Assembly: GCA_032718475.1 (NCBI GenBank)
Contig: JAUCBJ010005028.1
Coordinates: forward strand, 1-64,000
Source: Nemertoderma westbladi
Lineage: Eukaryota; Animalia; Xenacoelomorpha
Direction of reading: 5' to 3'
DNA: 64,000 bases
The position numbers and the translations under genes were made by a program. Shown here in pieces: positions 1-64,000 of the stretch (position 1 is the first letter of the stretch; every line of letters begins with the position of its first letter). The notes beneath the pieces were generated by a model. It worked only from the letters and a program-made list of their open reading frames with translations. It ran no database searches and was not told the origin of the DNA.

Positions 1-85
1 CGTATGCGGGTGTGCACAAAACAAAGGTCGAAGACCATTTAAAAGTAAGACTAAGACCCCCTCCCCCCCCCCCATGTACAAAAGT

Positions 86-414
86 AACGTCTCGATTATA
101 AATCTCGACGCCACTTCCTACGTTCGCTCCAACAGCTCCGCTGAGACCCAGGGAGCGGGTCAAACGCATCCACTACCAGGAGGCCTGCGAAACACGCAGG
201 ATGCACTTCACACCGCTCTGTGTTCCACTGATGGAGTTTGGGGTGCGGAGGCGGCGGTCTTCATCCGGCACCTTGCTGAGACCCTGCAGTCTAAGCAGAT
301 CGGGATGAGGCAGCGTGGGTTGGGGGTGGTGTTGGGTGCGGTGAGGCGACGGCTGCAGTTCGGTCTCCTTCGGGCAACCTCTCTGTGCCTGCGGGGTGGG
401 AGGGTCTCGGGTTT
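86..414 (+). mobile_element. CRE-like (restriction-like endonuclease) non-LTR retrotransposon C-terminal remnant, frameshifted
   Basis: Stitched frames read VSIINLDATSY / ERVKRIHYQEACETRRMHFTPL / CSTDGVWGAEAAVFIRHLAE...VRRRLQFGLLRATSLCLRG, matching the typical CRE-clade C-terminus (K..Y..AC...FTPL..STDG..G.EA...RL.F.LLR...CLRG). Confidence 0.7.
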
Positions 415-879
415 GGGGAAGGGGCCGGATCCGGGGGATAGACCAGGACATGTACTGTGGGGGGGGGGGGGGGGGGGGGGTCTAGAATTACCGATCATAA
501 TCGTAGAATCCACTCAATCAAAATTCTGTCGACACCCCATATGGAGCATATATTGGTCCATCATTGTTTAGAATTGTAGGAGAAGATACATTTCTTGCAA
601 TCAGTGTTTTTTTAACATACAAAATATACTACTAATAAAATAACACACTGGCTAGTCAAACCCAGAATATCGTTGCCAAGACAATATCATATTGGCGCTT
701 CAGTGTGGAGGTAAGTAAAGTAGCAATGTAGTAATTGAGAGAGCTGTCGGGCAGTCTGCTCCACATTGACAACTATTAATTGGGTTCCCATTCGTTATTA
801 TTATTATTACTTATTAGGCTGCCCTGCTTTGCTTAGGCGCGTAATTTATTACAACAATATTGATAGCAATGGATCCGTC

Positions 880-1370
880 CATATTTCCAGCTCTAGCTGG
901 CAAGCTTGTCTCCATATCTGTTTGTCATCTACACTACCAACATTATCAATAAGCTACAGGAAAATGGGCTTGGATGCAATAGGAATAGGATATGGACAGT
1001 ATCATGACCTACTATAATACGACCTGGTATGCTGCAGCAGCCCACTAAATTTAGTGGGCTGCTGCAGCATACCAGGTCGTATTATAGTAGGTCATGACAG
1101 TATACTCTGTTATGCCGATGACCTATTAACTTCTGGCTCCTGAAAGGTATACTTTAGAAACAATAATTGCTATTGTAATTTCTGAACTGCAGAAAATTAA
1201 ACTGGAGATCTCACAAGTAAAACAGAATGGTCTTATCATCTCCCATCATCCCACAATCATAATCTCCTGCCCACTTTTATTGAGGTGAATGGTGTATTAA
1301 TAACCCTCTAAACCATTTCTGAAGTTTTTAGGTGTAAAGATTAATAATAAATACGATTGGGGAATGCTGT
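880..1370 (+). mobile_element. Degraded non-LTR retrotransposon reverse transcriptase fragment (CR1/L2-like)
   Basis: Reads SPYLFVIYT..GLGC, then, after removing the 1002-1097 insertion, SILCYADDLL (YADD at about 1110-1121), followed by LQKIKLEIS..K. Contains frameshifts. Confidence 0.65.
1002..1097. mobile_element. 96-bp perfect palindromic MITE with 5-bp TSD CAGTA
   Basis: TCATGACCTACTATAATACG...CACTAAAT|TTAGTG...CGTATTATAGTAGGTCATGA. CAGTA lies at 997-1001 and 1098-1102. A diverged related arm lies at about 11537-11597. Confidence 0.85.
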
Positions 1371-2504
1371 CGTTATATTAGGCGAGACCTTTCTACGGAA
1401 GGGATGGACCAGGGATTAATGGATTAAAGGGATTAATGATAGCATTAATTAAAACTTGGAACCAACTTGAAACAATTACAAAGCAACTTACAGAATATAA
1501 ACATTATAAGAAAATCATTCAAATAAAATTTTTAACCCACTACAATCGATATGATGAAATTAATTAAATCAACATGATCTGGAGTGGCTCATGCGAGAAC
1601 TGTTGATTCTGTGTCCCTGTCCGAGTCGTACAGTAGTTATTTCCCGGTCTACTGTAGTATTGTGTACTGTAGTTCGGCGGGCCTGACCCTGCTGTGGAAC
1701 TTTGACACGTATTTCCTATATTATCAGCTGAAGTACTTCAATGTGCGGTGCTGCCTCATGTATTTCACCTATATATGAGTACCGGAAATATACGAAGTTT
1801 TATATATTATATTATATACCATTCGCAACCTACCTATCGATATCTTGTCCAACTCACTTGTTCCCTACTCGATACCAGACCAATCTCTACGGATTTATTA
1901 ATGTCATGCCTTACTACCTTAGCTCACTGCAACGTGCTGCAGCCTGACCGAATAACACGTTTAATGAACTTCTATGTTTGGCTATGATGAGACAATGCAG
2001 TTCCGACAGATATAATGGGCTTATGGGTATTTAATTGATAGCACCGCTAAAGCAAGCTATGCTTTGTCCATGGAAAGGTCCATCCCATGCTATGCTATGC
2101 CGATTTCAGTTTTAATGTTTGGCGAAATATTGTCAGTCTGTTTATTCCGAAACACATTTTATTGTGAAAATAATGTCCATTTAATTTTTTATGGAAACAC
2201 GCCATGTAGTAAAATCACCATGTCCCAAAACTAAACATGTTGAGAAGTCAAAACTTACAGAATCGGGTTAGCCATTCAATTCTGCACAAAAATCGACTAA
2301 CGTACGTTTTTTTTTTTTTTACATATAAAAGGTACTACCCCCCCCCCCCCCCCCCCCCCCCCCCTCTCCCCCTTACAATGAGACGAGATAGACATCAAAT
2401 TATCCGAGATGAGATTTACATTTAGTTTCTTAATCATTAAAAAAAACATAATAATTAATAATTATTGCACTAAAATTCGTCATATAGACGAGTCGTAAAT
2501 AATT

Positions 2505-3232
2505 TTAAGATTCTATTTGGATTTTATTTATGTTTTTCGTAATCTGAGTTAATAATCCATCGATATATTCTTTGCTATTCTCATCCGGCCTGTAACCCTG
2601 AGCAACAGCGAGACTATAGGTAGGCCCGTAGTCGCATAGCAACGGATGTTCCGGTATATCTTCGGCCATCGGGCGCTGGAGGGCGCACCCGGTGAGCGCG
2701 GCCCAGCACCGAGCGGTGTTGGTCACGTGATACCCGCCGCCCCCTAGCAGGAGCGTGGGAATCCCGGAATCCATCAACAGCCGCACGCAAGAGGATAAAC
2801 CCTGGGGAGTTAGATTGAACGCGAGATGGGGGTCCTCGGACAGACAGTCGGCACCGCACTGACAGACAACCGCCGAAGGTCTGAACCTATCTAACAGACG
2901 TTCTACAACAAGGCGGAACAATGGAACGAATTGTTGGTCACGGATTCCGCTTATAAGAGGAACGTTCACTGCATAGAAGGTTCCCTTCCCCTCCCCTCGG
3001 TCGCTCACTGCACCGGTTCCCGGGTAGAATCCAACCTCGTATTTATGGAAGGACAGCGTGACCACCTTGTCGGTATACCAGAAAGCGTTCTCTACCGCGT
3101 CCCCGTGGTGCAGGTCTAGGTCTACGTATAGGACCCTGGAGAAAGTTTCTCGGAGAGTTAGTATGGAGAGAACTACATCGTTAATGTAACAGAAACCGCT
3201 AGCGTGGTCGCTAAACGCGTGGTGCCATCCAC
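2505..3232 (-). CDS. HDAC8: Histone deacetylase 8, coding exon 2 (last)
   Basis: Acceptor ttgtttag|GT (phase 1). Encodes GWHHA..ASGFCYIND, VLYVDLDLHHGDAVE, VNVPL, QCGAD and LLLGGGGY (catalytic His pair, Zn ligands and Tyr intact). Stop at 2505-2507. Confidence 0.93.
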
Positions 3233-3697
3233 CTAAACAATAGTAAAAGAAGGTAAGAAGAGCCGGATAGGAGGGAACCAAGTCAGCAGAGCAGAGTCAA
3301 GGAATGCTCATATACAATTTATCATTTTCAGAGTTTAAACATATCACAACAGCTCAGGTGTACCGGTGGCGGTAATGGAACTCTGGAATTATTCGAGGCC
3401 CGCCTCGCGCCTCAAACCAGCCGCCTTTTCTTGGTTTAGTTACAAATTCCTAAAATGGGGCATATAATTTCCGCAAAAAAGTTGCTCGCGTGAGGGGACC
3501 AGCCCGGCCCTGGATGGATGGGCCCTGGCCTACAATATGATGCTGTATCAAACGTTGCATCGTGCGAGGCGTTTTAATTAAACGTGCTAACTAATGTGCA
3601 TAATAAAATGTTTTTTTTTGGCTGCGAATTTTGGATTTCGCAGAGAAAAATTACAAACATGTGCCTTAATCTGGTAATGGGGAATAATACCGCCTAC

Positions 3698-4091
3698 CTC
3701 CCCAATTAATAGCCACATTGCAGGATCCCTTCGCTAGTAGCTTCGCTCCCGTAATACTCGCTCCAGCGACCAAGCGGCAGTATTCATAGAGGCCTTGACT
3801 AACGGGACAGTCGTAATCTAACCCAAAGTTATCGTCTTCGACCTGCTCCGGTGTGCTACCGGTATCGCTGGCAGTCCTGAGGAACTCGATGTAATCTACC
3901 GAATGATACCGCGTTAGATCCTCAACTGTACACGGATGAGGAGAGATCACAATCAAAGAGTTCGTTAAGTCGTAGGCGTCACATAGTTCATATGTATGCC
4001 GCAAACGGTCTTTTGTCACAGTAAAGTTATCGCAAATACTAATATACTCCTGAGAGTGCAGTGATATAACCCTCCTATTAGGTTGTGTCAT
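3698..4091 (-). CDS. HDAC8: Histone deacetylase 8, coding exon 1
   Basis: ATG at 4091. HDAC8-type motifs YHSVDYI and FGLDYDCP..GLYEY...AGAS. Donor G|gtaggc joins exon 2 to give INWGGGWHHA. Spliced CDS is 1122 nt = 373 aa + stop. Confidence 0.92.
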
Positions 4092-5138
4092 CCAGTAATA
4101 TGGTGCTTTCCTGCTTTATAGGCGTTAATATGAATAATTCATTAACAATACAGGCATAAACAATAGGGCTATATCAACAAAACACTATAAACTAGCCTAT
4201 TCAATTAATCAAAACGCAATAAACAAATAAAGTGTACAAGTACAATATAATAATAATACTATTTGGCTATTCTTAATTCTTACATTTTCCTCATATATTT
4301 CAATTAGTTGTAGCGTAGCGTACCGGTACTGTGTTTATGTTGTGTACGATAGTTGAAATAATACAGTAATAGAATCTCCTGTGTTAGCCACCACTGACCC
4401 TCACGCATAATGCTTAGGCTTACAGGCTTAACTACTTAAAAATATTTAGTTACCTATCTTAATTATTGTTATTACATTCATTGTGGTGTGTGTGTGTGAA
4501 AAATTGAGACAGGGGGGTGTGGGGGGGAACTGGACGCAAATCCCGTCTTGGCGAATTAATATCCCGCCTGAATGTTAAATTCTCAATTTAGGGAAAAGAG
4601 CAGGCTACTGTGGCACGTTATTCTAAACAAAACAATAAACTGAAGTCAATATAGAACAAGTTACAGTTTTATTTTTGGGAGTAATCAGCTGTTATTTGCG
4701 TCGATTTTCCCCTGGAGATGGAGTACAATGACATTGACATATAGACATAAACATAAAAATAACGAAACACAACAAACAAGATTACCATTTTCATTGATAC
4801 CGTTTAGGATAGTTGGAATTTAGCTGATCCGGCATACAGGCATATGTTGATAGGGTGAGATAACGGTACCGGTACGTACGTACTACAGTACAGCAGTACC
4901 GTACCGGGTACTAAAAATCGTAAACACCTCGCTGCCTGCAGCCTGGAAACAGCTTGAAACACCTATTTTTAATGCCAGAAACATCTAGAAACACCTAGAT
5001 TTATAAAATATTGATGCAGAAAACAATGGTTCGGTATATATGTCTGTTTGTTGGGCGAAAATTCGAAATGGAACATCATAATTATTCAAATATGTCCGTT
5101 GCTATGTTAACCCGAGCGGGATTTTTAAATTGCAAAAA

Positions 5139-5223
5139 TGATATAATTCAGCCCAGCAGCAAGCACAGTTTGTTGTACCTGCTGTACAACAAACTGTGCT
5201 TGCTGCTGGGCTGAATTATATCA
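5139..5223. repeat. Perfect inverted repeat (40-bp arms, 5-nt loop), probable foldback MITE
   Basis: TGATATAATTCAGCCCAGCAGCAAGCACAGTTTGTTGTAC-ctgct-GTACAACAAACTGTGCTTGCTGCTGGGCTGAATTATATCA. Confidence 0.85.
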
Positions 5224-6108
5224 ATTGAAATACACGGATTGTAATGGTACTAGACTTAGACTACTGTATGAACGATTCCGACTAAACTCTGAAACTGCAA
5301 GCTTCACGATAAAACTTTAACTTTAATGTGAGAATTTTCTGTTAATATAAGTATAAGATTTTTCCGCGTAGGTGTAGGCTACGCGGGAACCTATGTCTAG
5401 GTTACGCGTAGGCGATGGAATGCAGTTTATCGTAAATATATTTTTCTTTCATGTGAACTGACATTCTAGACTCGTGATTGGTCCAATTATGTACACCACA
5501 ACAGGGGGAATGTTATATTATTGCATGGTGTGTATTTTCCTATTTTCTTTTTGTAAACTATAATAGTGGTATTAGGCCTATTTTGTACATTGTGCAATAC
5601 ATACAGCAATTAGCAATACAAAGTCATAGGGATACACAGATAGGTACCACATTTCGATAAATATACTTAAGGAAAAGTGCGATGATTCTTGGCTGCCCCT
5701 GCCATGGGAACCGTTTGTTGTAGAAATACAGAGCTATCCAATACTCTGGGACCAATCTTTAAAAAAACTTTAAAAACTGCCGCGCTAAGGATCAAGTTTG
5801 GGCACAACAAGCTCAAAAACTTAAAGATAAACTTGGTTGGTCATGGAGCTGGGAAGTTTTAAAGGCTAAATTGAGCAAGGGGGGTGGAATTAGGGATCGC
5901 TGCATGAAAGAGAAGGCGAAGGGAAAAAGAACTGTGAAATCAGGGACAAGTACCAAGGAAGTTTAGCGATTGGTGTTAGATGGGGCCTTGTTCTTTTCTG
6001 GGCGAAAAATTTGATCATAGGAAGACATCAGCATATATGTCCAAACACAGTGACGATCCTCACAGTTTAATTATTTATGTATTATTATAGTATTATTCAT
6101 AATTATTT

Positions 6109-6216
6109 ATTACATTGAAAAAAAAGTAGAACTCTTATTCATTATTCTCGAGACATTTTAATAAAGGGTCGAGAGAATATTGGAAAAAATGTTCTACGAT
6201 TTTTTCCCATGTAATA
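6109..6216. repeat. Imperfect palindrome, old MITE-like element
   Basis: TATTACATTGAAAAAAAAGTAGAAC pairs imperfectly with GTTCTACGATTTTTTCCCATGTAATA. Confidence 0.45.
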
Positions 6217-7131
6217 CGTGATTTTATTCTTAAATTGGTACTTTTTGTTGCTCAATTCTTTAATTATTGATAGCGATATAGTGTTACAAAATGAATTCAA
6301 CTGTAGTACTGTATTACACGATATTGTTTCTGCAAAGTTACTGCGATTCCAATTTCTGTATTCTTAAACTCCTGATGCTGCCTAACTCAGTGTTAAATAA
6401 TTTAATAGTCTAATAAACGCCTTACAGACACTAAAGTTACAATAACTTTTGGGTGTGTAAATGAGTTTGGCTCAAAAATTACGTGCAAAACTTTTCTACT
6501 TCGAATGTAATAAAATTTAAGAAATTCCACCTCAAATATTTTTGTGACGGGATCCTGGTTGGCAAAGGATCCCGACCGGATAGATCGATGTCGCCGCGTT
6601 GATAATACTAAAAGGAATGAAGGCTGAAGGCCAGGTGAAATAAAGAGTCTGATGTTATTACTTGATGTTACTAACTTGCAATATTTACCGCAAACTGTTA
6701 ATTCAATAAGAATGACCTATTCTGCATTATAAAGTGTTTGATTAATCCGACTCTATCCATTCAGTTTCTTAAGAAACTGATAACAATCGTGGCCACAGTA
6801 TTGTATAATTCAGTTTGACCTTTCTTTCTTGAGGTTGTTGACTACAAACACACCGCGGCGAATAGTTAAGATACCGTAACTGAGAAATTACAGCTCCACC
6901 CAGATTCGCAACTTTACAGTACAATATAATTTCTCGGTTTACATACATTTTTAATCACATTTTTAAATAAACTGCATTACCATTGTAATCCGATACAACA
7001 TTACATTCTGTAGGTGAACAATATTGCATTTGGCATTGTTTTTTGAGTCATTGAGGCTACTACAGAAGGTCTACAGTTTGTTTTACAGTATAACTGCCAG
7101 CTGTTGCAATAGAGGCCAAAGTAGTAGTATC

Positions 7132-7379
7132 TTGCACGGCTCTGCGACGCTTAGACCCCCTTGACACCCAGGGTCTCATATGACACCCTATGTGTGTCAC
7201 TGGCGCCGCCAGACTGTCTGGGTGACACCTGCTAGTTAGGGTAATTAGACCCTAATTGACATGTGTCATCAATTAATTAGTACATTTAAACCCTAATGAC
7301 TCTGCATTGGGGTTTAATTGATTACACTAATTGACGTTATGGTACCCGTAGGGTGTCTAGGCGTCGCAGAGCCGTGCAA
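7132..7379. mobile_element. MITE with about 25-bp TIRs
   Basis: TTGCACGGCTCTGCGACGCTTAGAC ... GTCTAGGCGTCGCAGAGCCGTGCAA. A related end occurs at about 12968-12990. No clear TSD. Confidence 0.65.
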
Positions 7380-8090
7380 ACAAGGTGTCATTAATTGACA
7401 CCTCTTTCCTAATTACTCTTATTATCGGCCCTACTTTAATTAATTATTTTAACTATGGCATTGGTTGTATCCCTTATCATATATGTGACTATTAAAATAT
7501 TTCTTTGTATTGTTTTTATTCAATCAATTGTACTGTTTTCGAAAACTACTTTTAGATTTGTGGGTTTAACTCAGTTACCAATAACTCGGTTCATATACAT
7601 CGATAGGTTACTGACTGTTTGACTTGTACTGACTTAAGTACTTTGGTAATCATTTATTTATTTTTCGTACGTGTTAAAACGGAACAATGGATGGATGGAT
7701 AGAAAAACAATTTGTTTTGCTATATTTCGGACATCTCACGGTAGAACGTCGTCAGGCTTTAATTTAATCACACAAAAGAACAACAGATTTCTTACGGTAG
7801 ACGACGGTCTATCGTAAGGTGTCCGAAATATAGCAAAACAAATTATTTTTCTATTTTTCTCCCCATCCATTGTTCCGTTTTAACACGTACGAAATTAAAT
7901 CAACTATGGATGTCAGACCACTTAAATCATTATATATGTTTTATTATTTTGTCAAGCTATATCTTGCTAATCTATATTAATTTTCTTTGTAATAACTGAG
8001 GTTTTCGAGGCCGCTGATTCCAATGGTGCTAATCTCGAGACATTATAACCTAAAATAAATCCGTCCGCGAGGTCCGCGAGGCTCGCCTAA
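7350..8090 (+). repeat. Interspersed repeat copy A (inverted relative to copy B at about 12170-12995)
   Basis: Segments 7380-7612 and 7927-8087 match the reverse complement of 12745-12990 and 12174-12335. Confidence 0.75.
7663..7894. mobile_element. Nested palindromic MITE
   Basis: TTTCGTACGTGTTAAAACGGAACAATGGATGG ... CCATCCATTGTTCCGTTTTAACACGTACGAAA, with long inner arms (ATAGAAAA..TTTTGCTATATTTCGGACA). Confidence 0.8.
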
Positions 8091-8304
8091 ATAACAAATC
8101 TTGTTTAGCAGCTATAATGAATTCTGAACGTTGTTTCCAACGGCGCTACTCCCGGAAGTAACAATTTGACCTCAAATCAATTTTATATAACCGCCAGTTT
8201 CACTTGCGCGTAACTCAAGAGTTGATTTTTAATTAGACAGCCCTTATTTATTTATGTAATATTATGGTATTGGAAAAAAAGTGGAAAAAATTAGGAAGCA
8301 CGTC

Positions 8305-8545
8305 AACAACGGGGGTTGAACCAGCGCTAAACAGATAACCATATGTACGTTTCGGCATCTCAGGACTCATCAGTTGTAGCGCTAACCAGTTCAGCCACTT
8401 GCCCCTGACACTTACTCTCCTATATAAACCACTCTATTGAACACGCAGTCTTAAGGTGCATATCTTATCTCTAACAGCGGACCTACCGCCCTACCGGCCT
8501 CAAGTATGCTAGAGTGAAACAGGAGAAATGTACAACAAATAATCT
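8305..8545 (-). mobile_element. tRNA-like SINE/retrozyme copy 1 with degenerate hammerhead ribozyme
   Basis: Minus strand: TATA-like TTTATATA (8428-8421), A box TGGCTGAACTGG (8397-8386), CTGATGA-GTCCTGAGATGCC-GAAAC core, B box GGTTCAACCC (8322-8313). Direct repeat of 11640-11860. Confidence 0.6.
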
Positions 8546-8596
8546 TCTCGAGTATTTCTGCCAGGTGATAATAATTAAATGAATTGGAGTTGAGCT

Positions 8597-9140
8597 GTTG
8601 ATGCAACTTTAGTAAAGTTAGGAACGCAGAGGCATGGGTAGCTCTTTCAAAAATGGATGCCATCTGGAAATCAGATCTCTCCAGGCACCTGAAGACTAAG
8701 TTCTTTCGAGCCATAGTGGAAAGTGTATTTTTATACGGGGGTGAGACCTGGACACTGACTAAATCACTTGAACAACGAATTTATTGTTGCTACACAAGAC
8801 TACTAAGGGCAGCCCTAAACATCAGCTAGAGACAACACATGACAAACGCCGAGCTTTATGGTACAATACCACCTGTATCAACCACCCTCCGTGAATGCAG
8901 ATTAAGATTCAGTGGGCACTGCTGGCGAAGTAAAGACGAGGTCATACAAAATCTACTTTTCTTGCAACCAACACATAGAAAGCGTACCCTGGACGACCGG
9001 CCATAACATATATAGATCAACTTGAAATGGATACTGAACTTGGGAAAAACGAAATTGCGACAACTATGGAGAATCGGGAAGCCTGGCAGGATCTCATTTC
9101 CACTGTCTGAGTTCGCTCGACCTACAGTAGTACTAGTAGT
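8597..9140 (+). mobile_element. RTE-clade LINE 3' fragment
   Basis: Reads AWVALSKMDAIWKSDLSRHLKTKFFRAIVESVFLYGGETWTLTK...YTRLLRAALNIS*RQHMTNAELYG...RLRFSGHCWR, and ends in a short TAG-type repeat tail. Confidence 0.85.
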
Positions 9141-10529
9141 TGGAGAATCGGGAAGCCTAAAAGGATCTCATTTCCTCTTTCTGAGTGTGTAATAGATTTT
9201 TCTTAAATTTCCCCAATTCTAGGTAGTCGGTCTCAGACTTGTCAAAATCCCTAAACATGTGAAAAATAAGTATTTAATTTAAATATAGTGATAAGTATAC
9301 TAACGGATCTGCATTCACATCAAGTAACTGGAAAAGCCCCGCCCCAATCAACCCAACAGACATGTTGTTACACGATGCACTTCTTACGGGTATCACTTTA
9401 AAGTCTGTCTCAATCCGATGCCTTTTCATCCGCTCTCAGACAGCTGCCTTTGCCGTTTCTGCAACCTATCTTGCTCTTATAGATACTGTAGGCCTACCAC
9501 TACTAACTATCTCCATTGCTTACATTGCCCACCCCTGTCTGTTCTCGCATCCATTTAACTTCAACCTTTATAACTCTCATAATAATACTATGGACATACA
9601 GTACATTTCATTATTCACATTCGTTTTATATTTGTGGTTTATTAATAAAGAAAATTTGAATATACGCCGTTATGTTTACCCCGACTATGGGGTGTATTGT
9701 ATTGTAAAGAAATATTTCCGAGATTGAGCCATTTTTTCGCCTATATTGAGTGGACTAACTTGGATACATGCAAGTACATACAACCAACAGATTTCTAGCA
9801 TTATCACATTCCAAACGGATGATCGAACTTATTCATTAAATTAGACCAGAGGCGATATATTTCCATGGAGACAACAAGGAAACATCTTACTCAAAATCGC
9901 CAATCTCAAATAAACTTAATCTGAAAACTAAATCGAATATTTTGTCATTATAAAAAAACGGACACTAACTATAAGGTAAAAGTTATAAGTAAGTCATCTG
10001 GGCAAGAACGACATTTAGTTAGCATCTTTTACTTCAGAATATTGCATACGGTTGCAGGAGTATATTGTAGTGGAAGGGGAGGGAATGTCCTGTCCCATAT
10101 GCTGGCTACATACAGATCCCCGGTAGTCATTGTAGTGTGCCAGGCAACAAACAGGAAATAATAACTGCATCTTATGCGTAGTTATAAAATATTTCTTGCT
10201 AGATATCATATTAGGTCTCAGCCCCAAAGAAATGCAATAATACAGCCCTTAGGACGTAATACAGTACTAGAGAGGGGCAGCTGTTATGTGTTGTGTTGCG
10301 CATATGGTGCAGTTCTTGTATATTCCTGGAATTAGACCGATGAGTTGTGCAATAGGCGAGTTGAAAGTATAAAGAAGTACAACGTTGATATACAGTTGAC
10401 ATAAAACTCAGACTTGCTGTCTTTCAGTATAGAGCATTATTTAATTCATTACCGTCGGGTAAGGGTACATAAAGTAGTTCTTTTTGTTATAACTTAAAAA
10501 TCATATACTTGTGCAACAATGATGGAGAA

Positions 10530-10795
10530 ACAAAATTTCATGTCCGTCTGTCTGTCTGTAATGAAAATTTCATTCGTAAATAACTTTTGAAGATTTTAAC
10601 CATTTTCAACCAAATTTTGTATGGGCAGACGAGAGGAAAAGTTCCAATATTTTTTAAATTTACGGGCAAATACCTCTCGAACTTTTTACCTCAGAGCAAA
10701 TCGAACTTGTTTCGAACTTGCTCAAGTTTGCGTGCTGCACGTTACGAACGAACGTGTTACCAGTTACGTATATTCTTAGTCTATTCTAGTTTTTA
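10530..10795 (+). mobile_element. Helitron/Helentron-like non-autonomous repeat remnant
   Basis: (GTCT)n after GTCC near the 5' end, and a 3' end TCTAGT followed by a T run; this layout is typical of HINE/DINE-like elements. A similar piece lies at about 11276-11505. Confidence 0.35.
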
Positions 10796-11639
10796 AATAT
10801 AATATAATAAATATTATAAATATTATACATAATAAGTGCATGTGATAATTGAATGTACCGACATACTGACTAACAGGGTTTTTTTATGTATATTAACTTA
10901 AAAGTAAACACAAGAGTCTTACACCCCTTAAACTACACAAAAATATAGAATCAGGACATTTAGCCCAAAATACTTTCCAGACCCTAAGGCCATCAAGGAA
11001 AACAAAACAAAACAAACAAAAAACACAAACAAAAATAACATAACATGCTCCATATACAGGTATGTATCGCAACCCTAACCCTAAAACCTAACCGCCATAC
11101 ACTAAATGATACCGTTAATAAACTGCACGAAAGCTAAGCCTATATTCTATAAGAAAATATATGACAATTTTGTCGGTGTGAAAGAGGTTAGGACTAGGGC
11201 GAAAATAATTAATTTGACTTATTTCTTATTACTTATGTATATTTGACTTATAATTAATTTCACTTATTAATAATAAGTGTATGTCCGTCTATTTGATATG
11301 CCCAATATCAATCCTATGAAGATATCAATCACGAAACTTGTTAGTGCTGTTGTATTTATAAGGAGGAAGGATCATGACCTACTATGGGTGCCAGGAACTC
11401 CTCATATCTCGAAAAATACTGGAGCTATTAAATTTTTATTTGTCTCATCTGAAAGAGGACATAATTTTAGTTAGGGACAAGTACTTTCGACGCGCTAGAC
11501 CTATTGTTTCAGGAGTTGTATCTAAGATAAACAACTGGCCCACTAAATTTTGGGGCTTTGCAGCAGCTTGGCGGATCGTATTTATAGTAGGTCATGGACG
11601 GATATGTTAACTTTTGCATTTAATAGTATTTTTGTGGAA

Positions 11640-11860
11640 ATTCCTTGGTCGAACTTCCAAGTATCAGCGCTATACGTAAGTTTCGGCATATCTTGCCTCA
11701 TCAGTAGCCCTAACCAGTTCAGCCACTTGTCCCTGACTCTTAGTCTCCCATCTAAACCACTATATTGAACAGGCAGTCTTAAGTTGCATATCCTATCTCT
11801 AACAGAGGACCTACCGGCATCAAGTATGTGAGAGTCAGGAAGGAAGTACAAATAAATAAA
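11640..11860 (-). mobile_element. tRNA-like SINE/retrozyme copy 2
   Basis: Homologous to 8305-8545. A box at 11725-11714 and B-box-like GTTCGACC at 11654-11647, flanking a hammerhead core. Confidence 0.65.
11664..11713 (-). ncRNA. Minimal type I hammerhead ribozyme
   Basis: UUAGGGCUA-CUGAUGA-GGCA-AGAUA-UGCC-GAAAC-UUAC-GUA-UAGCGCUGA. Core complete, perfect 4-bp stem II, 2-bp stem III, stem I with one mismatch. Predicted cleavage after GUA (between 11673 and 11672). Confidence 0.8.
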
Positions 11861-12169
11861 TAAATATTTATAAATAAATATTTTATTTTCCTTTCTCCCA
11901 TTTTCCTCTCATATGTATGTCCAGCTTGATATTATCTTCCAAAAAACTTGTAATCTACCGATTGTGTGGGCCAATCCCATAACATTTTGTATATGAAAAA
12001 TTTTATGGGCCATTAATTTGAAAAAAAAACTTAGTTAGGTAAGGTGGGGTATAAAAATACCCCATATGTTGCTGTATTGAATAACGTTACGGTGCTCGTT
12101 TAGGGCTAGAAGCATGTTTTAACTTTTATGACCAAATTAGCACTATTATGAAGCTACTGTATGGCCTAT

Positions 12170-12995
12170 ATTACTCGCGAGCCTCGCGGACCTAAGCAAT
12201 TTATTTTAGGTTAGAATGTTTCGAGAGTAGCACCATTGGAATCAGCGTCCTCGAAAACCTCAGTTATTACAAAGAAAATTAATATAGATTAACAAGATAT
12301 AGCTTGACAAAATAATAAAACATAAATAAATGAACAGTAGGGGCCTAAGTAACCTATCGATATACTATACTGTATGTGGGGCGAGCCACGAAGTGAGCGA
12401 AGCCTCAGCATATGGGTGCCATTAACGAGTTGTCTGGCGCCGCCGTCTGTCGTCGTCGTCTGTCGCCGCCGTCTGTCGTCGTCGTCTGCGTCTGTCGTCG
12501 TCGTCTGTCGTAAATTTTTGATCGCTAATAACTCGGTTATTCTTTGATGAAATCAAACGAAACTTGGTATGTATGTAGTCCGACAAAAGTTTAGAAAGAA
12601 TCTGAAGTTTCGTCAAAAACGAACGAACGCAACGAGGCACAAGAGGAGGACGAGTATTGTGTTGAAGACTTCTGACTAACGGCAGACAACTCGTTAATGG
12701 CATCCATATGCTAAAGGCTTTGCTCACTTCGTGCGAACGTGTACTTTATATGAAGTGAGTTATTGCTAACCGAGTTGAACCCACAAATCTAAAAATTCTT
12801 TTCGAAAACAGTACAATTAATTGAATTAAAACAATAGACATAAATAATCTAATAGTCACCTATGATAGGGATACAATACAAGCAATGTTATAGTTAAATT
12901 AATTAATTAAAATTAAGAGAAATAAGATAAATTATGAAAGAGGTGTCAATTAATGAAACCTTATGCCTTGTACGGCTCTGCGCCGCTTAGAGCTA
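12170..12995 (-). repeat. Interspersed repeat copy B (inverted partner of 7350-8090)
   Basis: Reverse-complement match to copy A, interrupted by a different nested element at 12387-12733. Confidence 0.75.
12387..12733. mobile_element. MITE with CAC...GTG termini and about 50-bp TIRs
   Basis: CACGAAGTGAGC..GCATATGGGTGCCATTAACGAGTTGTCT / AGACAACTCGTTAATGGCATCCATATGC..GCTCACTTCGTG. Near-TSD CGAGC/CGAAC. Internal (GTC)n. Confidence 0.7.
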
Positions 12996-13537
12996 ATTGA
13001 CACTCATCGGGTCTTGAAAAATAACGCAAGTGTTAAAAATATCGCGAGTAAAAATTACTCTCGATATTTTTACTCTTGATATTTTTACTCTTGATATTTT
13101 TACTCGCGATATTTTTACTCTCGATATTTTTACTCAATAAATTTTAAGCCGCGATATTTTTGAATTTTTCAACACGCGATATTTTTACTCGCGATATTTT
13201 TCATTTCTCGATATTTTTCAATATAATAACACTTGTAACTATAGATCTATACATATACAGTATGTGTTGTAATATGTTGTAATATATTAATATGTATGTA
13301 GTATATCGTTATTACTGCCAAAATAGGCTTAAGAAACCATTCTGGTTCATACATAGAGGCCCGGTTACCGAGTAGATTACCGAATTTTTGACATCCTACC
13401 CATTTATGTACAAGTAATGTATGGACATGTATGGAATCATCTGTGAGGGTTGACTTTATTCTTCAACTACAGGTCTGAAGTACAATAGTCTGACACTGCA
13501 CACTACTGTCACTGAGAAGCAACATTAATTACACATA

Positions 13538-13885
13538 ATGGCATCTGAAATATTAGTAAATGAATCCGAAGACAATATACCAGTTCAATGGATACAAAAT
13601 GTTTTACAAACATTCTACAGGAAATCTATAAATATTCAATCTGTTCGGTTGAGGCCATTGGCAACAAGTCGCGGATGGATGAGTGAAGTCCTGGAGATCA
13701 GAGTTATTTACAAGGATGAGTTATCTGATACCCCAATTCAACTTGATATGATAGCTAAACGTATGCCGGGTGAAGATGCTCTCGAAGGTGTTGCTAAAGA
13801 AATACGTATCGACGTTCTTGAGGCAAGGTTCTATAATGTTGTTCTGCAACTTTTGGAGCAGCTTATTAAAGACCATGTTAGAAAT
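13538..13885 (+). CDS. Ecdysteroid kinase-like (EcKL/DUF227, CHK-like) protein, coding exon 1
   Basis: Motifs GWMSEV...MIAK...E.RFYNVVL. Donor AAT|gttagt (phase 0). An upstream acceptor at about 13472 suggests a 5' UTR exon. Six exons join in frame: 1260 nt = 419 aa + stop. Confidence 0.8.
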
Positions 13886-13998
13886 GTTAGTAAACAAGAA
13901 AATAATAATAGCAGCGATGCTAATAATATTCCCGGAGATATTATTGCTAAACAAATAATTAGATGCATTGATGGGTGGTATTCATGGCAATATTGCTC

Positions 13999-15247
13999 TG
14001 TTCGCGCTTTCAGACCTTTAGCAGTTTAACCTGCCAAATTTGGATGTCTTCTAGATAATAAATCGACTTTAGCCTATGACGAGTATTTGATACACTACAT
14101 TAGCCGAAGCCAGTCTATGCGCGACCATTCACCCGCTGGATATACCCGGGAGACTGGATTCGGAAGCCTAACCTTATTGCTGTGTAGGCCTACTGTATTA
14201 TTCGACTGATCGTAATATATAATCTCTGACAAATATTATTCACTTTCGGGAAATATTAACAGTTCCTTTAGGACGTGGCGCTCTAAATATGTAAACAGAG
14301 TTATGACTTAAACTAGACACAACGGGATGGCTATGGATTCACGTATATAGCGCTTTCTTTAGGAGATGCTTTGTTATCAGTCACAATCATACACACTACT
14401 GCACAATGCTGCACACCGATCTGCCGACCTTCACTAATTTTAGTCACATATAAAGAGAACAACAACCGACTCATGTAGTGCCTATGAAATAGCATTAGAT
14501 TCAATCCAAAACCACTTTAATGTAAGTCGCAATTGTTATATGTAACCGGTCTCTCTTACCTTCAGTATATCAAGAAGATTGAGGGTTTTATAATTATTTA
14601 TCGATATTCCAAATATAATAATATTCCATCAACTGATATAATGAATAACCGACAGTAAATAGCAGTAAAAATGCGGTGTTTGTAGTTGACAATATGATTA
14701 GGTGAGTTATGTTATGATTGATTTGTTAAGATAACATATATACGTTTCTATGATTAAGCCTACTAATGTTGGGCTAAAGCCTGAAACAACAGAGATTCCA
14801 AAGCCGGTCTTCTAGGCTCGGGAAAACCAACACAACTGATCCCTCTGGGCTGTTGTAGGTATCTTTCAACACAAAGAGAAACAGCTCTCATTGGCCGAGT
14901 TCCAGATTCTGTAGGTTCTACGAATGTCTAAATGCCGAACTATTCGGGTTTTTGCAGCCCATATTCAACACAAGGCGAAATCGCTCTGATTGGTGGATCA
15001 TTGTTCTGATTGGTTGATCGAACAGAACAAAGAGCCTATAGGCGTACAGCAAATCGGTTGGTAGATTGCGTCATTTGAGTTAGGTAGTTTAGAGTATTTG
15101 AGCGCATTGTGGGAAAACTGGCTTTTTATGTCCGCTAAAGCACACATGCAGACACAGCGGATAAATCGCTAGTTATGTCCTCTAAAAACACCTTACACAG
15201 TACATTGCGGAGAAAAGGGCCAGTTATATCCCACAAAAGCTTTTACA
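13999..15247 (-). repeat. 3' LTR
   Basis: TGTTCGCG...TTTTACA. About 9 substitutions versus the other LTR by eye (about 99% identical). A short purine tract GGGAGCGG precedes it on the minus strand. Confidence 0.95.
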
Positions 15248-15469
15248 CCGCTCCCAGAAAATGGGATTTAATTCTATAAAATATAAAAAAATCACAGTTT
15301 CTAAAATATAAAAATACTCTAAACAGCTAGTCTTTCTTGCGCGGACGGCATTTACGCAGTTTTTTTGAGGCTAGCAAGAGTCCTTTTCTCTTTGGGGCGA
15401 GCCACTTTACTAGGAGGGCTGTAACTCCTGGGTGAAGGGTGCAATACAATTGCATCAGAAGGTTTAGGG

Positions 15470-16687
15470 TTACGGTCGATGTCTCGTCCATTTCGATATG
15501 CTTCTCCTCGAGCTGATTTTCCTCCGCTTATTGTTGGATGCGTTCGTCCAAAACTCTTGCAGAGAATAGGGTCGACGAAGTTCGATATCTTCTTAGAGAT
15601 TCTGAATTTCCTGATCGAACTGAGATAAAATTAATTCGTTTACCACTTGGACTTGCTGCTGCAATTTACGTTTCTCTAAACAATTGTAGGTTCATTTTCC
15701 GATCTTTTGACGAATAGTGTCCAACGCGTTTCGTACAACTCTTTCCTCCGCTTCGGTGACAGGTTGTATCGGGTTAAACAGGGACGATGATACGGTTGAA
15801 TGGCGATATTAGCTGTCCGCGTCCCAATCCGACTAAGTAAGATGGGTGAATATTTAGGGCGCCCACAACCGGAGTGCCACCGACTAACTGTTCGGGTAAC
15901 ACTAGATCTTTGAACAGTGAGTACAGTTCGGGAGGATCCGTGATACTATTAGGATCAAGAGTCTGAGGTCTAACTAGGGAATGAGGAGGTCTGACCGAGT
16001 ATTCCGGAACTCTGATCATAGGTTTATTTAAGGATCGTTTGAATCGAGCGAGCGTAGGTGATACATCGAACAAGTTTCGCTCGAAACTCCCGTAAATATA
16101 GCGAGTAAAACTGTGTTTAAAGCAACGTCTCCGTGGATGTTTATGTCTTTCCGTTTGTTGGTTGGGTCTTGGGCATTCATCGCAATAATACCAAAGACGC
16201 ATGTATTGTAGGGGAAACGCGGGTGATATTTATTCGGTGTTACAACATTTCTCTCAAGAATTCCAAATATACGTTAGAGTTACTGCGTTTATCCGGTTCT
16301 TTAACGTCTTCTCTTTCGAGTCAATTTCGAATATAATTTTTACATTCGATTTTCAGTTTATCGTTCCGACTCCGCTGGGTAGGATACTCAAAACAGTACC
16401 ATTTCCCTTTCGGTGTCGACATCGTCCGTATCGTGTAAATCGATAGGATGACTAGTAGTTAAGAAGTCCATATAAATACCATTACAATGCGTATAGCGAG
16501 CGGTGAATTTTCTATAGTCCAATTCATGCGTAAGTTGCTCCTGGGACATTGGCGGTTCGATATAACGACCATCGTCCTCCGTAGTAGTTGGACCAGCGTC
16601 GCTGCGTATCAAGCTATCAACAAACGCTTGTAAAGGTAGAGTATATCGCTCCCTGATACGAAGATCATCTTCTATCAACTCAGTCAT
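15470..16687 (-). pseudogene. Decayed accessory ORF of the LTR element (env position), unknown function
   Basis: Protein-like segments MTELIEDD...(16687-16388), LEREDVKEPDK..., MRLWYYCDEC...(16202-15774) and NPIQPVTEAEERVVRNALDTIRQK*...QEIQNL*, broken by stops and frameshifts. No recognisable domain. Confidence 0.4.
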
Positions 16688-17504
16688 ATCTGCTATATGA
16701 GTTTATCAATATTATAATGAGTTTATATTTAGGCTAGCGGGCGTCGCTGCCTACCCCTCTCGGCCCCCGGACAGCGCAAGATCCTCAGCGCTGGTGTACT
16801 TTCGCCGATGTGCCTGTCGCCAACGTCGTAGCTGCACAACGACCACAACAACCAGCGCGAGTCACTCCACCGTCCGTCCCAAAGGCTTAGATTTACTTCA
16901 GGTTCTTACTGGAGAGTTAGGGCTACTTTCACAATTGCGACTCGCTACTGTAAACACACTTTAGTAGTAACATTCACCTATAAACGCACAAATTCCACAC
17001 AACTGTCACAAATTGTACACATTCGGGCCATTTGTCCGTTAGTCAGTGCCTTCCAGAATGCCACGTTATTATAGGGTATCCTGGGATACTAGCAGTGTGC
17101 TATTTATTCCTTATGCTATTCAATGGGCAAGCTTTATTGTTCTTTTAACTCACTTCTAATTCTAGCGTGGTTGTTGCCATGGTGACATTATGGAAAGCTA
17201 GCGGTAGAATTAGGGTAATTCTCATGCATACAGATCTGGGATGCTATTTAATAGTAATTCTTTAATTGTCAATATTTATCTTTATACATGATTTTATGAA
17301 TTTTATCGGCTATTGACTATATATTGGAGATTCTCGCACACTAATATACTTAATAGGGTGAATCTCCGCTCCCATGATCTATTAATTTATGAAATTTTGG
17401 GAATGTTATAAATTGTATAAAAATGACAATTTATCAAATTCATTAAAATATGAATTTAAATTTATTCCCGTAAATTTTATTATTTAATATTAAATAGACA
17501 CAAT

Positions 17505-17770
17505 TTTATTCCAGAACATGTCTGGGGACTGGGATCCTTGATTCTAGGAAATTGATCTTTTTAAGAATATCGGTAAGTGCTACGATATCTTAATAGACTA
17601 GAATTTTAAAGGATCTAAAATTTGACAGATTTTATAAATATTAATAGTTAATATTTAGGATGGGCACCAGTTTATTCCAGAACTTGTCTGGGGACGTTAA
17701 CCATTGATTCTAGAATTTTGTCTTTCAAGTATATCGGTGGGTGCCGCGATATCTTAATCGACTAGAATTA
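17505..17770. repeat. Two diverged repeat copies (about 166-bp spacing), each with a hairpin
   Basis: TTTATTCCAGAAC.TGTCTGGGGAC...ATTCTAG...ATATCG..CGATAT...CTAGAAT at about 17506 and 17672. Confidence 0.7.
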
Positions 17771-18320
17771 CAGATGGTCAAAGGGTTTAACAGATTTATT
17801 TGCGTTGTACGCTACTGTTAAAGGGACATCACGCTACTATATGTATTATTTAATATACGGTATGAGAGCAATATCGCACGAAGCAATGTCAGTGAGAAGA
17901 GGCAAGTCGTTTCCAAGGTCTACCCAGAGCTTGGTTTAGCCAAGACACAAGGATCTGAATTTTGCATTCCTAATACTCTACTTACCAATAATACTTGAAT
18001 ATAGTAGGAGCTTTATTGTACTTTAATAAGTACGGATATTTCATCTTACTGTAGTCACGTATTTATAATGTAATACGGACAGTAAGGAAAGAGGAAAAGA
18101 ATTATTTCTCGCCATCGCACTAAATATATAATATATAAGTAATTAAGTAATAAACGCGAATATATATTGCACTAATCTACTAGATAATCGCTAAAATAAC
18201 ATTCTACTAAATAAAATTAAAGAAAACGATTATAATAAAATTACATAATAATACATACATAAATATAAAATAATAAAAACAAATATAAATAATATAGTCA
18301 CACACCCACTCCAGACGATG

Positions 18321-21170
18321 TTACGTTGGGGAGTCCCTAGATGTTTGTTGGATTAGGGAGGTGGTCGTGGGAAGAGTATCTTGCCTTCCATAGTTTCCGG
18401 ACAGTTCTCGGTCTCTTTCCAGTAAACATAAACGACCAACTGGGCGATTGAGCTGCTGTGTCTCGAAGACAATTTCAGGTTTCCTCTTCGTCCTGGAATA
18501 GTGACGATAGAAACATCGCTTCAAATACACGACGGCCTTACAAAGCCGATTCCAGGATCTATAGTGGTTCATCGCTCCCAGCAGGAGAGGTGAGAGTCCC
18601 GGCGAGACGTCTGGTGTTCCAGATCTCCAGTCTCTCTCTCTGATCTCCACAACAGATCGGTTCGTGGTGGGGGAGTTTAGATCCACAGTGTCGTCCCTGG
18701 CAATGTGTAGTACAGACAGATCTATCACGGGTTTAAATAACCTTGATTTACTCGTCCGGGTTTTAGGCTTGACTTTCTCCGCTCCCTTGGCTTGTCTAAT
18801 CTCAGCCGTGGTAAGATGGGGAGGCCATTCATCTCCTTTACTTAGGAAGTCGGGTCCACCTAACCAGTCTGGAGTATCTGTCAGTTCTTGAGGAGTTGCT
18901 CCTCTGGAAGCGATCTCGGCTAGATTAATCGTCTCGGGGCAATGTCTCCATTGATCTACATTGGAGTTAATATCGTCATTATCTGAGGAGTATGGTGTTC
19001 CCTCAGCTGGGTCGTCTACCTCACTGCTCTCCGCTTCCCATTCACTTACTTGGTATACCCGTTCTTTTGGTAACCTTTCTATGAGAGTTCTACGGGAAGG
19101 GCCAGTAAAGTACCAACCCACTCTAGTTCTTCCCGCATAAGCTTGTAGTGGTTGCGGTTGAGCAGGCCGTTTCTCCAATGTCTCGAGCGCTTCATGCGCG
19201 TTTTGACCGATGAGTATTTGCACTCCAGGGTAATCGGTGTTGAATCGGGGTATTTCAAGCTGCTGGGTGAAATCGTCCTCATCCCAGTTATAAGGTTCCA
19301 CTTGGCTGGTAGCGAAGTTATTTATCGCCACCATTTTTACTGACCTTATACTATGTTCTCCTAGTTCATCCTGGGGGGTGGACAACGCACCTACATAATA
19401 ATCCGCTATTACTGTAGATTTCCAAACCTGCATAATTCCTGACATATTTAGCTTAGTTCGGAACTTGGGTTGTCCAGCAAAGATGTCTTCGGCTAGTTCT
19501 TTGTCGATGAATGTTCCTGTGCTACTGGAGTCAAGGAGGGCGTTCACTATATAACTCCTTTTAGGTCCGTGGACCCTTAACTGCACTACTGGAAATTCTC
19601 TGATTCCTACATTGGAAGTTGGTGCTTTCCAAGATGGTTGTCGTTCAGAAGTAGTTAGGGTGAGGTCGCTGTCTGTGTCTTTTTCATACGTAAGTGCTCG
19701 ATATACTGCGGTATTTATCATGTAACAGGATTCATCTTCGTCGGAGAATTCATCCGTATAGAATCCTTCCATCTCAGAACCTTGGTCAGTGTCGTTCACA
19801 TCACTGAATTGGACATGTAGTTCGGAATCACTTACCTGACTCGGGCTGTTTCGTTCGAATTCAGTGTGCAATAAGAGATGATGTTTTGCACCGCATTTCG
19901 CACACCTTGCGTCGGAGTAACAGGTTCGCCATTGGTGTCCTTGTCTGAGGCAATTATAACACAACCGCTTATCCCACATGACTTCCCGTCTATCCTTTAA
20001 TGATTTCCTTAGGAATTCATCACACACATTCAAACGGTGGGTCCCGTCACATAGCGCACATTTCGGTTTGATGTTACTTACCTTATTTTGAGTAACATTG
20101 TGCACACTCGTTCTTTCTTCAGGCTTTCTTAACTGAATTCTCTTAGGAGACGTTGGAGGAGTTTTTCTTACCTGTTCTCTCCTGTCATTGGTTCGAGACT
20201 TGAATTTACTTACCTGTTCTTTAGGCGTTTTATTGACATAATAAGATCTTTCAGTGTCTTTCCCGCTGTCCTCTCCTTGAGAAGCCTGGCTTTCGCCATC
20301 GTCGGTATAACACACTGGTGTTACCTTTCTCCTAGAAACGGGTTTCTCACTTACCTTGTTTTCCGGTGTCTTCTCTCTGGACTGCCTTAGGAGCTGTAAT
20401 TTCACTTCTCCATCTAAGAATGACATGAGATCAGCCATGGTAGGGTCTCGTCGTTGTTGTTCCATCATATATAACACTTTCTTATCCCAGCGTGTACCTA
20501 CTCCACCCTTCGGTAAAGTAGAAGCCACGGCTCCAATAACCATAGAACTCTGATATTCATGAGACTTACCTAGCCAATCTAATTGTCTACAGATCTCTTG
20601 AATCTCATCGGAAAACTCTATTATCCCGCTGCTAATGAACTTTCGGGGCGCTACTAATTTTGCATACAAATATTTAGCTATGTTATTCCTATTGCCATAC
20701 CTGATGTTTAGTGTATCCCAAACTTGTCTTAATCCATCTGGATGTCCAATATACTTTAACGCCATTAACTTGGGAGATCCTTCCAAACACTCGATGAGGA
20801 ATCTAAGTTTCTCTCCACTAGATAGCACAGAGTTCTGTATGTTATCTTTGTAATATTCATTAAAAGGTAACCATTTCATCTCATCTCCATTGAACTTGAC
20901 TATCTCTCCCACCTTTACCTCTTGACGGGCTTCGGTTCTAGCCATTTGACGCGTAAAACTTTCTTGGGCCATCGTGTTATTTAATATCGAGTTATCGGTA
21001 TATAAATTTCTCGGATTATGATCAGGTCTATAGGGAATATCATTGTCAACAGGTTTATAATTACACTTAATAGGGTTCACTATAGGAGTTTCTACTTCAC
21101 TAGCAGTATAGATGCGTGTAGGCTCCACACCTTGCGCATGAGATAGTTCAGACCTAACAGGTTGACACAT
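18321..21170 (-). CDS. gag: BEL/Pao Gag (DUF1759-like, zinc knuckles) plus aspartic protease, fused in frame to the RNase H tail
   Basis: FNGDEMKWLPF...EKLRFLIECLEG; CALCDGTH, CYNCLRQGH....C and CAKCGAKHHLLLH; ALLDSSSTGTFI; then QWRHCPETINLAEIASRG..WLGGPDFL..EWP and YRSWNRL. Confidence 0.9.
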   Translation of the reverse strand: MCQPVRSELSHAQGVEPTRIYTASEVETPIVNPIKCNYKPVDNDIPYRPDHNPRNLYTDNSILNNTMAQESFTRQMARTEARQEVKVGEIVKFNGDEMKWLPFNEYYKDNIQNSVLSSGEKLRFLIECLEGSPKLMALKYIGHPDGLRQVWDTLNIRYGNRNNIAKYLYAKLVAPRKFISSGIIEFSDEIQEICRQLDWLGKSHEYQSSMVIGAVASTLPKGGVGTRWDKKVLYMMEQQRRDPTMADLMSFLDGEVKLQLLRQSREKTPENKVSEKPVSRRKVTPVCYTDDGESQASQGEDSGKDTERSYYVNKTPKEQVSKFKSRTNDRREQVRKTPPTSPKRIQLRKPEERTSVHNVTQNKVSNIKPKCALCDGTHRLNVCDEFLRKSLKDRREVMWDKRLCYNCLRQGHQWRTCYSDARCAKCGAKHHLLLHTEFERNSPSQVSDSELHVQFSDVNDTDQGSEMEGFYTDEFSDEDESCYMINTAVYRALTYEKDTDSDLTLTTSERQPSWKAPTSNVGIREFPVVQLRVHGPKRSYIVNALLDSSSTGTFIDKELAEDIFAGQPKFRTKLNMSGIMQVWKSTVIADYYVGALSTPQDELGEHSIRSVKMVAINNFATSQVEPYNWDEDDFTQQLEIPRFNTDYPGVQILIGQNAHEALETLEKRPAQPQPLQAYAGRTRVGWYFTGPSRRTLIERLPKERVYQVSEWEAESSEVDDPAEGTPYSSDNDDINSNVDQWRHCPETINLAEIASRGATPQELTDTPDWLGGPDFLSKGDEWPPHLTTAEIRQAKGAEKVKPKTRTSKSRLFKPVIDLSVLHIARDDTVDLNSPTTNRSVVEIRERDWRSGTPDVSPGLSPLLLGAMNHYRSWNRLCKAVVYLKRCFYRHYSRTKRKPEIVFETQQLNRPVGRLCLLERDRELSGNYGRQDTLPTTTSLIQQTSRDSPT

Positions 21171-21699
21171 TGTTACCCTTTTGTGTATTTACTAATTTAT
21201 CGCGTTCTAACGCGATACTTTGCTGCACTTCTTGCAACTCTAACCTACTTTCCCTTACTGTGCCCTTGAACTGCTTAACAGTCTCCTGCATCTGCCCGAG
21301 CAGGAGATCCATCCCCCGCCGTCTCTCATCCACCCACTCGACCGCCGAAGCGGGAGCCACCAACGTTGTAGCAGGCGGACGAGGGACAACGGGCAACAAA
21401 TCATTAATATTTCGCTCGGAGTCCAGGACATGAACTGTCTCATGGGCCGTTCTGCTGGGCACAGGTAGCTTAGTGCTGTGCAGAGGGAATTTAGAGGTAG
21501 GTTCAGGGAGTACAGGTGTCTCTATCACCGAAGGGGTGGCTTCGAGAACAGGCCTAATTATTTCAGGCTCATCTACTATAGTAGGGAGTCTTTCTACTTT
21601 AATTATTTGGTCTGTGGGTTCTGTACTACCTAAGTCTGTGCTAGCTAGTTGCCTTCTAACAGCTAGGGGCAAATCAGGCAATTTCTGATGGTGGGACAT
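21154..21699 (-). CDS. Pro-rich/coiled-coil ORF (probable middle segment of Gag)
   Basis: 181 aa; its frame is open from about 21847. It overlaps the downstream gag ORF by 17 nt and ends in a coiled-coil-like stretch. Confidence 0.6.
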   Translation of the reverse strand: MSHHQKLPDLPLAVRRQLASTDLGSTEPTDQIIKVERLPTIVDEPEIIRPVLEATPSVIETPVLPEPTSKFPLHSTKLPVPSRTAHETVHVLDSERNINDLLPVVPRPPATTLVAPASAVEWVDERRRGMDLLLGQMQETVKQFKGTVRESRLELQEVQQSIALERDKLVNTQKGNNVSTC

Positions 21700-21713
21700 T
21701 CTTCTGCGTCTGC

Positions 21714-22976
21714 TTAGGCGAGATCGATAAGCGATAGGCGAGATGCTGCCGCTTTTCTTTCCGCTTCTGCCGCTGCTACTGCTGCTGTCACTGCCGCTGT
21801 CTTTCTGTCTTCTATACGTTTTTTCTTTACTTGTTCTTCTTGGACTCTAGCGATGCGGAGGCGTTCATCAAATTTAGCTTGGTTCGCAGCTCTCATATCC
21901 GCATCGATTGCGTCCAACACAAGCTTGGCTCCTTCACTATTAGGGCTAAGTCCATCCAGCCGTCTCCTCAACTCTTCGTCACCTACAAAGCGTTGATAGT
22001 CTGACAGATAGATGTCAATAGCATCCCTCTTATGCGGTTTCTCTGCTGTCGCTTCACTTTCCACTTGGGAAAAGATAGCGTCTGTTGATTCTCCAAGGGT
22101 TGAGCGCTCATCTAACTGAGATTTCCACGGGGCAGTTCTTTGAACTTGGAGACTCACCCGCTGTAACCAAGTCTTTACGGCAACTTGCAACGACGTGTCT
22201 TGTCTTCTTTTCGAAGCCTCCTCAAAGGCCGATAGGATTAGTCTGATTCTTAGAATTCTTTCTCGAACTTGATAAAGCAGCGCTCCCTGCTCTTGAGGTC
22301 CTTGTGGTTGTCTAAACAATTGTTCCTCTAATCGCTCCATGGAGCTGAAGAATCCCTGTACGTATCCGGCTGCTGACCTCTTCCATACAGCTGGATCGCT
22401 GGTTTCCTTTGTCACTCCCATCCTGTGTATGTCTTCCCAGGCAGCTTCCGATAAGTCAAACGGGAGTCCGGGTCCGGGGAAGTTCCATTGCGACTCGACA
22501 ATAGACTTCAGTTCTTCCCTTGTATATCCCGCATAACTATCCTTGGTCCATCGCTTACTTCTCGCCCAATCAATCTGGTGTTCCTCCACCGCAATCAATA
22601 CCCTAGTGAGTACGGCTGCAGGAAGGATGAGAAGGGGATCCGAATAAACCGCATCTGCCATCTTTGCTCCGCACTCGGGTGTCAGCTCTACAGTATCTGC
22701 ACTACTGGAGCTGTCGGGCCGCTGAGAAATAAGTTCTCGGCTCGAGTGTTGCTGCTGTTCCGCTGCTTCTTGGTCTCGCTTGACTTGAGCTCGAGTGCCT
22801 ATGATAGACCTACGGTGTTGGACTAGCCTCGGGTCTGATACTACTACTGGAGGGATGATCTTTCTTACAGTAGGAGGTGAGTTGAACTTCGGTCTCACAC
22901 GTTCCACACTCCTATCTGGGTCACAGATGGTTATATCTAAGAGACTGTCTGACAGGTTTTGCTTTGTGTCGGACAT
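21714..22976 (-). CDS. 420-aa helical/coiled-coil ORF (probable Gag N-terminus)
   Basis: Long ORF in the element's sense orientation, in the same frame as the 21170 ORF. No recognised domain. Confidence 0.7.
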   Translation of the reverse strand: MSDTKQNLSDSLLDITICDPDRSVERVRPKFNSPPTVRKIIPPVVVSDPRLVQHRRSIIGTRAQVKRDQEAAEQQQHSSRELISQRPDSSSSADTVELTPECGAKMADAVYSDPLLILPAAVLTRVLIAVEEHQIDWARSKRWTKDSYAGYTREELKSIVESQWNFPGPGLPFDLSEAAWEDIHRMGVTKETSDPAVWKRSAAGYVQGFFSSMERLEEQLFRQPQGPQEQGALLYQVRERILRIRLILSAFEEASKRRQDTSLQVAVKTWLQRVSLQVQRTAPWKSQLDERSTLGESTDAIFSQVESEATAEKPHKRDAIDIYLSDYQRFVGDEELRRRLDGLSPNSEGAKLVLDAIDADMRAANQAKFDERLRIARVQEEQVKKKRIEDRKTAAVTAAVAAAEAERKAAASRLSLIDLA

Positions 22977-23111
22977 GTTTGTTTGTACAGTTGAATGCCT
23001 ACTGCTATATTACAGTTAAAGCAAGTCTAGTAATTCAGTATCAACTGTTAGCCTAGTAATTAATTACCGATACTGCTACTCAGTGTAGCGTGATATATAT
23101 ATAATATATTA

Positions 23112-23362
23112 GAATACCGGTATGCTTATAGTATATATATAAGTATTATTACAGACTAGGTTTGCCACAGAATACCGGTATATAATTTCGGCACAAATAT
23201 ATATAAATATATAATAGGCCTATCGTGAATACCGGTATACAGCTTACACTTATAGTATATATAAGTATAATTATGGACTAGAATTAATTACAGAATACCG
23301 GTATAACTTCAGCCTAAATTTATAGAAATAAATATGATAAGCCTATTGTAAATACCGGTATG
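23112..23362. repeat. Array of five ATACCGGTAT palindromes with alternating spacers
   Basis: Motif starts at 23114, 23172, 23229, 23295 and 23352. Spacers 1/3 and 2/4 are homologous. Confidence 0.75.
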
Positions 23363-24315
23363 TCAATTATTTTAGAATAATTGAATTTCTGAATTTTAGG
23401 GGTTACTTGGTTACTTTACCTTACTTTATTACCGTTATTTAAGCAGTAGTCCAACTGACATTAAGACCTAATTGTTGTATGACAGGCCTACTATTTATAA
23501 ATCGGTTTGAGTTGATTTATAATATATATACCCGTATAATGGGTTTTGTCAATGTTTGAAATAAATGTTATTATTTCTGGGAAGGAGTCACTACACAGAA
23601 GCTGTGCGCTCTCAGTGAAGTGCTACTTGTTGGACACTAAAACAAATAATTCTAATTTACCTAAGTTACTTAATACTACAAATTACGTACAATTCGGGTG
23701 AGATTACAATCTCTAAATAAACACAAAAATTTACACGTACGAATTTTTAGGGTAATTTTACAAGAAGTCTACAAACCAGCCTAACAAAGGGGTTAGAATA
23801 TCTGGTTATTACAACGGACAGGATACTACAGTATTTGAAAATAATAAAGCAGTAGTAAATATACTGCGTTGTCCAGATAGGAAAAATACCACCGTCTGAC
23901 AACTTATAGCCGTATCGCTATAAGTACTACGTTATGTATCACGGAGTGTTCCTACCTAGAAGTTAATTACCGCGGTCTACCAGAACCAACGTGCCTATTA
24001 ACCACTTTACAACACAAATATACTGCCTATACACTAATTACCTTCGGAAAGCACTGTACACTAAACCCTAAATTAGGTACAAGTACTCATACAACCAATA
24101 ATCAGTAGTTAAAATACTTGAACAGCTAAAAGAACCACGGTATCTGCTGGAGTGACCGGGGCACAAAATCACCAGTCTTTACCTACACCCAGCAGCCCTG
24201 ATGTAGTACCGGGGTTAATTGAACTATAACGGTATATATAACAAGCACAATTACTGTAGGAATAAACTTGGGGATATGAATGTTGCGAATAATCGCATAA
24301 ACTCTGAATAAGAAA

Positions 24316-24890
24316 AGAAATATTACGCTACGCGTACAGACTACTCAAACAAAATGCAGACCAAATACTGACAGACTACTATCAAGCCTAAACAAACTAC
24401 GGTATATGCAGACTCCGAAATGGTTAGTTAGTATGCGTTCTAACCGAGTAGTACGACTTATTCTTTCGAGGGGGTTTACCTCACAGCACTGGAAGCCCCT
24501 ACATTCCCAACTGGCACTTTATCGGATATACACTCTACACACACCGCAATCTCTTCAAACCTAACAACAGCTAGGCAACAATCCAGCCTACAAATTATCT
24601 AAATAAGAAATATTACGCTACCCGTACAGACTACACAAACAAAATACAGACCAAACGCCGGCAGACTACTATCAAGCCTAAACAAACTACAGTATATGCA
24701 GTCTCCGAAATGGTTAGCTAGTATGCGTTCTAACCGAGTAGTACGACTTATTCTTTCGAGGGGGTTTACCTCACAGCACTGGAAGCCCCTACGTTCCCAA
24801 CTAGTACTTTTTCGGACATACGCTCTACACACACTACAGTCCCTTCAGACTTAACAACAGTCAGACAACAGTCCAGCCTACAAATTATCT
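24316..24890. repeat. Tandem duplication of about 290 bp in the element leader
   Basis: AGAAATATTACGCTAC...CAGCCTACAAATTATCT at about 24316-24600 and 24606-24890, with scattered substitutions. Confidence 0.9.
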
Positions 24891-25237
24891 GTACAACCTG
24901 AGCAGGCTTACACGTCTTCTGCTCAATATTGGCCTACAAATAAATAAAACTGACAGAAATAAGTAAAATCCCAATAAAAAACCAGGGCTGCAGTCCGTGA
25001 TTAAATATTAGGGCCTACCGGTATATAATTATCAAAATCGAATAATACTGCTGTACCTGTACTGCTGTAAGTACCGGTCCGAGTGGTTAGGTAGTCAGGC
25101 CTACTGGGTACCGGTTGCCGGTACTTCAGCTTTATTGCCTACTGCAATACAGAAGCAATAACCGTTATTGTTCTTACCAGAACAATATTAAACTGTATTT
25201 ATTGCCTACACTGCAATCTGAAATCAATATCTGTTAT

Positions 25238-26486
25238 TGTTCGCGCTTTCAGACCTTTAGCAGTTTAACCTGCCAAATTTGGATGTCTTCTAGATAATAA
25301 ATCGAATTTAGCCTATGACGAGTATTTGATACACTACATTAGCCGAAGCCAGTCTATGCGCGACCATTCACCCGCTGGATATACCCGGGAGACTGGATTC
25401 GGAAGCCTAACCTTATTGCTGTGTAGGCCTACTGTATTATTCGACTGATCGTAATATATAATCTCTGACAAATATTATTCACTTTCGGGAAATATTAACA
25501 GTTCCTTTAGGACGTGGCGCTCTAAATATGTAAACAGAGTTATGACTTAAACTAGACACAACGGGATGGCTATGGATTCACGTATATAGCGCATTCTTTA
25601 GGAGATGCTTTGTTATCAGTCACAATCATACACACTACTGCACAATGCTGCACACCGATCTGCCGACCTTCACTAATTTTAGTCACATATAAAGAGAACA
25701 ACAACCGACTAATGTAGTGCCTATGAAATAGCATTAGATTCAATCCAAAACCACTTTAATGTAAGTCGCAATTGTTATATGTAACCGGGCTCTCTTACCT
25801 TCAGTATATCAAGAAGATTGAGGGTTTTATAATTATTTATCGATATTCCAAATATAATAATATTCCATCAACTGATATAATGAATAACCGACAGTAAATA
25901 GCAGTAAAAATGCGGTGTTTGTAGTTGACAATATGATTAGGTGAGTTATGTTATGATTGATTTGTTAAGATAACAGATATACGTTTCTATGATTAAGCCT
26001 GCTAATGTTGGGCTAAAGCCTGAAACAACAGAGATTCCAAAGCCGGTCTTCTAGGCTCGGGAAAACCAACACAACTGATCCCTCTGGGCTGTTGTAGGTA
26101 TCTTTCAACACAAAGAGAAACAGCTCTCATTGGCCGAGTTCCAGATTCTGTAGGTTCCACGAATGTCTAAATGCCGAACTATTCGGGTTTTTGCAGCCCA
26201 TATTCAACACAAGGCGAAATCGCTCTGATTGGTGGATCATTGTTCTGATTGGTTGATCGAACAGAACAAAGAGCCTATAGGCGTACAGCAAATCGGTTGG
26301 TAGATTGCGTCATTTGAGTTAGGTAGTTTAGAGTATTTGAGCACATTGTGGGAAAACTGGCTTTTTATGTCCGCTAAAGCACACATGCAGACACAGCGGA
26401 TAAATCGCTAGTTATGTCCTCTAAAAACACCTTACACAGTACATTGCGGAGAAAAGGGCCAGTTATATCCCGCAAAAGCTTTTACA
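25238..26486 (-). repeat. 5' LTR
   Basis: 1249 bp, TG...CA. CCAAT boxes on the minus strand (ATTGG on plus at about 26129, 26228 and 26248). Confidence 0.95.
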
Positions 26487-26494
26487 TGCTCCTC

Positions 26495-27680
26495 TGATAT
26501 TACAGACCGTAACAAATTTGGCAGCTTGTACGATGAATTCCATTTTATTTGTAAAAATAACCTCCCTCTCATGCCCATTCCCAAAAAGGTTGTCGCTAAA
26601 AAACCGTGACTTACCCGTGGACTACTGTTCGCCATTCGTAAAAAAAAATGTTATATGATGTTATGACAAACAAAAACAAAAAAATCCTAGTAGTGATAAT
26701 CACTCTATCTTTAAATCATGTCGCAACAAATTAACTAGCTTACTTAGAACTGCTGAAAAAGAAATACTACGAATCCCAATTTACTACTAATTCGAATAAT
26801 ATACTATTAACACTTCTAAATCGCTCTAATAGTCCTCAGTTCCTAAACAACTACAGTCCAGATCTCCCACGACGGCTCAACCTATTACGTGTCCAGTTCT
26901 ATTGCCATAGCTAATCATTTTAATTATTTTTTTCTACCATCGGTTCTGTCTTAGCTTCCCAACTCCCCTCCTCTTCCCGTGACCCAACTCGCCACATTTG
27001 CCAACCTCGACCTAACTCTTTAATAAGATCCATTATAATGTTCTGCAACTCCGTGAAACTTCCTCCTCGAACGACGAATTCCCACTAACTTTAGCTATTC
27101 TTGCTGCTCCTTATACCTTTTCACACCTCGCGACATTGATTAACCGAAGTATACGACGAGGCCATTTTCCAAATTATCACTCAAGTAATAATCCAAATAA
27201 TCACTCACTCGAGGTGTCGAAACACATACCAGGCCATAAAGGTGGTGACCCATTTCTTACCTCGAACTGCCGTCCCATATCCTTACTCTCTGTTTTTTAC
27301 AAAATTTTTGAGTCTGTAATTTACTCACAATTAATTTCTTATATAGACAAATATAATGGGCTATCTCTCAATCAATTTGGATTTCGTTTGAAATACAGAC
27401 GCCAGAGCTCATGTCTGTTTGTTGATTTAAAAAAAGCTTTCAACAAGTTAGATCATCCCATACTTTTAAAAAAACTGACGTTACATGGCTTTCGTGTGAC
27501 ACCTCTCACAACCGACAGCAGCAATTTTCTATAGATAAGTATCTCTCTCTTCTCTCAGGTCTATTACTTGTGGAATTCTCCAAGGATCGGTCCTCGAGCT
27601 GATCCTATTCTTATTACATATAAACGATCTTCCCAATTGCACTTATTTCTTGGTTACCCTGTTTGCTGAGGACTCAACCC
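26495..27680 (+). mobile_element. Degraded CR1/L2-group LINE ORF2 fragment
   Basis: KKP*LTRGLLFAIRK; NCRPISLLSVFYKIFE..NQFGFR; FVDLKKAF..DHPILLKKL; QGSVL..LFLLHINDL; LFAEDS. Confidence 0.85.
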
Positions 27681-27956
27681 TTATGCGCCATGGGCAGCTT
27701 CTTCTTCCTCTAATCAACTGGTACACACCCACTTGTATACCATATAATACACACCATAAAATATTGTTATTTCTCACGCTCCGATATTATGCTTCCACAA
27801 TATATCACGTAGATGACATATTACTAACAGTTATTTAAGGTATCACTATTTATGCAGAGCAATTTTTTATCCTTTTCTCAAAATATGGTAAATTCTTCAA
27901 GGTTTATGTTTTTTAACCTACAGTATATTTTACTCACTAACATACTTATAATTTAG

Positions 27957-28122
27957 GAATCTGTAGATGAACTGAAACTGAAGATACCGACATGTATATA
28001 CGCAAACGATAAAGATGCGGAGATAGGCTCCATTATTTTAATGGTTGATATCCGGTCGCTTGGATTTGAGGAAAAGTGTCATATGATGGAAATAGGGTTT
28101 ACAAAACGAGAATTTAATAAAG
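27957..28122 (+). CDS. EcKL coding exon 2
   Basis: atttag|GAA; ESVDELKLKIPTCIYA...ILMVDIRSLGF; donor G|gtgggt (phase 1). Confidence 0.8.
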
Positions 28123-28758
28123 GTGGGTACTTTAGCAATAAGTTGTCAGTTGCAGTTTACATTTTGGTGATTGGCAGCACCGATGGTATGAGATTTTCCG
28201 CAGAAAGTTTCTCACTTCGTAAAGTTTTTAATGAGTTTAAATATACAGTAAGTTTGTGTTCCAGATTCCAATAGCTAGTTGTTTTAACAGGAGGTTATTT
28301 TTCTAAATCTTACATTTTCGATATTTGAGTAAGAGCGCTGATAACTCTACGTCACTCGTTGATAACACGGACTTTACTAATAAACGTTTTTAATGATCAG
28401 AGCTTGGCCACAGATCGCCACGCATGGCTTGGCTATGCGTCAACATCATCGCGTTATAATCGCTCCAAAATTAATATGATATGTAACCGCAAGGATAAGG
28501 CTTTTCAAACATCTCATTATACAGATTGTCATTAGTTAGTTTGGCTGTCCTTCTTTGTGGGTTGGCTTTCATGGGGAGTGTTTAATTTTGACTGTTTAAT
28601 TTCCCATTCTGGCTCCCTTTCTGTATCTGACTGCATTTAATTCCAGCTACCAAAACTAAAATTATTTTGCCTACCACAGATTTCGCCAGAAGAATGGGTT
28701 TTCAAAATGAATTTTCAAATTGATAAAATAATTACTTTTTATTTGATTTTGTCTTTAG

Positions 28759-28921
28759 TTATTGATGAATTGGCGAAAATCCACGCCATTGGATATGCTG
28801 TAAAGGAGTTTAAACCTGAGATGATTAAAGAGTTTGGGATTGATTGTCACGCAGCACTCGTAAAGTTAGTTACTTTGCAGAATTCGGATGAATTTGTTAT
28901 TCAAGAAAGAAAAGCTTGGAG
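28759..28921 (+). CDS. EcKL coding exon 3
   Basis: ctttag|TT; VIDELAKIHAIGY motif; donor AG|gtaacg (phase 2). Confidence 0.85.
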
Positions 28922-29023
28922 GTAACGTGGGAAATATATTGCATAATTAGTATTTCACTTCGAAATATCACATCCAATATAATCGATCAACCATCAAATA
29001 ATAAATAATAACGCATTCATATA

Positions 29024-31160
29024 GGATCTAGGACAATTCGGTCCCGGACAATTCGGTCCGGAAATTTCGGTCCCGGTCAATTTGGTCCGGAAAATTCAGT
29101 GCCGTACAATTCGGTCCCAAAACACTAAATAAATGTGACCGAATTGCCCAGGACCGAATTGTCCGGTTCCTGATAGAAACGTTTGAGCGTTTTTTAAAGT
29201 TTATTTGATATTGGTGAATGTTCTAGAACATTAGTAGATATATTTTTATGGTAGCTAGAATTTTTGAAATGTAAAAAATACTGTATTTTTGTTATTGGTA
29301 AGTGTTCGAGAACATTACTATATATTATTTAATAAGTTAGCTAGTGTTTTTTTACTAGCTAGTATTTCTTGGAAATTATATAAAAATTTATGAAAAAATT
29401 AATATTTCATAATTAGGTCTAAACTGTTGCAGAATATATTAATTACCAAAAATAGTGATGATATTATAGCAGTTTAAACTGAACATCGTTTGGCGGTATA
29501 GTTTTTTTTAATCTAAATTCAGCAAAGTGTCCCTGAATGAGATCCAGCTATTATCTAGGATAATAATTTAGGCTCGTTAACCAACCAACAACACGCAACA
29601 TATTGAAAAAATCAGTTTTAATCATTTTAAATACATACTAGGCATTACTATGTTATGGGTACCCACTTTTTAACCAATATTTTTCAAATTGAAACGGCTT
29701 TTATCATGAGGTTTTTTGTTCTAGAACAAATATTTAACCTTCTGCCAGGAAGATGTTAGGCCGCGTTCACACTACCGAGTCAAAGTCAAAGTCAAAAGAA
29801 AATAAATACAGCTAGCTAGCAATAATAAATAATAATACATTATATAGGCCCAATATAATACATAAGGGGATTCTAGAAAATATTTAATTTCCTGTGATTA
29901 TGTTTTACATTTTGTCTTTTGACTTTGACTTTGACTCAGTAGTGTGAACGCGGCCTTAGCCAGTAATTTTGATTTTGTGTTAGCTAGTACTTTTTATTAG
30001 CTAGTGAAAAAAATTATAATTGAAAAATTGAAAAAAAAATTTGACCTGCTTTATCTTGTATTGTAAAAATGCCTTTTATTATGAGTTTTTTTGTTCTAGA
30101 ACAAATATTTGACCTTCTGACTGTAAGATGGAAGCTAAGTACCGGTACTTTTGATTTTGTGTTTAGTACTATTTATTAGCTAGTAAAAATTTAAATTAAA
30201 AAAAATTTAAAATATAATTTAATTCTCAATTATATATTTGCCTGGAATAATTTATGAGTCTCATGGTAGCTAGTAATTTTTATTTGATAGTCAAGGTAGG
30301 TCTAGCTAGTTATTATTCACTACCGGTAGCTAGTTTTTTTTATACTAACTATAGGCATATGTCAAAATACAGTTTTTACTATTCAGAAATGTAAATTATA
30401 TACATTTTTATTATACTCAGTCAGAACACTACCGTTGCTTAAAGGACTAGTTTATCGTGTTTTAATAATATTATTATGTTGATCTTTTCCAGAGCATCTA
30501 AAAAATTTCTAGATTTTTTAACCTTTTTATTAGTCATTTCGAGAATATATTAATGATATGGAAATTGTATAAATAAAAGGGGCACTACAATTCTTCTTTT
30601 GTACCAAAAATTTGGTTATGAAATTTTAAACAACCTAACAACGTAACTACCTAAAAAAAACACTAGCTACCATAAAAAAAACAATAGCTAACGTCTCACA
30701 GAATTTGACATTTATGTTCTAAAACAAAAAAACCTCATGATAATAGCAATTAACATGGTCAAATAAATGTTCAAAAAGTGGGTACCGGTACCCATAACAT
30801 AGTAATGCCACATACTACAGTATTACTAGCTAGTAAATAATTCAAAAGCTCCATAAAAACACCATATACCGGTAGCTGCTACCATACAGTACTAAAAATG
30901 TTAACAAAACGATAACAATTTTTTAGTTTCAAAAAAATTCTAGCTAGTAAAAAAACATCTATTAGGGTTGCTAGAACATTCACCATTATATACTGTAGTA
31001 CCAATTAAATTTGGTCACTGACAATTCGGTCCCGGACAATTCGGTCCCATAAATAGGTATGTTTTGGGACCGAATTGCCCTAGTCAGTATCCGGACAATT
31101 CGGTCCCCGGGAATTCAGTCCCAAAACACAAAATTAATGGGACCGAATTGTCCTGCTTCC
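29024..31160. mobile_element. Non-autonomous MULE/foldback DNA transposon
   Basis: 9-bp TSD ATTCATATA (29015-29023, 31161-31169), GG...CC termini, subterminal GGACAATTCGGTCC repeats and long diverged inverted arms. Confidence 0.85.
29759..29955. mobile_element. PIF/Harbinger-type MITE nested in the MULE
   Basis: GGCCGCGTTCACACTA...TAGTGTGAACGCGGCC TIRs with TTA TSD and (GTCAAA)n subterminal repeats. Confidence 0.85.
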
Positions 31161-32811
31161 ATTCATATAATTCATTCCTAATTCAATTGTTTCTCGAATT
31201 AATCATGATCATATCGAATCCAATTCCAACATTGTATCAATGAACATTCATCTACATTAAATATATATGATATAATACATTATGATAATGCTCTCCATAG
31301 CGAAAAATTTCAACCGATCCTACTTGGGCTCGAACCCGGTACCTAGGTTAATTCTACATTATTATTGTTTCTCCATTACATTACCAGCCCTGATATCTCA
31401 GGTTATACAAGGTCTATATAATGTTATATAATGTGCATAATAGTATATAATATATACATAATGTGATATTGAAGTAATAATCATACCAGTATGATATTAT
31501 TCACTCATTAACCAGAAGAGACCTTCATGAAGTTCATTTTTCCTTACTTATGATTGAACTCTGCCTAAAACAATGGTGATCTGAAAAGTGAGAAGATCAT
31601 TTCTTATTATATTAGCAATTTTTACAGTTACAGGACAACTATTACCTTTATTATTCATATTAATTTATTAACTAACGTCACATCTTATTTGAGTACCTAC
31701 CTACAACAATAACTTAATTAATTATTATTATTGATAACACGTTCGTGGGGCCTTCGCGCAGGACGAGGCCCAGTTATGAGATACAAATTAAAATTGAGCG
31801 ACTGTATCACAAAATCAGTATTTGAGAAATTTAACCATACCGACATTCAATCAAAGAAAGGGGGACAGTACGTGTTCAGCCCTTTTAATCCGCAATAATT
31901 TTTATTGTCCGTTTAAATCCTTTTTTTGTCCTTTTTTTTTTTATTTTTTATGTCCTCCAAAAGTCTAATGTTAGGTTCCATGCTACCGGTTTCTCTACTG
32001 CTGTTCTCTCAGGCTATCAGTACCGGTATTAGTATATATAGCACTATTTTGCTGTATTGTATGTACAGATGTAGGTATAAAGCAGGTATTTAGAATTATT
32101 TAGATTATCTATTATTTAGAATAAAGTAGTACGATTTATTAAAGACTACAAACCTAGTAGTCGAGTAGACGCTTGGTACATTTTACTGACGAACCGTTCT
32201 CCAGCGTATGACTGCAATTTTATTTGCGCATGATGTTGTTCCACATTATAATAATAAATTTTCGCTATAAAGACTTTGGGAAAGGTTGAGCAATTTTTTT
32301 TATTGCCGTTTGTTTGGAGGATAAAATCATAACAAAATTTCCAAAAAAATGTTAATCTATGTAGAGAATGTGTTAGCAACAACATTAAACATTCTAGAAT
32401 ATTATGTTTTTATGATTCAAAACATTGCAGTAATAAGTTACATTTAGGCAATGAAAATAACCTTAAAGAGAGTTGGAGGCAACGAGTGCTTTGACTAAAA
32501 TAATTAAAAATTATTGTGATTAATAGTGACATTTAGTTTTGAGAAAGATTGTCTTATCTGGATCTACCGCCTTATGTAAGGCGATAGATCCAAAAAATCC
32601 AAAAGTTGGAAACGCAAGAAAAATGCAGCGATAGCAATATGAGAAAGGACTTTTGCCATTGATTTGCGAAACAAGATTGCCGCGATACGAAGAATTTGAT
32701 GGAAATTTGAAGATTCCTTTGGATTTGGGAGATGGTGAGCTTGAAGACCTAACTATTTTGGGAACCCGATTCTATCGAAGTTGTTACGTCAATTTTAAAG
32801 GTAATATACTT

Positions 32812-34243
32812 GGCACCACTGTGGAGTGGGTCACCATTTATTTTTTAATTTTATACAATTATATATTTACTATTTTTTACACACACTATAAACATTAGTT
32901 TTGTTTATTAGAATAAGTGAATTTGAAATGTTGCTTGAGTCACTGTGTAGGGAATGATTTCTTGATTAAATCGATTAAATCAGTAAATGGAGAAACTTTG
33001 TGCAGCATCCTCCAACGAAACTCGGCGAGATGGTTTTCGAGCAACAAGTTCTTCGTTCCCCTCTTTTTCCTCATGATCGTTGTTTTGGCGTGGGACCATA
33101 TTCCTTCAATCCGCTGCGTATGGGCGCCCGTGACAACGTTCACAAATCGGCCTTTGCCTTTGATACTATGGTTCACACTTTCGTGTAAATACTTGCCGCT
33201 GCCATCGAGGGCCCTCCATGGCCTTGTATTGCTAGTGATTCCCACAGTCTTACCACAGTAAGCGGCCCACTCGTCACTATGGATTAGGGTCCCTCCTTTA
33301 ACGTTGGCTTCCACTATTGGGCGTAAGGTCAGCATGTTTCGACGTTGAACATAAAACAATCGGACATCCACTTGGCCACCTGGGGATTTACATACAATTC
33401 CGAAAATCCACGGTCCATTTACCCGTTTACCATAATTCCTTGCCGATGTATTGAATTGACCGACTCGTTTATTGTAGATCTTTTTGACTCGTTTATTGTA
33501 GATCTTTCTCCTTCTTGTTACATCCCCGAGCAGCTTCCTCCCACGATTATACTTACGCTTACCGCGAAAGATCGATTCGTCGATCTGGACTGTCATCCCA
33601 ACTCCCCCCATTGGCTCAGCGTTATGCATGTCACTATTCATTAGTTCCCGAATGAAATTATGCCAATCAACGAATGTATGGTCGTTGATTCCTCCGATCA
33701 TTCCATTGAGCATCAGGTGTGCTGTGTTCAAAGTAATGTCTTGAAGAAACATAAACGTAATCCATAGAATCTGGGATACTAGTAGTTTAGATGCACCAAA
33801 CCACGTCCCGTTTCTTGCCGATAATTGGTGTCTTTGTGGCCCTTTGCAACGCCACATTAGACAAGTACCTCCGTGTTTTGTACGTCTAAAAATGTGGGCA
33901 GAGTAGCTACAACCAACATGTTTGCAAGAACTTTTACTAGTGGGTATGGGTAACAGGCCACAGGATTGTGCAAATGTTATCGCACTCCCCTCATCTTTTA
34001 AATTTTGGGAAATTTCTATAATATTTAAATCAGTGGACTGTCTCGAATATAAATGTCTTTGAATGTTTGTACTCATAATGTCAAAAAACACAAATGAATC
34101 TTTAAAATATGAAATGAATATAAACGTTCTAGAATTGTGTTGTAGTTGGAAACAATATTTAAATAAACTTAGTACACTTATAATATCGGTTAATATACAC
34201 AATAAAAAAAAATTAAAATGGTGACCCACTCCACAGTGGTGCC
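32812..34243 (-). mobile_element. Merlin (IS1016/IS1595-like) DNA transposon, apparently intact
   Basis: Perfect TIRs GGCACCACTGTGGAGTGGGTCACCATTT; 9-bp TSD AATATACTT (32803-32811, 34244-34252). Confidence 0.95.
32940..34076 (-). CDS. Merlin DDE transposase (ISXO2-like), 378 aa
   Basis: ATG at 34076. VQIDES..KRKYNRGR, WIFG, IHSDEWAAY, VNHS..FV..TGAHTQRIEGIW; N-terminal Zn-ribbon-like C..C/WRC..H. Confidence 0.93.
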   Translation of the reverse strand: MSTNIQRHLYSRQSTDLNIIEISQNLKDEGSAITFAQSCGLLPIPTSKSSCKHVGCSYSAHIFRRTKHGGTCLMWRCKGPQRHQLSARNGTWFGASKLLVSQILWITFMFLQDITLNTAHLMLNGMIGGINDHTFVDWHNFIRELMNSDMHNAEPMGGVGMTVQIDESIFRGKRKYNRGRKLLGDVTRRRKIYNKRVKKIYNKRVGQFNTSARNYGKRVNGPWIFGIVCKSPGGQVDVRLFYVQRRNMLTLRPIVEANVKGGTLIHSDEWAAYCGKTVGITSNTRPWRALDGSGKYLHESVNHSIKGKGRFVNVVTGAHTQRIEGIWSHAKTTIMRKKRGTKNLLLENHLAEFRWRMLHKVSPFTDLIDLIKKSFPTQ

Positions 34244-34634
34244 AATATACTTAATGTACACCACCTTTTAATATATAGAATATTGTATAATACTTATATT
34301 TAAAAAGACTTGTATTTTCGCTTTACAATTGTTGTTGGAAAAGAATTTTAAAACGTCTCCATCACCACGGCCCTATCAAGCATTATTGATCATTTTATAA
34401 TACTTTTTTTGTAGCTATTTTTAAGTTTTGATACATATAAATGTTCTGGAACATATTGCCGTTACCAAACATTTATACAATATTATTGTATTTTTTTTAA
34501 ATATTTCAGATTTTATTTATTTATTTTAAAATATGGCAGATTTTTTTTGTTATGAAAGAAATATTTTTTCAACTTTATTTGTTTATAACATAGGCCTATA
34601 TAAAAAAAAATGTGAATAAAACGCAACATAAAAG

Positions 34635-35730
34635 AGCAACATTCTCTAAGTGAGGCCTAATCCTATATAGAATCATTTTATTGCATATTTTGGCAGCTAC
34701 CACAAGCAGACAGATCCCACGACAGTTTGTTGGTATACCGAGGTCTCCTTTCTTGGGGAGAGGCTTTAGTTGACCTTTAGTCCAAATTGGTGTTGGCTTT
34801 TCCCCTTTTAACATCCGCTTGCAAACATTCAATAATGGTCTTTTTAGCACTCCAGTTTTCCATACCTCTTCAGGGATTTCACCTAATCCACTACTCGCTT
34901 TATAATTGGACATGCTTTTAATACTTCTTTGGAGTTCGGCAGGTGCCTAGTTGTTTAGCTTTCTCAACCTTGTTGATGTTTTCGGCTGTTGGTTGTTCAG
35001 TTTTTACTTTGGAGTAGGAGTATCTTAACATCTTCTCTCTTGCGGTTTTGAACTTCTACTGTGTAAGCTTCCTTTACTGCATTGTCAGTTCTGAGTTTCT
35101 CCCAGTTATAGTTGATTTGCTTGCTTGTCCTGAGTTTACTGGCTCTCAAACTGTGTCTGAGCTCTGCAGTCTGGTCTGGTCCGAACAAATTAGGTTGAAC
35201 GAGCTGACTACTGTATGCCTCGCAGTTAAATGTCCATCCTTACTCTTTTCGAATCTGGTGTTTGTAGGTATCAATGACTTTATAAGCCCTTTCAAATCGC
35301 CTAGTCCTTGACTGTTTGTTCTGTCTCTGATGCATTGTTGGTTGGACTGTAGCAACACATTGCTGTTGTCTTGTGATTCCCACCAAAAATGTTGTAATTA
35401 TATTAGTTTATGATCCTGGAATTTTTATATTCGATGGGGTTTAGTGTCAGAAGTGTAAATGGACTTAGGAGAATTCATACTCAACCAATTGAAACTTTGA
35501 CCGAATTGCTTTCTGCTGAATTTGCAGACTGGAAGTGGATGGACGTTATAAACGTCCATTTCAAATGTCATTCATTATACTTGATGGCAATGTCTCATGA
35601 CTAATCTGATATTCTTGAATACAAATGATGTCGATGTAATTTTCCATTGCCAGAGCTGCAATAATGTTTGATAAGCAGTTTTAGAGTGCGGCGTTCATTG
35701 TAGCAATATTTAGTGTCTTTCTAAGTTTCA
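34635..35730 (-). mobile_element. RTE-clade LINE remnant (endonuclease to RT N-terminus)
   Basis: IPEEVWK...WTKG..PLPKKGDL..PTNCRGICLL..AAKI.NKMIL.RIRP; YNWEKL..VEVQNR. Many frameshifts. Confidence 0.8.
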
Positions 35731-35754
35731 ACAGGTTGGTTCTCATTCTGATCG

Positions 35755-35825
35755 ACCTTCTTTCATTCACTGGGGTCGATAAAATGAGTACCTGTTGAAT
35801 TACTGGGAATAAACCTTGGGATACG
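35755..35825 (+). mobile_element. Fragment resembling the Meta-SINE central domain
   Basis: CTTTCATTCACTGGGGTCGATAAAATGAGTACC resembles the conserved CTTTCATCC..GGTCGATAAAATGAGTACC core (recalled, not searched). Confidence 0.4.
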
Positions 35826-36864
35826 AGTAGCACCACACCAGTCATACCTTCGGGTAACATTCCTGCAAAGCTAACCTAGCATTGCGAATTATCTTGCACA
35901 AAATATAATGAAAGTATTATTTATTTCAGATGTAAAATTTAGAATTAAAGGAAACTGCAGCAGTCAAGAATGAATATAAGAAGAGCGGGCTCGCAAGTAT
36001 TATTCTGGAGAGCGGCTGTAGATAATATGCAGCCGGCAGCCGCTACTATAGCCTATAAACTTTGGTTGGATGTGGGAGCAATTTGTAAATTGGGCTTTCA
36101 ATTTTTATTGCAAGTGTGCGAACAAGGACTGTGATAACGTGTAAATAAATATATTATCAAACATTCAACTAAAAGTAATTACTGCAAATGCAGAAGTTGT
36201 TTCATCGACAGTCCACCTTTTATTTCACGGTCCACTGGTAATACCGGACATCACCTTACAGAAACAACATCTCAGTTTGGGTAACCACTGCTACAGTACT
36301 TCGAAAAGGATAAACCTGCGCCATTCTGTCCATAAATGCGTCGGCCACAAAGTCCACATTCGAATTAACATATTTCCAACATATTTTCACCAGTTCTTGG
36401 GGATACATGTCTAGCGAGAGTTAGGGTGCTGACAGCATATTCCTGACAGACAGGTATGTCGGTGCATTACTTGGCCACAGTGATGAGCTCCAAATTGCAC
36501 ACCGAGCCTTGTATGTATTACAAGTTCACTACCAGTAACAGTGTTTGCCATAACACTGCAATGTTACAAAATTTATAACTCATAACTGCAAACATAATCC
36601 TTATTCCTTACATTTTTATTTTCTCGAGCTTGGTTTCTCCTTATTTATGATTGACCATTGTCTAAATAGATAAATATACCCCTGTGTGCTAATTCATTAT
36701 TGTTGCTATGTAAAAAATCTGTCGTTAAGATAAATAGTGTTCTAGAAAAAATTGCTCAATGCGGACTATGTGAAATATAACATAATTTCAAATGGTTTAT
36801 ACAAGTTAACACTTTCAGCAAAAAAAACTGCAGTCATACCCAATTTGAACGGTGGTCGGTACTG

Positions 36865-37562
36865 TCTACTTGACTATAGGCACCACCTAACTCCAGATGA
36901 CTTTTCTGAATCTGGACTACTTAACTTAGATAGTAGAGTTAAGCAGCTACGCCTTAACCATGTGCATAAAGTGTATAATGGTAAATGTCCCAATTACCTA
37001 AAACAAAAATTCAACAGAGTACGCGATACACACTCTTACAGTACCAGAGCTAGTGCTTCAAACTTCTACCTCCCGAATTGTAAATCCTTTGAATCTGATA
37101 CTTTCTTTTTTAACGGCATAAAAAATTGGAACGCTCTTCCTAATGAAATTAAAAACCTAAATAATCAACTTCTTTTAAATCTGCAGTTAAATCTCATCTC
37201 CGTGTGCAATGTAAAAATAGGTACAATAGTCCTACAGTAAGTTATTAGTTTATTAATTATTTACTATTTATACTGTAATTACGTTTTATAATAAATTGTT
37301 CTGTACATTACATCTTTATCGTTGAGTCGGGCATTGTCACGCTCTCGGTAAAGTTGTACATGTACATAGTGTAATTACGTTTTATATTGGTTTTAGGTTA
37401 GCGTAGTGTAATATTGTATTTGTAACCAAGTAACATAAAGGACCCCCTTGGAAATAAGCTGCAAAGCTTTAGGGGTAATCCTATATGTTATGTTGGACAA
37501 TACCTTTATACCGGTACATTGTTTGGTGTATTTGTTATTGTTTTTACATAATGTATAAATAA

Positions 37563-37604
<42 letters not shown>
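36865..37604 (+). mobile_element. 5'-truncated L2/Crack-type LINE 3' end with (TCTA)n tail
   Basis: HKVYNGKCPNYL..HSYSTR...WNALP C-terminus, 3' UTR stem-loop near 37440-37482, then AATAAA followed by about 10 TCTA units. Confidence 0.8.
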
Positions 37605-37847
37605 TTCTGTATTTTAGTACCGGTACCGGCACCGGTACTGCTATAGGCCTACTGTGTAGCCTACCATTTAAATACGGTAATGGTAGGCCTACCGGTTGTG
37701 CTAATAAATTTTAAATAATTGATAGGCCAAACTGGATTGCAGGATTGTGGAAAATGTGGATATACCTTTCACATAATTTAGGCCTATTACTGTATTAGTT
37801 TTATAATCAATAATGGATCATGACTACTGTCTGAGTAGTGTTACGGA

Positions 37848-38465
37848 TAACCTGCTCCTTTCCCTGATTTGGTAAAGTGACTGTTTATTGTTTTGGTTAG
37901 AAAATCCGGCCTTAACCTGCTCCTTTCCCTCAATTAGTTAAGTGATCGTTTATTGTTTTGGTTAGAAAATCCCGCCTCTGTAACCTGCTCCTTTCCCTCA
38001 ATTGGTAATGTTATCGTTTATTGTTTCTGTAACCTGCTCCTTTCTCTCAATTGGTAATGTTATCGTTTATTGTTTTGGTTAGAAAATCCCTTCTCTGTAA
38101 CCTGCTCCTTTCCCTCAATTAGTTAAGTGATCGTTTATTGTTTTGGTTAGAAAATTCCGCCTCTGTAACCTGCTCCTTTCCCTGATTTGGTAAAGTGATC
38201 GTTTATTGTTTTGGTTAGAAAAGCCCGCCTCTGTAACCTGCTCCTTTCCCTCAATAAGTTAAGTGATCGTTTATTGTTTTGGTTAGAAAATCCCGCCTCT
38301 GTAACCTGCTCCTTTCCCTCAATTAGTTAAGTGATCGTTTATTGTTTTGGTTAGAAAATCCCGTCTCTGTAACCTGCTCCTTTCCCTGAATTGGTAAAGT
38401 GACTGTTTATTGTTTTGGTTAGAAAACTCGGCCTTGACCTGCTCCTTTCCATCAATTGGTAATTG
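37848..38465. repeat. 68-bp tandem repeat, about 9 copies
   Basis: Unit TAACCTGCTCCTTTCCCTCAATTAGTTAAGTGATCGTTTATTGTTTTGGTTAGAAAATCCCGCCTCTG; for example, starts at 38234 and 38302. Confidence 0.95.
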
Positions 38466-38814
38466 TTTTTGGCTATAAAATGAGTGTTTTGCTACGTCAT
38501 GTGGTAATCGATTATCGACAACAACCACGAACTATTAAATTTAGAGTCTTTTACCACAGGCGCATATGGAAATCTATCTCATAGTCTATAAATCATGGAA
38601 TCATGGAATGTTTTGACACAGGCATAGTGAAATCAACTGTCTGACAGTCCAGAAATCAGCAGTCTGACAGTTTGAAGAAATACATACATAAAAAGTCATT
38701 AAAAGGACAATAAAAGTCATTAAAAGGACAACAAAAGTCATTATGCATAATTCCTAAAAAAAAATGACAAAAAAAGTCAAATAAAAGGACATAAAAAATC
38801 ACTGCCCTTTTAAT

Positions 38815-38847
<33 letters not shown>

Positions 38848-38977
38848 TCCTACCAACCAATACATAACCGCGACATCTACCACCCAAGGGGCGGAAGGGT
38901 AGCATAAACTTATTTCCAATCACACGTTCAATATGCGAAGCCATGTGGTTTATAGGAAATATCGAGAATTCGAGAAA

Positions 38978-39292
38978 ATCGAGAATACGAGAAACTCGAT
39001 CGAAATACCTGCTCATCCCAGTATCCGTCCGTAGTCACCGGACAGCTGCGGTTTATTCCCGTAGAACAGTAGAATTCCCGCAGCTTCAGACCCAATTCGA
39101 CAACAACGAATTCGCCTCACACTTTCGCGTGGCAGAGAACGTAATCCGGTGCGATACACGTCTGCCCAACTTTCAACAATTTCCCCCAGGCGATCCCAGG
39201 ATCCGGCTGTCCGGGCCGCCTCTAAACCCAAATCGCAATCCTCGTCGATTCGTCCAGTCGTCGACGTAAGTCGGACTCTTCCCACCGCACTC
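38978..39292 (-). pseudogene. Aldehyde dehydrogenase family 3 (ALDH3-like) gene fragment
   Basis: After removing five 8-bp insertions it reads [47 protein letters not shown]...DYGR, the ALDH3 active-site region (ELGGKSP; GQTCIAPDY). One internal stop. Confidence 0.88.
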
Positions 39293-39968
39293 ACATGAAG
39301 ACGGTACCCGTAACTCTGTACCACTGTAACTGTTAACAGTTAACACGTACTGTAATCCTGTAGTCTCCTAGCAACCAGCTGATACCAAGCCTAATAATTT
39401 TTGGGTAGATTAATTTATTATAACCGTAAGACAGTTACACAGATGCTGCACGAAGACCCCACGCAAATTCAACTTGGAAAATTTCTAAACTTTGGCCAGA
39501 CTACATGTGTACCAAGTTTGGTTAAATTTCATTAACATTTGGCTGAGTTATTAACGTTTAAAATTGGACACGACAGAACGACAGAACAACAGATCAACAG
39601 AACAACAGACATACCGATTGAGTTAGTGGTACCTGTATGCTAAGCTCTCTTACTTTCGTCGCTCGCCCCACATATTCAGTAATGCAAATAATATCTTTAA
39701 TCGAGGCTCATTTTTACTCAAAGATATTGAAATGTCCATGTAAATGAATCCCTGGATGGCAGATACACAAGAATTCTACCCCGGATCCCTGGTGTCAAGT
39801 TCAATGAACTCAAACTAATTTTAAACTTCAATATATATTATTAATAATTATTACTAATTCACAAATATAAGAATACCAGAAGTGGAAGCTCAAGTTTCAG
39901 TTCCTAATAAAATATTATGTAAAATAATTCGTTTGGAAATGTATAATTTATTTGATAATAATTTTTAG

Positions 39969-40162
39969 GTTGAGTTTGGAATATTACAAACCAGAAGGAA
40001 TTATATACAGTGAGTTTTTGGATTGGATAGCCACATGTACAAAACAACTACTGGCATATTGTTCGAACGACTCTTATTTGAATGTGGATGACCCATTAAC
40101 AACGTTATCACAAGGTGACTTTCACTGCGACAATGTTTTTATGAAATACGACAAAACGAAAG
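39969..40162 (+). CDS. EcKL coding exon 4 (catalytic loop)
   Basis: ttttag|G; TLSQGDFHCDNVFM (Brenner-motif variant); donor G|gtacag (phase 1). Confidence 0.88.
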
Positions 40163-40793
40163 GTACAGTATGTATTGAAATTTATAATAATATATAAACA
40201 ATCCATTAGCTAATAAAACAATTTCTATAAGCAATGTAAATAATAAACTTTCGGATTTCACTGTTGATCGTACCCCGGTCGGTATGGCAACAAAGTGTTG
40301 GCAAGCTGTGTTTTCGAGATGTTTATTGTTATACATATAAATACGAACTGTTCTAGGGTTTTAACCTCGAATGATACGTTTATTTGACCAAAATATCTTA
40401 TCTTTTTTATTGGCGCATTTTTACGTGCAACCTAGGGTTGTTGTCTCGGCTTTTACCTCGAGGTCGCAGGTTCGAATTCGACACCACGCAGATGAGATCC
40501 GGTAAGATCGAAACGCGTACGTGGTTTGGAGAGATATAAAATATGAATTTCATTATAAAAATTTGACGATTCCTAAATTTGTATTCTACCCGATAAAAAA
40601 GAACACATGTGATGTGATTAGTCCTAGAATGCTCCAATAAAAAAGATAAGATTATTTTCTGTAAAATAAACTTACCATTCGAGGTTTAAGACACCGAGAA
40701 TGTATCTCTGTATGGCAGGCAGGTTGGTGTCTCAAACCTCTTTACTCGTTGCAATTACAACTTTGCTTATTTCTTCACTGCTCAAATGTTTAG

Positions 40794-40943
40794 GAGGTTC
40801 GAATTTCCGAGATTTTCCAACGGATATGATTCTATTCGATTGGCAAGGATACAGAATTGTGCATGTCGGTTGGGATTTGGGATGGCTAGTGTTCTCCAGT
40901 GTTGATTCCGACGATTATTTAGAATTTCTAGCTCATGGACAAA
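40794..40943 (+). CDS. EcKL coding exon 5
   Basis: gtttag|GA; MILFDWQ..DLGWLVFSSVD; donor A|gtaagt (phase 1). Confidence 0.88.
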
Positions 40944-42401
40944 GTAAGTTCAGTAATATTTAGTAATGTTGCTACATTGTTTGTGGGTACGGTTTGTTGG
41001 CCTGAAACATATGGGGGGGGGGGGGGGGGGGGGGGGGTAGTCGGTAGTCGGATTTGGCCACCTTTTGGAAATGCTTAAAATACACCTGGATTAGATACTG
41101 TAGTAGGACATATAAACAGTATATATAAAAAATATATTCTGAAAGATAATTAAACGGGCTTTCCATTTCCGTGGTCACACACTTAAAATACTCGCTTCCG
41201 ATTGGCTAATTGCTAATTGCGCGAAATTTTGACAATTTAGAATTTTTGGTCTGAAATTTGATGAGTACAGTATGTGTCCTGACTACCCCTTTATAGAACC
41301 CTTGGAGGAATTTTCGAATTTCTTTTTCAAACTGATTTTTGTGCATATTTTATGGCCCGAAGTCATGAAATTTCTCGAAAACTATATTCAAATATACTAT
41401 ATTCTCAAACTACTGTATGTTCTAAATTCAAAAATCCATCTAAGGAAGTTAAAATCTGATAAATATTAAAGGAGGAGAAACATTTTTAGTGACTAAAAGT
41501 GACCCAAAAATTAAATAGGTGTAAATGACAAAAACAAAATGTCGTTTTTTGAACCTACCCGCGCAAACTATCTGTGAATATGAAAGAATGTCATCTTAAT
41601 AATGTACGGCAGTAAGGATGATAAACTGACTAAAAATGGTTAAAAAAAACTGATTAAAAAGGGTTTTAGGGGTCGAAGATTTCATTTTCGATGTAAATTG
41701 TTATGTTTGGTGGAATGTAGGCTGTTTGTCAGTCAATCTGTTTGTCAGTCTGTCTGTCTGTCTGTTAGTTCCGTCCAATTACAATAAATCCAACCGCCTA
41801 ACTATAATTTCCGTTATGGGGTTTTCCCGGATCGCAGATTTCATTTCTAGGGTTTTTATTTGTGTTTGGCTTAATCTAGGCAGTATGTCTGTCAGTTTGT
41901 CCATCAGTTTGAAAGTTTGACATTGAATGAAAAGTGCAAGTAGTGTAAAAAAACAGTCAAGTCTGGGTCAGGTGTTTTAAAAAGTGTTACAGAGCGTTCC
42001 ACAGACACCAATCAGTAGCACAATAGTACATCACATCATTCCTTAAGGTACTCATCTCATCCCAGAGCTACAGACATCCTGTGTCACATGTCAACTGGCT
42101 TTTCAATTTCAACTGGCATATGTACATTGCACGCCATTCAAGCACACTTATATGCACTATATTCAAGGAGTTCTATGTTCTAAAATATTCTTTAAAGAAT
42201 TTTGTATCACCATCATAATTAATTAACAATGCCATATCCGTTTGGGTACTACCTTCCCTTAATGAATGCCTTTTCGTTGAGTGGCTGTGTGTAATAAACT
42301 AAACGTTGTAAATTTATCACATATTTAAGGTATTTTTCTTTATATATTTGATAAATTTAATTGCTTTAATTTAATTTTCTCCGATGTATTATAGTTAAAA
42401 G

Positions 42402-42687
42402 ATATTAATTGATAATAAAACATAAACATAATAAATCACAACGCGTTTCGAATAAATCGATGTATTGATACAGTCAGGCAGTAACGGTAACGCAACAGGC
42501 AATAGTAGGCCTACTGTACAGTATAAGATATAAGTACCTACGGGGAATATTTGAACATAACTGTAAAAAAAACATGGTATCAAAAAATATACACCTCCTA
42601 TCTGACTGTTTCACTGTCTTTAGACATATAATATATTCGAAACGCGTTGTGTTTTATTATGTTTATGTTTTATTATCAATTATTAAT
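42402..42687. mobile_element. MITE-like inverted repeat
   Basis: AATTGATAATAAAACATAAACATAATAAA..ACAACGCGTTTCGAATA and its reverse complement at about 42633-42682. Confidence 0.65.
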
Positions 42688-42772
42688 GTTTTCGTTTTCT
42701 TCATTGGCATTAAAGTATACTTTCACGTTAAAATGCAGGCACACTAATTAATAAGAAATTGGTTTATTTTAG

Positions 42773-43011
42773 AATTGTGGCTGGAGAGGTTAATGTACTA
42801 CAGAAGACTGTTGGGAGTACCAGGTATATTGACGCCTGAGACTACCTATGAGACTGACCAATGGAAGGAGACTTTGTTACGAGGTGCCTCTCTCTTCATC
42901 GGGATTCAAACATACAGAAACATTTCAACCGAAAGTAGCGTTGCAAAAGAAACTATGAAAAGAACTGTGAATGTTTATAAAAACAGAAATACTTTATTCA
43001 ACATCAATTAG
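42773..43011 (+). CDS. EcKL coding exon 6 (last)
   Basis: ttttag|AA completes Lys; reads to TAG at 43009-43011. AATAAA signals at about 43264-43273. Confidence 0.8.
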
Positions 43012-43329
43012 TTTACGTTTTAATAGATAAAGTATTTATATCATCAAGATTAATAAGTAAAGTAACGCTTTATAGAAGTTTATACTGTAGTTATCCTATA
43101 AAGTTCAACATACAGCCTGAATGGCTGTAATGTGGTTCTGACGAGAACTTGATTAATTAATTATTACTTTATGTATTTTACGTGATATTTAATTTGCGAA
43201 TCTGTTTTAGCTTTTATCAATCGCTGCTGCCCTTTATTCTGACTATATATCAGTATTCATATTAATAAATAAACTCAATCAATATTAACAAGGTGTCAAA
43301 GGATCAAATTTTCTCTATAAAAGACATCG

Positions 43330-45990
43330 TCAACACTAATAAAACCGAATAATAAGTGTTCATAGCGCCACTTTTACATGGCATCATGACTAAATTAGAA
43401 TATATTTTAATATGATTTCTAGAAACATTTATATATAATAAATTCTATCAGTGCCTATATTTTATATTACATTTCAGTTCTACAATAAGAACTCGTTGTC
43501 CGTTGTGCTCCTTGCCGAAAAGTGAAGGCCTCTGTTCATATGTGTGGATTGTACTTGAAACAATAAACCCGGCGCACCATCCAGAGATTTGGTATCCTCT
43601 GCAGTTAGATCCCAGTATGGGCTCCCATATAAGCTTCTACCATATAGGTTCTACTGCTGCTCTAAATAGTCGAAACTAAAGTTTCCGACGTAACCTACGT
43701 GACTTCCAAATCCTACACAGCATTCAATGCTGCCCATGAATTCTCGTTATATATCCGAAGGGTATGTATCAGAGGCGTAGCGAGCCCTTCTGGTGCCCGG
43801 GGGAATGAAGCCGAGATAGCCCCCCCCCCCCCCCCCCCTCCCCTCAATAATTTTAACTTTTCATTTATGACGGTTTTTTTAATATTATATATATATAACA
43901 GTATATACTATATCAAATCCTGAAATCTATTATACACAAGTTTGATATAGTGTAATTATAATATATTGTATGGCGAGCGAAGCAGGCTGAGAAAATTTTT
44001 ACATTTTTGGCTTATGACACATGTCCTGTATATACAGTACTGTATCACAATCCCTGACTTTTTACTGATTTGTCCTATTTTTACAAGAATACCCTGACAT
44101 TTACCTGGCATTTCCGCGACCCTGGGTGAGTGCGCTCGGGGGAACTTCCCCACCCTCGCTACGCCTCTGGTATGTAAGGGTACATTCAGCTGACTTCCGG
44201 ATCCATGAACCAAAGTAGCAGAAGCCATCCACATGCTCAACAGCTCAAGCACACCACCCTTAGAGCTAATGGTGGTCATACATTCAGACATTTTCTGAGG
44301 ACTGTCTAAGTTAACTGTGAAAATTTTGGTGTTCTTGGAGTTAACAAATACAGTAGACCAAGACTACAGTAGAATCAGCCCTAAAACAAAGATGCGTAGA
44401 ACATAGAGGACTATGTTCTACGCATGTCCTGTCCAAAGATTATCATAATGATGATGGGGTGATGGTATCTCCACCTATTGACTCCAGAAGTCGAGGAAAT
44501 CCTGCCAAGTACCTAACTTTGCTGATAACTTGGGAGTACTCTCAGAATCACTAGAGGGAGCCCATTCATTAGAACAGGCTGCTTTTAGTGTGGGTCTTTT
44601 TATTAACTCCAAAAAGATCAAAATTTTGACAGTTAACTTTGAAAGTCCTCAGCAAGTCTCCGATCGGATGAGCATAAGCTCAAAAGATGGTATGCTTGAG
44701 CATGTGGATGACTTCTGTTACCTGGGATCATGGATCCGAAGTCAGGTGAGGACCTTCGAATACGTAAGGGAAAGGCATGGGCAGCCTTGAATGGGCTTTC
44801 CAGTATTTGGAAGTAACACAGGATTCATCGGAAACTTAAGGTCCGATTATTTAGAGCAGCAGTAGTTCCAGTACTCCTCTATGGGAGGGAGTCCATGCTA
44901 GGCTCTAACTGCTGAGGACACCAAATCTCTGGATGGCACATTCACAACAATGCTACGTCGGGTTCGCTGTCTCAAGTACATTGCACACATATCCACCCAG
45001 ACATTATATAACATTGGAGGACTCTCATTGGTTCCCAAAGCTTGACACTAGAATAAAGCCGCCTCCGCTTTGCAGGACATTGTTTTCGACATGAGGACCA
45101 GCCTGGGCACAATCTTGTGCTTTGGCAGCCCCATGGAGAATATAATTATGATGGACAGTCAATCACTTTCGCGAGACGCCTCTTAAAGAACACTGGCCTT
45201 GAAGATGCGGATAATCTCGCGAAAGTAGTGAAGAAAGTTGTGGCGGTACAACTTTGTTGATAAGCCGGCATAGCATTCTTAATGCACTTGGCATTGGGCT
45301 TGCCAATTGTGGATTGATTCATTCAAATCATTTCAAATCAAAGACATTTTTATTATAGCATCGGGGCGGGAAACTCCAGTTCTAAATCAAGTTGCTTAAT
45401 TGTGGATTGATTGCATGGTGGTGACAAAATGTTTTTTCAAGCTGGCATAGCATCTCAATTTGCGGTTTCATGGCAGCAGGCCCGATTATACTGTATGTAG
45501 TAGTAGTATAGTAGTAGGATTCAATCATATATTATTGCCACACTAAATATTCGACTTTCCAACTTATCCTACTTGACTTCCAAATCCTGGAATGCTGCCC
45601 ATGCATTCCCCTTATATATCTGAAGGGTATGTAAGGGCACATTCAGCTGACTTCCGGATCCATGAACCTAAGTAGCAGAAGCCATCCACATGCTCAATCA
45701 GATAACCCTTAGAGCTTATGGTCATAAGTTCAGACATTTTCTGAGGACTGTCTCAGTTAACTGTGAATATTTTGGTCTTCTTGGAGTTAACAAAAATAGA
45801 ATCAGCCTGTTCTAATGAGCTGAGGAACCGGTGGGCTCCCTCTAGTGATTCTGAGAGTACTTCTAGGTCATCAGCAAAGTCTAGACCAGTTAGGTACTCA
45901 CGTGACTGGATTTCCTCGACTTCTGGATCCAATTAGGGGTGCTACTGTACAATGACACCTGTCCAATAATGCCACAATGAATCGGATACG
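43330..45990. mobile_element. Cluster of three RTE-clade LINE fragments (minus about 43330-44350, plus about 44420-45260, minus about 45530-45990)
   Basis: The plus copy reads FADNLGVLSESLEGA...VGLFINSKK...HVDDFCYLGSWIRS...RLRFAGHCFR. The other two pieces are reverse-complement homologues. Confidence 0.8.
43770..44169. mobile_element. hAT-type MITE inserted in an RTE remnant
   Basis: CAGAGGCGTAGCGAG...CTCGCTACGCCTCTG; 8-bp TSD GTATGTAT/GTATGTAA; internal poly-C. Confidence 0.8.
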
Positions 45991-46909
45991 ATATTTTTGA
46001 GTGCCAAATTCATAATCAGCATCCCAGAAAACCTCTTATGTCATAAAATCAGGTTGATTGGGTAATGAATTTTGATTATCCAATTTGTGCTTAATTGTCT
46101 TTTTCGCGCCACACATATACAAAAAATGTCCTACTCAATAAAGTACGATATATTTCAGTGTCATATTCGTGATCAGCGCTACAATAAATAAGTCATAAAA
46201 TAAGTTTTACTTGGAGTTGATTTTTCATTATCATATTAGCACTTCTTGTTTACTTCGTGCCCCAGGGGGCACATCAAAATTATCAGAAATTTCCTCGAAT
46301 GTTATATCTGAGTTCTATAATCGTGTGACGTGATCAGCACCCAAAAACTGCTAAGCTATATAACGCGAATAAATTTATTTTAGATAGCCATAAAAACTTT
46401 TGAAAAGTTTAGCACGAAAATAATTAGAGAAGGGTGCAAGAAAGGGGCCACAGCACGGAAACTAACATAGCTATTTTTAATTGGCATTTGGTCTGATTAA
46501 ATTTTAGGAAGTCACGAAATCTCGGTTTTCACAGACAAACCTGGCTCAAAGATACAGATGAATTACAAAACAAATATAAAATGATCCCCCGCCCTGGGCC
46601 AAATAGGGTTAAGGTAAGGAAAATTGCTTTTGCTTTGATAGGAGACAAGATCACGAGATTGAGAAGTAGAAATATCGAAACCAAACCAGCTAAATTGACG
46701 TAGAGAAAATACACAGTTTGCAGTCCCCACATGGCAGTTTGTCAGAACACATACGGTAGCGGCAGGCAAAATAGTGAACTGAAGTATAAAACGCATGGAT
46801 AACACGTGTTAAATCGCTTCCTAACCACATATAATTTTAGTACAGTTACCGACCAGCGAGTTATCTCAATCAACTTTCCATAGATCGCAGTTATTGAAAT
46901 TTGTCAATC

Positions 46910-47005
46910 ACTGATTGGACCACATACATTTGAATTATATTGTTGGAAATCCGTCATTGGCTGAATAATTGAGATTGTTGCTAAGCTCTAAATCTATTGG
47001 GCCAG
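46910..47005 (-). promoter_or_regulatory. ER-stress-element-like / CCAAT cluster upstream of BiP
   Basis: GTTGG-N9-ATTGG at 46942-46960 (CCAAT-N9-CCAAC on minus); ATTGGACCACA at about 46914 resembles ERSE-II; a further ATTGG at about 46996. Confidence 0.4.
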
Positions 47006-48419
47006 CACAATACTGGCTTGCTAGCTACACGGTTGCGTTGCTCATGTTATGTCATTCTGTCATTTCTGTTGGCTAGTAGGGGTGTTTGAAATGAGAATGA
47101 GGATTTTGGTGATATAGCAGATAGGCTCACGCTCACGGCAATACGGTAGCGGTAGGCCTACCGGCTGACCGGTTCCGTACAGTTTGAATCTTATATACGG
47201 TACCGGCTGACCGGTACTCTGGCATCACTGTAATGCGCCAGCGCCATCTTACATACCGTAGCAATCATGCATAGCTGCATAGCAGCTTACCGCAGCCCAG
47301 ATACAATCTGACAATTGAGCATTGTTATGCGTGTTACCGGTACTGTCTGACTGTGTTATAGCAGGCCTACTGACTAACTGCAGAACTGGCTAACTGATAG
47401 TCCTGTGCCTGTCAGCCTGTAGTTAGGCCCCTAGCACCTACTGACCTAGCAGCCTAGTGGCTTGTGCGTGCGCGTGCTTACCTAGCTTAATGTGTAATGT
47501 TAGTGATATTGGACTTTTCTCCTGTCAGCCTGTTCTGTTCTCTTGCTTCTTGCGGTGCAATCTTGTTAGCTGTAGCTTGCTGGCTTGAGTAGGTCCAGAG
47601 CCAGATGTCAGTCTCAGTCAGTCAGTGACACAGTGAGTAGGGCAGGGCCTGGCCTAGGTCGGTAGGTATGACCTAAGTCTGTAAGTGTTACGGCTGTTCC
47701 TGTTACTAGTGTGACTGTGACGCAGGTTTCAGGTAGGTAGGGCATAGCACATAGGGTAGAGCTACCAACATATCAAGATCATTGTGCAACTGGGCAGCTG
47801 GGCAAAGCCACCCAGCTAGCTAGAAACGAACGCCGGCCTGACCGCCGATCGATGCCGTTCACCGTTCTGCCGTTAATACTGTAATAACGTACCGCGTTGA
47901 GTATCGGAATCGCCGGAATTTCTTTACACAAGCCAATTTAGCTACCGCACCCTTGGCCCAGCATAGCAGGTACCCGGTACCTACCGTTTTACTGCTCCAA
48001 CGTATTTCAGCTCTAATCTGTCTGCCGGTTTGCGTCTGTGCGTAGGCCAGTCTGCCAGTACAGCAGTAGGCGTACGCAAGTAGGTTTTGCTCTCACTCCA
48101 TGATAATAAACTGATAGGTCTAATCACTTTAACTTTGATTTGATTGTTCTTTTTATTTAATTGATACCGAAAGTTCTTTTACTTTGATAATTTCAAAGTG
48201 GTAGCCAGTAGCCTAGCCACGGCGTCGGTCTGTCAGTACGTTTATGTACCTCTACAGACAGGCCACGATCGAATCGGTTGCATGGTGAAAACAGTCGGAC
48301 AGTGTGGCGAACTCACGATCTTGATCTTCTAACCTTCAAGCTTCGACCTTGACATTTATAGTAATTAGGTTTCCTGGAAGTAAGCCAAACTGGAGTTAAG
48401 TCACGCTACACGTTCTTGC

Positions 48420-48785
48420 TTGTCATTGGTCTGTTAGTTAAATGACCAGCCCCCCCCCCCCCCCCCCCACTCCCTTTCCTGCTTGGCTCCATTTTGTTAA
48501 TTCAGATCAGCCGTTTGATTACTGGCTGACTGGTGATTACTGATTGGTTGGTTATCCTAATACCACATTACTCATTCCCATTGGTTGAAGGCTGCTGCTT
48601 CACAGCTACACACACGTGACACATGACACATAGGGAGGAATGATGTAATAATATTGCAATATTATCAACCTTAAACACCTGTAACCTAGCTATTGGTCCG
48701 TGTGGCTGTGTGGTACTACAACTACCCCGTGCTATTACCACGTCGCATATAGTATACGGTATAATAGCTGATTTTGTCACTTTCA
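48420..48785 (+). promoter_or_regulatory. Probable BiP proximal promoter
   Basis: Several inverted CCAAT boxes (about 48425, 48543, 48579, 48692), ACTGG-N9-ATTGG at 48529-48547, CCACGT at about 48738 and an Inr-like TCACTT at about 48777. Confidence 0.45.
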
Positions 48786-49081
48786 AGAATTCAATATTTT
48801 TAGACTACCGGTAGCCGAATACTATATGTTATTTAAATATATATGCTATAAAGTTGTATTTCAAGTAAATATAGCCATCCTTTACTCCTATTTTTTAGAA
48901 ATTCGTTTATAAAAAAAACTAAAGTGAATAACTCGTACGGTTATATACAAACTCAGTTTAAGTTTGGATGAATTGCTACCTACTGTGTACTGACTGACTG
49001 GTTACATTAACTCGAGAATCGAATCGCCCAAGTCATTGAGCTGTTCTTCGACCACCTATTTGTAATTCTTTCATATCCTAA

Positions 49082-49444
<363 letters not shown>

Positions 49445-49823
49445 TAAGTAGAAGTAAATGTCATGCACAACCATAACAAAGTGTTGAGTTTTACAAATGT
49501 GGTCTTAGCGCCCACTCACACGCTCAAGAAAATAACAAAGAAGTTTCTGACTTCATCACACAGTTAATTTTCCATGAGACTTTAGTTTCGTGATGTTGTT
49601 GGTTGTGTCTACTGTCCAGCAACTTAATTGCTGACACCCCCACCCCCCCCCCCCCCTCACCTCTCCCTCCCTCCCTCACACGAGGTACTTTTGTTTGAGA
49701 CCCAAGTTTTAGCAACAAAAGGGGGGGGGGGGGGGCAAAATATGGGCCTAGAGTGATGTATAAGTCTAGAGTTGGTCTAGAAAATTTAACTTGGTGTTGA
49801 ATTAATTTATTTTATTTTCCCAG

Positions 49824-49967
49824 GAAGGTGAGCGATTAGTTGGAGACGCGGCTAAAAACCAACTGACTGGAAACCCAGAGAACACCGTCTACGATGTAAA
49901 GCGACTCATCGGTAGAAATTGGGACGATTCATCCGTACAGAAGGACATTAAAACCTTCCCGTTCTCA
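49824..49967 (+). CDS. HSPA5: BiP coding exon 2
   Basis: cccag|[48 protein letters not shown]|gttagt (phase 0). Confidence 0.95.
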
Positions 49968-50345
49968 GTTAGTTACCTTCCCGTTCTCAGTTAGTTACCT
50001 TCCCGTTCTCAGTTTGTTACCTTCCCGTTCTCAGTTAGTTACCTTCCCGTTCTCAGTTAGTTACCTTCCCGTTCTCAGTTAGTTACCTTCCCGTTCTCAA
50101 GTTAGTTACCTTCCCGTTCCCAGTTAGTTAGTTACCTTCCCCTTCCCGTTCTCCGTTAGTTACCTTCCCCTTCCCGTTCTCCGTTAGTTACCTTCCCGTT
50201 CTCAGTTAGTTACCTTCCCGTTCTCAGTTAGTTAGTTATCTTCCCGTTCTCAGTTAGTTACCTTCCCGTTCTCAGTTAGTTACCTTCCCGTTCTCAAGTT
50301 AGTTACCTTCCCGTTCTCAGTTAGTTACATTCCCGTTCTCAGTTA
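49953..50345 (+). repeat. 22-bp minisatellite (left part) whose first unit spans the exon 2 donor
   Basis: Unit ACCTTCCCGTTCTCAGTTAGTT, about 17 copies. Confidence 0.95.
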
Positions 50346-51639
50346 CACTGAAAAAAGTATCTGCCTGTTTTTTTAAAACATCCACTTCCGATATAAAACG
50401 AGCTGTTCGTAATTTTATAAGTGCCACTTATTTTTTTCATCAACTTAAATAAAAAAAATAAAATAGAAAAATTTTGATTTCTGCAAAAGTGCCTGTTATA
50501 TATTTAAAGTTGATGTTATAATATTCTGACGCATGATGAATGAAGTGGCAGTTATGATTTAAACTAGCTGTTTAAATGGAAGCGGCACTTTTTTTGATAA
50601 GTGATACTTATATGTTTCAAATTCATGTTTATTTAATAAAAATAAAGTGACTGTTTATATTTGTAAACTGGGCCTTTAAAAAATAAACTATACTTTGTCA
50701 AATAAGTAGCACTTTTGGAGGTTTGAGATTGGAAACTGCCACTTTATTTTTATTGGAGGTTTGAGATTGGAAACTGCCACTTTATTTTTATTCAACTTAA
50801 CTGCCAGTTTAGTAAGAAAATCGCCAATTTTAAATAAGAAGATGCACTTTTGTTAGAAGTGGCAGTTAAATACATGTCCTGCTTATTCAAATTTAGAGAC
50901 AGGGGGAAACTGGACGCAAATTCCATCTTGGCGAATTGATATATTGAGTGTCATTTTGGCAAAAGAAATGCCATTTATAAATAAGAAGAGGTACTTTTAC
51001 TAGAAGTGATAGTGAAATACATCAGTCATTCTTATTAATAAAAAAAACACACATATTTTGGTAAATGTATTTCTTGTGTATGTATCTGTCTTAGATTAAT
51101 ATTGGGTTTGATATGGAAAGCGGAATTTTATTTCTTTGATTGGCTTCTTGTGAATAAATGGCCAATAAACAGTAAATTTATTATTTCGATTTAATATTTC
51201 TATTAATATGGGAAATGATTTAAAAACGGCCACTTTATTTATATAAAAATGAGTTTGTTTACAAAAAACAACTTCAACCAATATTAGCCTTAATAGCGCC
51301 CTTATTTTGCCCATATATGGTAGGATGATAATTCTTCATTTTGATTGGTTGGTTGGTTCTTAAAGAGAGAGCCTTCTGCCCAGTCAGTTAATAGCTTACC
51401 GGTAGTGTATAAGGCAGGAAAGGCCTGTATGAGGTGACAGTACTGCAGTACTGCATCACACACAGTACAGCAGTACCGGTAATACACTGTAATATGGTAC
51501 AGTTATCAGAGGCAATACTGCAATAGGCTATCGGTACCGGACCATCTTGCATACATCACAGCATACGGAGGGGATCTACTATCTAGGCCTATACACCCCC
51601 ACCAACCCTAATACTGTCATATGATAGTGTCTGACAGTA

Positions 51640-53553
51640 TCAGAGTGTACTGGTCTGCCCGCTGTCGCCTGCAGGTACGATTGTATGTGTACCAAGGTGT
51701 ACTAAATAAACTGGAGGTTTACAGACTCTGGGTTTAACAACTTTATGAGTAATAACCCGCGGTTTGCTACCCATAAATCCAAATAATACAGACATTTTCG
51801 ATAAAAATAAAAGACTTGGATGGTCTACCCTATCAATAACTTTACGATCTAAATCGTTGAAGCGAATTGCCTCGAAAGTTGTTTTAACATTAACAACCTT
51901 CCACCACTTTAGAACAATTTCTATAAATAAAGCAGTATCCGCGGTGGTAGAAGATAGACTGAGAATACGCAGCGCAGCTACTGTCTTCTCGTTGAATACA
52001 CGCAGGCACAGTTTGACATTTTGTCGCTGTATTGAAGTCGGCCAAACCGAATCGTGATTAAGTTTTGTAAGTTTCAACAAGTTGGTTTTCTCAGCATTAA
52101 ATAGTAGAACAATATCTGACCAACAGGCACATCGAGTTGTTTTTGAAACATCATCAGGATCAAAAAATTCAAGTTTCTGTAATTTTTCCGTTATCCAGTT
52201 ATTTCTAATCAATTTAAGGAGATGCACGGTATCCTTCAGGTGTAATAACGGGGTTGGCGGGGATCGTCCAACCGGAATAGGAAAATCGTGCGCAAACTTA
52301 CGATTCACATTAGTGTTGTCAGTAATAGTTGCCAATACAATACCCCCAAATTCTTCGATCGAATTAATGGCATTCTTTACAACGGTCACTTGGAATGCAG
52401 AATCTAGCGAATTAATTGGTATCATTTTTACAACAAACTTGATGTTCGTGAACAAAAACTTCACCATGAGACACAAAAGAGTCTTCGCCATTTCGTCGGG
52501 TTTGTCAAGAGCCTTGCCGTAAACCTCTCCACTGTGGTAGGTCAATTGTTCACTAACATAGACTTCATCGATTAATATAATTGAGTACTTTGATCGAGGT
52601 TGAAGTTTCGCTAACATTGATTTAATGTAATCGTTTTGAGGGACATTGCTCACCATAGAAGTTAGCGCTTGCAGGGTGCGTATTGACGGCAGTTGTAGCA
52701 AGTCTCTCAATTCAATGTATAATCGACGAGATTTAGAATACAAGTGAAACGCGGTAATTAAATCATACCTCGAATAAATTCGACGATTTTTCGGAATATT
52801 AAGTAATTCTATTTGATGAAGGATAAAGTTCCATTTGGAACGATTAGTTTCATCATCTTCTTTCTCTTCCTGGTCATGTTTAATAAATCGTATGAGTTCC
52901 TCAAGCTCACTCCACATAAGGATATTTCGAATAAATGGATGTATAACCTTCCTTAATCCATAGAAACATCTGAGATTGGCAGATTCTATATTTGTAGCTG
53001 TAGGTAAAGCATTCAAGTGGAGAGACCATAAGGCATAGGGGGTATCAAGGTTTCTTTCTATACTAGATATATAAAATACGTCGTCATGTAATGTAATATC
53101 GGCAACGTCAGAGTAGCGCTTGGAAAACTCACCCAAGAATGTGGGGAATGTAATTGAATCGCGTTGTTTAAACTCAAGCATTTCATCTACCCCAGGAGAC
53201 CGCACTTCGACTGTAGTCTTTGTAGAACTTGGTCGGGGAGGCGGTGGTGGCGTGGGTATGCAGGTTGGCGGAACGTTCGGAAATATGCTGGGAGGATGTA
53301 TCGGCACTCTGGATCCCCCCTGCACGCCTTTAGTTTCTACACCAGGCGGCCAATGCACTGAACAGATTCCCATATTTTTTGTAACATCTTCTGGCTTAAC
53401 GATATTCGGTAGGCGTTGCAACCAGGCTTGCAATGCAAGTGGATCAGTTGGAAAGCGATATATTGGAATTTTTGTCTCCCCTGCTCCTAGAGTTCCATCC
53501 TTGAGTTTATCGTATCCAGTTCGGCAACCTCCAACACTACATTTCCTCGGCAT
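51640..53553 (-). CDS. THAP-domain P-element/THAP9-like transposase, C-terminally truncated
   Basis: MPRKCSVGGC...FP...W...ICSVHW (THAP); LPSIRTL; LIDEVYV; ITDN; DTVHLLKLIRNNW. No third-catalytic-Glu segment; the ORF reads through the TIR to a stop in the flank. Confidence 0.88.
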   Translation of the reverse strand: MPRKCSVGGCRTGYDKLKDGTLGAGETKIPIYRFPTDPLALQAWLQRLPNIVKPEDVTKNMGICSVHWPPGVETKGVQGGSRVPIHPPSIFPNVPPTCIPTPPPPPRPSSTKTTVEVRSPGVDEMLEFKQRDSITFPTFLGEFSKRYSDVADITLHDDVFYISSIERNLDTPYALWSLHLNALPTATNIESANLRCFYGLRKVIHPFIRNILMWSELEELIRFIKHDQEEKEDDETNRSKWNFILHQIELLNIPKNRRIYSRYDLITAFHLYSKSRRLYIELRDLLQLPSIRTLQALTSMVSNVPQNDYIKSMLAKLQPRSKYSIILIDEVYVSEQLTYHSGEVYGKALDKPDEMAKTLLCLMVKFLFTNIKFVVKMIPINSLDSAFQVTVVKNAINSIEEFGGIVLATITDNTNVNRKFAHDFPIPVGRSPPTPLLHLKDTVHLLKLIRNNWITEKLQKLEFFDPDDVSKTTRCACWSDIVLLFNAEKTNLLKLTKLNHDSVWPTSIQRQNVKLCLRVFNEKTVAALRILSLSSTTADTALFIEIVLKWWKVVNVKTTFEAIRFNDLDRKVIDRVDHPSLLFLSKMSVLFGFMGSKPRVITHKVVKPRVCKPPVYLVHLGTHTIVPAGDSGQTSTL

Positions 53554-54041
53554 ATTCAATATCAACTCGGCCTTATACAATTATACAAATTGCGACAACC
53601 AGAATACAGGAATACAGCAATATCAGAATTTACTTTAAGGCAGCTAGCTATTCAATAAGCCATGCCTACTTTCGGCCTACCCACCCCGTACCCGCTAACC
53701 TGTCTACTTTATGACTTTATTAATTAGCTAATTAGCCGCAGAACTGTTAGGCTAGGCCTATTGCTGTAATGAAACAGTAAAAGCCAGAAAGCTGAAATTC
53801 ATTATACTGTTATATCAGCAACAGGTGCCTGACTGCCTGAGTACCGGTACTGTTATACACAACAGCGCAAACTGGTACAGAGAGAGCACTGCCTGAGTGC
53901 TGCACTAGCTGATGCGTAATTTTAGTAATCTTGTGTGATTTAAAATCTTAGGTATACACACTCCCACTTTAATAAAAATGTTCAGCCTCCAATAATTGGA
54001 GGCCAATTCTCGCTGCATGACCTGTTATTTAGTACACCTTG
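51693..54041 (-). mobile_element. P-element-family transposon (internally deleted), nested
   Basis: 17-bp TIRs CAAGGTGTACTAAATAA; 8-bp TSD ATGTGTAC (51685-51692, 54042-54049). Confidence 0.93.
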
Positions 54042-54254
54042 ATGTGTACACACCTGTAACAGTGCAACAGTAACATGCATGCCCCATTACAGCATTACTG
54101 CATTAGAGACCTACATCATTACTCTACAGCTCGAGGACTAGGCCTACTCTACGCACCGTACTGTCAGACTGTAGTTGTAGTACCAGTATGCAGTAGGGCA
54201 GTTAGGCTGTGAGTGCAGTAAGGCAGTAAGGTGGAAGTTAGGAAGTTCATTCAT

Positions 54255-54681
54255 ATGATTCATTCGAGTTCTGAGGAGTCAGACGATGAGTCTGGAGATG
54301 GGATCTCCTCCTCTGATGCTGAGAACGAGCAACGCGGATCTGATTCATCTGATGATCTCTCTCCGGAAGATTCGTCTGCAGAGAACGATAGCGGGTCCCT
54401 TGTTTGGGCGAAAATGTCGAAGCAGGATAACCCATGGCCAGCGCATATACTGGTATAGTCGCGCCTAACGCACATTTTCCTAAACCCACTAAAGGGAAAT
54501 TTGGGGGCGAATACAAATATGTATACTTTTACGGAACCAAAAATTTTTCATGGGTGAAGAATACCCCGGAATATATTCTCCCTTATATTGAGTATAAAGA
54601 CAAGTTCTCTGTGCGGAAGGCCAATATCCCCGTAATGCCAATTTTATATTGGCACTAGGCGAAATACAAAACAATGAATAA
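54255..54681 (+). pseudogene. Acidic N-terminus plus PWWP-domain gene, two frameshifts, carried inside the CACTG element
   Basis: GSLVWAKM..PWPA / IVAPN..YVYFYGTKNFSWV..ILPY..YKDKF / NFILALGEI*. AATAAA at about 54755. Confidence 0.8.
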
Positions 54682-55499
54682 TTATCATTGATTTTTAGGT
54701 GAACAACAAATGTATATCGTTGTTTAAAGTACCTACCATTACCGATACAGCTACAATAAAGTTATAGGGTATATATATTATATATATATATACGGTTATA
54801 TATATATACCTTATAATATATACCTACCCATTACTGTACCATCAACAGGTTTTTAAACAATATTTTTTATTTGTATAATAATTTCAATTATTTTTTGCCA
54901 GTATTATATATTTTTAATTATTTTTTTTATTTATATTTGTACCTATATTATACATCTATATCGTCTTATTTTTATATTTTCTAAATTGAATCATAAGCCA
55001 TTTTGAAACCCATTAGGCCATTTCGTGCTCATGTGCTCATTTCGTGCTCATGTGCTCATTTCGTGCCCTTGATTAGTATAGTTTACCTCTATAACGGGGG
55101 ATATATATAAATTGCCAGTGAGTTTGTTTTTGCTGCTCATATAAATGGGAGGAGTTCAGGTTATTAAACAACGATATATATATATCTACATAAATATAGT
55201 GCTACTTGATTGTGTTTAATTATGTTGTGTTTCTTCCATAGCTGTTTTCTATAGCATTTGTGTTTCCATAGGTAATTTGAAATCTGCATATGTTCAATCT
55301 TTCTATAATAAAACTGCCCAACGTCTGTGAAAAAAGTCTGTGTTATTGTGTTTAATTATGTCACCTATATAATTGTGTTGTGTTTCCATAGCTGTTTTCT
55401 ACAGCATTTGTGTTTCCACAGGTGTTTTCTATAGCATAGGTAATTTGATATGTGCATATGTTCAATCTTTCTATAATCAAACTGCCAAACGTCTGTGAA

Positions 55500-57010
55500 A
55501 AAAGTCTGTGTTATTCAAGAAAAATGCCATTTTTTATATTCAAACTGCCACTTTTATTCAAGCAACATGCATTCTTTTATCAAACAAGAGGATCTCGTCC
55601 AAATAGAAAGTCCGTGTTATTCAAGAAAAATGCCATTTTTTATATTAAACTGCCACTTTTATTCAAGCAACAGGCATTCTTTTATCAAACAAGAGGATCT
55701 CGTCCAAATAGAAAGTCCGTGTTATTCAAGAAAAATGCCATTTTTTATATTAAACTGCCACTTTTATTCAAGCAACATGCATTCTTTTATCAAACAAGAG
55801 GATCTCGTCCAAATAGAAAGTCCGTGTTATTCAAGAAAAATGCCATTTTTTATATTAAACTGCCACTTTTATTCAAGCAACAGGCATTCTTTTATCAAAC
55901 AAGAGGATCTCGTCCAAATAGAAAGTCCGTGTTATTCAAGAAAAATGCCATTTTTTTATATTAAACTGCCACTTTTATTCAAGCAACATGCATTCTTTTA
56001 TCAAACAAGAGGATCTCGTCCAAATAGAAAGTCCGTGTTATTCAAGAAAAATGCCATTTTTTATATTAAACTGCCACTTTTATTCAAGCAACAGGCATTC
56101 TTTTATCAAACAAGAGGATCTCGTCCAAATAGCAAGTCCGTGTTATTCAAGAAAAATGCCATTTTTTATATTAAACTGCCACTTTTATTCAAGCAACAGG
56201 CATTCTTTTATCAAACAAGAGGATCTCGTCCAAATAGAAAGTCCGTGTTATTCAAGAAAAATGCCATTTTTTTTATATTAAACTGCCACTTTTATTCAAG
56301 CAACATGCATTCTTTTATCAAACAAGAGGATCTCGTCCAAATAGAAAGTCCGTGTTATTCAAGAAAAATGCCATTTTTTATATTAAACTGCCACTTTTAT
56401 TCAAGCAACAGGCATTCTTTTATCAAACAAGAGGATCTCGTCCAAATAGAAAGTCCGTGTTATTCAAGAAAAATGCCGTTTTTTTTTATATTAAACTGCC
56501 ACTTTTATTCAAGCAACAGGCATTCTTTTATCAAACAAGAGGATCTCGTCCAAATAGAAAGTCCGTGTTATTCAAGAAAAATGCCGTTTTTTTTTATATT
56601 AAACTGCCACTTTTATTCAAGCAACAGGCATTCTTTTATCAAACAAGAGGATCTCGTCCAAATAGCAAGTCCGTGTTATTCAAGAAAAATGCCATTTTTT
56701 ATATTAAACTGCCACTTTTATTCAAGCAACAGGCATTCTTTTATCAAACAAGAGGATCTCGTCCAAATAGAAAGTCCGTGTTATTCAAGAAAAATGCCGT
56801 TTTTTTTTATATTAAACTGCCACTTTTATTCAAGCAACATGCATTCTTTTATCAAACAAGAGGATCTCGTCCAAATAGAAAGTCTGTGTTATTCAAGAAA
56901 AATGCCATTTTTTATATTAAACTGCCACTTTTATTCAAGCAACTTGCATTCTTTTATCAAACAAGAGGATCTCGTCCAAATAGAAAGTCCGTGTTATTCA
57001 AGAAAAAGGC
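55500..57010. repeat. 105-bp satellite (5 x 21-bp subunits), about 14 copies
   Basis: AAACTGCCACTTTTATTCAAG... starts at 55542, 55647 and so on; the long ORFs over it are artefacts. Confidence 0.95.
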
Positions 57011-57209
57011 CATCTTATAAAAATTAAACAACCACTTATTAATTTTATAACTGCAGGTTTGATAAGCCTAATAAGTGTTAGTTTATTTGAAATTTTTTAA
57101 CCGCAGGTTTTCCAAAAAAGCGCCTCGTTCTGGTGTTGCACTTTAAGCGCAACTTTTTTGGAAAACCGGTGGTTTTTTAGTAAAAAAACGCCAGTTACTT
57201 CTTTCAGTG

Positions 57210-57680
57210 TAGTTACCTTCCCGTTCTCAGTTAGTTAGTTACCTCCCCCTTCCCGTTCTCAGATAGTTACCTTCCCGTTCTCAGTTAGTTAGTTACCTTC
57301 CCCTTCCCGTTCTCAGTTAGTTACCTTCCCGTTCTCAGTTAGTTAGTTACCTTCCCGTTCTCAGTTAGTTACATTCCCGTTCTCAGTTAGTTACCTTCCC
57401 GTTCTCAGTTAGTTAGTTACCTTCCCGTTCTCAGATAGTTACCTTCCCGTTCTCAGTTAGTTAGTTACCTTCCCCTTCCCGTTCTCAGTTAGTTACCTTC
57501 CCGTTCTCAGTTAGTTAGTTACCTTCCCGTTCTCAGTTAGTTACCTTCCCGTTCTCAGTTAGTTACCTTCCCGTTCTCAAGTAGTTAGTTACCTTCCCGT
57601 TCTCAGTTAGTTACCTTCCCGTTCTCAGTTAGTTAGTTACCTTCCCCTTCCCGTTTTCAGTTATAGTTACCTTTCCGTTT
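57210..57680 (+). repeat. 22-bp minisatellite (right part)
   Basis: Same unit as 49953-50345, about 19 copies, ending about 30 bp before the exon 3 acceptor. Confidence 0.95.
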
Positions 57681-57712
57681 ATCTTATTTCTCCCATTTTT
57701 ATTATACCGCAG

Positions 57713-57823
57713 GTGTTTGAAAAATCCCAAAGGCCCAGCATTCGTGTAAATATTGGCGACGAAGGAGCTAAATCATTTACACCGGAGGAAATATCCGCAA
57801 TGATTCTGGGAAAAATGAAAGAG
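57713..57823 (+). CDS. HSPA5: BiP coding exon 3
   Basis: ccgcag|VFEKSQRPSIRVNIGDEGAKSFTPEEISAMILGKMKE|gtaggt. The remaining exons lie beyond the window. Confidence 0.95.
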
Positions 57824-57916
57824 GTAGGTGCCATGTGATTGTCCATTAAACTAGCACAATATCCATTAATTGCAATTACCTCTAACAAGGGCAATAATAA
57901 TTATGGCTAACGAATC

Positions 57917-60609
57917 CTCACTGCTGCACCTCACTCACTGCTGCACCTCACTCACTCACTGCTGCACATCACTCACACTCCTGCACCTCACTCACTCACT
58001 GCTGCACCTCACTCACTCACTGCTGCACCTCACTCACTCACTCCTGCACCTCACTCAATCACTCCCGCACCTCACTCACTCACTGCTGCACCTCACTCAC
58101 TCACTGCTGCACCTCACTCAATCACTCCTGGACCTCACTCACTCACTGCTGCACCTCACTCACTCACTCACTGCTGCACCTCACTCACTCACTCACTGCT
58201 GCACCTCACTCACTCACTGCTGCACCTCACTCTCTCACTCACTGCTGCACCTCACTCTCTCACTCACTGCTGCACCTCACTCACTCACTCACTGCTGCAC
58301 CTCACTCAATCACTCCTGCACCTCACTCACTCACTGCTGCACCTCACTCACTCACTGCTGCACATCACTCACACTCCTGCACCTCACTCACTCACTGCTG
58401 CACCTCACTCACTCACTGCTGCACCTCACTCACTCACTCCTGCACCTCACTCAATCACTCCCGCACCTCACTCACTCACTGCTGCACCTCACTCACTCAC
58501 TGCTGCACCTCACTCAATCACTCCTGGACCTCACTCACTCACTGCTGCACCTCACTCACTCACTCACTGCTGCACCTCACTCTCTCACTCACTGCTGCAC
58601 CTCACTCTCTCACTCACTGCTGCACCTCACTCTCTCACTCACTGCTGCACCTCACTCACTCACTCACTCACTGCTGCACCTCACTCAATCACTCCTGCAC
58701 CTCACTCAATCACTCCTGCACCTCACTCACTCACTGCTGCACCTCCCTCACTCACTGCTGCACCTCACTCACTCACTGCTGCACCTCACTCACTCACTGC
58801 TGCACCTCACTCACTCACTCCTGCACCTCCCTCACTCCACTGCTGCACCTCACTCACTCACTGCTGCCTCACTCACTCACTCACTGCTGCACCTCACTCA
58901 CTCTCTCACTGCTGCACCTCACTCACTCACTCACTGCTGCACCTCACTCTCTCACTGCTGCACCTCACTCAATCACTCCTGCACCTCACTCACTGCTGCA
59001 CCTCACTCACTCACTGCTGCACCTCACTCACTCACTGCTGCACCTCACTTACTCACTGCAGCACCTCCATCACTCACTGCTGCACCTCCATCACTCACTG
59101 CTGCACCTCACTCACTCACTCACTGGTGCACCTCACTCACTCACTCACTGCTGCACATCACTCACACTCCTGCACCTCACTCACTCATTGCTGCACCTCA
59201 CTCTCTCACTCACTGCTGCACCTCACTCACTCACTCACTCACTGCTGCACCTCACTCACTCACTGCTGCACCTCACTCAATCACTCCTGCACCTCACTCA
59301 CTGCTGCACCTCACTCGCTCACTGCTGCAGCTCACTCAATCACTCCTGCACCTCACTCACCCACTGCTGCACCTCACTCACTGCTGCACCTCACTCACTT
59401 ACTCACTGCTGCACCTCACTCACTCACTGCTGCACCTCACTCACTCACTGCTGCATCTCACTCACTCACGGCTGCATCTCACTCACTCACTGCTGCATCT
59501 CACTCACTCACTCACTGCTGCACCTCACACACTCACTGCTGCACCTCACTCACTCACTGCTGCACCTCACTCACTGCTGCACCTCACTCACTCACTGCTG
59601 CACCTCACTCACTCACTGCTGCACCTCACTCAATCACTCCTGCACCTCACTCACTCACTCACTGCTGCACCTCACTCACTCACTCACCGCTGCACCTCAC
59701 TCACTCACTCACTGCTGCTCCTCACTCACTCACTGCTGCACCTCACTCAATCACTCCTGCACCTCACTCACTCACTGCTGCACCTCACTCACTCACTCAC
59801 TGCTGCACCTCACTCAATCACTCCCGCACATCACTCACTCACTGCTGCACCTCACTCACTCACTCACTGCTGCACCTCACTCAATCACTCCTGCACCTCA
59901 CTCACTCACTGCTGCACCTCACTCACTCACTGCTGCACCACACTCACTCACTCACTGCTGCACCACACTCACTCACTCACTGCTGCACCTCACTCACTCA
60001 CTGCTGCACCTCACTCACTCACTGCTGCACCTCACTCACTCACTGACTCACTGCTGCACCTCACTCACTCACTCACTGCTGCACCTCACTCACTCACTGC
60101 TGCACCTCACTCACTCACTGACTCACTGCTGCACCTCACTCGCTGCTTCACCTCACTCAATCACTCCTGCACCTCACTCACTCACTCACTGCTGCACCTC
60201 ACTCACTCACTGCTGCACCTCACTCACTCACTGCTGCACCTCACTCACTCACTCACTGCTGCACCTCACTCACTCACTGCTGCACCTCACTCAATCACTC
60301 CTGCACCTCACTCACTCACTGCTGCACCTCACTCACTCACTCACTGCTGCACCTCACTCACTCACTCACTGCTGCACCTCACTCACTCACTCACTCACTG
60401 CTGCACCTCACTCACTCACTCACTGCAGCACCTCACTCACTCACTCACTGCTGCACCTCACTCACTCACTCACTGCTGCACCTCACTCACTCACTGCTGC
60501 ACCTCACTCACTCACTGCTGCACCTCACTCAATCACTCCTGCACCTCACTCAATCACTCCTGCACCTCACTCACTCACTGCTGCACCTCACTCACTCACT
60601 GCTGCACCT
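57917..60609. repeat. CTGCACCT(CACT)nG minisatellite (17/21/25-bp units) in BiP intron 3
   Basis: Continuous array with a variable CACT count and higher-order block duplications. Confidence 0.97.
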
Positions 60610-63600
60610 AACCCGTAATGTTGTATCTAATAGACCCGCGGTTGTATCTAACCCGTAATGTTGTATCTAATAGACCCACGGTTATATCTTACCCGTAATG
60701 TTGTATCTAATAGACCCACGGTTGTATCTAACACGTAATGTTCTATCTAATAGACCCACGGTTGTATCTAACCCGTAATGTTGTATATAATAGACCCACG
60801 GTTGTATCTAATAGCCCCACGGTTGTATCTAACCCGTAATGTTGTATCTAATAGCCCCACGGTTGTATCTAACCCGTAATGTTGTATCTAATAGACCCGC
60901 GGTTGTATCTAACCCGTAATGTTGTATCTAATAGACCCACGGTTGTATCTAACCCGTAATGTTGTATCTAATAGACCCACGGTTATATCTTACCCGTAAT
61001 GTTGTATCTAATAGACCCACGGTTGTATCTAACCCGTAATGTTCTATCTAATAGACCCGCGGTTGTATCTAACCCGTAATGTTGTATCTAATAGACCCGC
61101 GGTTGTATCTAACCCGTAATGTTGTATCTAATAGACCCGCGGTTGTATCTAACCCGTACTGTTATCTAACCCGTAATGTTGTATCTAATAGACCCGCGGT
61201 TGTATCTAACCCGTACTGTTTTATCTAATAGACCCGCGGTTGTATCTAATAGCCCCACGGTTGTATCTAACCCGTAATGTTGTATCTAATAGACCCGCGG
61301 TTGTATCTAATAGCCCCACTGTTGTATCTAATAGACCCGCGGTTGTATCTAATAGACCCGCGGTTGTATCTAATAGACCCACGGTTGTATCTAACCCGTA
61401 ATGTTGTATCTAATAGACCCGCGGTTGTATCTAACCCGTAATGTTGTATCTAATAGCCCGACGGTTGTATCTAACCCGTAATGTTGTATCTAATAGCCCG
61501 ACGGTTGTATCTAACCCGTAATGTTGTATCTAATAGCCGGGGGGGGTTGTATCTAACCCGTAATGTTGTATCTAATAGACCCGCGGTTGTATCTAATAGC
61601 CCCACGGTTGTATCTAATAGACCCACGGTTGTCCCTAATAGACCCATGGTTGTATCTAATAGACCCACGGTTGTATCTAATAGCCCCACGGTTGTATGTA
61701 ACCCGTAATGTTGTATCTAATAGACCCGCTGTTGTATCTAATATCCCCACGGTTGTATCTAACTCGTAATGCTGTATCCAATAGACCCGCGGTTGTATCT
61801 AACCCGTAATGTTGTATCTAATAGCCGGGGGGTTTGTATCTAACCCGTAATGTTGTATCTAATAGCCCGGGGGGTTGTATCTAACCCGTAATGTTGTATC
61901 TAATAGCCCGGGGGGTTGTATCTAACCCGTAATGTTGTATCTAATAGCCCCACGGTTGTATCTAATAGACCCACGGTTGTATCTAACCCGTAATGTTGTA
62001 TCTAATAGCCCCACGGTTGTATCTAATAACCCAACGGTTGTACCTAACCCGTAATGTTGTACCTAATAACCCCACGTTTGTTTGTATCTAACCCGTAATC
62101 TTGTACCTAATAGCCCCACGGTTGTATCTAACCCGTAATATTGTATCTAATAGCCCCACGGTTGTATCTAACCCGTAATGTTGTATCTAATAGCCGGGGG
62201 GTTTGTATCTAACCCGTAATGTTGTATCTAATAGCCCGGGGGGTTGTATCTAACCCGTAATGTTGTATCTAATAGCCCCACGGTTGTATCTAATAGACCC
62301 ACGGTTGTATCTAACCCGTAATGTTGTATCTAATAGCCCCACGGTTGTATCTAATAACCCAACGGTTGTACCTAACCCGTAATGTTGTACCTAATAACCC
62401 CACGTTTGTTTGTATCTAACCCATAATCTTGTACCTAATAGCCCCACGGTTGTATCTAACCCGTAATGTTGTATCTAATAGACCCGCGGTTGTATCTAAC
62501 CCGTAATGTTGTATCTAATAGACCCGCGGTTGTATCTAATAGACCCGCGGTTGTATCTAATAGACCCGCGGTTGTATCTAACCCGTAATGTTGTATCTAA
62601 TAGACCCACGGTTGTATCTAACCCGTAATGTTGTATCTAATAGACCCGCAGTTGTATCTAATAGACCCGCGGTTGTATCTAATAGACCCGCTGTTGTATC
62701 TAACCCGTAATGTTGTATCTAATAGACCCGCGGTTGTATCTAACCCGTAATGTTGTATCTAATAGACCCGCAGTTGTATCTAATAGACCCGCGGTTGTAT
62801 CTAATAGACCCGCGGTTGTATCTAACCCGTAATGTTGTATCTAATATACCCACGGTTGTATCTAACCTGTAATGTTGTATCTAATAGACCCGCGGTTGTA
62901 TCTAATAGACCCGCGGTTGTATCTAATAGACCCACGGTTGTATCTAACCCGTAATGTTGTATTGTATCTAATAGACCTGCGGTTGTATCTAATAGACCCG
63001 CGGTTGTATCTAATAGACCCGCGGTTGTATCTAACCCGTAATGTTGTATCTAATAGCCCCACGGTTGTATCTAACCCGTAATGTTGTATCTAATAGCCGG
63101 GGGGGTTGTATCTAACCCGTAATGTTGTATCTAATAGCCGGGGGGGTTGTATCTAACCCGTGATGTTGTATCTAATAGCCCCACGGTTGTATCTAACCCG
63201 TAATGTTGTATCTAATAGCCGGGGGGTTGTATCTAACCCGTAATGTTGTATCTAATAGCCCGGCGGTTGTATCTAACCCGTAATGTTGTATCTAATAGCC
63301 CCGCGGTTGTATCTAATAGACCCGCGGTTGTATCTAACCCGTAATGTTGTATCTAATAGCCCCACGGTTGTATCTAATAACCCACGGTTGTACCTAACCC
63401 GTATGTTGTACCTAATAACCCCGTTTGTTTGTATCTAACCCATAATCTTGTACCTAATAGCCCCACGGTTGTATCTAACCCGTAATGTTGTATCTAATAG
63501 ACCCGCGGTTGTATCTAACCCGTAATGTTGTATCTAATAGACCCGCGGTTGTATCTAACCCGTAATGTTGTATCTAATAGACCCGCGGTTGTATCTAATA

Positions 63601-64000
63601 GACCCGCGGTTGTATCTAATAGACCCGCGGTTGTATCTAACCCGTAATGTTGTATCTAATAGACCCACGGTTGTATCTAACCCGTAATGTTGTATCTAAT
63701 AGACCCGCAGTTGTATCTAATAGACCCGCGGTTGTATCTAATAGACCCGCTGTTGTATCTAACCCGTAATGTTGTATCTAATAGACCCGCGGTTGTATCT
63801 AACCCGTAATGTTGTATCTAATAGACCCGCAGTTGTATCTAATAGACCCGCGGTTGTATCTAATAGACCCGCGGTTGTATCTAATAGACCCGCGGTTGTA
63901 TCTAACCCGTAATGTTGTATCTAATATACCCACGGTTGTATCTAACCTGTAATGTTGTATCTAATAGACCCGCGGCTGTATCTAATAGACCCGCGGTTGT
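60609..64000. repeat. TTGTATCTAA-based minisatellite with 19-bp and 21-bp unit types, running off the window
   Basis: Units TTGTATCTAACCCGTAATG and TTGTATCTAATAGACCCGCGG, interleaved. Confidence 0.97.

Follow-up and report, generated by a model that had tools for sequence, protein, structure and literature searches.

The BiP locus and its 5′ region

The window analysed here is the whole stretch of 64,000 nucleotides from contig JAUCBJ010005028.1 of the xenacoelomorph Nemertoderma westbladi. It carries on its plus strand a BiP/HSP70 gene, identified by PF00012, whose first two coding exons lie at 49148-49375 and 49824-49967, as judged by the Pfam match, the translation and a GT..AG joint in the contigs of sample X4, which were read as RNA from their spliced joints. 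A probable non-coding upstream exon on the same strand (47179..47229) is joined to position 49084, with a GT at 47230 and an AG at 49082-49083; this exon is tentative, as it is based on one X4 contig with 27 letters on the short side of the joint. The main X4 contig for BiP starts at the splice acceptor at 49084, and the contigs reaching further upstream are of much lower depth. Trans-splicing of a leader, or additional exons further upstream, could account for this drop in depth. Another peculiarity of the gene is a 22-bp tandem array in intron 2 (49953-50345 and 57204-57680), which is composed of the terminal part of exon 2 together with its splice donor, offers many potential donors and is split by a 6.9-kb element.

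The subject of this report is the region from 47050 to 48715, whose end is separated from the BiP start codon (49148) by approximately 430 bases; it lies upstream of BiP, as stated in a preliminary description of this DNA. It probably surrounds the upstream BiP exon, which contains one of the motifs described below (at 47202), and fills a 5′-UTR intron, though this placement is as tentative as the single contig that defines the exon. Apart from a 28-bp likeness, the region is not a dispersed repeat.

Duplicated 5-mers around CAG or CTG

The region is packed with sites at which a five-base word stands on both sides of CAG or CTG (N5-CWG-N5), here called scars. All 17 examples reported in the preliminary description are present at their coordinates, and it had overlooked four more that are not microsatellites (ACAAT at 47303, ACCTA at 47436, TAAGT at 47674 and TAATA at 47874), such that the hotspot contains 21; an additional motif, TCAGT at 47614, is microsatellite-like and is kept outside this number. 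Shuffled versions of the hotspot, 500 for each k-mer order with 2-, 3- or 4-mers preserved, contain on average 0.07-0.12 such motifs and at most 1-2. When all 93 CAG or CTG words of the hotspot are considered, the flanks are duplicated over 5 bp in 21 cases, over 4 bp in two and over 6 bp in none. Seen from the side of the duplications, CAG or CTG is the filler in 15 of the 18 whose register is unambiguous (a match of exactly five bases and a gap of three).

The same signal is found beyond the hotspot. Positions 1-56000 of the window contain 52 scars as compared to 2.55 (maximum 6) in 40 block shuffles, a count that omits two matches in a satellite as well as four microsatellite-like ones, and approximately 2-3 of the window-wide matches are expected by chance. 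The match at 44280 was rejected as a scar, because alignment of paralogs showed it to be a chance match that came about through substitutions. The enrichment of CAG and CTG over other trinucleotide fillers holds after modelling of composition by shuffles, both in the hotspot and in the window. The fillers are evenly represented among the 52 (25 CAG, 27 CTG), and the split in the hotspot of 15 CTG to 6 CAG is not a significant strand bias (p=0.08). By contrast to the fillers, the 5-mers are diverse, with 41 different ones (strand-merged) among the 52 scars. Scars with one mismatch number 7 versus 2.1 (maximum 8) in shuffles, which alone is not significant.

Shorter relatives of the scars are also in excess in the hotspot. 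There are 12 cases of N5-C/G-N5 (period 6) versus a shuffle mean of 0.97, and seven with a dinucleotide filler (period 7; CA, TG, CG, AG or CT) versus 0.57, the mean for CWG fillers in this comparison being 0.14. Duplications without filler (N5-N5, period 5) display a weak excess (6 versus 1.47, maximum 5), and for periods 9-11 with longer end-type fillers there was none. The forms N5-C/G-N5 and N5-CA/TG-N5 fit trimmed overhangs.

Several scars are nested, and after they are peeled off in silico, the number of N5-CWG-N5 motifs in the hotspot rises to 23. Summed over all scars and corrected for chance, scar lengths account for an estimated 317 of the 1,750 bases of the region (18%, about a sixth). 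A simulation with 45 events, the 5-mer preference described below and the mix of fillers yielded 21.6 perfect scars and 2.8 double hits, as compared to 21 and 3 observed, and so no special re-targeting is needed to account for the same-site double scars in the hotspot. Two further double scars on one 5-mer (N5-G/C-N5-CWG-N5) are found at 4412-4430 and 25051-25069. Both lie outside the dense hotspot, where chance re-hits are less likely, and they may hint at same-site reinsertion.

A symmetric preference within the 5-mer

The preliminary description had regarded the duplicated 5-mer as weakly specific. This view must be revised, since the 5-mers follow a palindromic preference, H-M-N-K-D, which is two-fold symmetric about the middle base. 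Position 2 is A or C in 45 of the 52, position 4 is G or T in 44, and 38 have both, as compared to a background of 26% (p=3e-12); furthermore, G is seldom found at the first and C seldom at the last position. The bases flanking the duplicated 5-mers show no preference. Such a symmetric preference is what is expected of a dimeric enzyme that cuts with a five-base stagger.

Clusters of scars at gene 5′ ends

Scars cluster at the 5′ ends of genes and avoid open reading frames: 45 of the 52 fall within 4,360 bp of clusters, whose bounds were drawn after seeing the data, and only one lies in the 9,985 bp of ORFs. Besides the BiP hotspot, five scars (4359..5296) are found upstream of an HDAC8-like gene on the minus strand (ORFs at 2505-4115; an exon of this gene has a best protein-database identity of 56%). 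Two groups, three scars at 37602-37797 and four in a GC-rich patch at 39062..39262, have no gene start assigned to them, and the clusters from 37602 to 39262 thus stand without a demonstrated gene start. Four scars (53602..53840) lie upstream of the start of a P-type transposase and are invariant among the compared copies of this young family, and another four (54085..54231) lie upstream of a PWWP-like ORF; both of these clusters lie within a transposon that is located in intron 2 of BiP. Yet another four (51438..51525) are situated inside the CACTG-ended element, to the left of the P insertion.

Empty, filled and nested alleles

Contigs from three samples were aligned to 46600-49940, of which X2 and X3 represent one sample. 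Among the 12 of 38 indels listed, four are CWG-scar units (+8, −8, −14 and −16 relative to the window); the others are two shorter scars (6 and 5 bases), a 4-base duplication (TACC, which is polymorphic) and five single bases. The 8-bp presence/absence polymorphism asked about in the preliminary description therefore exists, with units present as well as units absent when other haplotypes are compared with the window. At 47342..47354, the window has ACTGT-CTG-ACTGT, whereas X1, X2 and X3 lack 8 bases and have a single ACTGT. At 47402..47420, two scars have formed on one target (CCTGT-G-CCTGT-CAG-CCTGT), and the same contigs lack 14 bases and carry a single CCTGT. The reverse is seen at 46691..46695, where the window has an empty TAAAT target and X2 and X3 have TAAAT-CAG-TAAAT; here, TAAATCAG is inserted behind 46690 to give a scar. 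The shorter forms behave likewise, with 6 bases of GCGTG-C-GCGTG (47466..47476) absent from the X1, X2 and X3 contigs, and 5 bases of the filler-less duplication AGGGC-AGGGC (47639..47648) absent from the same three, which have a single AGGGC.

One site carries three nested scars (48043..48068). X1, X2 and X3 lack 16 bases at 48048 and have the oldest scar alone, TAGGC-CAG-TAGGC, and it is this allele that the third round of in-silico peeling had predicted. The CAGTA target of the nested scar at 48056 spans the CAG of an older scar.

In a multi-copy region, one of five indels is an 8-base scar. It is located at 54085, where the window reads CATTA-CAG-CATTA-CTG-CATTA, with both fillers on one 5-mer, and where one 8-base unit is missing in the X2 and X3 copies. 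Finally, CTCAA-CAG-CTCAA at 44236..44248 lies in a dispersed repeat, and two paralogs are without the 8 bases, which polarises this scar as an insertion; it is the one scar polarised by an outgroup-type comparison of this kind. Exact loss of 8 bp between the 5-bp repeats could be the source of some empty alleles, but not of the scars.

The empty alleles at 47342, 47402, 46690 and 44236 carry a single copy of the target and no CWG, which means that the filler is brought in and is non-templated rather than copied from the target. That each event adds 8 bp, as the preliminary description had it, agrees with the exact 8-base units that are absent or present between haplotypes. At least four of the 21 hotspot scars are missing from other haplotypes, though these diverge by substitutions at merely 1.2-1.3% (19 in 1,540 and 25 in 1,813 aligned letters), and scars absent from haplotypes this little diverged speak for recent activity. 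Over all indels, gap letters exceed substitutions approximately four- to five-fold (95 versus 19 in X2, 107 versus 25 in X3). The doubled 5-mers around CAG or CTG thus are real, inherited, polymorphic and recently formed 8-base insertions.

Search for the source element

The preliminary description proposed an element with CAG...CTG ends and a 5-bp target-site duplication. No such element was found: CAG..CTG or CTG..CAG ends with a 5-bp duplication occur just as chance-level pairs within the 64-kb window, and the best pair of terminal inverted repeats (35792-37017, 10-bp match) was dismissed because one end lies inside an ORF. From a scar, CAG...CTG ends cannot be told apart from CTG...CAG ends, and no convincing case of a longer footprint that would reveal the inverted repeat was seen in the window. 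Neither the 24 of 160 loose contig ends listed for the 46600-49940 alignment nor the 24 of 94 listed for the multi-copy region have a CAG/CTG-type terminus, and no resident element of this kind was seen in the window or in approximately five other haplotypes. Pfam scans covering 86 window ORFs detected no DD(34-ish)E/D transposase of the Tc1/mariner type; the one of 77 out of 101 further ORFs revealed no other transposase, the remaining 24 being omitted because they overlap ORFs already scanned or BiP. Exact-pattern scans of metagenome contigs gave 0 matches.

Of the transposons residing in the window, five were considered as the source and discarded. The transposases encoded there come from elements whose duplications are 8 or 9 bp long. 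The P-type element (51693-54041) has an 8-bp duplication, and the clusters contain no N8-CAA/TTG-N8; the hAT-type MITE (43770-44169) is CAG-ended but has an 8-bp duplication, which was confirmed by an empty site in a paralog; the Merlin/IS1595-type element (32812-34243) has a 9-bp duplication and the CACTG element (50346-57209) a TA duplication; and the BEL-type LTR element (13999-26486) has a 5-bp duplication but TG..CA ends.

Comparison with known transposition systems

The length of the target duplication and the chemistry of donor cleavage are treated as hallmarks of transposon superfamilies. Sleeping Beauty is described as nicking the non-transferred strand three bases inside the element and the other strand at the tip (PMC7827188, PMC7351741, PMC5224488). 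This leaves 3-base overhangs on the flanks, and once these have been end-joined, the two copies of TA are separated by cag or ctg. The scars resemble this outcome in Sleeping Beauty and Tc1/mariner elements in that a duplicated target is joined by three bases, CAG or CTG. They differ in the target, which is TA in Tc1/mariner and a variable 5-mer here; only three of the 52 scars can be re-read as the TA type.

In duplication length, the scars are like hAT5, a group of hAT elements with 5-bp duplications within the Blackjack lineage (PMC12730594), and hAT ends are reported to have G as the third base, which is compatible with CAG (PMC1131882). However, characterised hAT enzymes are described as forming a hairpin on the flank and leaving palindromic bases complementary to the flank, as well as deletions (PMC3499496). 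The filler seen here is independent of the target, unlike such a footprint, though this expectation comes from TcBuster and not from an hAT5 element. The suggestion in the preliminary description that an hAT5-type element might be responsible thus stands as regards the 5-bp duplication, and is at odds with the chemistry of characterised hAT elements, with their flank-derived bases (PMC3499496).

Transib and the CMCT clade likewise have 5-bp duplications, with CA..TG ends across the clade and reported targets of cCASTGg and cCAWTGc (PMC1131882, PMC12730594). Since their second base is A and their fourth is T, these targets fall within H-M-N-K-D, which is broader than CAnTG. However, the third terminal base is C in the Transib ends and RSSs described in these sources, as compared to G in the CAG/CTG filler, and CAC and GTG occur as fillers at k=5 in the clusters once and not at all, respectively. 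Cleavage of the RAG type proceeds via a hairpin (PMC7827188), and no element bases are therefore expected at a Transib-type donor site. NuwaI of the PHIS superfamily (PMC4482050) also features the trinucleotide CWG. There, however, CWG is the duplicated target, while in our scars it is single, is missing from the empty alleles and is flanked by the 5-mer that is duplicated instead. The CAA ends and 8-bp duplication of the P-type copy in the window are absent from the scars.

In the papers covered, no described superfamily combines a 5-bp duplication with three leftover terminal bases; PMC5753468, PMC9587614 and PMC6004678 added nothing on a footprint of 5-mer plus CWG. The preliminary description knew of no described element with such a footprint, and the full-text searches likewise brought up no description of it, though Repbase Reports, subscription journals and supplements may contain a matching family. 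Transposon excision footprints as such are already known; it is the 5+3 geometry and the density in a housekeeping promoter that are not in the literature searched.

A model for scar formation and its alternatives

The preliminary description had read the motifs as footprints of cut-and-paste excision, and both tests run here, for filler enrichment and for 8-bp polymorphism, support it. We consider it highly probable that N5-CWG-N5 motifs were left behind when a cut-and-paste DNA transposon excised, even though the element was not found. The transposase would insert at H-M-N-K-D sites with a five-base stagger and thereby duplicate them. Upon excision, it would cut one strand at each end at a point three bases into the element, such that each flank would keep a three-base overhang. 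End joining would then form a C-G and a G-C pair, and the mismatch between them would be resolved as CAG or CTG; alternatively, the overhang might be trimmed to CA/TG, to C/G or to nothing. The three filler bases would hence derive from the element ends. In this way, a donor chemistry like that of Sleeping Beauty, combined with a five-base target stagger, could yield every form seen. A hairpin on the flank would lead to the identical product if it were opened following an internal nick in the element, and the scars therefore fix the position of the nick, but not whether a hairpin is formed. The events are presumed to take place repeatedly in the germline, in promoter and 5′-intron DNA that would be accessible, with new scars landing in old ones, and by our simulation about 45 of them would build the hotspot.

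The bases of such a footprint could in principle have other origins. Replication slippage or generic repair duplications, i.e., cryptic simple sequence in a region rich in CAG and CTG, would be in keeping with the plain 5- and 4-bp duplications in the region, one of which (TACC) is polymorphic, and with the modest enrichment of period-5 events. However, slippage does not predict a constant filler between so many different 5-mers, a CWG that is missing from the empty alleles, an enrichment limited to k=5, or CAG and CTG on one target as at 54085, and we regard this explanation as largely refuted and very improbable. We give even less credence to footprints of an ordinary CAG-ended hAT element with an 8-bp duplication, which would exchange three bases of the flank for three from its termini and likewise yield a net gain of 8, although a CAG-ended MITE of the hAT type with such a duplication is present in the window (43770-44169). 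The canonical hAT consensus for the 8-bp target is nTnnnnAn, and the duplication of the MITE itself fits it, but the scars do not: it predicts that the 5-mer has A as its fourth or T as its second base, which holds for 6 and 5 of the 52, respectively, and the observed preference is centred symmetrically on the middle base. Moreover, the hAT footprints described in PMC3499496 are complementary to the flank.

The lack of a resident element in the window and in the other haplotypes would be explained if breaks with a five-base stagger arose in open chromatin, through abortive integration or through a nuclease of the host or of domesticated origin, and CWG was added without any resident element. 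Yet a fixed trinucleotide that is nearly complementary to itself, and that occurs in both orientations and in trimmed forms, calls for a donor end, and we know of no host activity that adds such a trinucleotide. We therefore deem this route improbable, though somewhat less so than slippage. The missing elements as well as the promoter location would also be accounted for if elements limited to the germline were removed from the soma in a programmed way, or if the motifs formed a regulatory code under selection; in our estimate, this is as improbable as slippage. Against it speak the truly empty alleles and the diversity of the 5-mers. Somatic excision is further disfavoured because an older CAG forms part of the CAGTA target at 48056, meaning that the older scar predates the next insertion, and because shared scars have no A/T difference at their centres among the 40 of 47 substitutions listed.

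Within the footprint reading, the identity of the enzyme can be apportioned only roughly. An hAT5-like enzyme is a possible but doubtful candidate, on a par with some other or unrecognised type, and a CMCT/Transib-like enzyme and a Tc1/IS630-like one with a wider stagger are each rather less likely than these. The most far-reaching version of our proposal, for which we would put the chances at a little below even, is that of a new transposase that unites a Transib/RAG-like five-base stagger with Sleeping Beauty-like internal cleavage, is active in the germline now, homes to promoters as a mutator and has written about a sixth of the BiP 5′ region, with the result that indels contribute more variation there than substitutions. 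If three element bases stay behind together with a 5-bp duplication, either a new lineage is to be expected or an hAT5- or Transib-type enzyme whose chemistry departs from what is known. The scars would further represent a source of regulatory variation that is invisible to repeat annotation, and a fossil map of the sites at which germline DNA was open to entry of the element.

Other repeats in the window

The transposons of the window deserve mention in their own right. The CACTG element (50346-57209) has CACTG...CAGTG ends, a PWWP-like ORF (a weak Pfam match) and a 105-bp internal satellite. It resembles elements of the CMCT clade with TA duplications, and no transposase of its own was identified. 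The P-type element (51693-54041), with THAP and P-like RNase H domains, has inserted into the CACTG element at its scar hotspot. Its ORF extends beyond the right end of the P-type element, which thus appears internally deleted, and the depth of the contigs points to a young, multi-copy family in which the terminus is far more numerous. The Merlin/IS1595-type element has an open frame of 436 codons with one N5-CAG-N5 at 32976. The BEL/Pao-type LTR element (13999-26486) is located between exons of an EcKL-like gene and has 1,249-bp LTRs that are 99.3% identical; a reverse transcriptase was not found in its ORFs by Pfam.

Near-perfect palindromes are present at 1002-1097 (96 bp) and 5136-5226 (91 bp), the former being flanked by a CAGTA direct repeat, and a fold-back structure of 5.6 kb (7356-12991) consists of long nested inverted arms with smaller hairpin elements within. 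Furthermore, some scar-like words are over-represented in positions 1-54000 of the window, namely TACCGGTA (21 versus 1.2 expected), TAGGCCTA (13 versus 0.8) and TACTAGCTA (9 versus 0.6), as is TACAGTA/TACTGTA (53 versus 16.8). Several TA-targeting families may thus leave footprints in the window, too.
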